Shown: in pieces, positions 1 through 64,000 of the stretch | How the letters are laid out: each line of letters opens with the position of its first letter | How positions within the stretch are numbered: the stretch's first letter is position 1 | Assembly: GCA_030583785.1 (NCBI GenBank) | Contig: CP129475.1 | Span: 95,559-159,558 of the forward strand | Direction: 5' to 3' | DNA: 64,000 nucleotides | Source: Candidatus Dojkabacteria bacterium | GTDB lineage: Bacteria > Patescibacteriota > Dojkabacteria > B142 > OLB20 | Translations under genes and position numbers: made by a program | The notes under the pieces: model-generated | What the model was told of the DNA's origin: nothing | The model's database searches: none | What the model saw: only the letters and a program-made list of their open reading frames with translations

Positions 1-56
1 ATTTTCTTTGATGTATAATCTCACCTGTAGTAAATATAATAGCAAAGAATAAAGCT

Positions 57-1091
57 GTGAAAAGTAGATACGACTCAATAATTTGCGGTGCTGGTCTGTC
101 GGGTTCACTTTTGGCTCACTGCCTAAGAATGAAAGGAGAGAAGGTATTGATTTACGATGCGCAAAAGTCCACCAGGCAACATATGACGGCGTGGTGGGCC
201 AAAGATTCTGATGCAATACTTACATCAAATTGGAAATGGAAAAATTTCGGGTTAATAGATGAAAAGGGTAGATATTACAATAAAACCCTGTCGCAATATG
301 TATACAAGGCAACATGGAACAATGATCTACTTGAGGAGTTAAAGAAGGGAAGTGATTTTGTGCAAAAGAATCTTTCAGACGATGATCTAATTCAACTATC
401 ACTTAGTAACACAGATGCGAAGTTGTTTGATGGTCGATATGTTCAACCCAAAGAAGATAAACATGAAATTAATCAGATTTTTTACGGACAGGTACTAGAG
501 TATGACCATGAACATGTATACCACGAACCGGTACTTTTTGACTTAAGGCCGGGGAAAGGAAAAGAACCCATTTTCTCTTATATACTTCCTCTCTCAAAAA
601 ACCGCTTATTTGTTGAACTTGTATCCTTTATAAAAGCAGATGTTAAGTCATTGCATCAGAAGTATCTGCAACAAAACAACTTAACAAACGGAAAGGTGGT
701 ATTTGTTGAATCTGGGTTAACCCCTTTGTTCCAATACAATCGCAAGATTGATAATAAGATAACTGAGATCGGAATCAGAGGTGGCATACTTAGACCAAGT
801 AACGGTTACGGAATGCCTTATTTCCTTAAAGATGCTCAGTCGTTGGCAAACTCAAGCCATTATCAACGGGGAAATCTAGCAAAAATTTTAGATGCAATCT
901 TCCTAAAGGCAATTAAGATAGAACCATCAGTTAATGTCGGGGTTCTGTCAGCGATGTCCGCAAAGTTTAGTGGTGATGAGATTTTTGCTTTTATGGACGA
1001 AAACTATTCTCTGAAAAGATTACTTAAGTTGCTTCTTTGTCTTAGACCTTTAAAAGTATTAAGATTTGTCCTCTTCAACATCCGTAACTAG
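57..1091 (+). CDS. FAD-binding lycopene-cyclase-family protein
   Basis: N-terminal dinucleotide-binding motif IICGAGLSGSLLA, followed by a TAWW segment resembling the CrtY-type lycopene cyclase family N-terminus. GTG start in the ORF track. Confidence 0.45.
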   Translation: MKSRYDSIICGAGLSGSLLAHCLRMKGEKVLIYDAQKSTRQHMTAWWAKDSDAILTSNWKWKNFGLIDEKGRYYNKTLSQYVYKATWNNDLLEELKKGSDFVQKNLSDDDLIQLSLSNTDAKLFDGRYVQPKEDKHEINQIFYGQVLEYDHEHVYHEPVLFDLRPGKGKEPIFSYILPLSKNRLFVELVSFIKADVKSLHQKYLQQNNLTNGKVVFVESGLTPLFQYNRKIDNKITEIGIRGGILRPSNGYGMPYFLKDAQSLANSSHYQRGNLAKILDAIFLKAIKIEPSVNVGVLSAMSAKFSGDEIFAFMDENYSLKRLLKLLLCLRPLKVLRFVLFNIRN

Positions 1092-1637
1092 TTTTAGCAG
1101 ATCATCTGAGTATCTTTTGGTTACTCGATACTTTGTAGTCACATCTCGAGCCTTTTCAACTATAGTATCTGTTTTTCGCTCTCTTCTCATAGCGTCGAAG
1201 AAGCGAACATGAATATTGTACTGAGCATCAAAACTATTTACGAAGTTAAGATCGTTTTCGTTGGGTGCATAGAACTGATCTTTAGATGCTTTGAATGCAT
1301 CTTCAACACGAGTAATTTGATCAGAAAGCAGATCAAGTGAGTATAAGATGTCAGCTTCTGAGTAGTTTTCTTCGTAATTGCTTCTAAGCTCTAAGAATCG
1401 TTCATTAAGTATATCTTGTTCAAAGCTACCTTTGGCAAGAGCGAATCTTGGAACTACCCTTTCTACTGATTCAAAGAACAAATCGAAATTAAATAAAATT
1501 GAACCAGGTTTTGCAGAATTTGTAAGATTTCTAAGTGTTGTCAGAACAACAATAATAACAACTAATGCGACCACCGCAGCTACAATAACCTTAACTTTTT
1601 TCTTGTCTAACTTGGGTTTGAGTTTGTTTATCTTCAT
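1059..1637 (-). CDS. membrane-anchored hypothetical protein (Lys-rich N-terminus plus one TM helix)
   Basis: 192-aa ORF. N-terminal KKKVKVIVAAVVALVVIIVVL looks like a signal-anchor. I recognise no family for the rest. Confidence 0.5.
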   Translation of the reverse strand: MKINKLKPKLDKKKVKVIVAAVVALVVIIVVLTTLRNLTNSAKPGSILFNFDLFFESVERVVPRFALAKGSFEQDILNERFLELRSNYEENYSEADILYSLDLLSDQITRVEDAFKASKDQFYAPNENDLNFVNSFDAQYNIHVRFFDAMRRERKTDTIVEKARDVTTKYRVTKRYSDDLLKLVTDVEEDKS

Positions 1638-1704
1638 GAGAGTAAATGCAAAATGGTTATTATTTTTGATATTATGCTAGACTTACAAAATATGCAACAA
1701 AAAA

Positions 1705-2379
1705 ATGAATGTTCGTCTGGAACAATCCTGGTTGGCACTGCTGAAGAACGAATTTGAAGCAGACTATTTTAAGTCGCTAGTTACATTTGTTCGAGAAGAA
1801 TACTCAAGTCAAACTGTTGCTCCAAAACCAAACCAAATATTTAGAGCTTTGGATTTATGCCCTGTAGATAAGGTTAAAGTTGTAGTTATCGGTCAAGATC
1901 CTTATCATACGCTTAAAGGTTATAGGGCAAACGGACTTGCCTTCTCTGTTAATGTGCAGGATCAAATTCCACCCTCTCTTCGAAATATATATACTGAACT
2001 AGAGAATGATCTTGGACAAAAACTGTCTAATTCTGGTGATTTAACAAGCTGGGCAGAACAAGGGGTTCTTTTACTTAATGCCACCTTAACTGTAAGGGCA
2101 GGGCAAGCTGGTTCCCATCAGAATAAAGGATGGGAACTTTTTACTGATGCCATTATTTCAAAATTATCAGAAGTAAAAGACCATCTAGTATTTATTCTGT
2201 GGGGATCTTACGCAAGGCGAAAATCCGGACTGATTGACAAAAATAAGCATAAAATAATCGAATCCGCACACCCGTCTCCTTTATCCGCGGCCAACGGATT
2301 CTTTGGAAGTAAGCCATTTAGTAAAACAAATAAATGGCTTGTAGAAAATAATTTAGAACCCATAAACTGGATAATATGA
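1705..2379 (+). CDS. ung: uracil-DNA glycosylase (family 1)
   Basis: UDG family 1 motifs GQDPYH (water-activating loop) and HPSPLS (C-terminal) are both present. Length 224 aa is typical. Confidence 0.9.
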   Translation: MNVRLEQSWLALLKNEFEADYFKSLVTFVREEYSSQTVAPKPNQIFRALDLCPVDKVKVVVIGQDPYHTLKGYRANGLAFSVNVQDQIPPSLRNIYTELENDLGQKLSNSGDLTSWAEQGVLLLNATLTVRAGQAGSHQNKGWELFTDAIISKLSEVKDHLVFILWGSYARRKSGLIDKNKHKIIESAHPSPLSAANGFFGSKPFSKTNKWLVENNLEPINWII

Positions 2380-3185
2380 AAACAACAAAAATTATTTCGT
2401 GGAATGTAAATGGTCTAAGATCAATACTTAATAAGGGGTTTAAAGATATTATTGCAGATCTTGATCCTGATATTATTTGTTTACAAGAAACAAGAACCTT
2501 ACCCGAACAAGTTATTCTTGATCTTACCGATTATGAAGAATTCTGGAACTCAGCTGAGAAAAAAGGCTATTCTGGAACTGCAATTTTTACTAAAAAGAAA
2601 CCTCTAAATGTAATTTACGATTTACCAGAAGATAACCAAGAATCTCTTCTTGACGGTAAAGGCGTTAATGTTAACAAAGAAGGAAGAGTTTTGACGCACG
2701 AGTACGAAAAATTCTATTTAGTGACTGTCTACACTCCTAATAGTAAAAGGGATTTATTTCGTCTTGATTTAAGATACGAAAGCTGGGATCCTAAATTTCT
2801 ACAATTTCTAATGCAATTAGAAGAAGAAAAACCAGTAATTTTTTGTGGAGATCTTAATGTGGCTCACAATCCTATCGATCTTGCCAGACCTGAACAGAAT
2901 AAAAACACGCATGGTTTTACAGAAAAAGAAAGAGAAGGATTTGATAACCTAGTCAAAGCAGGATTTATTGATACTTTTAGATATCTGCATCCACAAACAC
3001 AAAAATTTACTTGGTGGACTAATTGGGCAAGAGCAAGAGAGAGGAATATTGGTTGGAGAATTGATTATTTTTGTGTCTCCAATATTTTAAAAGATAAGAT
3101 TATCAAAGCAGAGATTTTAGATCATATACAGGGATCTGATCATTGCCCTGTATTAATAGAATTTAGCGAGTCCGATCTTTTCTAA
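2376..3185 (+). CDS. xth: exodeoxyribonuclease III / AP endonuclease
   Basis: N-terminal ISWNVNGLRS and the ExoIII/APE1 EEP-fold pattern (QETR, GDLNV, SDHCP) are present. The start overlaps the ung stop by 4 nt (ATGA). Confidence 0.9.
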   Translation: MKTTKIISWNVNGLRSILNKGFKDIIADLDPDIICLQETRTLPEQVILDLTDYEEFWNSAEKKGYSGTAIFTKKKPLNVIYDLPEDNQESLLDGKGVNVNKEGRVLTHEYEKFYLVTVYTPNSKRDLFRLDLRYESWDPKFLQFLMQLEEEKPVIFCGDLNVAHNPIDLARPEQNKNTHGFTEKEREGFDNLVKAGFIDTFRYLHPQTQKFTWWTNWARARERNIGWRIDYFCVSNILKDKIIKAEILDHIQGSDHCPVLIEFSESDLF

Positions 3186-3187
3186 GA

Positions 3188-4111
3188 ATGTTAAGTACAA
3201 ACATAAACTTTAAAAAAAAGATAAATAAGTTAATGCAGAATGCATACTTATTGCCAGTTTACACAGACAAGGAAGATTTTAAACTATTTACTGAAAAGAA
3301 AATTAAAACGCATTCCTTCGAGATAAATTATGCAGAAGCTGGTCAAGGAGAAACTCTTTTACTTGTTCATGGAATGTCAAATAACTGGACAGGTTGGATT
3401 CCGTTGGCAAAGATCTTGAAAGACTACTTCAGAGTTGTATTAATCGATTTACCTGGTTACGGAAAATCGCAACGATTAGAAAAGTATTCAGTTGAAATTC
3501 AGGCGCAGGCACTAGAAGAGTTTATTTCTAAACTTGATTTAAAAGTAACAAGCATTGTTGGTCTGTCCATGGGAAGCATAGTCATTGCAGAATTTTTATC
3601 TAATTATGCAGATAAGGTCGACAGTGCAGTTCTTTGCGGACCAATGTTCCACCTACGCAATGCAGAATGGGCATCTTGGATCTCGAATAAAGGTCTTTGG
3701 GCGGTCGATAAAACAAAAGGCGCCTCCACTGTATTAAAACGCCTTATCACTAACACTCTAGCCTCATATGTAATTACCAAGTATGTTAACATGCACAGAT
3801 TTGATCGAGAATTGGTTGATGCCTATGGACTCAGCGGTAGAAGATTAATGGATCCGAAAGCCTTTGTGCAAATGGGGATGAGCGTTACTACAAACATTGT
3901 AGAAGATGATCTAAAAGACTGTTCTGTTCCGGTCCAGTTCATTTTTGGGAGTGAAGATAAGATTACATCACCTGCCAGCGCAAAAAAGAAAATGCAGAAT
4001 GCAAAAGGAGATTTTAAATTTGCAGAGATTGCAAACGCAGGACATATAGTCACTCTCGAAAAACCAATGCAAGTAGCTGAAATTATTATCGAATTTCTTC
4101 GTAATATATAA
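3188..4111 (+). CDS. alpha/beta-fold hydrolase
   Basis: HGMSNNWTGW oxyanion region and GLSMGS nucleophile elbow (GxSxG). The C-terminal GHIV histidine motif is also present. Confidence 0.75.
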   Translation: MLSTNINFKKKINKLMQNAYLLPVYTDKEDFKLFTEKKIKTHSFEINYAEAGQGETLLLVHGMSNNWTGWIPLAKILKDYFRVVLIDLPGYGKSQRLEKYSVEIQAQALEEFISKLDLKVTSIVGLSMGSIVIAEFLSNYADKVDSAVLCGPMFHLRNAEWASWISNKGLWAVDKTKGASTVLKRLITNTLASYVITKYVNMHRFDRELVDAYGLSGRRLMDPKAFVQMGMSVTTNIVEDDLKDCSVPVQFIFGSEDKITSPASAKKKMQNAKGDFKFAEIANAGHIVTLEKPMQVAEIIIEFLRNI

Positions 4112-4129
4112 ATCATTAAGTACTAAACA

Positions 4130-5554
4130 ATGGATAAGATAAAAACATTGCTTTCTAACAATAAGAAACTTGTCGGGGCATTTTCGTTTATTTTATTAAT
4201 TCTTCTCGTTATTGCTTTTTCAACCGGTAATAATCAAAGTAACAATAAAGAAGAAACTGATACTACACCAGAAAATGAACAACAAAGTTATGCTTTGTTT
4301 CTTAATGACGGATCAACCGTTACAATCAGAGACTCAGAAACGGGTCGATTAAAGCAGGCAAGTGAAGAGTCCGGTTACAGCTTAAAAGATGTTATCAAGA
4401 CTGCGCAAGGTGCATACGCACTTCTATTAATCCCCGGTGAATCCTATGTGCTACTTCTACCTGAATCTGAAGTATATGTTGACTCAGCAACGGCTGAGGT
4501 ATTTCAAGTTAATGTTAGCGCTGGATCTGTTTGGATTAAAGCAACATCAGATTTGCAGATTAATTCAGATATTTCAGAAACAATCGGAAAAGGCCTTGCT
4601 GTAGTTAAGCATAATGATTTAACAAGTTTAGAGGTACTGTCAGGAATATTCTTTGCAAAGCCTGATATTTCTGAAAGAGAAGTCGAAGCCGAACGAGTTG
4701 TTGCCGATCAGGTGATAGAGATTGATGAAAAGAAACTCAACGACTATCTTGGAGGAGCATTATCAAAATATATTAAGAAAGCCGACCAAGCACTCCGTGA
4801 AAATGACTTGAGCTATGCTTTCGGTTTTTGCATCGATGACTACCTGTCTTCAATCACACTAAACAGCACAGACATCAATAACCTTTCAGTCAAGGAGGGA
4901 TTTAACGCATGTGTCAGCATTATTTCTGATGGTGAGGAGGCCGGATCAAAACAGTTATTGGATTTTAACAGAGTGGTTGGCGAATTTATCTCTAGTAATG
5001 AACTAAGATGTAGCTGGACTGCTCCTGAAGCTGAAGTTCAAGGCTATGCGTACTGGGTTGGAACTTCACCTAAGGCATTTGATGTTTTTGAAGAAGCATT
5101 TACAGATAAAACAGAGGTCACAATCAAACTTACACCAACATCTGGACTTAGTTATTTTTGCTCGGTAAGGGCTGTGTCTGCAGATGGTGTGGGCGAAGCA
5201 GTATCTGGCCCAATTGTTGCCAAGTCAGAAACAACTAATGTTATAAAAAATCAGATTCCAGCACTTGGTAAAGAGTTTACTGGACAGGTTAATGGAATAA
5301 TAAATATTTCCGGGTATAAACGCTCGGATTTGTTACTGCAGTATTCAATTCAGGCGCAGGACGGAAGGTATTTTGATTCTGATGCTTGGTCAACTACAAA
5401 ACTTTTTAACGAGATTGATATTAAGTCAGATTGGTCTTATAGCTTTACAATTGAAGAAGTTACCGACGAATTTGCTGGCTCAATCTTAAGGATTGAACTA
5501 CTTGATTCTGATAAAAAGTTATTAGCAGATTTTCAACAATTGTTGCAATTGTAA
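4130..5554 (+). CDS. membrane-anchored secreted protein with FN3-like domain
   Basis: N-terminal TM helix. Internal segment CSWTAPEAEVQGYAYWVGTSPK...YFCSVRAVSADGVGEAVSGP has the fibronectin type III pattern W..P...GY.Y.V......Y.F.V.AV. It is a paralog of the 7248-8780 ORF. Confidence 0.6.
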   Translation: MDKIKTLLSNNKKLVGAFSFILLILLVIAFSTGNNQSNNKEETDTTPENEQQSYALFLNDGSTVTIRDSETGRLKQASEESGYSLKDVIKTAQGAYALLLIPGESYVLLLPESEVYVDSATAEVFQVNVSAGSVWIKATSDLQINSDISETIGKGLAVVKHNDLTSLEVLSGIFFAKPDISEREVEAERVVADQVIEIDEKKLNDYLGGALSKYIKKADQALRENDLSYAFGFCIDDYLSSITLNSTDINNLSVKEGFNACVSIISDGEEAGSKQLLDFNRVVGEFISSNELRCSWTAPEAEVQGYAYWVGTSPKAFDVFEEAFTDKTEVTIKLTPTSGLSYFCSVRAVSADGVGEAVSGPIVAKSETTNVIKNQIPALGKEFTGQVNGIINISGYKRSDLLLQYSIQAQDGRYFDSDAWSTTKLFNEIDIKSDWSYSFTIEEVTDEFAGSILRIELLDSDKKLLADFQQLLQL

Positions 5555-5600
5555 AAAGATTTTCTCTTGTCATTGCTAGTCAGCATGTTTACAATATCTT

Positions 5601-6380
5601 ATGGCAAAATCAGAACAAGAGAATAAACAGAATCAACAGGAATCCAGCGAAGATTCTAAAAGAAAAGTTAAACAGTCAAACGAACGACTTCATCCATTAA
5701 AGTACAACATACTTAACAACCCCTTCTTTAAGTATTCTGAAGAAAAAAACACAATTCAAAGTTTAAAAAAGCTTCTGAATTTAGAGATAATGCTTACCTT
5801 AATCGCCATTGCGATGATGGTTTTACTTGTGGGACTTATCGTCAGGCTTCCCTCGCTACCTTCGGGCGAAGCTGTCGCTGTTGTAACTCCTACTACAGAT
5901 GTTATTGCTACACTCGAACCTACTCAGCAGGGAACAATAATTGTAGATGGAAAAGAAATCAAAGATAATCGTGACCTTGCAGATTCTGATAATGGTTCAG
6001 ATCAGGGTTCTTCTGTTGAAACACAACTTTATGCAAATACAGACTTAGGATTTACGGTCAGGTATCCAGTAACTTGGAAACTTGAAGAGCCGGTAGTTGA
6101 TGGTGTAAAAACCACCAAAATCTTTGATCCAGCTGCCAAGCAAGAGACATATATAACATTTACCAACCAAAGACCAGATGGTTCTGCCTTTGAATCCACT
6201 GGGACTGAGATAAAACGAGATCTTTTTACTGTAAGCAGTGTTTACCGTTCTACGGGTTATGTAAGATTTGGCAGAACAAACTGGGCTAGCATTACAGTAG
6301 ACCCAAATAAGTTCTATATAGTATTTGCAGGCGAAGTAGAAAAGGATATTATTCCTATTATGCTTACATTCAACTATTAA
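5601..6380 (+). CDS. membrane-anchored hypothetical protein (shared C-terminal GFTVxYPxxW domain)
   Basis: One TM helix and a low-complexity linker. The C-terminal domain begins LGFTVRYPVTWKLEE, and a similar domain recurs at 6388-7101 and 10476-11114. Confidence 0.55.
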   Translation: MAKSEQENKQNQQESSEDSKRKVKQSNERLHPLKYNILNNPFFKYSEEKNTIQSLKKLLNLEIMLTLIAIAMMVLLVGLIVRLPSLPSGEAVAVVTPTTDVIATLEPTQQGTIIVDGKEIKDNRDLADSDNGSDQGSSVETQLYANTDLGFTVRYPVTWKLEEPVVDGVKTTKIFDPAAKQETYITFTNQRPDGSAFESTGTEIKRDLFTVSSVYRSTGYVRFGRTNWASITVDPNKFYIVFAGEVEKDIIPIMLTFNY

Positions 6381-6387
6381 ACTGTAG

Positions 6388-7101
6388 TTACTCGAAAGTA
6401 ATTATTCCAAGAAGTGTGTTAAAAACATTTACATTACTGTTAAATGCTTCTGGAGCAGTTCTGTATTCTAAGACATATACTTTTCCTGAGTTCTCGATTA
6501 CTCCAATCTTTGCTTTTCTTGTACCAAATATTACTGAATCTTCTGATCCTTCAACGATAATCCATGAGTTTGGTCCGGCATCAAGTGATTCTTCAGTAGC
6601 CGAGTCAAGAGATGACTTAGTCGATGATACAACACTGCTTAGTGAACCACTTCTTTGGGTGATGGTGACTAGGCCTGCTGTTTCGCTTTCGGTTGGAATA
6701 GGTTCTGGGGCAATTCCTAGTGTAGATGCATTTCTTCTAAAGAACCAAGTGGAGGGTCTGTAGAATTTATAGCCGATTCCTTCAATTTCAATTTCTTTCC
6801 AATTTGCAGGAACCTCGACTGTAACATCTGTTTCTGATGATGTTGGTGTAACAGTGGCTGTTGGTGTTGCAATGCTTGTAACAGTGACAGTTGGGGTTAC
6901 CTCGGTTTCGGTATTTGTGTCCGAATTGTCGGCAGGATCGTTATCTGTTTGAGAATCTTGATTACCAGACTGCGAAATAAGGTATACGCTGGCCAGTGCT
7001 ATGACGGCAACGAGTAATACCATAGGAAGTACTTTAGAAACACCTCCGGAGCTTTCTGCTGCTCGTATATTTCTAATAGAAGGGGAACTAGAATCTTGCA
7101 T
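6388..7101 (-). CDS. membrane-anchored hypothetical protein with Thr/Pro-rich linker (paralog family)
   Basis: TM helix, then TPTVTVTSIATPTATVTPTSS linker, then a domain with GYKFYRPSTWFF resembling the neighbouring paralogs. Confidence 0.55.
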   Translation of the reverse strand: MQDSSSPSIRNIRAAESSGGVSKVLPMVLLVAVIALASVYLISQSGNQDSQTDNDPADNSDTNTETEVTPTVTVTSIATPTATVTPTSSETDVTVEVPANWKEIEIEGIGYKFYRPSTWFFRRNASTLGIAPEPIPTESETAGLVTITQRSGSLSSVVSSTKSSLDSATEESLDAGPNSWIIVEGSEDSVIFGTRKAKIGVIENSGKVYVLEYRTAPEAFNSNVNVFNTLLGIITFE

Positions 7102-7247
7102 AGTTGAGATACTAATAGATGATTAATCTAAATATAGGTTTTGATGATTATAAAGTCAATCTTTAGGGTAACATTCAGTTTTTCCTGTCGTATCTCAATG
7201 TACTATCTTTCCATAAAAGGGGGGATTTGATAGTATGAAATACACGC

Positions 7248-8780
7248 ATGATTATGAATAAAACAGATAAAATCAATCAGGTTTCAATGCCTGTTTTGTA
7301 CTTGCTAGTAATGGCAATCGTATCTGTAGTAATAATATCCACGGTTAATGCTCTTACTCCAAATCCTTCCGCCCCGAAATATGAAGAATCTGAAGATGCT
7401 AATACACTAGAACAAGATCCTGTTATATCAGATCAGGTTCACTTAAAAGTCCATAGTAGAGATTTAAATTCTCAAGTAATTAGAGAAAAAAAGAGTCTAC
7501 CGGTTTACAACGGAATGAATCTTTATTCAGAAGATAAGATAATTCAAGCTTCTGAAGATGAGTTGTACCTGCTTTCAGAAAACGGCATCTTGTTAATGCT
7601 CGAAAATGGATCAGAATTAAGAATCACAGATTTGACTGAAGATAGCATAAATCTTCAAGACACAACAGGTAGATTCTGGATTCGTATCGAAAAGAATAGC
7701 GATTATCGAGTTATCCTTCAAAATATTGATTTCACAGCAAGAAATACTTTGTTAATGATCGAAGATAGCAAACTTAATGTTATTGAAGGGCAAGTTAATA
7801 TCTCTGGAAAAGAAGTCGGCTCAGAAGAGTCAGTTGACATGATATCTTCGGGAGTAAATCAGTCGAGTATAATTAAAGATAAAAGATATTTATATCTTCT
7901 TTGTCTAGACGAAACACTTGTTACGGAGAATGTATTGCAACAGCCGTTTACCCAAGCTTTAGAGAGTGTTTCCAAAATCTTAAATGAATCAACAAAATGC
8001 TCAGCTATTCTTGGTGTAAGTACTTCAAATAACCAAAACCAAGCTCTCGAGACTTATCAATACATAAAACCTAAAGTAACAGTAAAACCATTGCCTACAA
8101 TCATTCCTACCAAACTAGAGAAAGCTGAATTACTATTTGCATACGATGATGATAAGGCGTTTTGTAAATGGGATTTATCCGGAGAACTTAAAGAGACTCA
8201 ACAGCTTTCGTTTTCACTATGGCAATATAACGAAGGAGTTAACGACACAACTTTAATTGATTGGACTGCAGTAGATTCAAAATCTAGAGAAGTTGAACTG
8301 ATCTTGGCACCAGATCTAAGTTTCACTAACCAGCAACCATACTATTGCATAGTGCAGATCGTTTCAGCTGAATCACAGCAATCAGTTAAATCAGACGATA
8401 CCTATTACGATATTTCTAGAGGTCATATGACCATCACCGAGCCTAGTGGATACTTTAGAGGAGAAATTGAAGGAGACGGCAGAGTCTACGATATGGATAT
8501 TAATAATGTTAAGATTCAGTATTCAATAAAACTAACTCAGTCTGGAGTTCCAGGTTCAGGCAGATACTGCTTAGGGAATGACAATTGGGGAACAATGGAA
8601 ACCTGGCTTGAAGCTCCGATTATTGTTAAAACAATCCACAACTTGTTTCTATTTAAAGATAATACTATCAGTTGCGTTTACGCCTCAAATTACGAGCAGG
8701 CATTGCTTCAGGTAAAAATGTACAACAAACTTACTGGAAAACTAATTTCTGAAACTGCTTTTCCTGTTGTTTTGAATTAA
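7248..8780 (+). CDS. membrane-anchored secreted protein with FN3-like domain (paralog of 4130-5554)
   Basis: N-terminal TM helix. The segment CKWDLSGELKETQQLSFSLWQYNEG...YYCIVQIVSAESQ is FN3-like. Overall architecture matches 4130-5554. Confidence 0.55.
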   Translation: MIMNKTDKINQVSMPVLYLLVMAIVSVVIISTVNALTPNPSAPKYEESEDANTLEQDPVISDQVHLKVHSRDLNSQVIREKKSLPVYNGMNLYSEDKIIQASEDELYLLSENGILLMLENGSELRITDLTEDSINLQDTTGRFWIRIEKNSDYRVILQNIDFTARNTLLMIEDSKLNVIEGQVNISGKEVGSEESVDMISSGVNQSSIIKDKRYLYLLCLDETLVTENVLQQPFTQALESVSKILNESTKCSAILGVSTSNNQNQALETYQYIKPKVTVKPLPTIIPTKLEKAELLFAYDDDKAFCKWDLSGELKETQQLSFSLWQYNEGVNDTTLIDWTAVDSKSREVELILAPDLSFTNQQPYYCIVQIVSAESQQSVKSDDTYYDISRGHMTITEPSGYFRGEIEGDGRVYDMDINNVKIQYSIKLTQSGVPGSGRYCLGNDNWGTMETWLEAPIIVKTIHNLFLFKDNTISCVYASNYEQALLQVKMYNKLTGKLISETAFPVVLN

Positions 8781-8837
8781 TATTTGTCTAATCTATCCTG
8801 CATATACTACAATGTGCCACCAGGTATTAGTATTATT

Positions 8838-9119
8838 ATGAACAACGAAGATACACTCGCAGATTTATCAAAAGCAGTAATGAAACTCAGGGACTCTAAA
8901 GAAGTTGCATCTTTTCTCAAAGATATATTAACCAGATCCGAGTTAGAGATAGTACTCCTTAGATGGAGAGTCGCAGGTCTATTAGATCAAGGCTTGCCAT
9001 ATACGCAGATCGAGCGAGAAACCGGAGCCAGTTCAGCAACAATAGCTAAGGTCAGTGAATTCTTAAAATATGGCTACGATGGCTACAGAATTGCTATAGA
9101 TAGAACAAAAAAACGCTAA
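8838..9119 (+). CDS. YerC/YecD (TrpR-like) family DNA-binding protein
   Basis: About 95 aa. The pattern LLTRSELEIVLLRWRVAGLLDQGLPYTQIERETGASSATIAKV matches the YerC/YecD Trp-repressor-like family. I placed the start at an internal ATG because family members are about 100 aa. Confidence 0.65.
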   Translation: MNNEDTLADLSKAVMKLRDSKEVASFLKDILTRSELEIVLLRWRVAGLLDQGLPYTQIERETGASSATIAKVSEFLKYGYDGYRIAIDRTKKR

Positions 9120-9124
9120 AACCT

Positions 9125-10420
9125 ATGAAAAACGCACAAACATTAAAAGGATTCAGAGACTTTATCGGCCAAGATTATAAACAACGAACAAACATTTTCA
9201 GACTATTTGAGGAGATATTTGGTAAGTATGGTTACGAAGGTATTCAAACTCCGGCACTAGAATATGCGCACATTCTTTTAGATAAATACGGAGAAGACGA
9301 AAAACTCGTCTACAAATTCGTTGACCATGGAGGTAGAGAAGTGGCAATGAGATATGACCTCACTGTTCCAACGGCAAGAGTTCTAGCGCAACATCGAGCC
9401 AAAATACAGTTGCCTTGGAAGCGCTATCAACTTCAGCCTGTTTGGAGAGCAGATAACACACAAAAAGGAAGATTCAGAGAATTCTATCAGTTAGACATCG
9501 ATGTTTTTGGCAGTAGTTCCTATCTAGTTGAAGTTGAGATGCTTCTTATTGGTTCGGAAGTATATTCAAGGCTAGGATTTGCAGATTATGCTGCCAGATT
9601 AAACTCCAGGCAGATTCTGAACGCAATTGTTGAGTACGCAGGCAGAAAAGATGATTTCAGCACAATTGTAACGATTATCGATAAATGGGATAAAAGAACA
9701 AAAGAAGAAACAAAGGCTGATCTATTAGATAAGCTAAGTAACAACGAGGAGGCTGTTGCCAAGATTATGCAATGTGTAGAACTTCAAGGAAGCAACTCTG
9801 AAAAAATATCGGCGCTTAAAGAAATACTCGGCAATATCATCGGTGCACAAGAGTCCTTAGCTGAAATCGAAAAGATAATTAGTTATTCCGAGAAACTCGG
9901 GAACAATAAAGTTATTTTTGATCCTACTATTGCCCGTGGACTTAGCTACTATACAGGTCCTGTTTGGGAATGGGAGATTAATGAAGGTAATGTTGGATCA
10001 GTTGGTTCTGGTGGAAGATACGACAATCTTGTTGCCTCAATCGGTGGAGAAGACACTCCTGCCTGTGGTCAATCTTTTGGTATAGAAAGGATATTAGAGG
10101 TCATGTCAGATAGGGGTATGCTTTCCAGTCAAATTCAAAGCGATTTAGTCCTAATCACCTTTCTAGATAATGAGGCAGAGGTTGTTTCTCTGGAAGTAAT
10201 GAAAGAACTGCAGGCAATCGATATAAGAACTGTAGTCTATACTGGAACAGACAAACTGCCGAAACGCTTTAAATATGCCGAAGATATTGGCGCTAGCTGG
10301 GTTGTGCTAATCGGTAGCAACGAGATTCAAGCAAATACACTTACAATAAAGAATTTAGTGAGCAAAGAGCAGGTAGAAATTCAGCGTTCAGAATTAGCAT
10401 CATATTTTGTTTCTAATTGA
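9125..10420 (+). CDS. hisS: histidyl-tRNA synthetase
   Basis: Class IIa motifs are present: KGFRDF, RYDLTVPTAR (motif 2 region), GGRYDNL (motif 3) and a C-terminal anticodon-binding domain. Length is 431 aa. Confidence 0.92.
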   Translation: MKNAQTLKGFRDFIGQDYKQRTNIFRLFEEIFGKYGYEGIQTPALEYAHILLDKYGEDEKLVYKFVDHGGREVAMRYDLTVPTARVLAQHRAKIQLPWKRYQLQPVWRADNTQKGRFREFYQLDIDVFGSSSYLVEVEMLLIGSEVYSRLGFADYAARLNSRQILNAIVEYAGRKDDFSTIVTIIDKWDKRTKEETKADLLDKLSNNEEAVAKIMQCVELQGSNSEKISALKEILGNIIGAQESLAEIEKIISYSEKLGNNKVIFDPTIARGLSYYTGPVWEWEINEGNVGSVGSGGRYDNLVASIGGEDTPACGQSFGIERILEVMSDRGMLSSQIQSDLVLITFLDNEAEVVSLEVMKELQAIDIRTVVYTGTDKLPKRFKYAEDIGASWVVLIGSNEIQANTLTIKNLVSKEQVEIQRSELASYFVSN

Positions 10421-10475
10421 CTAAGCTTTTCGTTTAGTCGATAATTTTATTTAATTTAATTAATTTTGAATAATT

Positions 10476-11114
10476 ATGAGTAAAAAAGTAGTTTTACTAG
10501 TAGTTGGTCTGTTACTCTTTTGTTGTCTTGTAAGTTGCTGTTTGATCTTCTCCTTACCGCTTCTATCTCCAGATCTTGCCAAACAGCTCAACATTGAAAC
10601 AACATTCGATTCAAATTTTGATCTAAGCGAATTCGGACTGGGTACAAACACGAACACAAACACAACCACTCCGAGTAATGAGGAGCAAAAGTTCACTCAT
10701 GCAACCTTGGGTTTTTCGATTATTGTTCCAAAAACATGGCAATTTGAAGAAGATTCAACTTCAGCTGTATTTTATTCGCCAGAAGAAGATGCGTTCATTA
10801 CTTTTGAGGCCTTCAGCGATGGTGAAACAACAGGCAGGGTTGATGTTAACCAAACATTCTGCGATGAATTTGGCGAGGGCTTTAGATCGGGTCTTCCAGC
10901 TGAAACAGAAGGAATTGGCTACTTTGATTTTAAATCCTTCAATCTAAACGGTAATGCAGGATGCAGAGCAGAGGGCGAAATCTTCGGACAAAGTCAGAAG
11001 TATTATGTATTCTACAATAACTCTAATTCAAAATATTACTCAATCTTTTACACGATTAGTTCGGAAGCTGATAAAGCAGCTGTATCAAAATATATGGATA
11101 CCTTGTCATTCTAG
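10476..11114 (+). CDS. secreted hypothetical protein (paralog family with GFSIIVPKTW domain)
   Basis: Signal/TM N-terminus, TNTNTNTTTP low-complexity linker, then LGFSIIVPKTWQFEE domain similar to 5601-6380 and 6388-7101. Confidence 0.55.
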   Translation: MSKKVVLLVVGLLLFCCLVSCCLIFSLPLLSPDLAKQLNIETTFDSNFDLSEFGLGTNTNTNTTTPSNEEQKFTHATLGFSIIVPKTWQFEEDSTSAVFYSPEEDAFITFEAFSDGETTGRVDVNQTFCDEFGEGFRSGLPAETEGIGYFDFKSFNLNGNAGCRAEGEIFGQSQKYYVFYNNSNSKYYSIFYTISSEADKAAVSKYMDTLSF

Positions 11115-11134
11115 TTATCAGGGTTAGTACTTTT

Positions 11135-11170
11135 GAAGCCCCGCCTTGAAAAGGCGGGGCTTCTTGTTAC
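11135..11170. terminator. hairpin between convergent genes (likely bidirectional terminator)
   Basis: GAAGCCCCGCC-ttgaaaa-GGCGGGGCTTC is a perfect 11-bp stem, followed by a T-rich tract on the plus strand. It lies between the 10476-11114 (+) ORF and mnmA (-). Confidence 0.6.
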
Positions 11171-12240
11171 TTTATTATGCCGCTTCCGAGACAGGTTTGT
11201 TGATCATAAAAGACAATGCTTTGACCTGATGCAATGCCTCTTTGAGGAGAATCGAAACGAAAATGCTCGTTATTTATAAATGTTCCCGATGCTGCCTTTT
11301 GTCTGTATCTAATAACAGCTTGAATATGACTTTCGGGTGTTATTGTCTCAGAGATATAATTTATATTTTCGAAATACACATCCTTGGCAAACAAAGCTGG
11401 ATGATCTTTACCCATAGCCACTAGAAGTTCGTTGTTTGGCACATCTTTATAAGCTACAAAGTAGGGTACTTTTGCTCCACCAATTTTTAAGCCCTCTCTT
11501 TGCCCGATAGTATAAAAGAACACCCCATCGTGCTCTCCGAGTATCTTTCCCGTATCAAAATCTTTTATCACGCCTTTTTGTTGTTTAATTTCTTTCCTAA
11601 GGAACTCTTTTACATTGATTTCACCAATAAAGCAGATTCCTTGGCTATCTGGTTTATTGGCAACGAGCAATTTATTATCATTGGCAATTTGTCGGATTTC
11701 TGGCTTAGTATATGATCCTATAGGAAAAAGGCTCTTAGATAACTGTTCTTGGGTAAGCTGGCATAGAAAGTAGCTTTGGTCTTTATTTTCGTCTACCCCT
11801 TTTTGAAGTTGATATAGGTTTTCCTGTTTTGTTACTCTCGCATAGTGTCCAGTTGCAATAAGATCTGCTCCCATGCTTATTGCTTTATCCAGAAATAATG
11901 AGAACTTGATCTCTTTATTACAGACAATATCCGGATTTGGAGTTCTTCCGGCTCTAATCTCGCTAAAGAAGTAATTTACAACCTTATCACGATATTCTTT
12001 TTCGAAATTAAAGGACATGAAAGGAATATCTAGTTGCCCACAAACTGCCTCAACATCTTTCTGATCTGTCTCCCAAGGGCAATCTGCCTGAAGACCATAG
12101 TCATCACCTGACCAGTTCTTCATAAATACCCCAGTAATGTTAAACCCTTGTTGTTTAAGGAGCAGTGCGGCAACAGAACTGTCGACACCACCGGACATGG
12201 CTACGAAAACTTTTGTTTTACTGTTATCTTGATTTTGCAT
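11167..12240 (-). CDS. mnmA: tRNA-specific 2-thiouridylase MnmA
   Basis: PP-loop VFVAMSGGVDSSVAA. The conserved MnmA core and the C-terminal cysteine (CFIGE) region are present. Confidence 0.9.
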   Translation of the reverse strand: MQNQDNSKTKVFVAMSGGVDSSVAALLLKQQGFNITGVFMKNWSGDDYGLQADCPWETDQKDVEAVCGQLDIPFMSFNFEKEYRDKVVNYFFSEIRAGRTPNPDIVCNKEIKFSLFLDKAISMGADLIATGHYARVTKQENLYQLQKGVDENKDQSYFLCQLTQEQLSKSLFPIGSYTKPEIRQIANDNKLLVANKPDSQGICFIGEINVKEFLRKEIKQQKGVIKDFDTGKILGEHDGVFFYTIGQREGLKIGGAKVPYFVAYKDVPNNELLVAMGKDHPALFAKDVYFENINYISETITPESHIQAVIRYRQKAASGTFINNEHFRFDSPQRGIASGQSIVFYDQQTCLGSGIIK

Positions 12241-12260
12241 TAGGCAATTATATCATGCCT

Positions 12261-13343
12261 TTAGAAGAGTCTAGTGTCGGGATAATGATCTGCCCATGTG
12301 TACCAGAAAGATGTAAATATTTGCACATCTGCGGTTGGTTCTGAATCAACTACTAGTGAGTAATAGCCCTCTTCTGCCTTAATGGTAAACAATTTCCCTC
12401 CGATTTTAATTGTTCTATTGCCGTCTTGTTCGATTATTGATGCAGGAACAGCATAGGCATTACCCGACACAATAAACCCGATAACAATATCTTTGTTGTT
12501 TATATCTTTTCTGCTATTGCCGACTGGACCGATGATGTCTGGAGCCTGGGCAAAGCCTTCGTAACGATCTCTTGAGTAGATGGCACTTCTACCGGTATCA
12601 AAAGAGATAAATTCTGCATCAGGAAAGATTGTTTTCGCTGCCGAATAGGTTCCCTGCCAATAATTTACTGATTTCAGTTCTGCTCCGGTTAGCTTTCCTA
12701 CCATGGCTTTACCGCTAAACACCGACCAGAGAGAATCTGTTTTGTTGTCAAAAATAAGATCTGTGTTTTTATATAACAGTCCGCTACCAGCAAAGTCGAG
12801 TATTTCGTTTTTATAGACCCTCTCAAAAACATGAAACGATTGAGAGAAACCACTAAAAATGACTGCAATCGGAGTCCCTTGCAGAGTGTCGTTGATAACT
12901 ACATGTCTATTTAGAATTCTTTGTGGATATATTCTAACCTTGTCATTAATTTTAACCGCTATAACTTCGTCTTTATCTGTCATGCAAAGATCTGCATCTG
13001 AGAAACTCATGTATTTTGTATCGATAACGGGTTGTATTTCATTAAGAAACCCTGGTTGTTGATATGTTTCATTCTCAATATCAATTCTGCTTATTTCGAA
13101 TAATGTATTTAGGTCCGTTTTATCGATTGGGCGAACTTGTTCTTTGTTTGTTAGGGTGCAATTGAAAGAGGATTGTTCTGCGAGTATTGATTCTTGCGGA
13201 CTTGTTGGCCTACCGCCCGCAGCTTGCAAAAGGATTGCTCCCATAGTAAACAGAGCAAGCAAAGTCCAGGCTCTGTTTGTTATCCCTAAAGCGCGCATTA
13301 TTCTACTTTGTTTCTTTTCTTTCAAGGCGTTATTATCTAACAT
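12261..13343 (-). CDS. secreted hypothetical protein
   Basis: 360 aa. N-terminal signal-like hydrophobic segment. I recognise no catalytic motifs. Confidence 0.5.
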   Translation of the reverse strand: MLDNNALKEKKQSRIMRALGITNRAWTLLALFTMGAILLQAAGGRPTSPQESILAEQSSFNCTLTNKEQVRPIDKTDLNTLFEISRIDIENETYQQPGFLNEIQPVIDTKYMSFSDADLCMTDKDEVIAVKINDKVRIYPQRILNRHVVINDTLQGTPIAVIFSGFSQSFHVFERVYKNEILDFAGSGLLYKNTDLIFDNKTDSLWSVFSGKAMVGKLTGAELKSVNYWQGTYSAAKTIFPDAEFISFDTGRSAIYSRDRYEGFAQAPDIIGPVGNSRKDINNKDIVIGFIVSGNAYAVPASIIEQDGNRTIKIGGKLFTIKAEEGYYSLVVDSEPTADVQIFTSFWYTWADHYPDTRLF

Positions 13344-13376
13344 AAATATAATATCACTTGGCTTTGTAACACTACA

Positions 13377-13805
13377 ATGAAAAGAATTAACCTGCTTTTG
13401 TTTGGGAAAATAAAATCTTCAGAATATATTAACCTGTTTAACTACTATTTAAAGCTATCGTCAAAATATTATTCTGTTAGCACAATTACAAAAAAAGATC
13501 CGAACAGGCCAATTCAACTGCAAGATATTCCGACTTATTCAAGCAGCGTTTACCTATTGACCGAGCAAGGTAAGCTCTATGACACCTTTCAATTTTCAAA
13601 TTTAGTCAACAATCAAGATTCAGGTAATGAATTGACCTTTATTATTGCATCGGCTTTTGGTTTTGATAGATTAGTTCTGGAGAGTAGATATCAATTACTA
13701 TCATTGTCGCCAATGACTTTTAACCACGAAATGGCGGCGGTGGTTCTAGTCGAGCAACTGTTTCGTGTCGGGAATTATGCAAACGGAGGTAGCTATCATA
13801 AGTAG
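13377..13805 (+). CDS. rlmH: 23S rRNA (pseudouridine1915-N3)-methyltransferase RlmH
   Basis: 142-aa SPOUT-fold protein. The C-terminal FGFDRLV...LSLSPMTFNHEMAAVVLVEQLFR matches the RlmH knot region. Confidence 0.8.
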   Translation: MKRINLLLFGKIKSSEYINLFNYYLKLSSKYYSVSTITKKDPNRPIQLQDIPTYSSSVYLLTEQGKLYDTFQFSNLVNNQDSGNELTFIIASAFGFDRLVLESRYQLLSLSPMTFNHEMAAVVLVEQLFRVGNYANGGSYHK

Positions 13806-14011
13806 GGCTTGCAAGATTCTTTGGCTTGAGTTAATATTCTCATAAGAGAGTAGCTCTATCGGTGCAAGGCTACAAAAAGAATAGGTGACATAATTAAATA
13901 TCTTATCCGAGTGTCTGTTGGCAAAGCTAACAGGAACAAAGGTGGTACCGCGCTTTTAGCGTCCTTCATATTATATGAATGGCGCTTTTTTTATTTTTTA
14001 GAAGTATCGTT
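13806..14011 (+). promoter_or_regulatory. T-box-like riboswitch leader upstream of aspS
   Basis: The leader contains AGAGAG (13844-13849, Stem I GA motif) and the T-box core AGGTGGTACCGCG (13939-13952). A terminator hairpin GCGTCCTTCATAT/ATATGAATGGCGC with a T7 run follows just before the ATG at 14012. Confidence 0.6.
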
Positions 14012-15799
14012 ATGGAAAGAATCCTTGCTAGTAATCTAAAGGAGAGAATTGGTGAAAAAATAAGTGTCAGAGGATGGCTGCAAAATTCGCGAATAATGGG
14101 TAAGCTTGCCTTTCTGGTTATCAGAGACAGAACTGGCCTTGCTCAGATCGTAATTGAGAATCAAGATACAATTAAAATGATCAGTCCGCTGCAACCTGGC
14201 TCTGTAATATATGTGTCTGGGGTTGTCAGCGAGAACGAAAAGTCTGGATTAGGAGTAGAGATTATTAATCCAGAGATTTCTATTGTCTCAAAAGTTACAG
14301 AATCCATGCCGTTAGAAGTGAATAAGGAGGATTTAAACGCACATATTGATACGATTCTTGACTATCGACCTCTTAGTCTCAGAAACCTAAAAATACAAGC
14401 TGTGTTCAAAATACAGGCAACTCTGGTGAGGGCGTATAGAGAGTATTTAACAAATCTTGGATTTACAGAATTCTTTGGTCCAAATATTATCGGAGCATCT
14501 TCCGAGGGTGGAGCAGAGTTATTTAAGGTTGACTATTTTGGATCAGATGCCATGCTTTCGCAGAGTGCTCAGCTATATAAACAGATAGCCGTAGGCGCTT
14601 ATGAGAGAGTTTTTGCGCTTATGAAATGTTATAGAGCAGAGAAGTCAAACACCAGAAGACACTTAACAGAAGCAACACAATTTGAATTTGAAATGGGTTT
14701 TATTGATGACTTCTCGGAGGTAATGGATATGCTTGAAGGAGTTGTTAAGTCTATGATCAGTGAAATTGCGACCAATAACGATCAAGAGTTAAAGTTGCTT
14801 GGCGTTAGCCTTGCCCTTGCTCCACAAGATATCGCATTCCCAAGGGTAACTTTTAAAGATGCTTTACAGATATTCTTTGAAAGAACGGGAATAGACGAGA
14901 GAGGCGAGATAGATCTTTCACCACAGGCAGAAAAGGAGTTGTGTGCATATGCCCGTGAGCAGTTCGGAACGGATTTTATCTTTGTAACTCATTTTCTCAG
15001 AAAGAAAACGGCCTTCTATGCTAAACCGAATGAAGATAATCCAGAAGTGACAAATTATTTCGATCTGCTCTGCAGGGAAATCGAGATTGTAAGCGGTGGT
15101 CAAAGAATTAACGATCATGATGAACTTGTTGAGTCATTAAAGCTAAAAGGTCTTAACCCAGACAGTTTCCAAGATTACTTGTCCATATTTAAATTCGGTA
15201 TGCCTCCACATGGAGGTTTTGGTATGGGTATGGAAAGATTCACAATGATGGCTCTAGGTCTAGATAATATCCGAATGGCGACTCTGTTCCCTTCAGACAC
15301 AAGAAGAATTGCTAGCGTTAAGAGGCAAGAAAAAATTTATATAGGTGCAGAACTGGGAAGGAATATATTAAAAAGGCTTGATGCCTACAATACTACTTAT
15401 CGTGTGGTTGAACATGAGCCTGTTACTACTTCTGAAGAGGCGGCAAAGGTTAGAGGAACAAGTATTGAAGATGGTATTAAGGCCCTAATATTAAGGAATA
15501 AGAAAAGTGGTGAAAATATAATGGTTTGTATCCCCGCCAACGATAAGGTCGATTTTAATCAATTAGCAGTATTTACCGGTGCTAAATTCGAATTTGAAAG
15601 CAAAGAGGTTATTGCAAGTAAATACGCACTTGAAGCAGGCGGTATCCCACCATTTGGTAATCTGATGGGTTTAAGGGTCATTTTCTCAGATAAGATTAAG
15701 CAACTCGAAACGATTGCTTTTAATAACGGATCGTTGAGCTCTTCGGTCATTATGTCAGCAAAGGATCTGATAGATACGGTAGATCCTGAATTCTTCTAA
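14012..15799 (+). CDS. aspS: aspartyl-tRNA synthetase (archaeal/eukaryotic class IIb type) fused to a C-terminal YbaK/ProX-like aminoacyl-tRNA deacylase domain
   Basis: The synthetase part carries the N-terminal OB anticodon-binding domain, QSAQLYKQ, motif 2 YRAEKSNTRRHLTEATQFEFEM and motif 3 GGFGMGMERF. The C-terminal 150 aa (YRVVEHEPVTTSEEAAK...GGIPPFG...) align to YbaK-type deacylases. I moved the start to the ATG at 14012 because the upstream ATG lies inside the terminator hairpin. Confidence 0.8.
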   Translation: MERILASNLKERIGEKISVRGWLQNSRIMGKLAFLVIRDRTGLAQIVIENQDTIKMISPLQPGSVIYVSGVVSENEKSGLGVEIINPEISIVSKVTESMPLEVNKEDLNAHIDTILDYRPLSLRNLKIQAVFKIQATLVRAYREYLTNLGFTEFFGPNIIGASSEGGAELFKVDYFGSDAMLSQSAQLYKQIAVGAYERVFALMKCYRAEKSNTRRHLTEATQFEFEMGFIDDFSEVMDMLEGVVKSMISEIATNNDQELKLLGVSLALAPQDIAFPRVTFKDALQIFFERTGIDERGEIDLSPQAEKELCAYAREQFGTDFIFVTHFLRKKTAFYAKPNEDNPEVTNYFDLLCREIEIVSGGQRINDHDELVESLKLKGLNPDSFQDYLSIFKFGMPPHGGFGMGMERFTMMALGLDNIRMATLFPSDTRRIASVKRQEKIYIGAELGRNILKRLDAYNTTYRVVEHEPVTTSEEAAKVRGTSIEDGIKALILRNKKSGENIMVCIPANDKVDFNQLAVFTGAKFEFESKEVIASKYALEAGGIPPFGNLMGLRVIFSDKIKQLETIAFNNGSLSSSVIMSAKDLIDTVDPEFF

Positions 15800-15820
15800 T
15801 TCGAACTTCTGGTTAGTTTA

Positions 15821-15848
15821 AGGAGAGCGTAGGCTCTCCTTTTTTTTG
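15821..15848 (+). terminator. rho-independent terminator after aspS
   Basis: AGGAGAGC-gta-GGCTCTCCT hairpin followed by TTTTTTTT. Confidence 0.7.
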
Positions 15849-15896
15849 CATATTTTTGTTGGTTTTTTTTCCTATATACTTGCAGTCGTATCGTAT

Positions 15897-15942
15897 GTGG
15901 GGTATAGTGGTTATAGGTGGTGAGCATAGGTGAAACTTGACA
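15897..15942 (+). promoter_or_regulatory. putative MraZ operator (phased GTGG direct repeats) plus -35 element of the dcw promoter
   Basis: GTGG occurs at 15897, 15907 and 15917, exactly 10 bp apart, with a related GGTG at 15928. Immediately downstream are TTGACA (15937-15942), a 17-nt spacer and TATTTT. The mraZ start is at 16053. Confidence 0.55.
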
Positions 15943-16052
15943 ATTAATGCACTATTAAGTATTTTAACCCTAATGCTCCATCCGAAAGTTTCGGATAATG
16001 CCCCAAAAACTACGAGTAAAACTCAACAATTTTACCTAGTTCACCACCAAAA

Positions 16053-16493
16053 ATGATAATAGGAGAATATGAAGGCAAGTTGACAGATAAAAATCGACTT
16101 GCTGTACCGGCAAAAATCAGATCAGAATTCAAATCCGAGCTGATTGTTTGCAGAGGGTACGAAGGTTGTTTACTGCTCTTTGACGGTAAAAGATGGAAAG
16201 ATTTAATCAAAGTATTAAGTCAAAAACCACTTTTACAAATGAATATTAGAGATACAAAAAGATTCTTAGTTGGAGGAGCTCATGAACTAGATCTAGATCA
16301 ACAAGGTAGATTTGTTGTTCCTCAACAGCTTAAGTCTTATGCATCATTGAATAACGAAGTTGTCTTTGTAGCAATTCTAGATTGGGTTGAAATTTGGGAC
16401 AAAAACAACTGGGATCGAAAGTTAGCTGAGCTTACCGAATCAGCAGGAGATATTGCCGATAGATTAGTACAAGAATATGAAAACAAAACATAA
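16053..16493 (+). CDS. mraZ: transcriptional regulator MraZ
   Basis: MIIGEYEGKLTDKNRLAVPAKIRSEF is the canonical MraZ N-terminus. Two DXXXR-containing repeats are present. 146 aa. Confidence 0.9.
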   Translation: MIIGEYEGKLTDKNRLAVPAKIRSEFKSELIVCRGYEGCLLLFDGKRWKDLIKVLSQKPLLQMNIRDTKRFLVGGAHELDLDQQGRFVVPQQLKSYASLNNEVVFVAILDWVEIWDKNNWDRKLAELTESAGDIADRLVQEYENKT

Positions 16494-17433
16494 ACCGGTT
16501 CTACTAAAAGAATTGATAGACAGTCTTAATGTGAAGCCTCAGGGCTTCTATCTTGACGCCACTCTTGGTGGAGGAGGACATTCGATGGCAATAATTTACA
16601 GATTGGAAGAGAACGGATTGCTTGTATGTATTGACCAAGACGAAAACGCTATTCGCGAGTTTGCAAAAGTATTAATTAGCAAGGGCTTTACTGAAGAAGA
16701 AAACACATTCACGAAAAGCGATTTGAAGGTTGTTTTGCATAGATCCAATTTTGCAAATCTTAAACAAGTCTTAGCTAGCAAAGGATCTGTTGAATTCGAT
16801 GGAATTATTGCAGACCTTGGGATGTCAACTGATCAACTTCATTCTGGAAAGGGATTTAGTTTTCGCAATAACGAAAAACTAGACATGCGAATGTCTACTG
16901 AAAACCAAGTAACTGCTGCAAATCTTCTAAATGTACTTTACAAGAAGGAGCTTCAAGAATTATTTGAAAAGTACGGAGATCTTAGTTATGCAAACAGGTT
17001 AGCTAACGAAATTATCAATTATAGAAGATCAAAACCTTTCGAAACAGTTGATGATTTGCGCTTTGTAATTAATAAAGTCGTTCCAATGCATACCAGAACA
17101 TCTAACTTTCGATTGCCTGAAGCTAGAGTGTTTCAATCTTTAAGAATTGCAGTTAATTCAGAGATGCAAGTATTAGAATCGTTCTTACCAGATGCCTTTG
17201 GTCTACTTAAGAATGAAGGGGTAATGGGGATCATTACATTTCATTCCGGAGAAGATCGAATAGTAAAAAACTTTATCAAAGATCTGAGGTCAAGAAATTT
17301 AACAAATATTGAAAAAATTATTAAACCAACTATTAAAGAAGTCGAGGCTAATCCTCAAAGTCGAAGTGCCAAACTTCGAATTATTAAAAAATTAATTACT
17401 GCCCAAAATGAAAGAAAAAATACAAAACCTTAG
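16477..17433 (+). CDS. rsmH: 16S rRNA (cytosine1402-N4)-methyltransferase RsmH
   Basis: HKPVLLKE...YLDATLGGGGHS SAM-binding N-terminus, and position directly after mraZ. Confidence 0.9.
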   Translation: MKTKHKPVLLKELIDSLNVKPQGFYLDATLGGGGHSMAIIYRLEENGLLVCIDQDENAIREFAKVLISKGFTEEENTFTKSDLKVVLHRSNFANLKQVLASKGSVEFDGIIADLGMSTDQLHSGKGFSFRNNEKLDMRMSTENQVTAANLLNVLYKKELQELFEKYGDLSYANRLANEIINYRRSKPFETVDDLRFVINKVVPMHTRTSNFRLPEARVFQSLRIAVNSEMQVLESFLPDAFGLLKNEGVMGIITFHSGEDRIVKNFIKDLRSRNLTNIEKIIKPTIKEVEANPQSRSAKLRIIKKLITAQNERKNTKP

Positions 17434-17719
17434 TAAATCTGGAAGCTTAGCTACCAGATTAATATTCACACTCGTAGCCCTGTTTATAATTATTCAGCTC
17501 TATGTTCTATCTTCTGTGGGAACACAGGGAGAAAAAGTGAAGTACCTTAGAGATATGCAAGCTCAAGTAAAAATCGAAAACGAGATACTTAGAGCCAGTA
17601 TTGCTAACCTACAATCATCACAAGAAATAAGCAAAACTGCCAGCGAGCATTTGCGCATGCAACCTGCACAAGTAGTGTATATTGATTTAGGTCAATATAA
17701 TATTTCTGCTCAGAGGTAA
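17408..17719 (+). CDS. ftsL: FtsL-like cell division protein
   Basis: 103-aa single-TM protein sitting between rsmH and ftsI, as in dcw clusters. The call rests on position and topology only. Confidence 0.5.
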   Translation: MKEKIQNLSKSGSLATRLIFTLVALFIIIQLYVLSSVGTQGEKVKYLRDMQAQVKIENEILRASIANLQSSQEISKTASEHLRMQPAQVVYIDLGQYNISAQR

Positions 17720-19527
17720 TGAATTTCGGAAAAGTTCATAATACAAAGCTAAAACTAATAAGTTTGGTATTTTTTCTTACGGCTATTGGAGTAGTTATAC
17801 TCGGTGTTAAATGGCAATTCCTAGATAATGATCAATTTGTCGCTATTGCTAACGAACGCTTCAAAGATATAAGAATTCCAGCTCTTCGAGGAAACATTTT
17901 AGCTTCTGATGGTACAACTCTTGCCTTCAGCGAGCCACGCTTTGATGTTTATGTTTGGTTACCAGAGCTGACTCGTGCAGAACAAAGAGGATATCAAACT
18001 CATGAGGAGTTCTTATCTATTCTTGCAGAGGCCTTAAAAGCTGATCCCGAAGAAATTGATAAAAATCTTAAAAGTGGTCCCTGGTGGATCAAAATTGCTT
18101 CTCAAATTGATGTTGAAACAAAAAATTACCTAGAGTATGTCAAGGTAACAAGTAGTAATAGACCTTTACAAGGTCTTCAGTTTGAATATGTTAATAAAAG
18201 AGTATATCCGGAAGGTCGACTAGCTAGCCAGATTATCGGTTTCATGGGTTCAAATGCTTTAGGCGATTTTGTCGGAACTGGAGGACTTGAACAATTCTGG
18301 GAAGGGAGTCTTAAGCCACAAGAAGGATTTGATTCAGGCGAATTCGATAGCTTTGGAAATCCAATAACGATTGGAAGAAATTCACCGCTAGAACCAAAAC
18401 CAGGAATGACCATACAGACAACCATTAATAAAAATTTACAATCGATACTTGAGAAGAATCTTAAAATTGGCCTGAATGAATACCAGGCCGAATCTGCAAC
18501 CGGTATTATCCTAGATCCAAAGACAGGTGCCATCTTAGCAATGGCAAATATGCCTGACTATAATCCAAATGAATACTTTCTAGAGACCAACGCTTCGGTA
18601 TTTGGTAATTTAGCAATATCTGTACCTTACGAAATAGGCTCTGTTGGAAAAGTTTTAACAATTGCAGCCGCACTTGATTTGGAGACTCTAGAGCCTTACT
18701 CTAAATTGCTACCCGATGGACATCAGGGATGCGAGATTATCTCTCCAAGTCCACCAGCAGATGCGTCTTGCGATAAGATTACTGACAAATTCGATTGTAT
18801 TTGTACCTATAATAGGCAGCCAATTAACAGATTGATCACACCTGCATCTGCGTTGATTGATTCAGACAATATTGGATTTCGCCATATAGCTCTCACAATG
18901 AGTTACGATGAACTTAGAACTTATCTTTATAAATTCGGGATTGGTAGTTCAACAAAAGTAGAGCTGTCTGGAGAATCCACCGGTTTACTTAAAGAGTCAG
19001 AATACTGGAATTATGCTGATCAGGCAGTATATTCTTACGGACATGGATACCAAGCCACACCTCTACAAACGATCTCGGCAATTGCAACGGTTGCCAACGA
19101 AGGAATGAGAATGCAACCATATCTTGTGCAAAAGGTTACCGATTCTGAAGGAAGAACAACAAATTTTAATCCTCGTGTTGTCGATCAAGTGATTAAACCT
19201 GTCACAGCTCAAGCTGTCAGTGATATCATGCATCAGGTATACCTAGGCAATATTCCTGAAAGGCAATACAAAGATCTGGCTGATTATTACATTGGTTTAA
19301 AATCTGGAACAGCGCTTATCCCAAACAAAGATAGAGCTGGTTATTCAAGCAAAATTAACGCTACATATATCGGTTACGATGCATCACCTTCGCGAACCTT
19401 TGTACTGCTTATCAAGCTTGAAGATCCAAAAGTTGGAGACTTATCATTTTACAATGCTAGAATTGTTTGGCTAAACACATTTATGGATATTAAAGACTAT
19501 CTGGGTGTAAAAAAATACGCCAGATAG
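17719..19527 (+). CDS. ftsI: peptidoglycan D,D-transpeptidase (class B PBP, FtsI-like)
   Basis: N-terminal TM helix, PBP dimerisation region and transpeptidase motifs SVGK (SxxK), SDN and KSGT. Confidence 0.85.
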   Translation: MNFGKVHNTKLKLISLVFFLTAIGVVILGVKWQFLDNDQFVAIANERFKDIRIPALRGNILASDGTTLAFSEPRFDVYVWLPELTRAEQRGYQTHEEFLSILAEALKADPEEIDKNLKSGPWWIKIASQIDVETKNYLEYVKVTSSNRPLQGLQFEYVNKRVYPEGRLASQIIGFMGSNALGDFVGTGGLEQFWEGSLKPQEGFDSGEFDSFGNPITIGRNSPLEPKPGMTIQTTINKNLQSILEKNLKIGLNEYQAESATGIILDPKTGAILAMANMPDYNPNEYFLETNASVFGNLAISVPYEIGSVGKVLTIAAALDLETLEPYSKLLPDGHQGCEIISPSPPADASCDKITDKFDCICTYNRQPINRLITPASALIDSDNIGFRHIALTMSYDELRTYLYKFGIGSSTKVELSGESTGLLKESEYWNYADQAVYSYGHGYQATPLQTISAIATVANEGMRMQPYLVQKVTDSEGRTTNFNPRVVDQVIKPVTAQAVSDIMHQVYLGNIPERQYKDLADYYIGLKSGTALIPNKDRAGYSSKINATYIGYDASPSRTFVLLIKLEDPKVGDLSFYNARIVWLNTFMDIKDYLGVKKYAR

Positions 19528-19587
19528 TTGCAATATTCAGCTAGATATTGCGTTTGAAGATATGTTATCTACTTAATAATTCATCAT

Positions 19588-20868
19588 ATGTCGTCATATA
19601 TCATTACAGGTGGTAAACCACTTAAAGGAAGAATTAAACCGGGTGGCAACAAGAATGCTGCCTTGCCAATTATCGCAGCAAGTCTGCTCACAAATCAAAA
19701 GGTAACTTTGCATAATGTACCTAATATTTCTGATGTTGCAGTTCAGTTGAAGATTTTAAAGAAACTGGGTGCAGAAGTTAAAAGAAACATTGTGAACAAT
19801 ACGGTAGAAATTGAAGCAAAAAATATCACTTCGCATAAACTCAGCAAAGACGATGTTATGAAAACAAGGGGTTCTATTCTCTTTCTTGGCGCTCTTGCTG
19901 GGCGATCTAAAGAAGTAGAGATGTGGTCTCCTGGTGGATGTAATCTTGGTAAAAGACCTGTAGACAGTTATTTGGTAGCTTTAGAAAAACTACATGCACA
20001 AATTGAAATCGAAGATACCTGCTTTAAAGTAAATGCCAAAAACATGAAAGGTTCCAGAGTTTGGTTAAGTGAAAAAGCCGTTACCGGAACAGAAAATGTA
20101 ATTATGGCAGCTGTCTTAACAGATGGAAACACAGAAATTATCAATGCAGCAAGTGAACCTCATGTTCAAGATTTATGCAACTTTCTTAATAAGATGGGTG
20201 CAAAAATTTCAGGAATCGGGAGCGATCATCTGTACATAGAAGGAGTAAATTCCTTAAACGGAACAGAGCATACTATTATGACTGACTTTATGGAGGTGGG
20301 TACATTCATAGCCGCGGCAGCTGTTACTGGTGGTGAAATTACAATCGAAAATGCGATACCCGAACACATGACACAAATAATCGATGAGTTTGCAAAGTTA
20401 GGCGTATCAGTTGAGATAAAAGGTAATGATATTATTGCCAAGCAAGGCGACATGAAAATCAGATCTTATCTAGATGGTTCAATGAACAAAATTGAATGTC
20501 TACCCTGGCCGGCTTTTCCCGCAGACTTGTTACAGTTCATGATCGTTGTTGCTACACAATCACAAGGTCGAATTCTGATTCATGACAAACTATATGAAGG
20601 CAGACTATTCTATACTTCAGAACTAGTAAAGATGGGTGCAGATATTTTCATGGCAGATCCACATAGAATAGTTGTTAATGGAAAAACTGCACTTAAAGGC
20701 AAAGTACTTACTTCACCTGATATTCGTGCAGGCATGTCTCTACTTATTGCTGCTCTTGCTGCAAAAGGTGAAAGTGTTATCGAAAGAGGTGAAATCATAG
20801 AACGAGGTTACGAAAACATTCAAGAAAAATTTTTGGCACTGGGTGCCACAATTAAGAGAATCGAATAA
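19588..20868 (+). CDS. murA: UDP-N-acetylglucosamine 1-carboxyvinyltransferase
   Basis: ITGGKPLKGRIKPGGNKNAALPIIAA N-terminus. The catalytic Cys loop (PGGCNLGKRPVD) is present. 426 aa. Confidence 0.9.
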   Translation: MSSYIITGGKPLKGRIKPGGNKNAALPIIAASLLTNQKVTLHNVPNISDVAVQLKILKKLGAEVKRNIVNNTVEIEAKNITSHKLSKDDVMKTRGSILFLGALAGRSKEVEMWSPGGCNLGKRPVDSYLVALEKLHAQIEIEDTCFKVNAKNMKGSRVWLSEKAVTGTENVIMAAVLTDGNTEIINAASEPHVQDLCNFLNKMGAKISGIGSDHLYIEGVNSLNGTEHTIMTDFMEVGTFIAAAAVTGGEITIENAIPEHMTQIIDEFAKLGVSVEIKGNDIIAKQGDMKIRSYLDGSMNKIECLPWPAFPADLLQFMIVVATQSQGRILIHDKLYEGRLFYTSELVKMGADIFMADPHRIVVNGKTALKGKVLTSPDIRAGMSLLIAALAAKGESVIERGEIIERGYENIQEKFLALGATIKRIE

Positions 20869-20870
20869 AT

Positions 20871-21671
20871 ATGAATCCATTTCGCAAGATATTAAGACTT
20901 ATACTGGGTTTTCTATCTTCGTATGCAATAAAAAAGCATAAAATCGAAGTTATTGTTGTTGCTGGTTGGTATGGTTCCGATATTGCTCGAGAGCTTTCCT
21001 ACACAATCTTAAACGATAACCTTAGAGTCAGAAGGAATACTCAAGAGATTTGGTGGGATTTTTCTATTCCTCTCGCAATCCTTGGTTATAAAGACAAACG
21101 AAGATCTACATATATGTGGTTATTACTTATTTTTAGAGCTTTCGTATATTTAATTATAAGTAAACCCAATCCGCATATACTTCTTCTTAATGCTAACTGT
21201 ACATTCGAGCATACAGCAAAATATTGGGCCTCTATTGTAAAACCAGATACATTAGTCATACTCAATAATAAAAAGGACTCAGTAATCGTTAAGGAACTAC
21301 TTAGATCAATGATTAAGAATAAAAAAGGAAAGTTGGTATATAATTTAAGCGCAATTGATTCGGTTACATTACAAGAACTAAGAAATAATCTCGATTTACA
21401 TACATTCTCGCTAGAAGCTGGCTCTAGTAAAGACATAATTGTCACAAGCAATAAGCAATACCATATAATCTTGTATGGCAAAAAGAAATATACAATTCCT
21501 AAATCAGAACTGCATGGTATAACACCAGAGGTATTAGCTGCTTCTTTGGCTCTTGCAAAATCGTATGGAGTAGATCTAGCAGAAGCATCATTTAGTTTGC
21601 TTAAATTTGAACTTCCGGCATCAATTATTGCTAAAATAAGGACTAATTTAGAAGTTAATAAAGTTCAATAG
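20871..21671 (+). CDS. hypothetical protein, possibly a degenerate Mur-ligase-like N-terminal/central domain
   Basis: HKIEVIVVAGWYGSDIARELSY resembles the Mur ligase P-loop context (VIAVTGTNGKTTT) but has lost the GKT residues. The assignment is weak. Confidence 0.4.
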   Translation: MNPFRKILRLILGFLSSYAIKKHKIEVIVVAGWYGSDIARELSYTILNDNLRVRRNTQEIWWDFSIPLAILGYKDKRRSTYMWLLLIFRAFVYLIISKPNPHILLLNANCTFEHTAKYWASIVKPDTLVILNNKKDSVIVKELLRSMIKNKKGKLVYNLSAIDSVTLQELRNNLDLHTFSLEAGSSKDIIVTSNKQYHIILYGKKKYTIPKSELHGITPEVLAASLALAKSYGVDLAEASFSLLKFELPASIIAKIRTNLEVNKVQ

Positions 21672-22234
21672 AAGAGCTTAACGATGCCGAACAAATTACG
21701 CTGTTTTCCAAAGAAAAGCTTGGCAAGCGAGATTTCTCGAAACTTTATAAGATATATCAGCGCAAGGTATACGAATTTATCCTTAAAAGAGTAAGTCACC
21801 CTCAAACAGCTGAAGATTTAACTGCAGATGTATTCGAGAAAATTCTGAAAAATATCAACGATTTTCAGTGGCAAGGAATAACTGTATCAGCATGGATCTT
21901 CAGAATTGCCAGAAATCATGTTATAGACTATTATCGAAAAAACAGTAAACGCAAAACTGACTCTTCTATTGAAGAAATCGGTCATCTATTAGCTTCGCAC
22001 TCTCCCACAGTCGATAGCGAAATCCAATCAGACGAGGCAGAAATTGGGCTTTATAATTCAATCAGAGAATTAAAAGAAGATGATCAATATTTAGTTTATT
22101 ACAAGTTCTTTGAAGAGTTGTCAAACAAGCAGATATCTGATATTACAGGGTTATCAGAAACAAATATCGGTACCAGACTTCATAGAATCAGAAAGAAGCT
22201 AAAATCATATTTAAGTAAACGGAATATATCATGA
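21662..22234 (+). CDS. ECF-type sigma-70 family sigma factor reading frame with no in-frame ATG/GTG start (possible frameshifted gene or assembly indel)
   Basis: An open frame of about 190 codons encodes sigma region 2 (LYKIYQRKVYEFILKRVSHPQTAEDLTADVFEKI...WIFRIARNHVIDYYRK) and a region 4 HTH (LSNKQISDITGLSETNIGTRLHRIRKKL). It was missed by the ORF track because the frame has no ATG, GTG or early TTG. The nearest ATG (21684) is in the adjacent frame. The stop overlaps the murE ATG. Confidence 0.55.
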   Translation, partial: SSIEELNDAEQITLFSKEKLGKRDFSKLYKIYQRKVYEFILKRVSHPQTAEDLTADVFEKILKNINDFQWQGITVSAWIFRIARNHVIDYYRKNSKRKTDSSIEEIGHLLASHSPTVDSEIQSDEAEIGLYNSIRELKEDDQYLVYYKFFEELSNKQISDITGLSETNIGTRLHRIRKKLKSYLSKRNIS

Positions 22235-23589
22235 CACAAGATCATATAATCCAAAAACTCAAGAATAGATATCACCTTTTACAATCATTGATTGCAAACT
22301 TAAAACACGGTTTTCCGGCAAGGGAACTTAAGGTCATTGCTGTTACAGGGACAGATGGCAAAACCACCACAACATCAATGATTTATCATGTTCTGAAAGA
22401 AGCAGGACTAAAAGTTGGCTACATTTCAACAATCGAAGCAAAAATTGCCGATGAAACACTCGATACTGGGCTTCATGTTACTACTCCAGATCCCTGGGAT
22501 GTTCCGTACTATCTCGACAAAATGAGACGCAAAGGCATAACACATGTGGTGCTTGAATCAACCAGTTCCGGTTTACAGCAAAATCGATTATTTGGAATAA
22601 AATTTGATGCCGCGACAATTACAAATATCAAAACAGATCATCTTGATTACCATGGAACATGGGAAAATTATGCAGCAGCAAAGTACTTAGTTGCCAAAAA
22701 ACTTAAAGAAAAAGGATTATTAGTCCTGAACGGCGACGATAAAAAGTCAGCAGAATGGCTTAAAGAAAAACTCATCGAAGATAAACTTGCAGATAAAATT
22801 CAAATTCAATGGTTCAGAAAAGATATGTTAAGTTCTCTTCAAGAGAAGGTAGATGGAATGTCATTTACCTTTAAGTCAGTTGCTTATCAGTTGCCTGTTA
22901 TCGGCAGCTACAATCAAGAAAATGCTCTTGCGGCAATTTCAATATGTTCCAGATATGTTTCTGAAGACAAGATAGTTAATGCCCTCAAAACTCTTCCGGT
23001 TCCAAAAGGAAGAATGGAAGTCATTCAAAAAGAACCTTATACAATAATAATTGATTTTGCTCATACAGGTCATGCCTTAGATCAAGCCTTAAAAGCGGTA
23101 AGTAATATCAAGCCTTTAAACTCGAATCTAATTACTGTATTTGGATGTGCCGGTCGTAGAGATAGGTCCAGACGAAGCATGGGCGAAATCGCTGCGAGAT
23201 ACTCTGATTCCATTGTTATTACTGCAGAAGATCCTCGTGATGAATCTTTAGCAGAAATAAATAGCGAGATAATCAAATATGCACAAAAGCATAGCGCTTT
23301 ACTAGTGACTCGATTCAAGGACTCAGAGGATTATCAACAAAGAAAAGGCAACTATATTCAAGATCAAAAAAAATCTAAATCTAAGATTTTAATGTACGCA
23401 TTTGATCAAGAAGCTGTCAACAGTCGATTTGATGCCATCGATTTTGCCTGTACCATCGCAGAAAAAGGGGATATAGTTTTTATTACCGGAAAAGCACATG
23501 AACAAAGTCTTGCTTTCGGAAACACTGAATATCCTTGGAGCGACCATGAAGCGGTTGCAAGGGTTATTGCCAATCATGAAAGCAAGTAA
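22231..23589 (+). CDS. murE: UDP-N-acetylmuramoyl-L-alanyl-D-glutamate--2,6-diaminopimelate (or L-lysine) ligase MurE
   Basis: Mur ligase P-loop VIAVTGTDGKTTTTSMI, DHLDYHGTWENYAAAK central-domain motif and a C-terminal domain. 452 aa. Confidence 0.8.
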   Translation: MTQDHIIQKLKNRYHLLQSLIANLKHGFPARELKVIAVTGTDGKTTTTSMIYHVLKEAGLKVGYISTIEAKIADETLDTGLHVTTPDPWDVPYYLDKMRRKGITHVVLESTSSGLQQNRLFGIKFDAATITNIKTDHLDYHGTWENYAAAKYLVAKKLKEKGLLVLNGDDKKSAEWLKEKLIEDKLADKIQIQWFRKDMLSSLQEKVDGMSFTFKSVAYQLPVIGSYNQENALAAISICSRYVSEDKIVNALKTLPVPKGRMEVIQKEPYTIIIDFAHTGHALDQALKAVSNIKPLNSNLITVFGCAGRRDRSRRSMGEIAARYSDSIVITAEDPRDESLAEINSEIIKYAQKHSALLVTRFKDSEDYQQRKGNYIQDQKKSKSKILMYAFDQEAVNSRFDAIDFACTIAEKGDIVFITGKAHEQSLAFGNTEYPWSDHEAVARVIANHESK

Positions 23590-24532
23590 GCAATCAATAC
23601 TCGCTGTAGTAGGTCCAACTGCATCAGGAAAGTCAGACTTCGCTTTAGAGTTAGCCGAAAAACTTCACGGAGAGATTATTAACCTAGACTCAAGACAAGT
23701 CTATAAGTATCTAGACATAGGCACCAACAAAGACCCCCTTTCAGACTCTGAAGAGTATATTGAAAAGAATGGTCACAAAATCTATTGTAAGTTGATTATG
23801 AACAAGCAGAAAGCTTGGTTATTTGATATCGTTACTCCAGATCAGAGTTTTACCTTATCAGATTACCTCGAGCTGGCACAAATTGTGATTGACGACTGCC
23901 TGCGCCGGAATGTTACACCAATCTTAGTAGGAGGGACTGGACTATATCTTGATGGGTTAATCAAAGGGTATAACTTAACAACAAAACCCGATATTCAATT
24001 AAGGCAGAAGTTAAACTCTTTATCAGTAGAAAAACTCTTTGAAATCTATAAGGAAAAGCATTTAGAAGATGCCCTTTCACTCAATAACAGCGATAAAAAA
24101 AACAAGGTAAGGCTTATTAGACTTATCGAGAAGGACGGTAAAGTCGAAAGTAACTCAGATTCAAAATATAATATTGTTATTTTATATCCGAAATTCATAA
24201 GGTCGGAATTATTTAATAAGATAGATGAGCGTTCGCGAAAAATGTATGAACAAGGTCTTATTACAGAGGTTACAAAGGCTATTGAAATGGGCTACAAACT
24301 GTCAAAACCGTTAATGGGTAATACCTATGCCGAGGCAATCAGATGTATAAAAAAAGAAATATCGATGGATGATGCAATTAGAATAACTGCTGTAAAACAT
24401 AGACAGTATGCAACTAGGCAAATTACTTGGTTTGAAGGGGAGGGAAGAGGATACAAATTAAATAAGTTAACTTTCTCGCCAGAATCAATCACAGAAGCAA
24501 TAGGTATTTGGGAAAAAGAAAAGAATCAGTAG
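23576..24532 (+). CDS. miaA: tRNA dimethylallyltransferase MiaA
   Basis: P-loop VVGPTASGKS plus DSRQVYKYLDIGTNK. I placed the start at the internal ATG (23576) because MiaA begins just before the P-loop. The overlap with murE is about 14 nt. Confidence 0.88.
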   Translation: MKASKQSILAVVGPTASGKSDFALELAEKLHGEIINLDSRQVYKYLDIGTNKDPLSDSEEYIEKNGHKIYCKLIMNKQKAWLFDIVTPDQSFTLSDYLELAQIVIDDCLRRNVTPILVGGTGLYLDGLIKGYNLTTKPDIQLRQKLNSLSVEKLFEIYKEKHLEDALSLNNSDKKNKVRLIRLIEKDGKVESNSDSKYNIVILYPKFIRSELFNKIDERSRKMYEQGLITEVTKAIEMGYKLSKPLMGNTYAEAIRCIKKEISMDDAIRITAVKHRQYATRQITWFEGEGRGYKLNKLTFSPESITEAIGIWEKEKNQ

Positions 24533-24571
24533 GCTTGAGCTCATTTTTTACCTGAAGTAAAATAGAAGCAA

Positions 24572-25489
24572 ATGAAATCATTCTCTAAATTCGCCTTCAT
24601 TGCTCTGTTTATAAGCGCAGGGGCTGTAGCTTTAGCGCTTGCATATTTCGTCTTTAACTTTCTCTCAAGCTTAAACAGCAAGCCAGAAAGGAATTTTATA
24701 AATAGTTTTCAAATTGAATCCTCAAGTTGTCTAGAAAATGAAGTATTCGACGAAGAATATAGAATTTGTTTACCCGTTTGCGATGATGGCTGCCCAAACA
24801 TTCAGAATAATATTGGTGATATGATAAGAATAGCCAATGACAATAAAGCAGAATTTTCAACAGATGGAAATGTCGCCAACAAAAGAAAGATTTCTTCATA
24901 TGTGATAGACAGCAATAATTTTGATCTTAGGTCACAAAGGCTGTATACAACACTTGAAAAGAAGAAAACTTCAATCGAACAGGTTGCGTCGCAAAGAAAT
25001 GCTTGGAAAAGGCTTAGCGAAATAATGTTACCATATCAAAGAAAGAGTATTGAAGAGTTGTATTTTTATCAAGAGAAGGCAGACCAAACAGCCTTATTAT
25101 TAGACAAGATTGATAAAGACAAGAACCAATTATGGCTGAATCATAATTTCTTAATTGATTTTGAAAACCGGATAGTCGAAGAAAATCTTGATGTAACAGT
25201 GATTAGCTTTACTGGATTATACTTAATGAATTACGATTATTATACGATTTTCTCTGAGATGTATCCCTATTCAACTGAAATTAAACCAGTAGAGTTTAAA
25301 GGGACATTTGTTTCAAGCAAAGCCAGAAACTCTGTACAAGCAGATTTCATAGATTCATTTACAAATTTTGTTTTGAGGAATAAGCCTTTAGGTGGATCAA
25401 TTGCAGACGAGAAGGTTAGATTTTTCTATGATTATCCAGAATTAATTAATTTACGAGACTACTTAAGAGGAAGGCTTTTCAATAAATGA
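24572..25489 (+). CDS. membrane-anchored hypothetical protein
   Basis: N-terminal TM helix and a Cys-containing extracellular region. I recognise no motifs. Confidence 0.5.
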   Translation: MKSFSKFAFIALFISAGAVALALAYFVFNFLSSLNSKPERNFINSFQIESSSCLENEVFDEEYRICLPVCDDGCPNIQNNIGDMIRIANDNKAEFSTDGNVANKRKISSYVIDSNNFDLRSQRLYTTLEKKKTSIEQVASQRNAWKRLSEIMLPYQRKSIEELYFYQEKADQTALLLDKIDKDKNQLWLNHNFLIDFENRIVEENLDVTVISFTGLYLMNYDYYTIFSEMYPYSTEIKPVEFKGTFVSSKARNSVQADFIDSFTNFVLRNKPLGGSIADEKVRFFYDYPELINLRDYLRGRLFNK

Positions 25490-25983
25490 TTGTTTTATTA
25501 CCGGGTTTCTCAGCTAAAAATAAAATATGGGCAGAACAGTTGCAGAATGATTTACAAGAAATGGGATTGAAGATCCAAGTTCAAAATTGGCGTCATTGGG
25601 ATGACAATTCTGAATCATTTAAAATAGAAGCAGAAACCGAGGCTTTTCTCGGTGCAGTTAATGATGAAGAGGTTATTGTTCTTGCAAAATCAATCGGTAC
25701 CAGATTGATTATCGAGTTACTTAGAAAGCATCCAGACAAGTTTAATGCCAAGCAGGTTATTCTTATGGGAATACCAGAAAAGCATGAGCACTATATCGAG
25801 GTTTTAAAATCAAAGAGTAATCTCTTTCAAATAATTCAGAATTATCAAGATCCATATCTTTCTTACGCTGATCTTGTCGAATGGCTCAAATCAAACAATA
25901 TTGATATAGATGTGATTAAAGGAGATAGAAATGACCACGATTATCCTTACCCCGAATTGCTATATGAGCTCTGCAAAAAGTAG
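25486..25983 (+). CDS. small alpha/beta-hydrolase-fold serine hydrolase (YdeN/RBBP9-like)
   Basis: 165 aa. VLLPGFSA start and AKSIGT nucleophile elbow, typical of short esterase-like hydrolases. Confidence 0.55.
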   Translation: MIVLLPGFSAKNKIWAEQLQNDLQEMGLKIQVQNWRHWDDNSESFKIEAETEAFLGAVNDEEVIVLAKSIGTRLIIELLRKHPDKFNAKQVILMGIPEKHEHYIEVLKSKSNLFQIIQNYQDPYLSYADLVEWLKSNNIDIDVIKGDRNDHDYPYPELLYELCKK

Positions 25984-26027
25984 GTGTAACCAAATTAGTC
26001 TAATATATTATTTATTAAGTAATTTAT

Positions 26028-26801
26028 ATGCCCCCATTTCTTCGTGAGTACATAAAGAGCCTAGTCACCTTTGTAAGTAAGTCGACTTATGTTTTTGTTC
26101 TTGTCTTACTTGTTGTCGTCTTTGCTTCAATGCAACTTAATACCTTGTATCAAGTTGAACAAGCCGGATTCTATCGTGTCACGGCGATGGCAAAACGAGA
26201 AGTCACTCCTGACATCATTAATGTGACAATCGGTAGCAAGGTTGAAGGAGACAACATAGTTGCTATTCAAGAGAAAGCAAATCAAAGTGTTAACAAAACA
26301 GTAGAGGCCATTAAGGCTCTTGGTATTAAAGAGGAGAATATAAAAACACTAAATTACAATGTCAATCCAGTTTACGACTACGAAAAAGGAACAATTAGAA
26401 CCTATTCTGTTGATGTTTCTGTAAATGTGAAGATCGAAGATGTAAAATCCGAAGATAACTTAGCAGGGGATGTTTTAAGGGTTGCTGCTGAAAACAATCT
26501 TAACGAGGTGCGTTCACTCTATTACGAGGTAAGCAATAGAGAAGAAATACTTGCAGAACTCAAACTAGAAGCAATTGCTAACGCCAAAGCAAAGAAAGAT
26601 CAAGAAGCAAAGGCCTCTGGAATCAGACTTGGAGAGCTCAAGAATGTTGAGGATGGTTATGCAAACTCACCATATCCATTTGAATACAGAGGAATAGATG
26701 CTGTTGCCTCTGTTTCTGAACAAGATTCGACTAAAGCTGTTGTCTCACCTGGCGAAACCGAACTTACATTTAGTGTAACTCTGGTCTACCAGATACTATA
26801 A
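26028..26801 (+). CDS. SIMPL/DUF541-family periplasmic protein
   Basis: TM anchor, a repeated beta-alpha pattern and the ELKLEAIANAKAKKDQEAKASGIRLGEL segment typical of SIMPL (26 kDa periplasmic immunogenic protein) family. Confidence 0.6.
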   Translation: MPPFLREYIKSLVTFVSKSTYVFVLVLLVVVFASMQLNTLYQVEQAGFYRVTAMAKREVTPDIINVTIGSKVEGDNIVAIQEKANQSVNKTVEAIKALGIKEENIKTLNYNVNPVYDYEKGTIRTYSVDVSVNVKIEDVKSEDNLAGDVLRVAAENNLNEVRSLYYEVSNREEILAELKLEAIANAKAKKDQEAKASGIRLGELKNVEDGYANSPYPFEYRGIDAVASVSEQDSTKAVVSPGETELTFSVTLVYQIL

Positions 26802-26818
26802 ACATAGATGACACAGTT

Positions 26819-26846
26819 AGCATGAGCCGCTATCGCGGCTCATGCT
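26819..26846. terminator. hairpin between convergent genes
   Basis: AGCATGAGCCGC-tat-GCGGCTCATGCT is a 12-bp perfect stem, partly overlapping the 3' end of the minus-strand exonuclease gene. Confidence 0.55.
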
Positions 26847-28209
26847 CTTTAATATCGAGATGCTTCATTTTCTTTAGAGCCATTTGCAATATTCTATATA
26901 TGTCAAAATCGAATCTTTTTTCGTATTCTGCCGTATTTGTTACAACATGAGCATTAATCTGTTTAGAACCGATTAGGCACCAATCATCAAAGGAATACTT
27001 ACAGGTGATCTCTTCTCGTTTCTCTGTGATGGTGATAGCTCCCTGCCAAGGCCAATTCTGCAATTTATATTGGGCAAAAACATTTTCAATAATATGATTA
27101 TGATCTGCAGCACTAATGTTTTGATTACATGCTCCATTACACTTGCCAAGTTTAAATGCAAAACAGCTACCTTTGCTTTTCTCAAGTCCCAAATATTTAT
27201 GACAAAGCATGTGCTCTTCAGCTTTCGTTCTTAGAAAGCGAAGAAGTTCGTTTTTTGAATAAAAAATCGCATATACAGAGTTTAAGTTATGGAAATCTAG
27301 GTCTGCGACTTCTTTAATTAACATCTGAATATACCCCATAGAATCGTATGACCTTTCTAGTATGTAGAAGCTTTCTTTTTTTCTGAGTAATTTATTATAA
27401 ACCGGGCGAAAGTTTTTTATGGCTAGGACTTCGTCAATTAATGCACTAAATTCACCAGCAGTCGGTAGTACTTCAATTTTATGCATAGCTTTAAGGATTC
27501 TATCATCTCCATTATGAAGGTGACTATTAATTCTTGATCTTAGGTTGATACTCTTGCCTACATAAACAGGGTAATTGTTTTCATCTCGAAAGATGTAAAT
27601 CCCGGGGCTTTGAGGGTATTTAAGATTTGAGTTAATATCACGACTCATAGAGTCAATTAGTGTTAAGACATATTCTTTTGTAAAGTCTTTGTACGCCTGA
27701 TCCAGAAAACTCTTTATAACAAGGGCATCATCAAGGGCACGGTGACGATTCTCAACTTGTATATTTAAACGACTCACTATGCTATCAAGTCCATGCTTTC
27801 TATAATTCGGGTAGAGTTTTCTCGACAGACGCACACTGCAAGCGTATGTTAACCTTCGCTGAACTTTTGATCTTGTAAGTTCTTGATTTAGAAAGGAGAT
27901 GTCGAAAAGTGCATTGTGTGCAATTAGTAAGTGGTCTCCAATAAAATCAGATACCTGATTGGCAATTTCAGAGAAAGTATTGGAGTTTTGAACATCAACT
28001 TCATTTATGCCCGTAAGTCCGCTGATGAACTCTGGAATTCTTTGTTCTGGATTTAATAAGGTTGAGAATTGGTCTTCGATCTTATTGTCAATTATCTTGA
28101 CCATTGCAATTTCAATTATGCGGTCTTTGTCTGCATTGACGCCGGTTGTTTCGATATCAAGAAGAATAATTGGTCTTTTCAAATTGTCTGATATTATATG
28201 ATTATGCAA
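26830..28209 (-). CDS. DEDDh 3'-5' exonuclease (DnaQ-like) fused to a GIY-YIG nuclease domain
   Basis: ILLDIETTG (Exo I), AHNALFDISFL (Exo III region with H), then GIYIFRDENNYPVYVGKSINLRSRINSH (GIY-YIG). The C-terminus is Cys-rich (CFAFKLGKCNGAC). Confidence 0.75.
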   Translation of the reverse strand: MHNHIISDNLKRPIILLDIETTGVNADKDRIIEIAMVKIIDNKIEDQFSTLLNPEQRIPEFISGLTGINEVDVQNSNTFSEIANQVSDFIGDHLLIAHNALFDISFLNQELTRSKVQRRLTYACSVRLSRKLYPNYRKHGLDSIVSRLNIQVENRHRALDDALVIKSFLDQAYKDFTKEYVLTLIDSMSRDINSNLKYPQSPGIYIFRDENNYPVYVGKSINLRSRINSHLHNGDDRILKAMHKIEVLPTAGEFSALIDEVLAIKNFRPVYNKLLRKKESFYILERSYDSMGYIQMLIKEVADLDFHNLNSVYAIFYSKNELLRFLRTKAEEHMLCHKYLGLEKSKGSCFAFKLGKCNGACNQNISAADHNHIIENVFAQYKLQNWPWQGAITITEKREEITCKYSFDDWCLIGSKQINAHVVTNTAEYEKRFDFDIYRILQMALKKMKHLDIKEHEPR

Positions 28210-29397
28210 AAGAAAAAGTCGTTTAAACTACCTGTTATTTTGATGTTTATCGTATTTGCGATAATTGGACTTCTGTTGTTTCTATCTCAGAATTATAACT
28301 CAAATGCTAACAATGAAAGCCTATTAGTTGAAAATTCTCAAAGTGAAGACAAAAACACTAGAGACGAGCCAAAAAGAAACGAAAGGATCTCAATAGGCGG
28401 ATGGATACCTCAATGGGCTTCTAAGAGTGGACTTGAGACACTTAGAAGACATGACTTCTGGACCGGAGTTTCACCTGTTTGGTACGAGCTTAACGACGAT
28501 GCAACCCTTGCACCAATGCTTCCAGAGAATTATAAGGAATTGCTAGCGTATGCAAATTCACAAAATATCGAAGTTATCCCCAGCATAGCAAATTTTGATC
28601 ATGTGCTATTCAGCAAAGTTGTCGAGAACGAACAAAAGCTACAAACACATATAGAAATGATAATAAAAGAGGTCGACTATTATGATTTTGCAGGAATAGA
28701 TCTTGATTACGAAGCAATTGCGCTCAAAGATAAAGAATCGTATTTCAAAATACTCGAATCTCTCTCCAGGCAGCTGAAAGCTAAGAATAAAAAGCTTAGT
28801 GTTACAGTCCTTTCCAAATGGGGAGACGATGTCAAGTATGGCTACTACCCAGAAACAAGAGAAGTTCAAGATTGGACCAGAATAGCACAATATGCTGACG
28901 AGGTTAGAGTCATGGCTTATGATTTTACATCACAGACGGCAACATATCCTGGCCCAATAGCACCAATGGACTGGTTTATTGAAGTGCTTGATTATGCGCT
29001 TACAAAGGTTCCAAAAGAAAAGCTAGTAATGGCAGTTCATACTTATGCCTACGAATGGTACGCAACAAGTTCGGCTGATAGTGAATCTTTATTGGCATTT
29101 GAACCAAATGGACTTGCTAACACATATTCCGGCAATAGGAATTCAAGGGCTTACACTTATGAAACGATTTCCGTTATACATCAAAAATATCCAGATGGAA
29201 ACCTTGTAGATTTTCAGAGTGAAATGATTTACAGGTATCAGGCACCAAAATCTTCGGGTGGCATCGAGAACCGCGTCGTAGTATATATTGATCAGGAGGG
29301 TATTTCAGAAAGAGCAGAGCTTGCAAAAAATCACGGGATAAAAGGAATCTATTTTTGGAGACTTGGAAATGATAGCGACCTATACTCACATCTATAG
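28198..29397 (+). CDS. secreted glycoside hydrolase family 18 (chitinase/peptidoglycan hydrolase-like)
   Basis: Signal/TM N-terminus and GH18 catalytic motif FAGIDLDYEAI (DxDxE). The TIM-barrel pattern continues to VMAYDF. Confidence 0.75.
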   Translation: MIMQKKKSFKLPVILMFIVFAIIGLLLFLSQNYNSNANNESLLVENSQSEDKNTRDEPKRNERISIGGWIPQWASKSGLETLRRHDFWTGVSPVWYELNDDATLAPMLPENYKELLAYANSQNIEVIPSIANFDHVLFSKVVENEQKLQTHIEMIIKEVDYYDFAGIDLDYEAIALKDKESYFKILESLSRQLKAKNKKLSVTVLSKWGDDVKYGYYPETREVQDWTRIAQYADEVRVMAYDFTSQTATYPGPIAPMDWFIEVLDYALTKVPKEKLVMAVHTYAYEWYATSSADSESLLAFEPNGLANTYSGNRNSRAYTYETISVIHQKYPDGNLVDFQSEMIYRYQAPKSSGGIENRVVVYIDQEGISERAELAKNHGIKGIYFWRLGNDSDLYSHL

Positions 29398-29435
29398 TCC
29401 TGCTACTATAGATAAGTATATATGAAAACTGAATT

Positions 29436-30167
29436 ATGCAATTAGTATTCTTTGGTTCTTTCGTCTTAGGTTTCTTAACTCGTACTATTGTTTTGTCCGA
29501 AAATATTAGTAAAGCAAAGTATAAATTTGACTCTAAAAATCTTGTTCTCGACCTAATATTTGCAACAATGCTAAGCCTAATTTCATATGGATTAATCGAA
29601 AGGATTGCGCAGTCCGAATATTTAGGTGGTTTCTTAGCATATCTGATCTTCGTTATAGTATTCATCGTGCTTTATCTGCTTTATTTTTTGGCTGTTTCTG
29701 ATTTGGTCTTCATGAGTGTTCCTGTACTTCCGTTATTTGTATTACTTGCAGTTCTCTTAACTGTTAATGTCGTAATGCTAATCTTTCTAGGCACAGGTGG
29801 TTTAAACCTTTGGGGCAATACCGTTATCTATCCGGTATCAAATATTACTGCCGGTCTAATTCTATCGTTTCTAGTATGGCTGATTGTAAAAGCAACACAC
29901 GAAAAAGGAATGGGGAGTGGTGACATTTATCTGGCGGGTGCAATGGGGCTGTTACTTGGTCTATCAATGAGTTTTGTTGCCTTCTACATTACTATACTAA
30001 CTGCTACAGGTGTCGGTTTAGGTTTTGCACTCTATAAGAAGAAGCTGAGAGGCGTTCCTATTCCATTTGTTCCATTTATTGTTGTTGGAATAATCACTAC
30101 CTTCCTTTTGTGGTCAGACTTATTGCCATTTGTGCAACAAAGTTTGAATCTAACTTTTTTAAGATAG
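29436..30167 (+). CDS. pilD: prepilin peptidase (A24 family, PilD-like)
   Basis: Polytopic membrane protein. MGSGDIYLAGAMGLLLG matches the conserved A24 aspartate-containing region. No N-terminal Zn-finger or methyltransferase domain is evident. Confidence 0.75.
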   Translation: MQLVFFGSFVLGFLTRTIVLSENISKAKYKFDSKNLVLDLIFATMLSLISYGLIERIAQSEYLGGFLAYLIFVIVFIVLYLLYFLAVSDLVFMSVPVLPLFVLLAVLLTVNVVMLIFLGTGGLNLWGNTVIYPVSNITAGLILSFLVWLIVKATHEKGMGSGDIYLAGAMGLLLGLSMSFVAFYITILTATGVGLGFALYKKKLRGVPIPFVPFIVVGIITTFLLWSDLLPFVQQSLNLTFLR

Positions 30168-30172
30168 AAAAA

Positions 30173-30556
30173 TTAGTCGACTAGAGTAGGGGGATTTGTA
30201 GAAATATCTACAGTTGATGTTTTTGTAATTGTTACATCTTCAAATACAGATGTAACCGATATTTGTCTTAAATTTCCACTTAAGTTGCTAATACTTGCCG
30301 AACAATTACCATCAGGATAGCTGTCCGGGAAAGGAAGAATTACTGAACCAGTGAAGAATGGATCAATCCTTAATCTGTATAGAGCCTCCTCTAAGCAAGA
30401 CCTTGATCTTAGCCCAGTGTAAAGAATCTGATTATAAGATCTTGTGGCCTTGGCAAGATCAGCAGATGTAATCAGTAGAGTGATTCCGCCGACAAGTAAT
30501 ATTGCGGTTACAATAATCAAGGTTGATAGTGCAATTAAGCCTTTTTTTCTCTGCAT
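30173..30556 (-). CDS. small pilin-like/minor-pilin candidate
   Basis: 127 aa. MQRKKGLIALSTLIIVTAILL has a positively charged start, a Gly, then a hydrophobic helix. It lacks E5. It is the last gene of the pilus operon. Confidence 0.4.
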   Translation of the reverse strand: MQRKKGLIALSTLIIVTAILLVGGITLLITSADLAKATRSYNQILYTGLRSRSCLEEALYRLRIDPFFTGSVILPFPDSYPDGNCSASISNLSGNLRQISVTSVFEDVTITKTSTVDISTNPPTLVD

Positions 30557-30560
30557 TATT

Positions 30561-31055
30561 TTAGTAGTTTAGAATAAAAGCTGTAGTATAAGTTCTACTA
30601 ACCTCGGGCATTTCTTCTGAACTTAAGGTTATGGTTACTCTCGCTCCTGTAAGTGATCCGTCAAGGTATTCAACTCTATCAAATCTTAACTGGTTAATGT
30701 CAATATTTGCCATGGTTAAATAGTTCTGAACACCATTTCTGTTGAATTGAACCCTTCCACTATTCAGTCTGTATTCATAATACTCTCCATTATCTGTAAG
30801 CCTTAAAACGCCATTGTCGTTAGCAAATTGCGATAGTGAAGCATTAATAGAAGTGGCCTCGGCAAAATTATCTTGAAAATGATTGGTAAGAAAAAGCACA
30901 TTGCGATCAATTTCGTTTCTAAGTGAACTTCTGCTGTTTGCTTCAGAGATTGAGAACATAAACTGTACGACTATTAAGAAAAGTACCCCAAATACTGCGA
31001 GGTAGATGATAGCCTCCACTAATGTTACTGCTTTTAATTTGATATTAAGGTTCAT
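30561..31055 (-). CDS. minor pilin/pseudopilin (class III signal, Ala at -1)
   Basis: MNLNIKLKAVTLVEAIIYLAVFGVLF has a K-A|VTLVE prepilin-like leader with E5. The ORF-track start at 31070 was trimmed to the ATG at 31055. Confidence 0.6.
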   Translation of the reverse strand: MNLNIKLKAVTLVEAIIYLAVFGVLFLIVVQFMFSISEANSRSSLRNEIDRNVLFLTNHFQDNFAEATSINASLSQFANDNGVLRLTDNGEYYEYRLNSGRVQFNRNGVQNYLTMANIDINQLRFDRVEYLDGSLTGARVTITLSSEEMPEVSRTYTTAFILNY

Positions 31056-32997
31056 AATTGATACGCACACTTTCTAGTATCGGCGTAAAGATTCTATCTG
31101 AAGTAAGAATGGCCTTATATTGAACATATCTTTTATTTTGAATTATCTGAGGCAGATACTCACCGTTATAGTTTGTAAAGAATGTCGAACTGGTGCCATC
31201 TGGACCTACAAAGGCAACTGAAGAGAGGTTACTGCTTGTCCCTGATCTGACCTGAAAAACAATGTCTGTGTTTTCGTTAAGCGTTTCACTCCAATTCAAT
31301 GAGTAATAATAGGTCGAACTTGAGCCGGTATCAAAAACACTAGAAACATATTCACCATAGCTAACATATTGACTACCCTGACCGCCTCCACCACCTCCAC
31401 CGAATTCTCCCCCCAAGATAACCATTAGCTCGGCACTACTGTTGTTTGTTAGCACATATGACCAAATATAGCCATTAGCATCGATAACTCCTTCAACACC
31501 AAGCAGCCCTTGGTTGTATTGCATTCCTCCACAACGAATAATATTGTTCTCGTCAGAGATATCTAATACTTGATATTCTTCGCCATTCTGACCAACTAGA
31601 ACTGCCCTTTGATCCTCTTCAATCACAGTTAGATCTCTGATAGTTGTCCCATTTGAGTTATAACTTCTAATTACCGGTCTAGAACCGTTCTTTGAGGAGG
31701 TATTAATAATGAAGAATTCGTCTTGGCTACTTGAATGGCTAGTGCCAAGGTATGCTCTGTTGCCATCAGCGCTTACATAGACAGCATTTGCGCCTTGACC
31801 ATTTACATCTGCAAAGCCTACGATTTGAGGGTTTGAGGGGTTGCTGACATCGATGATTTGCATTTCGATGCTAGAACCAGTTATTGCTACATAGGCATAA
31901 TTACCTCTAACTACAATATCAGAGCCTGTTCTTGCTAAGGTAACGCTACCTAGTTGTGATCTTGAACCAGTTTTTGATGATAAATCAAATGTTCGAAAAA
32001 CCTGACCTTGTGTCATATAACCTACATTGCCTTGCGCCCATACCGCAATACCATCGGTTGAACCAGAAGCATTGAAATAACCTACTAATTGATAATTTTG
32101 TGTACTAACATCGAATATACCAACTTCATTTCCATTATCATCTGATGTGACATAGACATAGTTGCCTTCACTATCTACAAAAACATCATTTACTTTGCTT
32201 AGAGCTGAACTTGTAGCAAGTTGTGTAATTATTGGCGGATTGTCGCTTGAAATAGCAACGCTATCAAGCCCTGGTCCGGAAGCATTGCCCCCTGTCGTCA
32301 TAAATGCTTTATTTGGAATTGCTGAGATAGCGGTTGGATTACCTTGTCTAATCAAGTTGTAGCTGGTAGCAGTTATTGTAGGTAGACACCAATCTGGTTC
32401 AATTTCGTCGTCAAGATCAAGTTCAATTGCGCCTCCACCGGTACTGGCAACTATGGTATCTGTTGTTGTACCGTCGTTAAAGTCAGCGGTTGTTGTTTCT
32501 GTCCAGATTGGCGTGTTCCAATTTGTCAAGTACATTACATTTTTACTTTCAACTGTTTGCGAAAAAACATCTTGCCAGGTGATTGTAAAGTTAATAATTC
32601 GACCGTTAATATCTTCTTGAAGATTATAGCCGTATGCAACATAGCCGTCAGTGTCTCTAAACAACCTGTCTATTGTAAAACTTATTTCATAATCACCATT
32701 TACTTTCTTTCCACTATTTATTTGATAGGTTTCATTTGTATAAGCAAGGTGTAGGTCTCCGTTTTCAGTATTATCTACTATTGATTTCCACAGACTTTGC
32801 TTGTTAATTAGTAACGCCTGCATTTCTTCTTGCATAATTGCCGCTGCGTTGGCTTGTGTTCTATTGGTGTCTGCAAAGACTTCTGCATCGATTGAGAAAA
32901 TATAGACGCTTGTAAAAATAAGTGCAGCTAATCCAACGACAATAACGATCTCAAGAATAGAGAATGCTTTTAATTTAGTCTGAAACATAATAGTCAA
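31045..32997 (-). CDS. giant pilin-like protein (650 aa) with type IV prepilin N-terminus and large repeat-rich C-terminal domain (putative tip adhesin)
   Basis: FQTKLKAFSILEIVIVVGLAALIF prepilin leader with E5. It is followed by about 600 aa with repeated G/S/N/D-rich beta-like segments and a GGGGGGQGSQ run. Confidence 0.6.
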   Translation of the reverse strand: MTIMFQTKLKAFSILEIVIVVGLAALIFTSVYIFSIDAEVFADTNRTQANAAAIMQEEMQALLINKQSLWKSIVDNTENGDLHLAYTNETYQINSGKKVNGDYEISFTIDRLFRDTDGYVAYGYNLQEDINGRIINFTITWQDVFSQTVESKNVMYLTNWNTPIWTETTTADFNDGTTTDTIVASTGGGAIELDLDDEIEPDWCLPTITATSYNLIRQGNPTAISAIPNKAFMTTGGNASGPGLDSVAISSDNPPIITQLATSSALSKVNDVFVDSEGNYVYVTSDDNGNEVGIFDVSTQNYQLVGYFNASGSTDGIAVWAQGNVGYMTQGQVFRTFDLSSKTGSRSQLGSVTLARTGSDIVVRGNYAYVAITGSSIEMQIIDVSNPSNPQIVGFADVNGQGANAVYVSADGNRAYLGTSHSSSQDEFFIINTSSKNGSRPVIRSYNSNGTTIRDLTVIEEDQRAVLVGQNGEEYQVLDISDENNIIRCGGMQYNQGLLGVEGVIDANGYIWSYVLTNNSSAELMVILGGEFGGGGGGGQGSQYVSYGEYVSSVFDTGSSSTYYYSLNWSETLNENTDIVFQVRSGTSSNLSSVAFVGPDGTSSTFFTNYNGEYLPQIIQNKRYVQYKAILTSDRIFTPILESVRINYEP

Positions 32998-33430
32998 TCA
33001 TTCCTTCAGAATTAATTTCCAGACGATAGATTTGATCACCGTCAGTGAGCGAAACACTGCCGTAGGCAACCGGTCTATAGTTGCCTTCTAGGAATACGAT
33101 TTCGTCCGTACCTCCAACTAAATCTGTTTGTTGCAGAGATAGTCTTGTTGGGTAAACAAGATCAACGGTATCAGTTGCAGCTATTAAGCTTGTTCCGGTG
33201 AAAAGGATTGCTTTCTCTTGTTCAAAAGCGATTCCGTGAGCACTCGAGTTTTTGCCAGAATACGAAGCAATCTGTTGATCAAATAATCTAGAAGATATGT
33301 CTTTAAGGTAGTTATTGGCATTTGTTTTTGTTATACCGCTAACTGTAATTGGAATAAGAATTAGTGCAATTGCCATAAGAATTGCTAATACTATTACAAT
33401 TTCAATCGTAGTATAGGCCTTTGTTCTCAT
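32975..33430 (-). CDS. minor pilin/pseudopilin
   Basis: MRTKAYTTIEIVIVLAILMAIALIL has a K-A|YTTIE leader with E5. 151 aa. Confidence 0.65.
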   Translation of the reverse strand: MRTKAYTTIEIVIVLAILMAIALILIPITVSGITKTNANNYLKDISSRLFDQQIASYSGKNSSAHGIAFEQEKAILFTGTSLIAATDTVDLVYPTRLSLQQTDLVGGTDEIVFLEGNYRPVAYGSVSLTDGDQIYRLEINSEGMIDYYVSD

Positions 33431-34437
33431 CTTGCTCTGATCGTTCCAGTAAGTTGATAAATCGGACCAATCACCATAATCGCCAATCCTCCTATCATTA
33501 CTCCGATAAAGACCAACATTATTGGTTCAAGAAGGGTTGTAAGATTGTTACTCATCTCTTGAACTTCTTCTGCATAGAAATCATAGAGGTAAGATAGGTT
33601 TTCCTCAAGAGATCCTGTGTTTTCTCCGACTTCAATCATCTTTGTGTATGTTGGAGGAAAAAGTTTTGGGTACTGACTTAGAGAGTCAGCAAGGTTGTGT
33701 CCACTCTTAATGCTTTCGTAAACATCCCTTAGAGCTTTCTCGTAGACATAGTTCCCAACTGTTTCTGATGATATCTTTAGAGCTGCTTGTATTGGCATAC
33801 CACTTTCGAGAAGGATTCCCAGAGTTCTAGAGAACTGAGTAAGAATATTGTTCTTGTTGAGTCTTTGCATTACGGGGAACTTTAGAGCCAGGTTGTCTTT
33901 AAAATGAATCCCGGGAGGTGTTTTAAGAATTCTGCTCATAATCAATGCAAACAGAACTATTGCTACAATAATTCCTACGCCGTTGTCCCGAACAAAACCA
34001 GCGATAGCAAGAACCGCAATAGTAAATTCACTTGTATTTTCGAATGCAGAGAAGAGTGATTCCAGCTTAGGCAGAATAAAGAAGATTACACCCAACATCT
34101 CTGCTAGAGTTATGAAAAGAACGATCATCGGGTATACAAGTGCGCCTTTGACTTTTCTTTGCAATTCATAATTCTTCTTAAGGTAATCTGCTAGAAATAG
34201 AAGATTTTTCTCCAGTGTTGCTCCTTGTTCCCCAATGCTGATAATCGATATGATAATTTCAGAAAAGATATCTTTATGCTTGCGCATTGCATCAGCTAAG
34301 TTAAGGCCGGATCTGACATCGAGTAGGATTTCGTTATATGCATCTTTAAGCTTTTCGTCTGGTGTCTGTTCGGCCATTACTTTAAGAGCATCTTCAATAG
34401 CCAAACCAGTTTTCAACATGATTGAAAGATGTCGCAA
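33427..34437 (-). CDS. pilC: type IV pilus platform protein PilC / GspF family
   Basis: Two GspF repeats with three TM segments. The C-terminal PIMLVFIGVMIGGLAIMVIGPIYQL matches the GspF family. 336 aa, shorter than typical. Confidence 0.8.
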   Translation of the reverse strand: MRHLSIMLKTGLAIEDALKVMAEQTPDEKLKDAYNEILLDVRSGLNLADAMRKHKDIFSEIIISIISIGEQGATLEKNLLFLADYLKKNYELQRKVKGALVYPMIVLFITLAEMLGVIFFILPKLESLFSAFENTSEFTIAVLAIAGFVRDNGVGIIVAIVLFALIMSRILKTPPGIHFKDNLALKFPVMQRLNKNNILTQFSRTLGILLESGMPIQAALKISSETVGNYVYEKALRDVYESIKSGHNLADSLSQYPKLFPPTYTKMIEVGENTGSLEENLSYLYDFYAEEVQEMSNNLTTLLEPIMLVFIGVMIGGLAIMVIGPIYQLTGTIRAR

Positions 34438-34500
34438 TATCTAAAGGAGAGACATTGTGCATCAAATAGAATTTTTTATCTTTTGTTAGTTGTATTACCA

Positions 34501-35832
34501 TTATTCTTTAAGTGCTGTTACTCTGATAAGTTCTGAAATACTTGTTACCCCGGCTACTAATTTTTTAACGCCATCTTCGACAATTAGAATTAGCCCGTTT
34601 TTTCGTGCTTGTTTATAAAGTTCGTCACTACTTGTTCCTTCAGATATTAGTATACGAATCGATTCATCAATTTCAAAAACTTCATAGAGTCCAAGTCTAC
34701 CTTTAAAACCTGAACCATCGCAGACAGTGCAACCAACTTCGTGGAATATTTTTTCTCCGCCTTTAAGCTGAGCGGCGATATCGGGTCTTATCTTTTTAAG
34801 CTCTTCCATGTCTTCTTTGGTGAGCGTAAATTGTTTTTTACATTCATCGCAGAGTTTTCTGGCAAGTCTTTGTGCAACAACAAGGTTTACGGTGGAGGCA
34901 ACTAGGAATCCTTCTATTCCCATGTCCATAAGTCTTGGTATAGCAGTGACAGCGTCGTTGGTGTGCAAAGTAGATAAAACAAGATGACCTGTAAGAGCTG
35001 CATTTGTAGCAATTCTGGCAGTTTCTGCATCCCGAATTTCTCCAACCATGATTATGTCGGGATCTTGTCTAAGAATCGATCTAAGACCTGTAGCAAATGT
35101 CAGGTTTGCTTTTGTGTTAATTTGAATATGGTTTACGCCAGGAAGGTCATATTCCACAGGGTCCTCTACTGTTGTAATATTAACTTCGCTGGAATTAAGG
35201 ATTTTTAAGATAGAGTAGAGAGTGGTTGTTTTTCCTGAACCAGTTGGACCCACCGCAAGAATCATTCCGTAGGGTTTGCTGTATGCTTTTTGAACGACTT
35301 CTAACTCGTTGTCTTTAAGACCAAGATCTTCGAGCTTAAATGAACGACCTTCGGAGGTTAGAAGCCTCATCACAACTTTTTCGCCCCTTGTAATTGGAAG
35401 AATTGATACACGAGTATCTAGTTTTTTTCCGTCAAAAATGAAACGAATTCTTCCGTCTTGAGGAGCAAAATGTTCGTCGGTTCGTAGTTTTGCAGATACT
35501 TTTATTTTAAAGATAAGCGCCTGTTCAAGATTTTTATCGATAGTTAGCATTTCTCGCATAATTCCATCGACTCTGTATCTAACAAGTAGCTGGTCTTCTT
35601 GGGGCTCAAGGTGAACATCTGATGCCTTACTTTTGAGGGCGTTAAAAACTATACTATCGAGAAGCTCTATAATGTTGATTGGCCCGCTACCAGAACGAGC
35701 GCCGATATGTTCCAACTCTCGTTTAGCAACGGTTTTGCCTTTAATGGCGGCTTCGTTAGGAGCCGACTCTTTTTTTTGTTGTGGGGCAGTCCCGGCAGAG
35801 CTACTTGGGACAGCATTTTTCTCTTCTGCCAT
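34501..35832 (-). CDS. pilB: type IV pilus assembly ATPase PilB (GspE family)
   Basis: Walker A VGPTGSGKTTT, Asp box, Walker B and His box. The tetracysteine motif CxxC...CxxC (CDECKKQ...CTVCDGSGFKGRLGLYE) is typical of GspE/PilB. Confidence 0.85.
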   Translation of the reverse strand: MAEEKNAVPSSSAGTAPQQKKESAPNEAAIKGKTVAKRELEHIGARSGSGPINIIELLDSIVFNALKSKASDVHLEPQEDQLLVRYRVDGIMREMLTIDKNLEQALIFKIKVSAKLRTDEHFAPQDGRIRFIFDGKKLDTRVSILPITRGEKVVMRLLTSEGRSFKLEDLGLKDNELEVVQKAYSKPYGMILAVGPTGSGKTTTLYSILKILNSSEVNITTVEDPVEYDLPGVNHIQINTKANLTFATGLRSILRQDPDIIMVGEIRDAETARIATNAALTGHLVLSTLHTNDAVTAIPRLMDMGIEGFLVASTVNLVVAQRLARKLCDECKKQFTLTKEDMEELKKIRPDIAAQLKGGEKIFHEVGCTVCDGSGFKGRLGLYEVFEIDESIRILISEGTSSDELYKQARKNGLILIVEDGVKKLVAGVTSISELIRVTALKE

Positions 35833-35883
35833 ATTTGATCAAATATATCTATATTTAATCCTAATTCGAAAGCTTTTGCAATG

Positions 35884-35910
35884 AAAAAAGGGGCGCACTA
35901 TGTGCGCCCC
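35884..35910 (-). terminator. intrinsic terminator immediately downstream of pilA (partial, permitting read-through to pilB)
   Basis: On the minus strand: GGGGCGCAC-ata-GTGCGCCCC hairpin followed by TTTTTT. It lies 17 nt after the pilA stop. Confidence 0.7.
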
Positions 35911-35927
35911 TTCAATGCTATATCAAG

Positions 35928-36371
35928 CTATCTTGATACAACAATTGTTGCACTCTCTGCACCAGGTGCTGAAACTGTTACACGACCTGAAGCTTCTTGA
36001 CAGATCTCGTAACCTGTATCTGCAGCTGTTCCACCTTGTGGATCTTCTGGAATGCTAACTAAGAATGTTGGCACTAAGTTTGCAGAAAGATCTACGCAAG
36101 CTGTTGATGTACCTACGCAAACTGTATCTGTGGTACAACCAGGAATTGTTCCAAGATCACCTAAGGCATTGCCTTGTTGTGCTGTGTATTGAGTTACAGC
36201 ATTAAGGATCTGGGTAACATCGGATGACCTTTGAGTATTTCTGGCATCCTGGAAGTTCTGCTGCGGATTGATGGCGATAATTGTGATTGCAGCAAGGATC
36301 GCAATAAGAGCGACTACAACAAGAATTTCAATAAGTGTGAAACCCTTGAGGTTTTTTTGGCTATTTCTCAT
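35928..36371 (-). CDS. pilA: type IV major pilin
   Basis: MRNSQKNLKGFTLIEILVVVALIAILAAITI is a textbook class III signal (G|FTLIE). 147 aa. C-terminal Cys residues could form a disulfide-bonded loop. Confidence 0.85.
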   Translation of the reverse strand: MRNSQKNLKGFTLIEILVVVALIAILAAITIIAINPQQNFQDARNTQRSSDVTQILNAVTQYTAQQGNALGDLGTIPGCTTDTVCVGTSTACVDLSANLVPTFLVSIPEDPQGGTAADTGYEICQEASGRVTVSAPGAESATIVVSR

Positions 36372-36653
36372 AGCTATTTTATAAATAATATAAATAAAAT
36401 TATTTTGATTATTTAAGATTGCAAGTCAAAAATAATCTGGACCAGCAAGTATTTATGCTGTACCTGTTTTAAAATTATCGGCAAACGCCGAATTTGAACT
36501 CAGAAGCTTACTGAGCCCAAATACGAAGTTCGAACGACTTGAAAAAAATAATCTATATGAGTTCTTACAATTTGTTTTTGACAAATTCATTTTGGCAGTT
36601 TTCTTCAATCTAAACACTTACTAAATCAAGTGTAGAAAAAGGGGATAGTCATG

Positions 36654-37172
36654 TCAAGAGATATCTTCGAATATTTGTTTGTAGGTTTTTTGATACCATG
36701 GGTTGAAAAGCACCAACATAACTGTTTCTATTGATTTGAATTTGTAATCTGAGATTACTTTCCTGGCAGTTTGCGCAGATACTTCTATGGGTACACGAAA
36801 CACTCCTGTTGAAATGCTTGGGAAAGCAATTGATTTACACTTGAGATTTTCTGCAATCAGAAGGCTATTATTGTAACAATCAGCAAGAAGAGAAATATCA
36901 TCTTGTTCATAAATGGGCCCAACAGTATGAATAATATATTTTGCATCAAGTTCGTAAGCTTTGGTTGCAACCGCTTGACCAGTTGGCAAGCCATCTTTGT
37001 AATTGCTATTTCTAAGTGAGAGACATTCTTCATATAACTTGGGGCCGGCGTACCGATGAATTGCTCCATCAACGCCTCCGCCACCAAGCAAGCTTGAATT
37101 GGCAGCATTAACAATGGCGTCTGCGGTGATTTCTGTAATATCGCCTTGTAGTATTTGTATTTTAGGCGTCAT
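36654..37172 (-). CDS. macro-domain protein (O-acetyl-ADP-ribose deacetylase-like)
   Basis: ILQGDITEITADAIVNAANSSLLGGGGVDGAIHRYAG is the canonical macro-domain N-terminus. The start was trimmed to the internal ATG at 37172 so that it does not overlap the tRNA. Confidence 0.8.
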   Translation of the reverse strand: MTPKIQILQGDITEITADAIVNAANSSLLGGGGVDGAIHRYAGPKLYEECLSLRNSNYKDGLPTGQAVATKAYELDAKYIIHTVGPIYEQDDISLLADCYNNSLLIAENLKCKSIAFPSISTGVFRVPIEVSAQTARKVISDYKFKSIETVMLVLFNPWYQKTYKQIFEDIS

Positions 37173-37187
37173 CTGTAGATATTTATA

Positions 37188-37268
37188 TGCCGAGGAGAGG
37201 AGTCGAACCTCCACATCCGAAGATACTGGTTCCTAAGACCAGCGCGTCTGCCATTCCGCCACCTCGGC
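37188..37268 (-). tRNA. tRNA-Leu (anticodon UAG), class II with long variable arm, no encoded CCA
   Basis: The reverse complement GCCGAGGTGGCGGAATGGCAGACGCG-CTGGT-CTTAGGA-ACCAG-(13-nt variable arm)-GGAGGTTCGACTCCTCT-CCTCGGC-A folds as a cloverleaf with a 7-bp acceptor stem, GTTCGA T-loop and anticodon TAG. Confidence 0.8.
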
Positions 37269-37381
37269 TTTTTCGCAAAACAATTGTAGCATAAAAACCG
37301 GTATTTGGAAGCAGATTATAACCAAAGCTGGAATATGACTATCTTGCATGATATTATTGCTTTGCATAGCTTTGATACTTT

Positions 37382-39979
37382 ATGTCAAGTTCTACACCAA
37401 TGATGGCTCAGTATAATGAGCTGAAGCAAAGGCATTCTGATTGTCTGCTTTTGTTTCGCATGGGTGATTTTTACGAAGGTTTCAATGAAGACGCCAGAAT
37501 ATTGTCAAAAGTGTTAGGAATCACTCTTACGGGAAGGGGGAAGGATGGAAATAGAACACCTATGGCAGGTATCCCATATCATGCGTTAAAGCAATATCTA
37601 CCAAAGCTCATTGAAGCTGGGCATAGGGTAGCCATTGCTGAACAGGCTTCTGAACCAAAACCGGGGCAAATTGTCGAAAGAAAAGTAGTCAGAATAGTAA
37701 CAGCAGGGACAATAATTGAAGATGAAATTCTAAGTTCCTCAGTTAATAACTACCTTGTAGCTTTGTCTAAAAACAAGCTGAAAAACAAATATTATGTTGG
37801 AATATCAATACTTGATTTAAGCACTGGTTTCTTTACCTGCTCAGAATTGGTATCGAACCAAGAAGTCTTGCCTAGAGTTCTGATTGAAGAGTTGTTTCGT
37901 GTCGGCCCCGCAGAAATTGTCATTGCCAAGCAAGATGAACATTTCTTTTCCACGATTAAACAGACATTTAAAGTATATTTGCAAGAAGATCATCTTGGTG
38001 TATCGCAGCCCGAAGCAGAAAGAGCGCTAATTGAATTTTTCAATACAAATTCTTTAAAAGGCTTTGGAATCGAAGATCAAAAAGCGGCGATACATGCCAG
38101 TGCTATGATCTTGAAATATTTAGAATATACCCAAAAGCAAATCCCAGAGCACATTACAAGCTTATCCTCATTTGTAATGGGACAATACATGCACCTTGAT
38201 CAAGCCACTATTAGAAATCTGGAAATTTTATATCCCTTACGAGCCGATGGTAAGGATAAGAATACTCTTTTTGGTTGTATAAATAAGTGTAAAACTAACA
38301 TGGGCCAAAGACTTCTTAGGTATTGGTTGTTAAGACCACTTATCGATGAAGCAGAAATTAATGAGAGACAAGAGTGTGTTCAATTCTTTTATGATGATAG
38401 CGTACTTTTAGCAAAGGTTGTCGACTTAATATCCAATATCCCCGATCTTGATCGAGTGGTTGGAAGAATCGGAAGTAAATCAGCAAATGCAAGAGATCTA
38501 ATCTTTCTTAAGAATGGCCTGATCAATTCAATACAGGCCATAGAACTAATCAGAAAACAGACGAAAAAGCCAAAGCTGTTAGATAAAGAATTTAGTCAAT
38601 TTAACAATCTCAAAGACGATGTTATCAGTTTGATTGAAGCTTCCATAGACGAAGATCCCCCGATGACCATTACAGAAGGGAATATTATTAAGAAAGGATA
38701 TTCAAGCGATCTTGATGAACTTAAGAATTTTGAACAAGATGGAAAAAACTATGTTCGCAATTTGCAAGCCAGAGAAATTGAAAGAACTGGAATTGCCTCG
38801 TTAAAAGTTAGATTTAACAAAGTCTTTGGATATTATATTGAGGTCAGCAAAAGTAATCTTGCAAAGGTGCCTGATAACTATATTCGTAAGCAGACTTTGG
38901 TTGGTGCAGAAAGATATATTACAGAAGAACTTAAGGAGTGGGAGGAAAAAATACTAAATGCCGAATCAAAATCAGCAGAAATGGAATACTCCATATTTGA
39001 AAAGATTAGAAGTGATGTTGTAGACAAAATTGAAATTATTAAAGAGCTATCTTCAGTTGTTGCCTCTATTGATGTTTTCAGTAATTTTGCAACTCTTGCG
39101 GTCTCTAGAAATTATAACCGTCCGTTAGTAAGTAATAATGGAAGCGAAACAATTATTATCAAAGGAAGGCATCCGGTAGTTGAAGAATCATTATCAGTTG
39201 ATTACATATCAAACGATACAAAGTTTGTGCAAGGTAAAGAAGATGTGCTTATTCTTACGGGTCCAAATATGTCGGGTAAGTCTACTTATATCAGACAGGT
39301 GGCAATCATATTTCTTATGTCTCAGATCGGCTCTTTTGTTCCAGCTGATTCTGCTGTGCTACCGATAGTAGATCGTGTTTTCACAAGAGTTGGCGCTTCC
39401 GACAACCTTGCCACCGGTGAATCAACATTCATGGTTGAAATGAACGAAACTGCTAACATCCTAAATAATGCCACGCAAAAGTCCTTGATAATTTTGGATG
39501 AAGTTGGCAGAGGAACAAGCACTTACGATGGAGTAGCAATCGCCTGGTCTATAGTAGAATTCATTGCTACTAAGCTTGGCGCTAGAACCTTGTTTGCTAC
39601 TCACTATCACGAACTAATTCAGCTAGAAGCATCTTTCGAAAATGTTATTAATTACAATGTTTATGTAAAGGAATACGAAGGCAAGATTTTATTTATGAGA
39701 GAAATTCGAAGGGGAGGCACAGATAAAAGTTATGGAATTCATGTAGCAAAGCTTGCAGGCGTTCCACCTGTTGTAATCAATAGAGCCAATGCTATCCTTA
39801 AGAGACTTGAAATAAGATCTCAAAGCAAGACAGGCAATACTCCGGAACAATTAACATTTGCGAGTAATGAAGTTAAGATATCTGATACGGATTCGCTGCT
39901 AGATGGAATTGATATAAACTCTATTACTCCAATTCAAGCATTGAATCTATTAAAAGAACTTAAAGATAAGCGTCGGTGA
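37382..39979 (+). CDS. mutS: DNA mismatch repair protein MutS
   Basis: N-terminal mismatch-binding TPMMAQY..FYEGF, Walker A GPNMSGKST, and the STFMVEM and DEVGRGTSTYDG motifs. 865 aa. Confidence 0.92.
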   Translation: MSSSTPMMAQYNELKQRHSDCLLLFRMGDFYEGFNEDARILSKVLGITLTGRGKDGNRTPMAGIPYHALKQYLPKLIEAGHRVAIAEQASEPKPGQIVERKVVRIVTAGTIIEDEILSSSVNNYLVALSKNKLKNKYYVGISILDLSTGFFTCSELVSNQEVLPRVLIEELFRVGPAEIVIAKQDEHFFSTIKQTFKVYLQEDHLGVSQPEAERALIEFFNTNSLKGFGIEDQKAAIHASAMILKYLEYTQKQIPEHITSLSSFVMGQYMHLDQATIRNLEILYPLRADGKDKNTLFGCINKCKTNMGQRLLRYWLLRPLIDEAEINERQECVQFFYDDSVLLAKVVDLISNIPDLDRVVGRIGSKSANARDLIFLKNGLINSIQAIELIRKQTKKPKLLDKEFSQFNNLKDDVISLIEASIDEDPPMTITEGNIIKKGYSSDLDELKNFEQDGKNYVRNLQAREIERTGIASLKVRFNKVFGYYIEVSKSNLAKVPDNYIRKQTLVGAERYITEELKEWEEKILNAESKSAEMEYSIFEKIRSDVVDKIEIIKELSSVVASIDVFSNFATLAVSRNYNRPLVSNNGSETIIIKGRHPVVEESLSVDYISNDTKFVQGKEDVLILTGPNMSGKSTYIRQVAIIFLMSQIGSFVPADSAVLPIVDRVFTRVGASDNLATGESTFMVEMNETANILNNATQKSLIILDEVGRGTSTYDGVAIAWSIVEFIATKLGARTLFATHYHELIQLEASFENVINYNVYVKEYEGKILFMREIRRGGTDKSYGIHVAKLAGVPPVVINRANAILKRLEIRSQSKTGNTPEQLTFASNEVKISDTDSLLDGIDINSITPIQALNLLKELKDKRR

Positions 39980-42543
39980 ATTATTACATCCCTTTCCAAA
40001 AACACGAAGCCTACCAGAAATTACTTGAAAGAATAAAAAGTATAGATTTTGAACGGATATCCATGCCAATAATCGAGATCAGTGGTATGCCTTTAGCTCT
40101 TCACGATGATTTAATTGGAAATCTGAACAGGGATATAAGACAATCGAATTTCTATGCTGAGAGAGACTCATTAGAGATTCGAAAATACTTTGATTCTATT
40201 CAAAGATTTAATTGTCTAGATACCGAATATTCAGAAATGCTTCAATACTGCATTAATCATAATTTAGAGCATTCAAGAAGAGTGAATCAGCCAGGAGAAT
40301 ATGCTAGGGTTGCTGATATGCTTCAAATCTGGCCTCCAGGGTATGAACATCCTCTTAGAATCAGTTATTTTGATGCAAGTCCTGAATCTGCCTATTTTTT
40401 TGATGAGATTTACGGAAAGCAACTCTCTGCCGTGGATGAATTCTTACTGGGAGACCTCAAATTAATTGAATCTCAAGCTTTGATGTCATCGTTACATATT
40501 GCTTCAGATTATCTAAATGTAGCGAGCAGTCTGCTACTTTTTGGAGGTGATAGTTTAGATAGTTATAATTCAAAAAGCCAAATACAGTTTGACTTCAATT
40601 ATCCTTCTTTGTATTTTCACAGATTTGATTTATTAGAAAAGGATTTAGCCAAGTACCAAAAAGAAGGTTACAAAATACAAATTCTTACAAAACATGCTGA
40701 TCTACTTCCAGAAGGTCTAGGACATTATGTTTCAAATGCAGATAACGAGCTTGATGCCGGTTATATCTCAGAAAGAATTAAGTCTCTAACACTAACCGAC
40801 AGAGAACTATTCGGAACAATCTTTATCAGCAAAAGAACCAAACAAATCTCTAATACACAGGCCAGAAAGCTACTAGCAGAGCTTGAGGGAGAAATTGAGA
40901 TCGGAAATTTTGTTGTGCATGAGGATCATGGAATAGGAGTTTACAAAGGCATCAAGCAAGAGGAATTTAAACAAAGAATACCTCTTGGTTTCAATGAATT
41001 TAAAGTTACAACAATTTACGAAGACTATTTACTAATTGCCTATGCTGAAGGCGATGAACTTTATGTTCCACTGAGTCAAATAGATAAGATAACCAAATAT
41101 ATTGGACCTGATGAGCAGACTCCGAGAGTAACAAGACTAGGTAAAACAGATTGGCATACAATAACTAAGAAGGTAAAAGCATCTTTGATCATTCTTGCCA
41201 GAGAGTTGGTCCAACATTATGCTCTTCGAAGTATAACCAAGACAGAAGCGGTTTCAACTGATGCTAGCAAGGGGTTTATTCAGTTTATGGAGGATTTCCC
41301 ATATCAGGAGACAGATGATCAGAAAAGAACTGAGAAAGAGATATATAAAGATTTAGAAAGCGGCATGCCAATGAATCGACTTTTAGTAGGGGATGTCGGG
41401 TTTGGAAAAACAGAAATGGCGATGAGAGCTGCATATAAGATTGCCGAATCTGGTAAACAGGTAGTCGTTTTGTGTCCAACAACAGTACTTGCAGCTCAAC
41501 ATCAAAAAGTTTTCACTGAAAGGTTCTCTGGAACCGGCTTTAAGATTGCCTCCCTATCAAGGTTCTCGGCTAAGAATTCTCAAGAGATCATTGACAATGT
41601 GGAGCAAGGAAAAATTGACATTCTCGTTGGAACACATCGACTACTTACCGGTAGAGTAAAGTTTAAAAACCTCGGTTTATTAATCATTGATGAAGAGCAA
41701 AAGTTTGGAGTGAAGCAAAAAGAGAAGCTTAAGCAGATGCAAATTGGAGTTCATGTTCTTTCGATGAGTGCTACGCCAATTCCTAGAACATTAAGCATGG
41801 CCTTATCCAGCATTCAAGACATTTCGCTTATCCAAACTCCACCAGAAGGACGAAAGGGAGTTAATACATTTGTTGCTAAGCTTGATTATCAAAAGATATC
41901 TGAGGCAATCAATAACGAAGTCAACAGAGGAGGACAAGTCTACTATCTTTACAATCGAGTTCGCACGATTAATTCTATTTTTGCTAAACTTTCAAAATTA
42001 ATGCCCAAGGTTCGATTTGCAATAGCGCATGGGCAGATGACAAGCACTTCGTTAGAGAAAACTATTAATGATTTCTATAATTACAGGTACGATGTACTTA
42101 TCTGTACTACAATCATTGAAAACGGGATTGATATGCAAAATGTTAATACAATAATCATTGAGCAAGCTCAAAATTTTGGACTCGGTCAGCTCTATCAGCT
42201 TAGAGGTCGTGTAGGAAGAGGAGATAAACAAGCATATGCGTATTTGTTTTACGAAGGAGAGGATATAAACAAGAAAGATAAGGTAGAAGATGAAGAAATC
42301 CTTGGAGAGAAATTACTAAAGCAAAAACGCCAACATCAAAAATATAAAGAGCGGTTGAAATCTATTGTTGATTTTCAAAATCTAGGCTCAGGTTTTAACT
42401 TAGCCAGCAGAGATCTAGAGATTCGGGGAGCTGGTAACCTCCTTGGTAAAGAGCAGCATGGAAATATTTCTCAGATTGGTTATGGTCTTTACATGCAACT
42501 GCTTGCTCAAGAAATAGAAAAGTTGAAGAATAATGAAGTATAA
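39976..42543 (+). CDS. mfd: transcription-repair coupling factor Mfd (N-terminally divergent/short)
   Basis: RNAP-interacting domain GNFVVHEDHGIGVYKG, SF2 helicase motifs (GDVGFGKTEMAMRAA, DEEQKFG, SATPIPRTL), the TRG motif region and QLRGRVGRG. The first 300 aa or so do not resemble the UvrB-homology module. GTG start overlapping the mutS stop. Confidence 0.8.
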   Translation: MNYYIPFQKHEAYQKLLERIKSIDFERISMPIIEISGMPLALHDDLIGNLNRDIRQSNFYAERDSLEIRKYFDSIQRFNCLDTEYSEMLQYCINHNLEHSRRVNQPGEYARVADMLQIWPPGYEHPLRISYFDASPESAYFFDEIYGKQLSAVDEFLLGDLKLIESQALMSSLHIASDYLNVASSLLLFGGDSLDSYNSKSQIQFDFNYPSLYFHRFDLLEKDLAKYQKEGYKIQILTKHADLLPEGLGHYVSNADNELDAGYISERIKSLTLTDRELFGTIFISKRTKQISNTQARKLLAELEGEIEIGNFVVHEDHGIGVYKGIKQEEFKQRIPLGFNEFKVTTIYEDYLLIAYAEGDELYVPLSQIDKITKYIGPDEQTPRVTRLGKTDWHTITKKVKASLIILARELVQHYALRSITKTEAVSTDASKGFIQFMEDFPYQETDDQKRTEKEIYKDLESGMPMNRLLVGDVGFGKTEMAMRAAYKIAESGKQVVVLCPTTVLAAQHQKVFTERFSGTGFKIASLSRFSAKNSQEIIDNVEQGKIDILVGTHRLLTGRVKFKNLGLLIIDEEQKFGVKQKEKLKQMQIGVHVLSMSATPIPRTLSMALSSIQDISLIQTPPEGRKGVNTFVAKLDYQKISEAINNEVNRGGQVYYLYNRVRTINSIFAKLSKLMPKVRFAIAHGQMTSTSLEKTINDFYNYRYDVLICTTIIENGIDMQNVNTIIIEQAQNFGLGQLYQLRGRVGRGDKQAYAYLFYEGEDINKKDKVEDEEILGEKLLKQKRQHQKYKERLKSIVDFQNLGSGFNLASRDLEIRGAGNLLGKEQHGNISQIGYGLYMQLLAQEIEKLKNNEV

Positions 42544-43223
42544 TGAATCGCATGAATAGTTATATTAACTGGAACGAAGTTCAGATTGATCCTACAAGTG
42601 ACGCAGAGATTAATGCGTTATATGATCAAGGATATGTTTTTGTGCGTATTGGAAAAAACATACTTCAGCAAACTAGATCGGTTAGGATTAAACTTGCCGA
42701 TTTCACTTTAAGTAGCGAAAACAGAAGAGTCTTAAGAAAAGTTGAAAACCTATCATTAGAACTAATTAAGCTACCAATATCACCCGATAATTACGACTGG
42801 CATATTCATAAACTGGGAAAAGACTTCTATAATAATAAATTCGGTCCGGGTATATTTACAGCCTCGAGAATTAAAACGATACTAACCACCCAAGAACTTA
42901 ATTTTAACTTTCTTCTGAAATACTCGATAATAGATCAAAACTGTGGTTATGCAATTGCTTACTCTAATAGTAGTATCATGCACTACGCCTATCCATTTTA
43001 TGATTTTGAGACATATCCAAGTAACTTAGGTATGGCGATGATGATTCAGGCAATACTACATGCTCAAAACGAAGGACGAGAGTATATCTATCTAGGCTCT
43101 GTAAGAAAAGCTTCAGATATCTACAAGCTTCAGTTCAAGGGAGTAGAGTATTATCAAAAAGATCAATGGAGTAACGACATTGCTGCACTCAAGCAAGAAG
43201 TGTTTGAAACCCCGAGTATCTAG
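42543..43223 (+). CDS. Ate1/Bpt-family aminoacyl-tRNA--protein transferase-like protein
   Basis: FTLSSENRRVLRK resembles the ATE_N SRSQRRxLRR segment. YAIAYSNSSIMHYAYPFYDFE...SNLGMAMMIQAILHAQNEGREYIYLGSV resembles ATE_C (AVY.FYDP..SLG...I..A...G..Y.YLGY). The N-terminal Cys cluster is absent. Confidence 0.45.
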   Translation: MNRMNSYINWNEVQIDPTSDAEINALYDQGYVFVRIGKNILQQTRSVRIKLADFTLSSENRRVLRKVENLSLELIKLPISPDNYDWHIHKLGKDFYNNKFGPGIFTASRIKTILTTQELNFNFLLKYSIIDQNCGYAIAYSNSSIMHYAYPFYDFETYPSNLGMAMMIQAILHAQNEGREYIYLGSVRKASDIYKLQFKGVEYYQKDQWSNDIAALKQEVFETPSI

Positions 43224-43290
43224 TTTAAATTCAGAAATATTTAACCAGCGCAAAGTATAGTTTATTAATTAATTTATTATTTTTAATTTA

Positions 43291-43608
43291 ATGAACTTAC
43301 AACAACTATTCCTTCTTGGTAGATCAACCCGAGATGCAGAGGTTCTAGAGAGTAAAGAAGGCAAGTCATATGCAAAGTTCTCGTTAGCAGTCAATGAATT
43401 CAGACAAACAGGTGCAGAACGAGAAACTTATACTCAGTATTACAATGTATTGGTATTTGGCAAACGATCAGGCCGTGCAGAAGCTATTAAAAAAGGCGAT
43501 TTGGTAATGGTAGATGGAAGACCAGATGTTGATGCGTATCTAAGCAACGATGGTGAGCCTAAAGCAAGCTTAATAGTATTTGCAGATAGATTTAGAATAA
43601 TGAAGTAA
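43291..43608 (+). CDS. ssb: single-stranded DNA-binding protein (short, no acidic C-terminal tail)
   Basis: 105-aa OB-fold pattern LLGRSTRDAEV....AKFSLAVNE......TYTQYYNVLVFGKRSGRAEAIKKGDLVMVDGRPDVDAY typical of bacterial SSB. It ends at RFRIMK with no DDDIPF-type tail. Confidence 0.6.
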   Translation: MNLQQLFLLGRSTRDAEVLESKEGKSYAKFSLAVNEFRQTGAERETYTQYYNVLVFGKRSGRAEAIKKGDLVMVDGRPDVDAYLSNDGEPKASLIVFADRFRIMK

Positions 43609-43640
43609 AAAAATAAGGCGCCCCTCTTTCGAGGGGCGCC
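43608..43640 (-). terminator. intrinsic terminator of the giant GLUG-repeat gene (also a hairpin after ssb)
   Basis: Minus strand: GGCGCCCCTC-gaaa-GAGGGGCGCC followed by TTATTTTTT. It starts 21 nt after the stop at 43661. Confidence 0.7.
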
Positions 43641-43660
43641 CATCAATAATTAACAAAATC

Positions 43661-46600
43661 TTATTTGTTATGTCTACCGCCAAATCCTGTCACTGGAGCA
43701 CCCAAATCACTAATACCATATCCTACAGGGTCAACAATGATTCCGTTCAATTCGTCATCTAAGTCAAGGCTACTGCCATCAGTAATACTGTATGTAACAA
43801 CATTAACAGGTTGACCATCTATTGTAGCTTGGCTAAAAGTTGCTTCAGATATTGTGGTAAAGCTATTATTATTTGTATTGTGCTTTCTCAGAACAAAATC
43901 GCTTCCAAGTTCCCCATAATGGTAAATCTTAATCTCCGCTGTGAATCCTGGAGTTCCACAGTCAATCGTAAAGTTCAAGAGCCCTGCTGGGTAGCTATAA
44001 CCGGAGTCACTTACTGATAATGAAGCTTCAGCTTGTGCAGTAACTGAGCTGATAGTGCATGTATTAGGTGCTTCCAACACACTATAAGCTGAAGACACTT
44101 CATTATAGAAGGAAGAAACATGTTCCTGTTCAGAATCTGGAGTGCCGTCATTATTTGCATCGCCACTATTTGGACCGTCGTTCTCAACTTGATCTAAAAT
44201 GCCATCGTTATCTGAATCTTGTGGTATTGCCCAAATAAAGAATGGATAACTATCGTTATATGCAGCATTTATTGCCCAGATATCTTCAAAGTCCCAACTA
44301 TTTGCGCCAAGTTCTGTCGTAAAGGTGGCTAGAGCTTTCATTTCTGTAGTGTTTTTTGCAACAGCATCACTTTCACAGTCAGTGTTGCCGCAGGCATCGG
44401 TTACATCTGCTGTTTGAATATCCCAGAAAGAGAACTCAATAACCTCATCTTCGTAACCACCAAAATATCCAGCGAAACCACCGAAGTCACTATCTCCGGT
44501 AACATTTCCAGTAGCGTATGATCGGGATACTGTTCCATCATCATCATTAAAACCGACTAAACCTCTGGCATGACTGTAAGAAGAGTCTTCGGCATATACA
44601 TTACCAGTTGCAAACGAGAGATCTACTAGTTTTTCGTTATAACCAACAAGACCTCCAACTATTTCTTCTCCGTAAACATCTGCTGACGATGAAGAATTCA
44701 ACACTGTACTACTATTATTACTGAAACTGCCTTGAATGAATCTTGTATTCCATTCTCGTAAATATGAAACATTAACTGGTGTGAATGGATATGTTTCAGG
44801 TGAGGTATAAGGATACTTTGACATACCTTTGAATGGCAATGGTTCAACAGTTTGTCCGTACGAACCGCTTTTCGCATGTTTATAAATTATCCAATTATAG
44901 AATATAAAACTTCGTTCTTTTCCATCTTCTACTGGGTTATACTCAAACTCCATATCAATTACATCTCCGTGGTGCATGATCACAAATTGATCGTTTGTAC
45001 TTGAAAGAAGTTGGGCTACATCTCCATATTTTGTAAACCATCCGAATTGAGGCGCGTATGGCTCAAGGGGTTGGTCAGACACATTGTTGTAATTATGATC
45101 CCAGTAGTATTCTCTGTTAACTTCAGAATAGCCACGGAAGCCAAGATTTGCAGTTTCTGGATGCAGTTCAGTCATCTCATAGGTTACAGGTGCAGAAGTA
45201 TCTACTGCAAAGTAATTAATTCTAGTTCGATCGTAACCTATGCGAACTTCGTAATTATCGCTCACAAATTTACCCGTAAGATCTATGGCTTGCAATCGCG
45301 GGGAACCTCCAAGCGAGGATATTTGAGATGAAGTATAGGCGTTAACCCATTCTCCAACAGAATTTTTAACTTGAACTAGTCTTAAGCTATCTGCATCTAG
45401 TGTGTAATCTATTGCACCTCTGAGGATCAACATTATTCTCGAAGCACCAGACAAGTCACCGAAATCTAGGTCCCAATAGTTAATGTTACTGTCATGTTTA
45501 TAGCTCCATTTATCATCATCACTTGCGAGATCATCTAAACAGTTATTTCCATATTTGTCTGTACAGGCTTGTAATGGATGAGATGGATTATCGGCAATAG
45601 AGATGAAGTTACCCTCGTTGTTTCTGATAGGTGTGGTTACGATGTTGTAACCCGGCTCATGATCGAAAGTTATAAGTTTAGCCTCATCGTAAAATGGAAT
45701 CTCGTTATATTCCTGTGCCATTTTTAGAGAATATTTCCCATCCTTTGGTTGAAGTTTAGATGAGTCAACTTGAACATAATCATCTCCTACAACATTTCTA
45801 GGCATTCCTCTGCCGACATCATGCATATATGTATAATCGCTTCCGTCCCATGTGTATAGAAGTACACTTGATGAGCCTGTACCTAGTGGTTCTGCGTGTT
45901 CTCCAACTAGTCCTCCAATATTATAATATCCTCTAATTTCTCCTGAAGAATGGACATTGTTCATTGTGCCACCAAGATATCCAACTGCGGCACCAACAGA
46001 ATCGTCTCCAACGATATTTACATTATCCAAAGTGAAATTTTGTAATTCTCCACCGTCTCCTAATACGCCGAACAATCCAATATAATCTGCACCGGGTCTA
46101 TTTATGGTGAGGTCCGAAATTGTATAGCCGTTTCCAAAAAACTTACCAAAAAATTGATCACTATTATTTCCGATAGGCTCAAAACCTGCACCAGCATTCC
46201 ACTCAAATGTTTCTGAACAATCGATGTCATTCAAAAGATAGACATTATCTTCGAGGTGTCCGTCTGAGATCGCTTGTAATTCTTCGCAGTCAGTTACATT
46301 GTATGTAGCAGGTGTATTCTTTACAGCAATTATTGTATAAGAGCCTCCTATGGTTACAGGGTCGCCATTATCATCATCTGCTGCATAGATCGCTAGATAT
46401 TTACCCTCTGCAGGATTCGGGATTGTATAGCTACCGTTTGTGACCAAAGTCCCCAAGTCCCATTCGCCTGGATCATCTGTAGGTAGGTCCGGAGTAGAAC
46501 AGTCATAGATTGAACAATCAGATACGAATATCTTGTAATGATCCCAATTCATATCCGTTACCGAGTCTGTTTCGTAAAGTTTCAGTGAAAGTGTATTCCC

Positions 46601-47296
46601 TGTATATATTTGCAAGTTAGACTGGGTTCCGCCAGGTGTGTTTAAAATACTTGTTCCAGATAATTCAACATCAATTTTGTTATAAGGATTTGATGAGCCG
46701 GCAAACAAAAGATATTGTCCATCACATGAAGTCCAGATAGCTTCGATTGGATTAGAATCAGCATAAGTGTCTGTATAACATAGTGACCAGCCATCTAAAT
46801 CATCAAAATCCACATTAAGTTGAGGACCTGAAGGATAGTAAGCAGGCAGAGTATTTGCATGATAAATATAGCGAGAGTGATCGGTGCTGTAATTTAAACC
46901 GTCCTCTTCGCCAAGCCTATATCCGCTATCAAGATACAAATCAGAACCAAATGTATATACATGCCAAGATAATCTGTATTCAGGATTGGTATTATTTACA
47001 TCTGCTGAATATAGTAAAACTGTGTCCCCAGCTTGAGCAAAACCAATCGATCCATAAGTTGTTTTATAGTACCATTCAGATCCGTTATGGTTTTTTGTAT
47101 TGTTATCTGTAGTTGTCTGCAAAATTACACTTCTTTCTCCTGCAGCTAGAAGCTTGATAACATTTTCGGGTTCAGGTGGTGGTGCAGCCTCTGCGACTTC
47201 TGGTGTAACAAAACTGAAAGGTATCTGTGCGAGTAGGAGACTTGTTGTTACTAATATGGATAAATAAAAATTAACTCTCTTGAAGAGAATCTTCAT
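43661..47296 (-). CDS. giant secreted surface protein (1211 aa) with GLUG-motif repeats and TSP3-like Ca-binding repeats
   Basis: Signal peptide MKILFKRVNFYLSILVTTSLLLAQ...AEAA. Two blocks of G-L-x-G repeats (IGLFGVLGDG, IGGLVGEH, VGGLVGYN, ARGLVGFND, FGGFAGYFGG). C-terminal DSDNDGILDQVENDGPNSGDANNDGTPD aspartate-rich repeats. Confidence 0.65.
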   Translation of the reverse strand: MKILFKRVNFYLSILVTTSLLLAQIPFSFVTPEVAEAAPPPEPENVIKLLAAGERSVILQTTTDNNTKNHNGSEWYYKTTYGSIGFAQAGDTVLLYSADVNNTNPEYRLSWHVYTFGSDLYLDSGYRLGEEDGLNYSTDHSRYIYHANTLPAYYPSGPQLNVDFDDLDGWSLCYTDTYADSNPIEAIWTSCDGQYLLFAGSSNPYNKIDVELSGTSILNTPGGTQSNLQIYTGNTLSLKLYETDSVTDMNWDHYKIFVSDCSIYDCSTPDLPTDDPGEWDLGTLVTNGSYTIPNPAEGKYLAIYAADDDNGDPVTIGGSYTIIAVKNTPATYNVTDCEELQAISDGHLEDNVYLLNDIDCSETFEWNAGAGFEPIGNNSDQFFGKFFGNGYTISDLTINRPGADYIGLFGVLGDGGELQNFTLDNVNIVGDDSVGAAVGYLGGTMNNVHSSGEIRGYYNIGGLVGEHAEPLGTGSSSVLLYTWDGSDYTYMHDVGRGMPRNVVGDDYVQVDSSKLQPKDGKYSLKMAQEYNEIPFYDEAKLITFDHEPGYNIVTTPIRNNEGNFISIADNPSHPLQACTDKYGNNCLDDLASDDDKWSYKHDSNINYWDLDFGDLSGASRIMLILRGAIDYTLDADSLRLVQVKNSVGEWVNAYTSSQISSLGGSPRLQAIDLTGKFVSDNYEVRIGYDRTRINYFAVDTSAPVTYEMTELHPETANLGFRGYSEVNREYYWDHNYNNVSDQPLEPYAPQFGWFTKYGDVAQLLSSTNDQFVIMHHGDVIDMEFEYNPVEDGKERSFIFYNWIIYKHAKSGSYGQTVEPLPFKGMSKYPYTSPETYPFTPVNVSYLREWNTRFIQGSFSNNSSTVLNSSSSADVYGEEIVGGLVGYNEKLVDLSFATGNVYAEDSSYSHARGLVGFNDDDGTVSRSYATGNVTGDSDFGGFAGYFGGYEDEVIEFSFWDIQTADVTDACGNTDCESDAVAKNTTEMKALATFTTELGANSWDFEDIWAINAAYNDSYPFFIWAIPQDSDNDGILDQVENDGPNSGDANNDGTPDSEQEHVSSFYNEVSSAYSVLEAPNTCTISSVTAQAEASLSVSDSGYSYPAGLLNFTIDCGTPGFTAEIKIYHYGELGSDFVLRKHNTNNNSFTTISEATFSQATIDGQPVNVVTYSITDGSSLDLDDELNGIIVDPVGYGISDLGAPVTGFGGRHNK

Positions 47297-47387
47297 AAAT
47301 GTAGTATTAACAAATTATTCTGAAACTAAATACAATTTACAAAATATTTGTTAAGAAATATACAAGAAAATTAATTTTTACTTCCAA

Positions 47388-48956
47388 TTAAATTATTGAT
47401 CTGAGTCTATTAATATATTTCTCTTTATCTTTTGCCACGGCATCTTTTAATAGCCAGCCTGCTTTTGGTCCGTGGTTTTTTCCGATTAATGAAATGTATA
47501 TTGCTGCAAATGCTTCTTTTGTCTGTATGCCTGTTGATTTTGCGAGTTCAAAAATGGCTTGTTGAAGCTCTTCGCCTTCAGCAAAGTCTTTCGTGCTTAA
47601 CATATCTGCTAGTAGACCTAAGAATCCAAGCTGGCTTTCAGAAAGTTCATTTACTTGAGTTGGCGTTTCTTCTGCTAAGTTAAACTTTTCGGTATCAGCA
47701 GCAAATCTCTCTAACCATAATTTTGCATAAACAACTCTTTCGTCTAATAATTCTATTTCTAGTGCACTTAAGCTAGATCCTTTTTCATTTGAGAAATGAT
47801 CCCGCAAGTTGACTGATGGCATTTGCACAAGTGTAGCAACTGTCCTAAATCTTGGTAAAAAAGTAGGTTCAATTTTGTCTTTGTTTATTTGTGCTGCTTG
47901 AAAATATCTGCCTTGATCAGTTTCGGTTCCTGTTTCAAAGAAAGCTTTGGCACAGCGGTCATATTCATCAAACAAATCCGGAATTGTGTTACTGATATTT
48001 GGGTCAAAGTTAATTGCTCGCTGATAAGGTGTTCTAACATGTAAGAATCGACCAATCTGAGGTGGAAGGATTTTTACAAACTCTGCAGCAGATGTGGCAT
48101 TACCTTTTGACGAAGACATTTTTGCTCCACCGATCAAAAGAAACTCGTGTAAAAATCCGAAAGGAGGATCAGTTTTAAATACATCTTTAATTACTTCGGC
48201 GGCAATGTATCTTGATCCGCCCTTGCTGAAATGGTCTTTGCCGGCGCCTTCGATTGAAATATTCATAGCTGCCCAATGTGCAGGCCAGTCTACTTTCCAC
48301 ATCAACTTACCTGTTCCGCCAAAAGGAGAAATTCTTCCTTTATGCCCACAGCCCTTTGTCCATTCAACTAAGTTTTCTTCGCAGCTGTATGTAACAAGTT
48401 CACCGTCCCAATCTGTGACAAGGCTTGTTCCTACCTTCCCGCACTGAGGACATATAACTTGGAACGGATACCAGCCTTCTGGTTTCGTTTGTCCTGCAAC
48501 TTTCTTGTAAATATTTCTTATTACTTCGACCTCATCGAGTGCCATGCGAATATATTTATCTATTTGTCCTTGTTTATAAAGATCAGAAGATTTGTGTATC
48601 TCTGGTTTAAACCCAAGTGTGTTAAAAGCAGAAATATATTCGTTCGCATAAAACATAGCAAAATTTTCTGCTTTACCATCAGGGGAAGGAATTGAGTTAA
48701 GAGGTTTTCCCATGTGCTGCTCGTACACAGTCTTATCTAGGTATACCGGAAGACCGTCCATAGGATCCATATCATTGATCACATATGTAAAATCAACATT
48801 ATAACCGGCATCTTTTAATGCTTCGTAGATCAGACCATGTGTAGCAATAGCTCTAAGCGATCCGGCATGTGCATGTCCGGATGGGGTTTTCATATCATCG
48901 ACTCGGTAATTATTTGATTTGTCGAAGTTCTCTAACAGTTTGTCAGCCCAGTACAT
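47388..48956 (-). CDS. lysK: class I lysyl-tRNA synthetase (archaeal type)
   Basis: HIGH-like TPSGHAHAGSLR and KMSKS variant KMSSSKG. Zn/Cys region (CPQCGKVGT...CGHKG). 522 aa. The architecture matches class I LysRS rather than class II. Confidence 0.8.
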   Translation of the reverse strand: MYWADKLLENFDKSNNYRVDDMKTPSGHAHAGSLRAIATHGLIYEALKDAGYNVDFTYVINDMDPMDGLPVYLDKTVYEQHMGKPLNSIPSPDGKAENFAMFYANEYISAFNTLGFKPEIHKSSDLYKQGQIDKYIRMALDEVEVIRNIYKKVAGQTKPEGWYPFQVICPQCGKVGTSLVTDWDGELVTYSCEENLVEWTKGCGHKGRISPFGGTGKLMWKVDWPAHWAAMNISIEGAGKDHFSKGGSRYIAAEVIKDVFKTDPPFGFLHEFLLIGGAKMSSSKGNATSAAEFVKILPPQIGRFLHVRTPYQRAINFDPNISNTIPDLFDEYDRCAKAFFETGTETDQGRYFQAAQINKDKIEPTFLPRFRTVATLVQMPSVNLRDHFSNEKGSSLSALEIELLDERVVYAKLWLERFAADTEKFNLAEETPTQVNELSESQLGFLGLLADMLSTKDFAEGEELQQAIFELAKSTGIQTKEAFAAIYISLIGKNHGPKAGWLLKDAVAKDKEKYINRLRSII

Positions 48957-49000
48957 TGTTGAATTATTAAGATTTTAAATAATAACATTTATTAACTATT

Positions 49001-50452
49001 TCAGAAATGCAGGTTGCTTATATCCGAACTGCCATATTGTAAGGCTTTATTCCATCCAGAAATTACCTCTGATCTTGAACAATTTACAAACACCAAATCG
49101 TATCCTTCTGGACTTGTGGCGTTCGGAAGCGGAATTATCCCTTTTCCTGTTCTTTTATCAAAAAGTATCCCATCATTATTAAGTGATGTTAATAATTTGG
49201 AAATATCTGCGTGTTTATACTTACCAAGATAGCCTACATTTGTGATGCTACTTACTTCGAATCCTGACCTCATTAACCAAGATGCGACAGATAATGTAAA
49301 TGCTGCAGCAGAAATTCTAAAGTTACCGTCATAGATCAAAAGTGGAATAATTTCGTCGTCAATAATTTCGTTCATACCATCAAAAAAAACACTACCTGCG
49401 TATCCTTGGTCTGCAAAGATCCTGCCAAGGTTAACTAACCGATCTCTTCCAATTTGATCAAGAATTTCAGCTTCTTCCGAAACATCAAGATGACTCCCAA
49501 CATAATATTGATCAGAGTAAAGTTGTGATGTTAGTGCAATAATACCAACTTCTCCTGATGGAATGATACTAAGACCAACTCCAAAGCTCTTTACGACATC
49601 TTCGGATTTGGGGGTTTCTACAAACCTTTGAATTAGTACAGGAATGTTTTCTTCCTCTCTGTTTGGATTTTGAAGCTTCTCTGCATTTTGTTGCCTCAGT
49701 TCAAGTAATGATTCTAGGTAGGATTCCTCTGTCAAAATCACATTCACTTCACTTCCGGCATCAACTGCTGATTTTATGACCACTTTTCTCCAATCAACAT
49801 TGTATTGTGTGCAAAATTCTTCCCATGAATCTGGAAGATCGTTTATCCTTGCTAGTCGTGTCTCAACATGTCTAGGAATTACTGCTATATGATTCTGCAC
49901 ACTTTCGTAGTAGACATCTTTTCTATTTAGTCTTCTTGTAAGTTCAGCAGATTGAGTAGTGAGATCAGGATCAATACTTAGTCTGGGATATGCCTGTTTT
50001 AACAGATGCAGGTTTTCTGCCATGTATACGGGAAGTTGATTGTTAGCTAGAGGAAACAAGGAATTAAGAATTCTTAATTGCTGATACGGTGTGTATAGCC
50101 TTTTTGTTTCATTTAGACATAACATGCCATTGCCATCCGTCACGGCATAAATCGGTCTTATCTCAGGTATCTCTAATCCCAGAAATGAAGCAAGCTCAGT
50201 TACGCGACGATTAGTATCTGAAATTCTGAGTTGAAGTTCGTAAATTTCTTCGACAGAACCTTCGTTAAGGATTGGTCTTAAGCCAATCATGCTTTGTGGT
50301 AATGCATTGCCTGTTGCATAATTTCGATTAAAACGCATATCATCGTTGCCACTTTCTAGATACAACCCGGAGTTGATATCGACCACCAAAGGTTTTACAC
50401 GCTCTCTGTATGCTGTTCCGGGAACTCTTTGTTGAAGTAAATCAGGATTCAT
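49001..50452 (-). CDS. hypothetical protein with ATP-grasp-like C-terminal half
   Basis: VVIKSAVDAGSEV, PVLIQRFVE and GSVFFDGMNEIIDDEIIPLLIYDGNFRISAAA resemble the ATP-grasp K-loop, hinge and Mg/ATP-binding E.N region. The N-terminal 200 aa or so are unassigned. Confidence 0.4.
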   Translation of the reverse strand: MNPDLLQQRVPGTAYRERVKPLVVDINSGLYLESGNDDMRFNRNYATGNALPQSMIGLRPILNEGSVEEIYELQLRISDTNRRVTELASFLGLEIPEIRPIYAVTDGNGMLCLNETKRLYTPYQQLRILNSLFPLANNQLPVYMAENLHLLKQAYPRLSIDPDLTTQSAELTRRLNRKDVYYESVQNHIAVIPRHVETRLARINDLPDSWEEFCTQYNVDWRKVVIKSAVDAGSEVNVILTEESYLESLLELRQQNAEKLQNPNREEENIPVLIQRFVETPKSEDVVKSFGVGLSIIPSGEVGIIALTSQLYSDQYYVGSHLDVSEEAEILDQIGRDRLVNLGRIFADQGYAGSVFFDGMNEIIDDEIIPLLIYDGNFRISAAAFTLSVASWLMRSGFEVSSITNVGYLGKYKHADISKLLTSLNNDGILFDKRTGKGIIPLPNATSPEGYDLVFVNCSRSEVISGWNKALQYGSSDISNLHF

Positions 50453-51521
50453 TTGTAGCCAATCTAACCATTAATCTATGCATTTCTTCAAGTTCAGTAA
50501 TCTTGATGCGTTCTTCAACTGTATGCGAAAATTCTGTGCCATCTGCGAGATTCATACAAAACAGACCTTTATCATTGAAGATATTTGCATCTGAAACTCC
50601 CCAAGGGTTGCTTTCATGAGCCTCGAGACCAATAGAAGTAATAAGCAGTCGAGTTCTTTCTACAAAATCTTTGGCTTCACTTTTAGTTAGGACATATGCT
50701 CCATTCTCCCTTACCCAAGAAAGCTTATAATCTGCAGTTAATGCTTTGGTAGCTTTTGAGACTACATTTTCAAAGTTGATTTTATGTTTGTTTAAAGCCT
50801 CTTCGTTAAAGCTTCTGATTTCACCTGAGCATTGAATCCTTCCAAGCACAGTATTTCTAACGGAACCGCCCGTAATTAGTCCAATATTAATTACCGTCTG
50901 CTCGTTTATTCTACCCATCGGAAAATCTTGAATAATTCTAGAAAGAATAGTAAGTGCGTTTATTCCTTCCTCAGGCCTAGACGCGTGTGCATCTTTACCC
51001 AATATCTCCAATTCAAATCTTTCGTAGGCAGGAGATGACATAACCATAGTGCCAACTGCCTGTGATGAATCAAAACAATATCCTTCTTTGGCCATTATTA
51101 GTGACTCATCAAGAGCAAGCGCACCGTAATTTCCGGTTTCCTCTGACCTCGTAAAGATAATCTCTAGAGGTCGATTTTGAATACTTCCTTCGGTAATTAC
51201 ATAAACCGTTTCGATAATCGCCGCAATTGCAGCTTTATTATCTGCTCCAAGTATTGTTTCACCTTTAGATACAAGGTACCCATCTTTAATAACTGCCATA
51301 ATGTTTCTTCCCGGTTCTACCGTATCCATGTGAGCAGAAAAGAATAATGGAACGCCTGTACCCTCTATCGATGCTATGATGTTCCCGTAATCATCGACTC
51401 GATAAGAAATGCCCACTTTCGAGATTAGCTTTTGTAAATACTGACTAATCTCATCTTCCTCACCACTTACAGAATCTATGCGAACAATGTCTTGAAAAGT
51501 TTGTATTAAGCGTTTATTCAT
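50442..51521 (-). CDS. M20-family metallopeptidase (DapE/ArgE/PepT-like)
   Basis: HMDTV metal-binding motif, GADNKAAIAAIIE (Asp ligand region), the general acid/base Glu pair in RSEETG, and a C-terminal His. Confidence 0.75.
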   Translation of the reverse strand: MNKRLIQTFQDIVRIDSVSGEEDEISQYLQKLISKVGISYRVDDYGNIIASIEGTGVPLFFSAHMDTVEPGRNIMAVIKDGYLVSKGETILGADNKAAIAAIIETVYVITEGSIQNRPLEIIFTRSEETGNYGALALDESLIMAKEGYCFDSSQAVGTMVMSSPAYERFELEILGKDAHASRPEEGINALTILSRIIQDFPMGRINEQTVINIGLITGGSVRNTVLGRIQCSGEIRSFNEEALNKHKINFENVVSKATKALTADYKLSWVRENGAYVLTKSEAKDFVERTRLLITSIGLEAHESNPWGVSDANIFNDKGLFCMNLADGTEFSHTVEERIKITELEEMHRLMVRLATNES

Positions 51522-51674
51522 ATTACTAAAAATAAAAAAACTCCCTATTATGGGAGCAAAAAAAACAATACGGAAGTCGCCCCCTTAGATAGAGAGTTTC
51601 TTAGCCTTATTGTTAAAGTAATTTAGATTCATGACTTGAGGATTATTGCTGATTTATAATAAATTGTCAACAGT

Positions 51675-51703
51675 TTGGCAGAGTAGATAACTTTAAGTAT
51701 AAT
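51675..51703 (+). promoter_or_regulatory. sigma70-like promoter giving a leaderless or near-leaderless transcript for the formyltransferase operon
   Basis: TTGGCA (51675-51680), 17-nt spacer, TATAAT (51698-51703). The ATG is at 51711, only 8 nt after the -10 box. Confidence 0.45.
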
Positions 51704-51710
51704 TTGCCCC

Positions 51711-52478
51711 ATGAAAGCAGTCATTTTAAGTCAAAACGATCCATTCTATACAAAATTCTTTTTTAAGGAATATATTAAAAGATATAGCGAGTCACCATTT
51801 GAGTTACAAGCTGTATATCTGCTCGACCCCATGAAGGATTCATTGTTTGGACTACTTAAACGAACACTATCTTTCTATGGACCATTTGATTTCCTTAGAA
51901 TGGGTATCAAATATGTTTTCGCAAAAATCCAAGAAAAAATTGGAGTAGGGGATTCACCGTTAACTCAACTTCAGAGACTTGGCATAACAGTTGAAAAAGT
52001 TAAAAATGTTAACGACAAAGCATTTGTTGATGTTATTCGATCGTATAAGACTGATTTTTTAATCTCAGTTTCCTGCCCACAGATATTTTCGAGAGACCTC
52101 TTAAGTACAGCAAAGATAGCACCAATCAATATCCATTCAGGGAAAATCCCTTTGTACAGAGGTTTCTTTCCAAACTTCTGGCAAATGCTTAATGGAGAAA
52201 AATTTGCAACCGTGACTATCCATAAAATGGAGCCAAAAGTTGATAAGGGAAATATCATTCTAGAAATGCCTATTGAGATAAAACCGAACATGACGCTACA
52301 AGAACTAATCAAACAAACCAAAGAAGTTGCAGTAGAAGGAGTATTTGAAGTCGTCAAAAGATATAAGCAGAAGAAAATTATATTGTTCGAAAATGAAGAT
52401 TTAAAAGATACTTATTATGGCTTTCCTTCCAGAAAAGATGTCCTTTTGTTCAAACAGAAAGGTTTAAAAATACTATGA
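51711..52478 (+). CDS. formyltransferase-family protein (Fmt/PurN/ArnA N-domain-like)
   Basis: NIHSGKIPLYRGFFPNFWQMLNGEKFATVTIHKMEPKVDKGNIIL matches the formyl-transferase catalytic core (N-H-D triad context: NIH...D). No C-terminal Fmt tRNA-binding domain. Confidence 0.7.
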   Translation: MKAVILSQNDPFYTKFFFKEYIKRYSESPFELQAVYLLDPMKDSLFGLLKRTLSFYGPFDFLRMGIKYVFAKIQEKIGVGDSPLTQLQRLGITVEKVKNVNDKAFVDVIRSYKTDFLISVSCPQIFSRDLLSTAKIAPINIHSGKIPLYRGFFPNFWQMLNGEKFATVTIHKMEPKVDKGNIILEMPIEIKPNMTLQELIKQTKEVAVEGVFEVVKRYKQKKIILFENEDLKDTYYGFPSRKDVLLFKQKGLKIL

Positions 52479-53341
52479 GCAAAAGTATTATCCTTACCTT
52501 TGATGTTGAAGAATGGTTTCATACAACCTTTATGTATGAATATCTTACTAGTAGAGACATAGCTCAAAGTAGAATTTATGAGAGCTTGCAGACTTGCCTA
52601 GATCTTCTGAATGAACACGACATTGCTGCTACTTTTTTTGTTCTAGCAGAACTTGCCGAAAAGAATCCGAAAATAATAAACATGATTACAGATGCCAATC
52701 TTCGGCACGAGATTGCATCACATTCATATAGCCACGATTTGCTCTATGAGAAAAAGGATTCACAGATTAAAAAGAATATTTATAATTCAAAAAAGATATT
52801 AGAGGATTTAAGCGGTAAGTCTGTAAAAGGATTTCGTGCGCCATATTTTTCGATTAATGACCATGCTATCGAGTGTTTAGTTAATGCAGGATATAAATAC
52901 GATTCCAGCCTTCATGATTTTAGATTGAACGGCCAATATGGAACTTTAACTCTGCCAATGAAGGCAACGGATTCACCAGGAATATTTACCTATAAAACTC
53001 TCACCGAAGTTACAATTCCGGTTAAAAGGTATTTTAATCTTTTAACGCTGCCATTCGGAGGCGGAGGATATTATAGATTGTATCCACTTGTTCTGCAGGA
53101 GTATTGGATAAGATCATTCTTAAAAACAAGCGACTATTTTATGATGTATCTTCATCCTTGGGAATTTGATTCAAATCAGCCTTACATCACAAAGGCTCCT
53201 TTCCTTAAAAGATTTCGTCATTATGTCGGCATTAAAAGTCATAAACAAAAAACTGACAGTCTTATTCGCAATCTTAAATCATCAAACTTTAAGTTCAAAA
53301 CGCTCTCAGAGTATTTATCAAACAAGAAATTGACAAAATAG
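52475..53341 (+). CDS. polysaccharide deacetylase family protein (NodB-homology, DUF3473-type)
   Basis: LTFDVEEWFH N-terminal motif typical of the FDVEDWF subfamily of NodB-like deacetylases. Further His residues (HSYSHD) are present. Confidence 0.65.
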   Translation: MSKSIILTFDVEEWFHTTFMYEYLTSRDIAQSRIYESLQTCLDLLNEHDIAATFFVLAELAEKNPKIINMITDANLRHEIASHSYSHDLLYEKKDSQIKKNIYNSKKILEDLSGKSVKGFRAPYFSINDHAIECLVNAGYKYDSSLHDFRLNGQYGTLTLPMKATDSPGIFTYKTLTEVTIPVKRYFNLLTLPFGGGGYYRLYPLVLQEYWIRSFLKTSDYFMMYLHPWEFDSNQPYITKAPFLKRFRHYVGIKSHKQKTDSLIRNLKSSNFKFKTLSEYLSNKKLTK

Positions 53342-53441
53342 TATAACTAATTATAATTTGAGCATGAATTATTTAAATAGGTCACAAAGTTGTTGTTGTA
53401 AATAGATTTATTTCTATTTTACGACTCTACCTATTTATTTA

Positions 53442-54158
53442 ATGAAAACTCAATATCTTCCAGACTTCAAATTTCCAAAAACTGTAAAATCAATACTCGT
53501 TTTCGTTGCTCATCCGGACGATGAAAGCGCCTTTACCTCAGGTTTAATTAATAAAGCAATACGAGAAAAATTAGATGTAAGAGTGATTGTCATGAGCAAA
53601 GGTGAAAACAGTACAAATAGATATAGACTAGATCCAAATATGGATCTAGCTTCGACTCGTGAATATGAGCTAATTAATGCATTGCAAAAGCTGGGAGTTA
53701 GTAACTATTCAATTGAAAATCTTCCCGATGGTGGACTTTCAAATTATACAGAAGAAATGCTGAAAATAATCGATTTCGAGAGAAATCAGAAAGCAACACA
53801 ACTTTTTGTTACTCTCGAACCTTCAGGGATCTATGGGCATCCTGATCATATCGCTCTGACTCAAACCGTAACGCAATACACAGATATATATAATCTACCC
53901 TTAATTTTTGCAACTATAAAACAGCAAATTATGCCAGCTCAAGATATGCTATCCATGGGTATTGATCCTGAATTAATCTCTCCTCTAGAACCATCACATA
54001 AAATTTCTTTAAACTTGGAAGCTCGCATAAGAAAATATTTAGCACTAAGAGCTCATCGCAGCCAATTTGAACATTCTTTGAAATGGACTTATGATTGGTA
54101 CAAGAAAGGACTATTTACTGAAGAATACTATACATTAAACTACGATTATGAAATCTGA
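53442..54158 (+). CDS. PIG-L/LmbE-family N-acetylglucosaminyl deacetylase
   Basis: ILVFVAHPDDESAF (AHPDDE zinc-binding motif) and a downstream HPDH motif. Confidence 0.7.
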   Translation: MKTQYLPDFKFPKTVKSILVFVAHPDDESAFTSGLINKAIREKLDVRVIVMSKGENSTNRYRLDPNMDLASTREYELINALQKLGVSNYSIENLPDGGLSNYTEEMLKIIDFERNQKATQLFVTLEPSGIYGHPDHIALTQTVTQYTDIYNLPLIFATIKQQIMPAQDMLSMGIDPELISPLEPSHKISLNLEARIRKYLALRAHRSQFEHSLKWTYDWYKKGLFTEEYYTLNYDYEI

Positions 54159-54450
54159 CAAGAAAACTGGTGAACATCCACTAATCAATTATCTAAAGAA
54201 GCATCAAGAAAAAACTATCGCCGGTAACAAAGAATACTATGAGATTCTATATTATCGAGATGGTCAATTTTATAACACTGGTGGGTCAACATATCCTTTA
54301 GAAGAAGAGTTCAATAATGAAATTTCTGAAGAAGCTGTGACAGATAAACTCATAAGCTATTATTTAGATAAATGTGATACATTCGCTCTAAAGAAACCTT
54401 CTACTACTCGAGAATGGGAAATCTTTCTTGAAGAGAACTGGCATATATAG
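54148..54450 (+). CDS. hypothetical protein
   Basis: 100-aa ORF overlapping the preceding gene's stop. I recognise no motifs. Confidence 0.4.
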   Translation: MKSDKKTGEHPLINYLKKHQEKTIAGNKEYYEILYYRDGQFYNTGGSTYPLEEEFNNEISEEAVTDKLISYYLDKCDTFALKKPSTTREWEIFLEENWHI

Positions 54451-55395
54451 CTATTTTGTGCTTTCAACTCTTATCCAACTAGTTACGAGCTTTTTAGGTG
54501 CAAAGAATTTCAAGCTATAGATGCGTATCCATAGTAGCAGTCGCATAGGGTAGAGAAGTAAAGACCAAAAGAATTCCTTGAGATTGCTTGCATATCTAAG
54601 AGGGAATAGAAACATTTTCAAATCATCGATTAATGTCCTTGCCCGTTTACTATTATCAACCAAGCCCATCTGCTTAAGTTGTATATAACCACCCGTAGAT
54701 CTAATTTTCTGCTTAAAATAGTCTGTCAAATGTTTAGGGTAGCTAACATAAGCAGCAGCTTCTGGATTATAGCCTAGAACTCCGCCATCCTTCGTAATCA
54801 TTAATGAAATGTAGGCATCATCAACTAATACTTCTGTAGGAATCGTAAAATTCAGAAGTTCAGTTCTAACTGCCATAATATAACCAGATAACGGGAAATA
54901 TTTTTGATTAGAATTTCCATTCATTTGTGCTATGCGACTGACATGAAGTGCCTCTGTAAATAAGTGACTAATATAGCCGAAATAATTGTTTTTTGTGTCT
55001 ATACTTATTTGCCTGCCTGAAACACCAACTAGGTGTGGATATCTTTCAAACTCATCTATAAGTATCTTTACAGAATTCTTTTTGAACGAAATATCTCCAT
55101 CCGTAAGAATAGTAATTGCTCCTTTAACTTCTTTTAAACATAGATTTAGTGCGGTTGGTTTTCCGTTGTTATCATCTTGAATAAATACACAGTCTTGATG
55201 TTTAAACTTTGTTACAGCAGTTTTTGCTGCTGATAATGTTGGCCTATCAGGGGCTGCAATAATTAGCTGAATTTCTCCAAAGAAGCCGGAGTATGTTCTA
55301 TCTAGTATTGAGGCAATTGTATTACCGATTGTTTTTGGCTCGTTGTAGGATGTAATTACAACCGAGATTCGCTTAGTCTGATTCTGTTTGTGCAT
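54451..55395 (-). CDS. family 2 glycosyltransferase
   Basis: RISVVITSYNEP near the N-terminus and a DGD (DxD) motif, both typical of GT2. I trimmed the start to the internal ATG at 55395. It still overlaps the HIT gene by about 22 nt. Confidence 0.75.
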   Translation of the reverse strand: MHKQNQTKRISVVITSYNEPKTIGNTIASILDRTYSGFFGEIQLIIAAPDRPTLSAAKTAVTKFKHQDCVFIQDDNNGKPTALNLCLKEVKGAITILTDGDISFKKNSVKILIDEFERYPHLVGVSGRQISIDTKNNYFGYISHLFTEALHVSRIAQMNGNSNQKYFPLSGYIMAVRTELLNFTIPTEVLVDDAYISLMITKDGGVLGYNPEAAAYVSYPKHLTDYFKQKIRSTGGYIQLKQMGLVDNSKRARTLIDDLKMFLFPLRYASNLKEFFWSLLLYPMRLLLWIRIYSLKFFAPKKLVTSWIRVESTK

Positions 55396-55774
55396 CAATT
55401 TCTTCTTGTAAAAGTTTTGCAATTTGCTCTCGAGATTGTTCAATCGGAGGTTGTTCATATCTGGGTACAATATGAAGATGGTAATGCATAATTACCTGTT
55501 TAGCTAAAGCCCCATTATTCTGAATTATATTGATTCCTTCTGCATGCATTGATTTCTTAATCGCAAGGGCAACTTTTTTTGCAAGAGGAAGAATCAATTC
55601 TGCTTGACTATCTTCAAGTTCAAAAATATTTTCTTTGTGATTTTTAGTTAGAATTAGGCAATGTCCAACTTCCTCTGGGTATGCGTCAAGAATGCAAAGT
55701 AAGTTGTCAGATTCAAAAACAATATTTGCTTTTACCTCTTTACTAACTATTTTGCAAAATATGCAATCTTTCAT
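55373..55774 (-). CDS. HIT-family (histidine triad) nucleotide hydrolase/transferase
   Basis: CIFCKIV N-terminus and histidine triad HYHLHIVPR. Confidence 0.8.
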   Translation of the reverse strand: MKDCIFCKIVSKEVKANIVFESDNLLCILDAYPEEVGHCLILTKNHKENIFELEDSQAELILPLAKKVALAIKKSMHAEGINIIQNNGALAKQVIMHYHLHIVPRYEQPPIEQSREQIAKLLQEEIDAQTESD

Positions 55775-55784
55775 GATTGTAGCT

Positions 55785-56138
55785 TTAAAATAAATCTAGT
55801 TGTGACTTTTTGGCTGTTAATACCTTCTTGTCTTTCTTTCCAAAAGTTATCTTACAAATTTGAGATAACTTCCACATAAATACCTTACCCTTGTTTTTTG
55901 TGTTCGGATAATCAGAAGCAAATGAGGCTGCAGCTTCAAGTTTAGCTCTGGGTAATTGCTTTGCTAGTTTAATGTATAGAGCTTTGTGTTTAAGATCGTT
56001 TAATTGATGTGCAAGTCGCAAACCAAAGTCTTGAAACTCTTCTGAGACATATTTATTTGCCTCACTATAACGATCTATGAAATCATTGTTTAAAAGTATG
56101 TCTTTTGCTGATTTAGGCTCTTTTCGTTTAGGAAGCAT
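55785..56138 (-). CDS. hypothetical basic protein
   Basis: 117 aa, Lys-rich. I recognise no family. Confidence 0.4.
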   Translation of the reverse strand: MLPKRKEPKSAKDILLNNDFIDRYSEANKYVSEEFQDFGLRLAHQLNDLKHKALYIKLAKQLPRAKLEAAASFASDYPNTKNKGKVFMWKLSQICKITFGKKDKKVLTAKKSQLDLF

Positions 56139-57564
56139 TATTCAAATTATTCTTAACTTGAACTATCATATTTCTAAATCCATGGCTACCCATAAAAGCA
56201 ATTACCGTATGATTCTTGTTATTAGATTTGTATTCGCTTATGAATTTTAGTAGCGTTTCGTCATCGGGTATAACTTGGATATCGTTGCCGTAGTTTTTAA
56301 GTTGCCTTGCTAAGTCGTCTTCGTCGATGTGCTTAAGATCACTTGCAGGAAGTTTTGTAAACCTCGGAAAAATAACCTTATCGGCTAGTATGAAGGCATC
56401 TTTATATGTAGAGATTGCTTCAGTTGTCCTACTTCCGGTATTTGGTTCATAGATAACAAGAATTTTTGAGCTTGGATATTCTTGTTTGATTGCAGATAAA
56501 GAGCCAATTACTTTTGCAGGTGAACTGGCAAAATCATCTATTAATACACATTTTGCATCTTCATAAACTTTTTCTAATCTTCTTTTTATACCCTTAAAGT
56601 CTTCGAGACCTTGTTGAATATATTCTTTTCTAACTCCAAGCGTTGAGCATAGGGCTGTTGCAGCAAGTATGTTTTCGAGATTGAATTCGCCTAGTACAGT
56701 AGTTTGAAATGGAATTATTTCTGTAGTATCCGTTTGCTTAACAAGTGTCATGAGTGGTTTAGATTCTTTAAGAAGATACCAGTCAGGTTTAATAAGTGAT
56801 TTTGACAAGTTACTTGAATAGTACACCTTCTTGTTAGATGATTCTTTAGCTAGCTTTACACAGTTCTTGTCGTTAGCGTTAATAACAAGTATGCCATGTT
56901 CTGGTAACTGACGAATAAGGCTTGCAAATACTTCTAAGTATTCATTTTCAGACTTGTAAATGTCTGTATGGTCCCATTTACAGGAAGTGAGAAGCAAGTG
57001 TGTTGGCTGATATTTGCTGAATTTTGGATTTCTATCTTGAAGCGAAATAATGTATTCGTCACCTTCTACTATGGAGTACTTTGTTTTGTCAGTTTTTGAT
57101 TTAATAGGCAAAATGCTGTTTGAACTGATGCCGCCAAACATCCAACTAATATTTTGATTGGCGGCAAGAAAAATGTTTACTAGCAAAGATGTTGTGGTTG
57201 TTTTACCGTAGGTTCCAGCCACTACGATTGAATTATCTTTATTAATGACATGTTCGGCAATTATGTCCGTGTAGTTAACAATCTGAATGTTGAGCTTCTT
57301 TGCTTCAATAACTTCTGGATTTGAATCACCTTTTAAACCTTGCATTAGAACAAATGTTGGGTGATTACCATTAGCATCCGTAAGCCTGTCTGCCTTATAG
57401 TTAGGTTTAAAATCAATTTTATGAGTTTTTAGAAAATCACTAATTGGAGGATAGAAACCTTTGTCGGATCCTGTAACTTTCCAACCTAAGTTTTTATACA
57501 TCAATGCCACTGCGGATGTTGTAACACCTGCTATACCAATGATATGAATCCACTTATTCTGCAT
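56128..57564 (-). CDS. MurC/Mpl-family Mur ligase (N-terminus more Mpl-like)
   Basis: IHIIGIAGVTTSAVALMYKNLGWKVTGSDKGFYPPIS resembles the Mpl N-terminus (HILGICGTFMG...TGSDANVYPPMS). Mur ligase P-loop VAGTYGKTTTTS and a C-terminal domain follow. Confidence 0.7.
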   Translation of the reverse strand: MQNKWIHIIGIAGVTTSAVALMYKNLGWKVTGSDKGFYPPISDFLKTHKIDFKPNYKADRLTDANGNHPTFVLMQGLKGDSNPEVIEAKKLNIQIVNYTDIIAEHVINKDNSIVVAGTYGKTTTTSLLVNIFLAANQNISWMFGGISSNSILPIKSKTDKTKYSIVEGDEYIISLQDRNPKFSKYQPTHLLLTSCKWDHTDIYKSENEYLEVFASLIRQLPEHGILVINANDKNCVKLAKESSNKKVYYSSNLSKSLIKPDWYLLKESKPLMTLVKQTDTTEIIPFQTTVLGEFNLENILAATALCSTLGVRKEYIQQGLEDFKGIKRRLEKVYEDAKCVLIDDFASSPAKVIGSLSAIKQEYPSSKILVIYEPNTGSRTTEAISTYKDAFILADKVIFPRFTKLPASDLKHIDEDDLARQLKNYGNDIQVIPDDETLLKFISEYKSNNKNHTVIAFMGSHGFRNMIVQVKNNLNNAS

Positions 57565-57755
57565 AACCTAATACTAGCACAAACTTGACCGCTCTCAACT
57601 TAGAAATAAAATAATTAAGGTTTTTTTGTAGGACAAAATTCATCATTTCTCTTAAAGTAATAGTCAGTAAAGAAAAACGAGAGAAAATAATATATACCAT
57701 TTAAATATCACTGTAGCTTGACAGTCACAATCGCTAGTTGTTATGTTTATTACGC

Positions 57756-57773
57756 ACCACAATAAATTGTGGT
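57756..57773 (+). promoter_or_regulatory. putative NrdR-box-like palindromic operator upstream of nrdR
   Basis: ACCACAAT-AA-ATTGTGGT is a perfect 8-bp inverted repeat. It resembles the NrdR box core CACwAT..ATwGTG. It sits about 30 nt upstream of the nrdR start. Confidence 0.5.
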
Positions 57774-57802
57774 CATATTAAATAAACATTACCTTGCACT
57801 TA

Positions 57803-58267
57803 ATGTTGTGTCCTTATTGCCATTCAAACAATTCCAAGGTCGTTGATAAAAGAGATAACAAAGAAACAGGCGTAACCAGAAGAAGAAGAGAGTGTTTGCA
57901 ATGCAAAAAAAGATTTACTACATACGAAAGAGTTGAAACAATAAGTCTTCATGTAGTAAAAAGAAGTGGTAAGTTAGAAGAATTTGATCGAGAGAAGCTC
58001 AAAAAAGGCATAGTAAAAGCTGTAAAGAAAAGACAAATCCCCGAAGCAGAGATTGATGATCTCATAGACGACATCGAACTCAAACTGCTCAATAGACAAA
58101 CTAAAGAGATTCGTTCCACAGAGATCGGAAAAATGGTACTTACAAGACTTAAAAAGTTAGATACTATCGGATATTTGCTGTTTGCATCTGTATACAGAGA
58201 TTTTAATAGTATCAAAGACTTTGAAGATGCGATTGCAGAATTAAAAGCTCCAAATAATATAGATTAA
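57803..58267 (+). CDS. nrdR: transcriptional repressor NrdR
   Basis: MLCPYCHSNNSKVVDKR...RRRECLQCKKRFTTYE Zn-ribbon followed by an ATP-cone. The ORF-track TTG start at 57794 was trimmed to the ATG at 57803. Confidence 0.9.
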   Translation: MLCPYCHSNNSKVVDKRDNKETGVTRRRRECLQCKKRFTTYERVETISLHVVKRSGKLEEFDREKLKKGIVKAVKKRQIPEAEIDDLIDDIELKLLNRQTKEIRSTEIGKMVLTRLKKLDTIGYLLFASVYRDFNSIKDFEDAIAELKAPNNID

Positions 58268-58282
58268 TATTCAAGCAAAACC

Positions 58283-60064
58283 ATGACTAAAAAAAGATTC
58301 TCCAAACAAGTCAACCTCACAGATAATGCTAATCTAATTGCAGAAAAAAGATATCTTAAGCTCGAAGCGGACGGATCTGTTAAAGAATCTGTCAACGAAA
58401 TGTTTACCAGAGTAGCTAGATTTATTGCAAGCGGAGATCTTGACCTCTCTGATAAATCAGAGAGCTATAAGAAACCTTCTCAAAGCGAACTAGAAGAAAT
58501 CGAAGACAGCTTCTATGAAATACAAGCTAATCTAGAATTTCTCTCTGGAATGTCGTTACTAGACAGGGGTAAACAAGATTTAGTTGCGGCGTGTTATGTA
58601 TTACCAATAAAAGACAGCATAGAGTCCATATATGGAACACTTGCCAATGCAGTTGTTTTGCACAGAAGAGGAGCTGGTATTGGCTATGATTTTTCAGAAA
58701 TAAGACCAGAAGGAGACATTGTGAATACAACGGGTAGAGAAGCCAGCGGTCCGATCTCTTTCATGAAGTTATACGACTATTCCTCTGAAGTTATAATGAA
58801 CAGAGGCGCCGTTAGGCATGCTGGTCATATGGGAATTTTGCGCATAGATCACCCAGATGTCAGAAAATTCCTGTCGGCCAAACAAGATAATACTCAACTA
58901 ACAAACTTCAATATATCTATTGCAATCACAGACGAGTTTATTGATGCTTTGGAGAAGAACACTGAATACGAGCTTAAACATGAAGGTAAAGTGTATGGAA
59001 AAATCCTTGCTAAAGAAATGCTTACAGAAATCGCAGAAAGTATTCATAAAAGCGGAGAACCTGGCTTTATCTTTGTAGACGAGATTAATAGACACAATCC
59101 AACATTGCATGTCGGGTTAATGACATCAACTAACCAATGTGGCGAACAACCATTGCTTCCTTACGAAGCGTGTAATCTTGGTTCGGTGGTACTCAATAAA
59201 TTTGTTATCAAAGGAACAGATAACAAGAAAACACATGATCGAATTGATTGGGATAGATTGGAATATGTTGTTAAAACTGCTGTGCATTTTCTGGATAACA
59301 CGATCACAGTGTCCAGGCATCTTCTTCCAGAGATTGAAAAATTGGTTAAACATGGGAACAGAAAAATTGGAGTCGGTGTCATGGGTTGGGCAGATATGCT
59401 TTACGAGCTCAATATCCCCTATAACTCTCAAGAAGCTCTCGACCTAGCTGAACAAATAATGGGCTTTATTAAAGAAAAGGGACATGAAAAATCACAAGAA
59501 CTTGGCAAACTCAAAGGTGACTTTGGTAACTTCAAAGGCTCAAAATGGCACAAAGAAGGATACACGAACATGCGCAACGCGACAGTTACAACCATTGCTC
59601 CCACAGGCACTACCAGCTTGCTAGCCAACTGTAATGGAGGTATAGAACCATTTTTTGCACTTGCTTATATTCGCAAGAATATGGAAACAATGGGTGACAC
59701 AGAAATGATTTATGTAAACGAACTACTTGAACAAAAACTTAAAGACGAATGGCTTTACGATAAAGAGCTCATGCGAAATATTGCCGAGAAAGGGACCTTA
59801 TCATCATTTAATCAAATTCCCGAACGAATTAGAAAAGTTTATGTTTGCTCATTTGACATCGAACCCGAGTGGCACATTAGAATGCAGGCAGCCTTTCAAA
59901 AATTCACAGATAATGCAGTTTCAAAAACAATAAATCTTCCTGAATCAGCTAGCACAGAAGATATTATTTCTGCATTCAAGCTGGCTGCAAAGCTAGGTCT
60001 AAAAGGACTGACAATTTATCGTGACAAAAGCAGAGACCAGCAAGTACTTAATTTAACTAAATAA
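58283..60064 (+). CDS. nrdJ: class II (adenosylcobalamin-dependent) ribonucleotide reductase NrdJ
   Basis: CYVLPIKDS...GAGIGYDFSEIRPEGD, ILRIDHPD, NQCGEQPLLPYEACNLGS (thiyl-radical Cys loop), and C-terminal SKTINLP...GLKGLTIYRD. 593 aa. Confidence 0.88.
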   Translation: MTKKRFSKQVNLTDNANLIAEKRYLKLEADGSVKESVNEMFTRVARFIASGDLDLSDKSESYKKPSQSELEEIEDSFYEIQANLEFLSGMSLLDRGKQDLVAACYVLPIKDSIESIYGTLANAVVLHRRGAGIGYDFSEIRPEGDIVNTTGREASGPISFMKLYDYSSEVIMNRGAVRHAGHMGILRIDHPDVRKFLSAKQDNTQLTNFNISIAITDEFIDALEKNTEYELKHEGKVYGKILAKEMLTEIAESIHKSGEPGFIFVDEINRHNPTLHVGLMTSTNQCGEQPLLPYEACNLGSVVLNKFVIKGTDNKKTHDRIDWDRLEYVVKTAVHFLDNTITVSRHLLPEIEKLVKHGNRKIGVGVMGWADMLYELNIPYNSQEALDLAEQIMGFIKEKGHEKSQELGKLKGDFGNFKGSKWHKEGYTNMRNATVTTIAPTGTTSLLANCNGGIEPFFALAYIRKNMETMGDTEMIYVNELLEQKLKDEWLYDKELMRNIAEKGTLSSFNQIPERIRKVYVCSFDIEPEWHIRMQAAFQKFTDNAVSKTINLPESASTEDIISAFKLAAKLGLKGLTIYRDKSRDQQVLNLTK

Positions 60065-60066
60065 TT

Positions 60067-60516
60067 ATGCAAGTGGGATTAGATACATTCAATATTTCAT
60101 ACAATGTCTTTATGAGTAAAGTCGGCAAAGACTTATCTGTAGGAGTTAGGATTAAAGCTTCAACAGATACCAAAAAAGATGTTGTTAGAGTATGGACAGA
60201 TACAAAAAATTGGCAGTTTAGTTTGGTGGGGCTCATAGACGAAGATGCAAACATTTCGATTGAAAGGGTAGAGATTCAATCGTTCGGTGATAGTCTTGCT
60301 TACTTAAAACTTATTGCTATTCACGAGAAGCCTTCGTTTAAGATAGATCTTCAAAAACTTGGTTCTGGATTTGCTGAACTTGCGCAAGTTTCTAACGATG
60401 AAGCACAAATCTTTCTAGATAATTATATGCAGTCATCTGTAAATTTAACATTAACGGAGCAACTGTTCTCTGATTATGCCAAAGACGAGAACACAAAAAG
60501 CTGGCTAACATTATGA
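60067..60516 (+). CDS. hypothetical protein
   Basis: 149 aa, located between nrdJ and the Nudix gene. I recognise no motifs. Confidence 0.45.
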   Translation: MQVGLDTFNISYNVFMSKVGKDLSVGVRIKASTDTKKDVVRVWTDTKNWQFSLVGLIDEDANISIERVEIQSFGDSLAYLKLIAIHEKPSFKIDLQKLGSGFAELAQVSNDEAQIFLDNYMQSSVNLTLTEQLFSDYAKDENTKSWLTL

Positions 60517-61382
60517 ACAATCTAACAATAAACACAATAGGTCTTGTCTATAACACAGAAGGGAAATTCCTGATTGGAAAAAGATCCTCAATAGAATTAC
60601 ACGAACCAGGTCTATATTCATATCTAGGAGGCAAACTTGATTACAATGGTGAATTGCAGGCTGGTAAATCGATGTTTCTTTTAGAAGAAAACCTTAAAAG
60701 AGAAATAAAAGAAGAAGCAGGAGTTGAAATTGAAGTCTCAGAATATCTTTCTAGTCATGCATTTGTTAAAGATAACGGAGATAAAGTTGTGGTCATCGCA
60801 TATTTAGCAGAGTATGTTTCAGGAATTCTAACTCCGCAACAAGATGAGGTTGAAGAATTAATTTGGATCACCCGAGAAAACCTAAAGGAAATAAACACCT
60901 TAGATATTATTAAAGAAGTCTATACTCAGGCTTTTGACAAAATTGAACAGAATAGACAAAGATTTACTATTGAACTGGCCGGAATCGTCTTAAATGATAA
61001 CGAAGAATTTTTATTAGTCAGAAAAAATAATAGCGCAGAAAAGTTTTCCCTTCCAAGCGGAGCTTTCAGCTCAAAAGCAGTTGGTAGCTGGGAAGTTATG
61101 GAAAGCTCCCTTGCAAAGATAATATTTCAGCAGACCGGAATAGAAATTGCAGATGGTCCGATTCCTTTTACAGATCAATTACTTATGGATAAAACTGAAG
61201 AGAAGTTACTTCAACTATTTATCTGCCGCTATAAATACGGAAATATCCAAATTAAATCTCCAGAAGAAATTGCCGAAGTAAAATGGATTCATATAAATGA
61301 CATTGAAAGAAAAGATCTGAACGAAAGGGACTACCTTATCCTTTACAAAGCATCAGATTTTATTTCAAAACTAAACGATTAA
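60513..61382 (+). CDS. tandem-Nudix-domain hydrolase
   Basis: First Nudix box GGKLDYNGELQAGKSMFLLEENLKREIKEEAGVEI (GX5EX7REUXEEXGU). The second half (LPSGAFSSKAVGSWEVMESSLAKIIFQQTGIEI) is a degenerate second Nudix fold. Confidence 0.7.
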   Translation: MNNLTINTIGLVYNTEGKFLIGKRSSIELHEPGLYSYLGGKLDYNGELQAGKSMFLLEENLKREIKEEAGVEIEVSEYLSSHAFVKDNGDKVVVIAYLAEYVSGILTPQQDEVEELIWITRENLKEINTLDIIKEVYTQAFDKIEQNRQRFTIELAGIVLNDNEEFLLVRKNNSAEKFSLPSGAFSSKAVGSWEVMESSLAKIIFQQTGIEIADGPIPFTDQLLMDKTEEKLLQLFICRYKYGNIQIKSPEEIAEVKWIHINDIERKDLNERDYLILYKASDFISKLND

Positions 61383-61402
61383 TTTATTCACATTATATTT
61401 AC

Positions 61403-64000
61403 ATGATGAACACAGCTAAAACAGACTTCTTTGACGATATTCTTGATACACCGGCAGATCTTTTTGATCCAAAAGTATCTGCCAATTCATTAGAGATCAT
61501 GAAAAAAAGACATCTCTTAAAAGACGAAAACGGTGATCTGCTTGAAGAGCCTAAAGATATGTTTTGGCGCGTTGCCAGAAGCATGGCACTTGAAGATGGT
61601 AAATATGTCAAAGGAGCTCAGGCCAGAAAAGAAAGAGTAATAATGAGAACGGCAAAAGAATTTTACGAACTTCTTGCACAAAACAGATTCTTACCCGGTT
61701 CTAGAGTTCTTTACGAGGCAGGAAACGAAATCGACGGAACAGGACAGCTTTCATCATGTTTTGTACTTCCAATAGAAGATAGCCTTGAATCAATTTTCGA
61801 AACAATGAAGGAAGCAGCTATTGTGCAAAAGAACAATGGTGGAACAGGCTTTAACTTCTCGCACATCAGACCAAAAGGAGATAGTGTTGGTGGCACCCCT
61901 AATGTTGCAGCAGGTCCAATACATTTTGTCAGAAGCTTTTCACAAGCCTTCGATCAGGTCCTGCAAGGCAAAAAACGAGGTGGTGGCAACATGGCTATAC
62001 TTAATGTTAATCATCCAGACATCATTGAATTTATAAACCTAAAAGGACAAGATTCTTCGATTCGCAACTTTAATATATCTGTTGGTATAACCGACGAGTT
62101 TATGCAAGCTGTCAAAGATGACGAAGAGTATGACTTAATTAATCCAAGAACAGGTAAATCCGTAGAGAAGAAAAAAGCCAGAGAAGTATTTAACCTTATT
62201 TGCCAAAAGGCATGGGAATGTGCAGACCCGGGATTGTTCTTTTTAGATACGACACAAAACGCAAATCCAACAAAGCCTTTAGGTATCATAGAAGCAACAA
62301 ATCCATGCGGAGAAGAACCTCTAAGAGCGTATGAATCATGTAATCTAGGCTCAATAGTACTTCCTTCGCATCTTATTAAAGTTGATGATCGCTACGAAAT
62401 CGACTGGGAACTTCTTAGGAAAACAACCAGATCAGCAATACACTTCCTGGACAACATGATAGATCTAAGCAAGTTTCCGCTTAAAAAGATTGAAGAACAG
62501 GTTGAAATGACACGCAAACTGGGACTTGGTGTCGTTGGATTGGCCTCAATGTTCTATCAAATGCGTATTGCTTACAATTCAACCGAAGGAACAGAGCTAG
62601 CAAGAAAAATAATTAGATTCGTACAAGATGAGTCAGTTAAAGAATCTGAATTGCTTGCCAAAGATCGTGGTGTATTCCCCGGATTTGCAGGCAGTAAATG
62701 GGACGAAATGGGTATAAAAGTTCGAAATGCAACTATGACATCAGTCGCACCAACTGGTACTTTAAGTCTTGTAGCAGATACTTCAAGTGGAATTGAGCCT
62801 GTATTTGCTTTGGTTTACAAACGAAACAGTTTTTATCAAGACGAAGCACAAGAAAATCGCAAGGGCTTGCTATATATTGACAGACACTTTGAAACTTATG
62901 CTAAAGAATCTGGATTCTATTCAGAAGAACTTATGGAACGAATTGCCGATAATCATGGTTCATTGCAGGGTTTAGATGAAGTTCCAGACGAAGCAAAAGA
63001 AGTATTTGTTGTAACGCACGACATATCACCAGAATGGCATGTGCGCATGCAAGCTTCAGCTCAAGAATCTGTCGATGCAGCTGTTTCTAAAACAATCAAT
63101 TTACCTTCTGATGCCACGATTGAAGATGTGAAAAGAGCCTATACTAATGCTTGGGAGCTTGGTTGTAAAGGCATAACAATTTATCGAGACGGAAGTAAAC
63201 AATATCAGGTACTTGAAAATGTTTCCAAAAAAGAAAAGGTTGAAAATATCGATGAACAATCGACTAAAGACGAGTCAGTTACAAGTTCCGAAACTGAAGA
63301 ACTAACAGAACATGCACTTACAGTTTTAGAAAAGAGGGCATTAAAAAAAGATTCAGCAGGAAATGTTATTGAATCGGCCGATGAACTTTGGATGAGAATT
63401 GCTTCGAAAGTTGCTGAAGCCGAGTCTTCTGAAAATCGCGAGATATTTACTAAAGAATTCTATCAAATCCTTTCTAAAAGAGAATTCCTTAGTGGCGGAA
63501 CACTTCTCTGGGCTGGTATGGGCGAAGAAACCATTCTTTCTAAATGCCTTGTACTCCCTGTAGGAGATTCAATAGATTCAATTTTCCAAACTCTAAACTG
63601 GAACATCCAATGTCTAAGAAGAGGTGTAGGAACAGGCTTTAATTTCTCAAATATTCGCTCAAGTTACGCCAAAGTAAAAACAACAGGTGAATTTGCTGCC
63701 GGACCTGTTGAATATTTACGAATGTATAACAGAGCACAAGACACAATTAGAGGACGAGGAGGCAGGGGACTTGGCTCAATGGCAATACTAAATGCGGATC
63801 ATCCCGATGTTGAGGCGTTTATTGAATGTAAAGATGATCTAAACGCAATTTCTCATTACAATATATCTGTTGGCATTAGCGATGCCTTTATGAGAGCTGT
63901 AAAATCAGATGCAGATTGGAATCTAGTTGATCCGAATGACGGACAGATTTATAAGACCGTCAAAGCAAGGGCGTTATTTGAGAAAATTGCGCAACACGCT
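61403..64000 (+). CDS. nrdJ: second class II ribonucleotide reductase that continues in frame into a third NrdJ-like module (tandem NrdJ-NrdJ fusion); 3' end outside window
   Basis: Manual translation from ATG 61403. Module 1 has CFVLPIEDS...GGTGFNFSHIRPKGD, ILNVNHPD, NPCGEEPLRAYESCNLGS and SKTINLPSDAT...GCKGITIYRD (ends near 63200). After an acidic Ser-rich linker, module 2 restarts with CLVLPVGDSIDSIF...GTGFNFSNIR...ILNADHPDVEAFIECK. I found no stop codon through to 64000. Confidence 0.8.
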   Translation, partial: MMNTAKTDFFDDILDTPADLFDPKVSANSLEIMKKRHLLKDENGDLLEEPKDMFWRVARSMALEDGKYVKGAQARKERVIMRTAKEFYELLAQNRFLPGSRVLYEAGNEIDGTGQLSSCFVLPIEDSLESIFETMKEAAIVQKNNGGTGFNFSHIRPKGDSVGGTPNVAAGPIHFVRSFSQAFDQVLQGKKRGGGNMAILNVNHPDIIEFINLKGQDSSIRNFNISVGITDEFMQAVKDDEEYDLINPRTGKSVEKKKAREVFNLICQKAWECADPGLFFLDTTQNANPTKPLGIIEATNPCGEEPLRAYESCNLGSIVLPSHLIKVDDRYEIDWELLRKTTRSAIHFLDNMIDLSKFPLKKIEEQVEMTRKLGLGVVGLASMFYQMRIAYNSTEGTELARKIIRFVQDESVKESELLAKDRGVFPGFAGSKWDEMGIKVRNATMTSVAPTGTLSLVADTSSGIEPVFALVYKRNSFYQDEAQENRKGLLYIDRHFETYAKESGFYSEELMERIADNHGSLQGLDEVPDEAKEVFVVTHDISPEWHVRMQASAQESVDAAVSKTINLPSDATIEDVKRAYTNAWELGCKGITIYRDGSKQYQVLENVSKKEKVENIDEQSTKDESVTSSETEELTEHALTVLEKRALKKDSAGNVIESADELWMRIASKVAEAESSENREIFTKEFYQILSKREFLSGGTLLWAGMGEETILSKCLVLPVGDSIDSIFQTLNWNIQCLRRGVGTGFNFSNIRSSYAKVKTTGEFAAGPVEYLRMYNRAQDTIRGRGGRGLGSMAILNADHPDVEAFIECKDDLNAISHYNISVGISDAFMRAVKSDADWNLVDPNDGQIYKTVKARALFEKIAQHA

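What the first reader, a model, noticed from the sequence alone, without database searches (positions are those of the whole stretch)
61403..64000. In-frame tandem fusion of two class II ribonucleotide reductase (NrdJ) modules
Reading the frame that starts at ATG 61403 gives a complete NrdJ-like module of about 600 aa. Its hallmarks are VLPIEDS, GGTGFNFSHIRP, ILNVNHPD, the NPCGEEP thiyl-radical loop and SKTINLP...ITIYRD. After a 35-aa acidic Ser/Thr/Glu linker at about 63200-63300 the frame continues, with no stop, into a second NrdJ N-terminal region. That region has VLPVGDSIDSIF, GTGFNFSNIR and ILNADHPDVEAFIECK, and it runs to the window edge. The ORF track missed the ORF only because it has no stop inside the window. 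Monomeric and dimeric class II RNRs are well established. A covalent head-to-tail duplication, which might form a pseudo-dimer or pair one catalytic module with one degenerate regulatory module, is not an architecture I recognise.
Basis: seen in the sequence. Interest (0 to 1): 0.78.

Follow-up and report, generated by a model that had tools for sequence, protein, structure and literature searches.

The report
Two B12 ribonucleotide reductases fused
The gene is real and conserved: in many ultra-small (Patescibacteria/CPR) bacteria, two anciently diverged, apparently active B12-dependent ribonucleotide reductase units are joined in one 1,400–1,500-residue protein with a single shared redox tail. 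I found no description of this enzyme layout in the searchable literature.

Summary
Observation confirmed. The frame from ATG 61403 stays open to the window edge (866 codons) and holds one complete NrdJ module, a roughly 34-residue hydrophilic linker, and the start of a second module. A near-identical contig (1 mismatch in 2,598 nt) carries the ORF to a stop at 1,465 aa. About 100 protein clusters of 1,318–1,498 aa from independent assemblies (Dojkabacteria/WS6, Parcubacteria and other Patescibacteria) share the layout, so misassembly is excluded.

It is not a recent duplication. The modules are about 41% identical. Module 2 groups with the separate tail-less 593-aa NrdJ at 58283–60064 (NJ bootstrap 72%). 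Module 1 groups, more weakly (54%), with stand-alone NrdJs.

Both modules keep the three catalytic cysteines and the N-x-C-G-E loop in all or nearly all of 99 family members. Both are equally conserved (0.71 vs 0.69 mean identity; linker 0.25). Each passes the class II NCBIfam cutoff on its own. The degenerate-module idea is therefore not supported.

Only module 2 carries the IscU-like domain and six-cysteine zinc-finger tail.

Best reading: a covalent hetero-pair of active reductases sharing one redox tail, in a conserved nrdR–nrdJ–nrdJJ operon. An intramolecular pseudo-dimer is plausible but unproven (AlphaFold pTM 0.55–0.56). I rate it a new variant of a known kind, absent from the searchable literature.

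The parts
57756..57773 (.). Perfect palindrome ACCACAATAAATTGTGGT in the promoter region upstream of nrdR; candidate NrdR box
   Evidence: It matches the NrdR-box consensus with 3 mismatches. The number of such matches in the window is not above chance, so the assignment rests on position alone and is weak.
57803..58267 (+). nrdR (154 aa), first gene of the operon
   Evidence: Pfam Zn_ribbon_NrdR + ATP-cone. The gene call in L001 starts at the ATG equivalent to 57803. nrdR occupies the same position in L084, L085, L087 and L088.
58283..60064 (+). 'A593': separate 593-aa NrdJ paralog with no C-terminal tail; sister clade of module 2
   Evidence: It has Cys104, N-Q-C286-G-E and Cys297. Its apical loop is the non-canonical S-G-M-S. 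It ends ...TIYRDKSRDQQVLNLTK with no cysteine after the barrel.
60067..60516 (+). 149-aa ORF of unknown function inside the operon
   Evidence: No Pfam or NCBIfam hit. Not conserved at this position in L087 or L088.
60513..61382 (+). 289-aa NUDIX hydrolase gene directly upstream of the fused gene
   Evidence: Pfam NUDIX E=4e-18 in two stretches. A 144-aa NUDIX gene sits at the same position in L087.
61403..64000 (+). Fused double NrdJ ORF, first 866 of 1,465 codons; it continues about 1.8 kb past the window edge
61403..63220 (+). Module 1 (residues 1-606): complete NrdJ barrel with no redox tail. Cys119 at nt 61757-61759, N300-P-C302-G-E304 (Cys302 at nt 62306-62308), Cys313 at nt 62339-62341. 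Apical phosphate loop P98-G-S-R101 at nt 61694-61705.
   Evidence: Scored alone it reaches 653 bits on TIGR02504 NrdJ_Z (cutoff 400), matched end to end.
63221..63322 (+). Inter-module linker (residues 607-640): K/E/S/T-rich and predicted disordered
   Evidence: pLDDT is below 50 for model residues 589-615. Across the family the linker is 22-82 aa by BLAST-derived module boundaries and 18-73 aa by a motif-based definition. Its mean identity is 0.22-0.25.
63323..64000 (+). Module 2, N-terminal 226 of about 572 core residues. Cys715 at nt 63545-63547; non-canonical apical loop S697-G-G-T700 at nt 63491-63502. Beyond the window lie the thiyl loop (N896-P-C898-G-E900), Cys909, the TSCPD/IscU-like domain and the six-Cys zinc finger.
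   Evidence: Module 2 core alone scores 595 bits on TIGR02504. Core plus tail aligns to NF006417 positions 19-759 of 759.

Best explanation
The ORF starting at 61403 encodes a bona fide 1,465-residue class II (adenosylcobalamin-type) ribonucleotide reductase. Two anciently diverged NrdJ catalytic modules are joined by a flexible, non-conserved linker. Only the second module is followed by the usual NrdJd C-terminal extension (IscU-like/TSCPD domain plus six-cysteine zinc-finger CRD).

Shown: the fusion is real and is conserved across Patescibacteria. Each module is a complete RNR barrel. Both retain the radical cysteine, the redox cysteine pair and the Asn/Glu of the active site, together with the Asp and Arg that (by my recollection of the E. 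coli R1 numbering) bind the specificity effector. Both are under equal purifying selection. The gene sits in a conserved nrdR - single nrdJ - (nudix) - double nrdJ operon.

Inferred: both modules are active reductases. The fusion tethers a tail-less reductase (module 1) at 1:1 stoichiometry to a partner whose single CRD tail re-reduces both active sites, and possibly also that of the tail-less A593 protein. The two modules probably pair through the canonical aA/aB helix interface to form a covalent heterodimer with two non-equivalent specificity and active sites. They differ in the apical phosphate loop: module 1 has P-G-[S/G/A]-R (triphosphate-like), while module 2 has a unique shorter [C/S]-G-G-[T/A] loop. 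They also differ in loop 2.
For: Reality and conservation:
- The frame is open through the junction and the full-length twin is 1,465 aa.
- 99 homologs of 1,318-1,498 aa come from NCBI, JGI, ENA and Logan assemblies.

Integrity of each module:
- Cys1, N-x-C-G-E and Cys3 are kept in both modules in all or nearly all of 99 proteins.
- TIGR02504 scores 653 bits (module 1) and 595 bits (module 2) against a cutoff of 400. The class I model TIGR02506 scores 301 and 298 bits, below its cutoff of 341.
- AlphaFold gives pLDDT 88-89, and Foldseek matches T. maritima NrdJ 1XJE with TM 0.83-0.84 normalised to the target.

Equal constraint: mean pairwise identity is 0.71 (module 1), 0.69 (module 2) and 0.25 (linker).

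Ancient paralogy: module 1 and module 2 are 41% identical. NJ bootstrap is 100% for the module 2 clade, 100% for the A clade and 72% for A+module 2.

Single tail:
- TSCPD and C-x2-C-x9-C-x2-C-x2-C-x4-C occur only after module 2.
- Only 4 of 72 linkers contain any cysteine.

Precedent for tail sharing: in S. nassauensis NrdJd all six CRD cysteines are needed for turnover with TCEP, and a mix of an active-site mutant with a CRD mutant is active. That shows electron transfer between subunits. CRD-less NrdJd were detected only in genomes that also encode an NrdJd with a CRD (PMC5704485).

Operon synteny and B12 link. A cob(I)alamin adenosyltransferase gene (PF02572) lies immediately downstream of the fused gene in L083 and L085, and one gene further downstream in L084.
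Against: - No biochemical data exist for any family member.
- AlphaFold does not place the two modules confidently relative to each other (pTM 0.55 and 0.56), so the intramolecular dimer is unsupported.
- Some members carry a whole Ham1/ITPase domain in the linker (P0241), and linkers vary from 22 to 82 aa. Both argue against a tight geometric requirement.
- Stand-alone module 1 orthologs exist (L002, 584 aa, 64% identical). Module 1 therefore does not strictly need module 2.
- The apical loop and loop 2 of module 2 lie outside every experimentally characterised motif class (PMC8365446), so normal NDP/NTP reduction by module 2 is an assumption.
- AdoCbl binding was not tested.
Confidence: 0.6

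Rival explanations
1. Beads on a string. The two modules do not pair with each other. Each dimerises in trans (module 1 with module 1', module 2 with module 2', or module 1 or 2 with the separate A593 protein), giving higher-order assemblies. The fusion then serves only co-expression, stoichiometry and tail sharing.
For: - pTM is only 0.55-0.56 despite pLDDT of 88-89.
- A Ham1 domain is inserted in the linker of P0241.
- Stand-alone module 1 orthologs presumably homodimerise.
- A third, unpaired module (A593) is always encoded next door.
- CRD-dependent tetramers and hexamers are documented for S. nassauensis NrdJd (PMC5704485).
Against: Nothing here excludes it. A 22-82-aa linker is also long enough for intramolecular pairing. 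No stand-alone, intact module 2 with a CRD was found. The only stand-alone relative, P0246, lacks the CRD, has CNLG changed to CILG and has a degraded APTG motif.
Confidence: 0.3
2. Catalytic plus regulatory pseudo-enzyme. One module, most likely module 2 with its aberrant phosphate loop and loop 2, no longer reduces nucleotides. It serves as the dimer-interface and specificity-site partner and as the carrier of the redox tail for module 1. This would resemble the inserted interface-mimic domain of monomeric L. leichmannii NrdJm or the inactive Rnr4 partner of yeast beta (both recalled from my own knowledge).
For: - The apical loop of module 2 ([C/S]GG[T/A] or SGQA, one residue shorter) matches neither PNSP nor P[ASG]GR.
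- The conserved loop-2 Gln is lost in module 2.
Against: - The thiyl Cys, both redox Cys, and the Asn and Glu are invariant in module 2 in all or nearly all of 99 sequences spanning down to about 47% identity.
- Conservation equals that of module 1.
- A pure scaffold would not be expected to retain the radical machinery.
Confidence: 0.1
3. Assembly or gene-calling artefact: two adjacent nrdJ genes collapsed or read through at 63200-63300.
For: None beyond the general possibility in metagenome assemblies.
Against: - About 100 clusters from independent projects share the same uninterrupted architecture, at 44-83% (module 1) and 42-80% (module 2) identity to the query modules.
- Two near-identical contigs agree across the junction.
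- The linker has no in-frame start codon.
- Other >1,500-aa hits turned out to be intein-bearing single NrdJs and are clearly distinguishable.
Confidence: 0.01

Closest known systems
Dimeric class II RNR, NrdJd (T. maritima NrdJ, PDB 1XJE/3O0O; S. nassauensis NrdJd)
   Same: Each module has the same fold (Foldseek TM 0.83-0.84 normalised to the target, 35-36% identity). Each has the same catalytic Cys/Asn/Glu set and passes TIGR02504 NrdJ_Z. Module 2 carries the same IscU-like domain and six-Cys zinc-finger tail, with spacing C-x2-C-x9-C-x2-C-x2-C-x4-C against x5 for the last gap in S. nassauensis.
   Different: Two non-identical modules (41% identity) sit in one polypeptide rather than two identical chains. 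There is one tail per two active sites. The apical phosphate loops are not the canonical PNSP.
Split class II RNR NrdJa + NrdJb (P. aeruginosa)
   Same: It shows that the catalytic barrel and the CRD tail are separable units that can act across polypeptide boundaries (PMC5704485, PMC9669993).
   Different: It is the opposite genetic event, a fission of one enzyme. Here two complete barrels are fused.
Monomeric class II RNR NrdJm (L. leichmannii RTPR)
   Same: It is a single polypeptide that supplies its own 'partner' surface for the allosteric specificity site (PMC5704485 introduction).
   Different: NrdJm uses an inserted domain that mimics the interface. Here the candidate partner is a whole second catalytic module. 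NrdJm uses a short Cys-pair tail. The RTPR model TIGR02505 scores only 107 bits on P0001 (cutoff 340).
Genomes with several separate NrdJ genes of differing phosphate specificity (Loderer et al. 2021, PMC8365446); CRD-less NrdJd co-occurring with a CRD-bearing NrdJd (Loderer et al. 2017)
   Same: Multiple NrdJ paralogs with different apical loops occur in one genome. Tail-less paralogs depend on the presence of a tailed one. Unfused multi-nrdJ clusters behind nrdR were seen here too (L002, L003).
   Different: In those cases the paralogs are separate proteins. Here two of the three are covalently joined, and this is conserved across a phylum-level lineage.
Other RNR domain fusions (Grx-ATP-cone-NrdB of Facklamia ignava, PMC6187632)
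   Same: It is a precedent for fusing the redox supply to an RNR subunit.
   Different: It involves a different subunit and class, and no second catalytic barrel.

Membership tests
Class II ribonucleotide reductase (NrdJ) | RNR ten-stranded alpha/beta barrel with an N-terminal all-alpha domain, in each module | tested here: met
   Pfam Ribonuc_red_lgN + lgC appear twice. The AlphaFold models have pLDDT 88-89. Foldseek's top hits are T. maritima NrdJ chains, E about 1e-46, TM 0.83-0.84 normalised to the target.
Class II ribonucleotide reductase (NrdJ) | Active-site set: thiyl Cys on the finger loop (N-x-C-G-E), the redox Cys pair, and Asn and Glu | tested here: met
   Module 1 has C119, N300, C302, E304 and C313. 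Module 2 has C715, N896, C898, E900 and C909. These residues are invariant or nearly so in 99 homologs.
Class II ribonucleotide reductase (NrdJ) | Passes the curated class II model and not the class I model, tested per module | tested here: met
   TIGR02504 scores 653 bits (module 1) and 595 bits (module 2 core) against a cutoff of 400. TIGR02506 NrdE_NrdA scores 301 and 298 bits against a cutoff of 341.
Class II ribonucleotide reductase (NrdJ) | Adenosylcobalamin binding and AdoCbl-dependent radical generation | not testable with these tools
   Only indirect evidence exists. A cob(I)alamin adenosyltransferase gene (PF02572) lies just downstream of the fused gene in L083-L085. None was found in the window or in L001.
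Dimeric subclass NrdJd with CRD | C-terminal IscU-like (TSCPD) domain plus six-cysteine zinc-finger CRD | tested here: met
   Met for module 2 only: PF12637 plus [26 protein letters not shown] at the C-terminus. Module 1 and A593 have no tail and no cysteine after the barrel.
Dimeric subclass NrdJd with CRD | Homodimer through the aA/aB helices, forming the specificity site | tested here: inconclusive
   The Asp of P-x-x-D-S and the Arg of S-x-x-R-P are invariant in module 1, module 2 and A593. I assign these to the specificity site from my recollection of the E. coli R1 numbering. The relative module placement has pTM of only 0.55-0.56. The oligomeric state is unknown.
Dimeric subclass NrdJd with CRD | Apical phosphate loop P-N-S-P (diphosphate) or P-[A/S/G]-G-R (triphosphate), found in more than 97% of NrdJ (PMC8365446) | tested here: not met
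   Module 1 has P-G-S-R here. Across the family it is P-G-[S/G/A]-R in most members and PNSP-like in about 6. Module 2 has S-G-G-T, and across the family [C/S/A/P]-G-[G/Q]-[T/A/P], one residue shorter. A593 has S-G-M-S. The closest tested analogue is TVNrdJm-G68S (P-A-S-R), which kept its GTP preference with traces of GDP reduction.
Monomeric NrdJm / RTPR | Passes the RTPR model; has the interface-mimic insertion | tested here: not met
   TIGR02505 scores 107 bits against a cutoff of 340.

The most novel reading that the evidence does not exclude
The three NrdJ modules of this operon (A593, module 1, module 2) form one assembly that shares a single CRD redox tail and has divided the work of nucleotide reduction among hard-wired, non-equivalent active sites. 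The sites would differ in phosphorylation level and/or base preference, as suggested by three different apical phosphate loops and three different loop-2 sequences. The fused module 1-module 2 pair would be the first natural covalent heterodimer of RNR catalytic subunits. The M2/A lineage would then be a new NrdJ subclass whose substrate specificity falls outside the PNSP/PAGR rule.
Probability: 0.15. Interest if true: 0.85.

Novelty: new variant of a known kind. Interest (0 to 1): 0.62.

Why it matters
RNR is the only de novo route to DNA precursors. Its quaternary structure underlies its allosteric substrate-specificity control, because the specificity site exists only at a dimer interface.

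All characterised catalytic (alpha) subunits pair as homodimers or, in NrdJm, mimic a partner with an inserted domain. A natural single-chain pair of two different, apparently active barrels with one redox tail would be an asymmetric RNR. It would allow three questions to be tested with single-site mutants in one polypeptide:
- whether communication between the specificity site and the active site runs across the interface;
- whether one CRD tail can serve two or three active sites;
- what non-canonical phosphate loops do.

It also shows that genome-reduced Patescibacteria devote about 6.2 kb (three RNR barrels) to this one step. That points to unusual demands on their salvaged nucleotide pools, and the neighbouring NUDIX genes and the Ham1 domain inserted in some linkers fit this picture.

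Practically, automatic annotation labels these proteins as ordinary NrdJ/NrdZ. Surveys of domain architecture, phylogenies and NrdJ copy-number counts may therefore mishandle them.

Tried and rejected
- **Genome-contig scan.** I ran it with full-length P0001 to get a species-level distribution. I reused those loci as a canonical reference set.
- **AlphaFold on two members (and 75/84).** I modelled P0001 residues 16-1215 and the short-linker P0103 residues 1-1160 to look for an intramolecular dimer. Both gave pTM 0.55-0.56, which is uninformative. The tool returns no PAE or coordinates, so geometry could not be checked.
- **Recent tandem duplication.** Rejected on 41% identity and on the tree.
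- **Intein or long-insertion explanation for the length.** Rejected. The other >1,500-aa hits carry inteins, whereas this family has two full barrels.
- **Internal translation start for module 2.** There is no in-frame ATG in the linker.
- **NrdR-box search.** The number of matches in the window is not above chance. Only the palindrome at 57756-57773 is positionally plausible.
- **B12-binding residues.** The papers I could read list none, so AdoCbl-site conservation was not scored.
- **Literature.** Eight full-text searches and four RNR family papers found no mention of a double NrdJ. Subscription-only papers and RNRdb itself were not searchable.
Full report
**1.

Translating 61403-64000 on the + strand gives 866 sense codons with no stop.

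Pfam reports the RNR all-alpha domain twice, and the barrel domain in three stretches at E=2.9e-161. The ORF is missing from the ORF list only because it runs off the window.

A protein search returned P0001, 1,465 aa. It is encoded on a 76.6-kb Logan contig that matches the window with one substitution (61814 G/C, Ala->Pro) over the 2,598-nt overlap. The reading frame therefore continues about 1.8 kb past the window edge to a normal stop.

The sub-parts, mapped by BLAST of the two cores, are:
- module 1: residues 1-606 (nt 61403-63220);
- linker: residues 607-640 (nt 63221-63322);
- module 2 core: residues 641-1212;
- tail: residues 1213-1465.

**2. It is not an artefact**

Ninety-nine further proteins of 1,318-1,498 aa show the same two-module layout. 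They come from NCBI, JGI, ENA and Logan assemblies. Identity to the query modules runs from 83% down to 44% for module 1 and from 80% down to 42% for module 2. Sources name them Dojkabacteria (WS6), Parcubacteria, Andersenbacteria or simply 'Patescibacteria group'. One is KXK27461.1 / UniProt A0A136M0N6 from WS6 bacterium OLB20, annotated 'NrdZ'.

A scan of 1.84 billion representative proteins found only two full-length representatives that score like two modules: P0241 and P0103. Four of the other hits longer than 1,500 aa were checked, and all four are single NrdJs carrying inteins. The architecture is thus real, conserved and phylogenetically narrow.

**3. Anatomy**

Taken alone, each module is a complete class II RNR:

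| Test | Module 1 | Module 2 core | Cutoff |
|---|---|---|---|
| TIGR02504 NrdJ_Z (class II), bits | 653, end to end | 595 | 400 |
| TIGR02506 NrdE_NrdA (class I), bits | 301 | 298 | 341 |

Module 2 plus its tail aligns to NF006417 over positions 19-759 of 759.

AlphaFold models of the two-module core (P0001 residues 16-1215; P0103 residues 1-1160) have mean pLDDT of 88.2 and 89.2. The linker is the only long disordered stretch. Foldseek's best matches are T. maritima NrdJ chains, with TM 0.83-0.84 normalised to the target.

The catalytic set is present in both modules and is invariant or nearly so across the 99 proteins:
- first redox Cys: C119 / C715;
- N-x-C-G-E with the thiyl Cys: C302 / C898;
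- second redox Cys: C313 / C909.

The Asp of P-x-x-D-S and the Arg of S-x-x-R-P are also invariant in both modules. From my own recollection of E. coli R1 (D232, R262), these contact the specificity effector.

Mean pairwise identity within the Dojkabacteria-like subset is 0.71 for module 1, 0.69 for module 2, 0.56 for the tail and 0.25 for the linker.

The linker is K/E/S/T-rich. It is 22-82 aa by BLAST-derived boundaries and 18-73 aa by a motif-based definition. Only 4 of 72 linkers contain any cysteine, and the window's linker has no in-frame start codon.

Only module 2 is followed by a TSCPD/IscU-like domain and the terminal C-x2-C-x9-C-x2-C-x2-C-x4-C zinc finger. This is essentially the CRD of S. 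nassauensis NrdJd, whose cysteines are C920, C923, C933, C936, C939 and C945.

**4. Not a duplication but a fusion of old paralogs**

Module 1 and module 2 share about 41% identity. The separate 593-aa NrdJ at 58283-60064 ('A593') is 39-41% identical to both.

In NJ trees the module 2 sequences form a clade with 100% bootstrap, and so do the A-type proteins. Module 2 and A are sisters at 72%.

Module 1 sequences fall in a separate super-clade together with stand-alone roughly 580-630-aa NrdJs. Bootstrap for that grouping is weaker, at 54%.

The module 1 and module 2 sub-trees are broadly congruent. This favours one ancient fusion. Later events include a swapped module 2 (P0098) and a secondary stand-alone module 1 ortholog (L002, 64% identical).

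**5. Where the modules differ**

I compared the modules against 64 canonical single-module NrdJd sequences. Divergence is concentrated in three places: the apical phosphate loop, the GGGTG/loop-1 region and loop 2.

Loderer et al. 2021 (PMC8365446) showed that P-N-S-P marks diphosphate reducers and P-[A/S/G]-G-R marks triphosphate reducers. These two motifs cover more than 97% of NrdJ.

| Module | Apical loop (window) | Apical loop (family) | Loop 2 |
|---|---|---|---|
| Canonical NrdJd | P-N-S-P | - | K-Q-G-G-x-R-R-G-A-N |
| Module 1 | P-G-S-R | P-G-[S/G/A]-R in most; PNSP-like in about 6 | L-Q-G-K-K-R-G-G-G-N |
| Module 2 | S-G-G-T | [C/S/A/P]-G-[G/Q]-[T/A/P], one residue shorter | R-G-R-G-G-R-G-L-G-S |
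| A593 | S-G-M-S | S-G-M-[S/P/V], one residue shorter | N-R-G-A-V-R-H-A-G-H |

Only the central Arg of loop 2 is common to all three.

The engineered P-A-S-R variant of a viral NrdJm kept its GTP preference with traces of GDP reduction. Module 1 is therefore probably triphosphate-type. The specificities of module 2 and A593 cannot be predicted.

**6. Context**

The window carries this gene order: candidate NrdR box, nrdR (57803-58267), A593, a 149-aa ORF, a 289-aa NUDIX gene, the fused gene, then (beyond the window) a 63-aa ORF, DHODH and others.

The nrdR - single nrdJ - (NUDIX or small ORF) - double nrdJ order recurs in other Dojkabacteria (L087, L088). By matching contig lengths, at least 34 contigs carry both an A-type protein and a doubled protein.

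In more distant Patescibacteria the upstream single NrdJ takes two forms:
- A-type (L083);
- a PNSP-type with TSCPD (L084, L085).

In those loci a cob(I)alamin adenosyltransferase gene lies immediately downstream of the fused gene in L083 and L085, and one gene further downstream in L084. Two NDK genes lie nearby in L084 and L085.

One representative (P0241, 1,600 aa) carries a Ham1/ITPase domain inside the linker.

**7. Mechanism**

*Shown.* This is a conserved single polypeptide with two intact class II barrels and one redox tail.

*Inferred.* Both barrels reduce nucleotides, and the single CRD re-reduces both active sites. Experimental precedent supports the second point. In S. nassauensis NrdJd all six CRD cysteines are needed for turnover with TCEP, and a mixture of an active-site mutant with a CRD mutant regains activity. 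That shows electron transfer between subunits. CRD-less NrdJd were detected only in genomes that also encode an NrdJd with a CRD (PMC5704485). Fusion would guarantee that the tail-less module 1 sits next to a tail.

*Open.* Whether the modules pair with each other (a covalent heterodimer with two non-equivalent specificity sites) or with other chains or A593 is unresolved. pTM values of 0.55-0.56 neither support nor exclude an intramolecular interface. The variable linker and the Ham1 insertion suggest loose geometry.

The pseudo-enzyme alternative is disfavoured by the strict retention of the radical and redox residues in both modules.

**8. Comparison and novelty**

The protein passes every sequence and fold test for class II RNR membership. 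Module 2 with its tail is an NrdJd-with-CRD type. The protein fails the canonical phosphate-loop motif test. Homodimer organisation could not be tested, and neither could AdoCbl binding.

The closest known arrangements are:
- homodimeric NrdJd;
- split NrdJa+b, the inverse genetic event;
- monomeric NrdJm, which has an interface mimic;
- genomes with several separate NrdJs.

Eight full-text searches and targeted reading of the main RNR family surveys found no description of a double-barrel NrdJ. The surveys were Loderer 2017 and 2021 and Burnim 2022 in two versions. The sequences themselves are public, under generic names.

I therefore rate it a new variant of a known kind, of real interest to RNR enzymologists. 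It is not categorically new, and its functional claims still rest on inference.

Noticed in passing
P0241 (1,600 aa) and P0243; related to window 63221-63322: Some family members carry a complete Ham1/ITPase (PF01725) house-cleaning NTP pyrophosphatase domain inside the inter-module linker, giving module 1 - Ham1 - module 2 - TSCPD - CRD. P0243 is an N-terminally truncated gene call of the same layout.
   Followed up: partly
window 60513-61382: The NUDIX hydrolase gene directly upstream of the fused RNR is 289 aa, with two NUDIX-like stretches. Its positional counterpart in L087 is 144 aa, so the window's copy may itself be a doubled NUDIX. Together with the Ham1 insertion, this suggests RNR is coupled to (d)NTP pool sanitation.
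   Followed up: partly
window 58283-60064: A593 belongs to a conserved Patescibacteria clade of roughly 590-aa tail-less NrdJs. They have N-Q/L-C-G-E instead of N-P-C-G-E and an S-G-M-x apical loop. At least 34 contigs carry both this protein and a doubled NrdJ (judged by matching contig lengths).
   Followed up: yes
window 60067-60516: A 149-aa ORF lies between A593 and the NUDIX gene. It overlaps the NUDIX start by 4 nt and has no Pfam or NCBIfam hit. It is not conserved at this position in related loci.
   Followed up: partly
window 57756-57773 and 57719-57724: A perfect 18-bp palindrome ACCACAATAAATTGTGGT lies about 30 bp upstream of the nrdR start, downstream of a TTGACA hexamer. It is a plausible NrdR operator, implying autoregulation of the whole operon. 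No canonical second box at the usual spacing was identified.
   Followed up: partly
L003 (CAYICL010000002.1) 5525-12515: nrdR is followed by three separate NrdJ genes: 629 aa with PNSP, 588 aa with a C-S-G-K loop, and 747 aa with an ATP-cone and P-G-G-T. Each has its own short CRD. The first two are separated by zero intergenic bases. The record is labelled 'uncultured Pseudomonadales', which looks doubtful.
   Followed up: partly
L002 (ENA k119_107294) 5416-11975: This is an unfused relative. A module 1 ortholog of 584 aa (64% identical) is followed 19 nt later by a 733-aa ATP-cone NrdJ, and a third 589-aa NrdJ lies upstream. None of the three has a cysteine tail.
   Followed up: partly
P0098 (1,443 aa): In this doubled protein the module 2 position is occupied by a different NrdJ lineage (P-A-G-R loop, clustering with L2_589). 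That indicates a module replacement within the conserved architecture.
   Followed up: partly
L086 6001-8277 (P0246, 758 aa): This is the only stand-alone module 2-like protein found. It has a TSCPD domain but no CRD. It also has CNLG changed to CILG and a degraded APTGT motif, so it may be a decaying or neofunctionalised copy.
   Followed up: no
L083-L085, downstream of the fused gene: A cob(I)alamin adenosyltransferase gene (PF02572) lies immediately downstream of the doubled nrdJ in L083 and L085, and one gene further downstream in L084. Two tandem NDK genes lie nearby in L084 and L085, whose module 1 has a PNSP-like (diphosphate-type) loop. No cobO homolog was found in the window or in L001.
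   Followed up: partly
window 37188-37268 (-): A single tRNA gene is the only Rfam hit at gathering threshold in the 64-kb window. No cobalamin riboswitch lies near the nrd operon.
   Followed up: no
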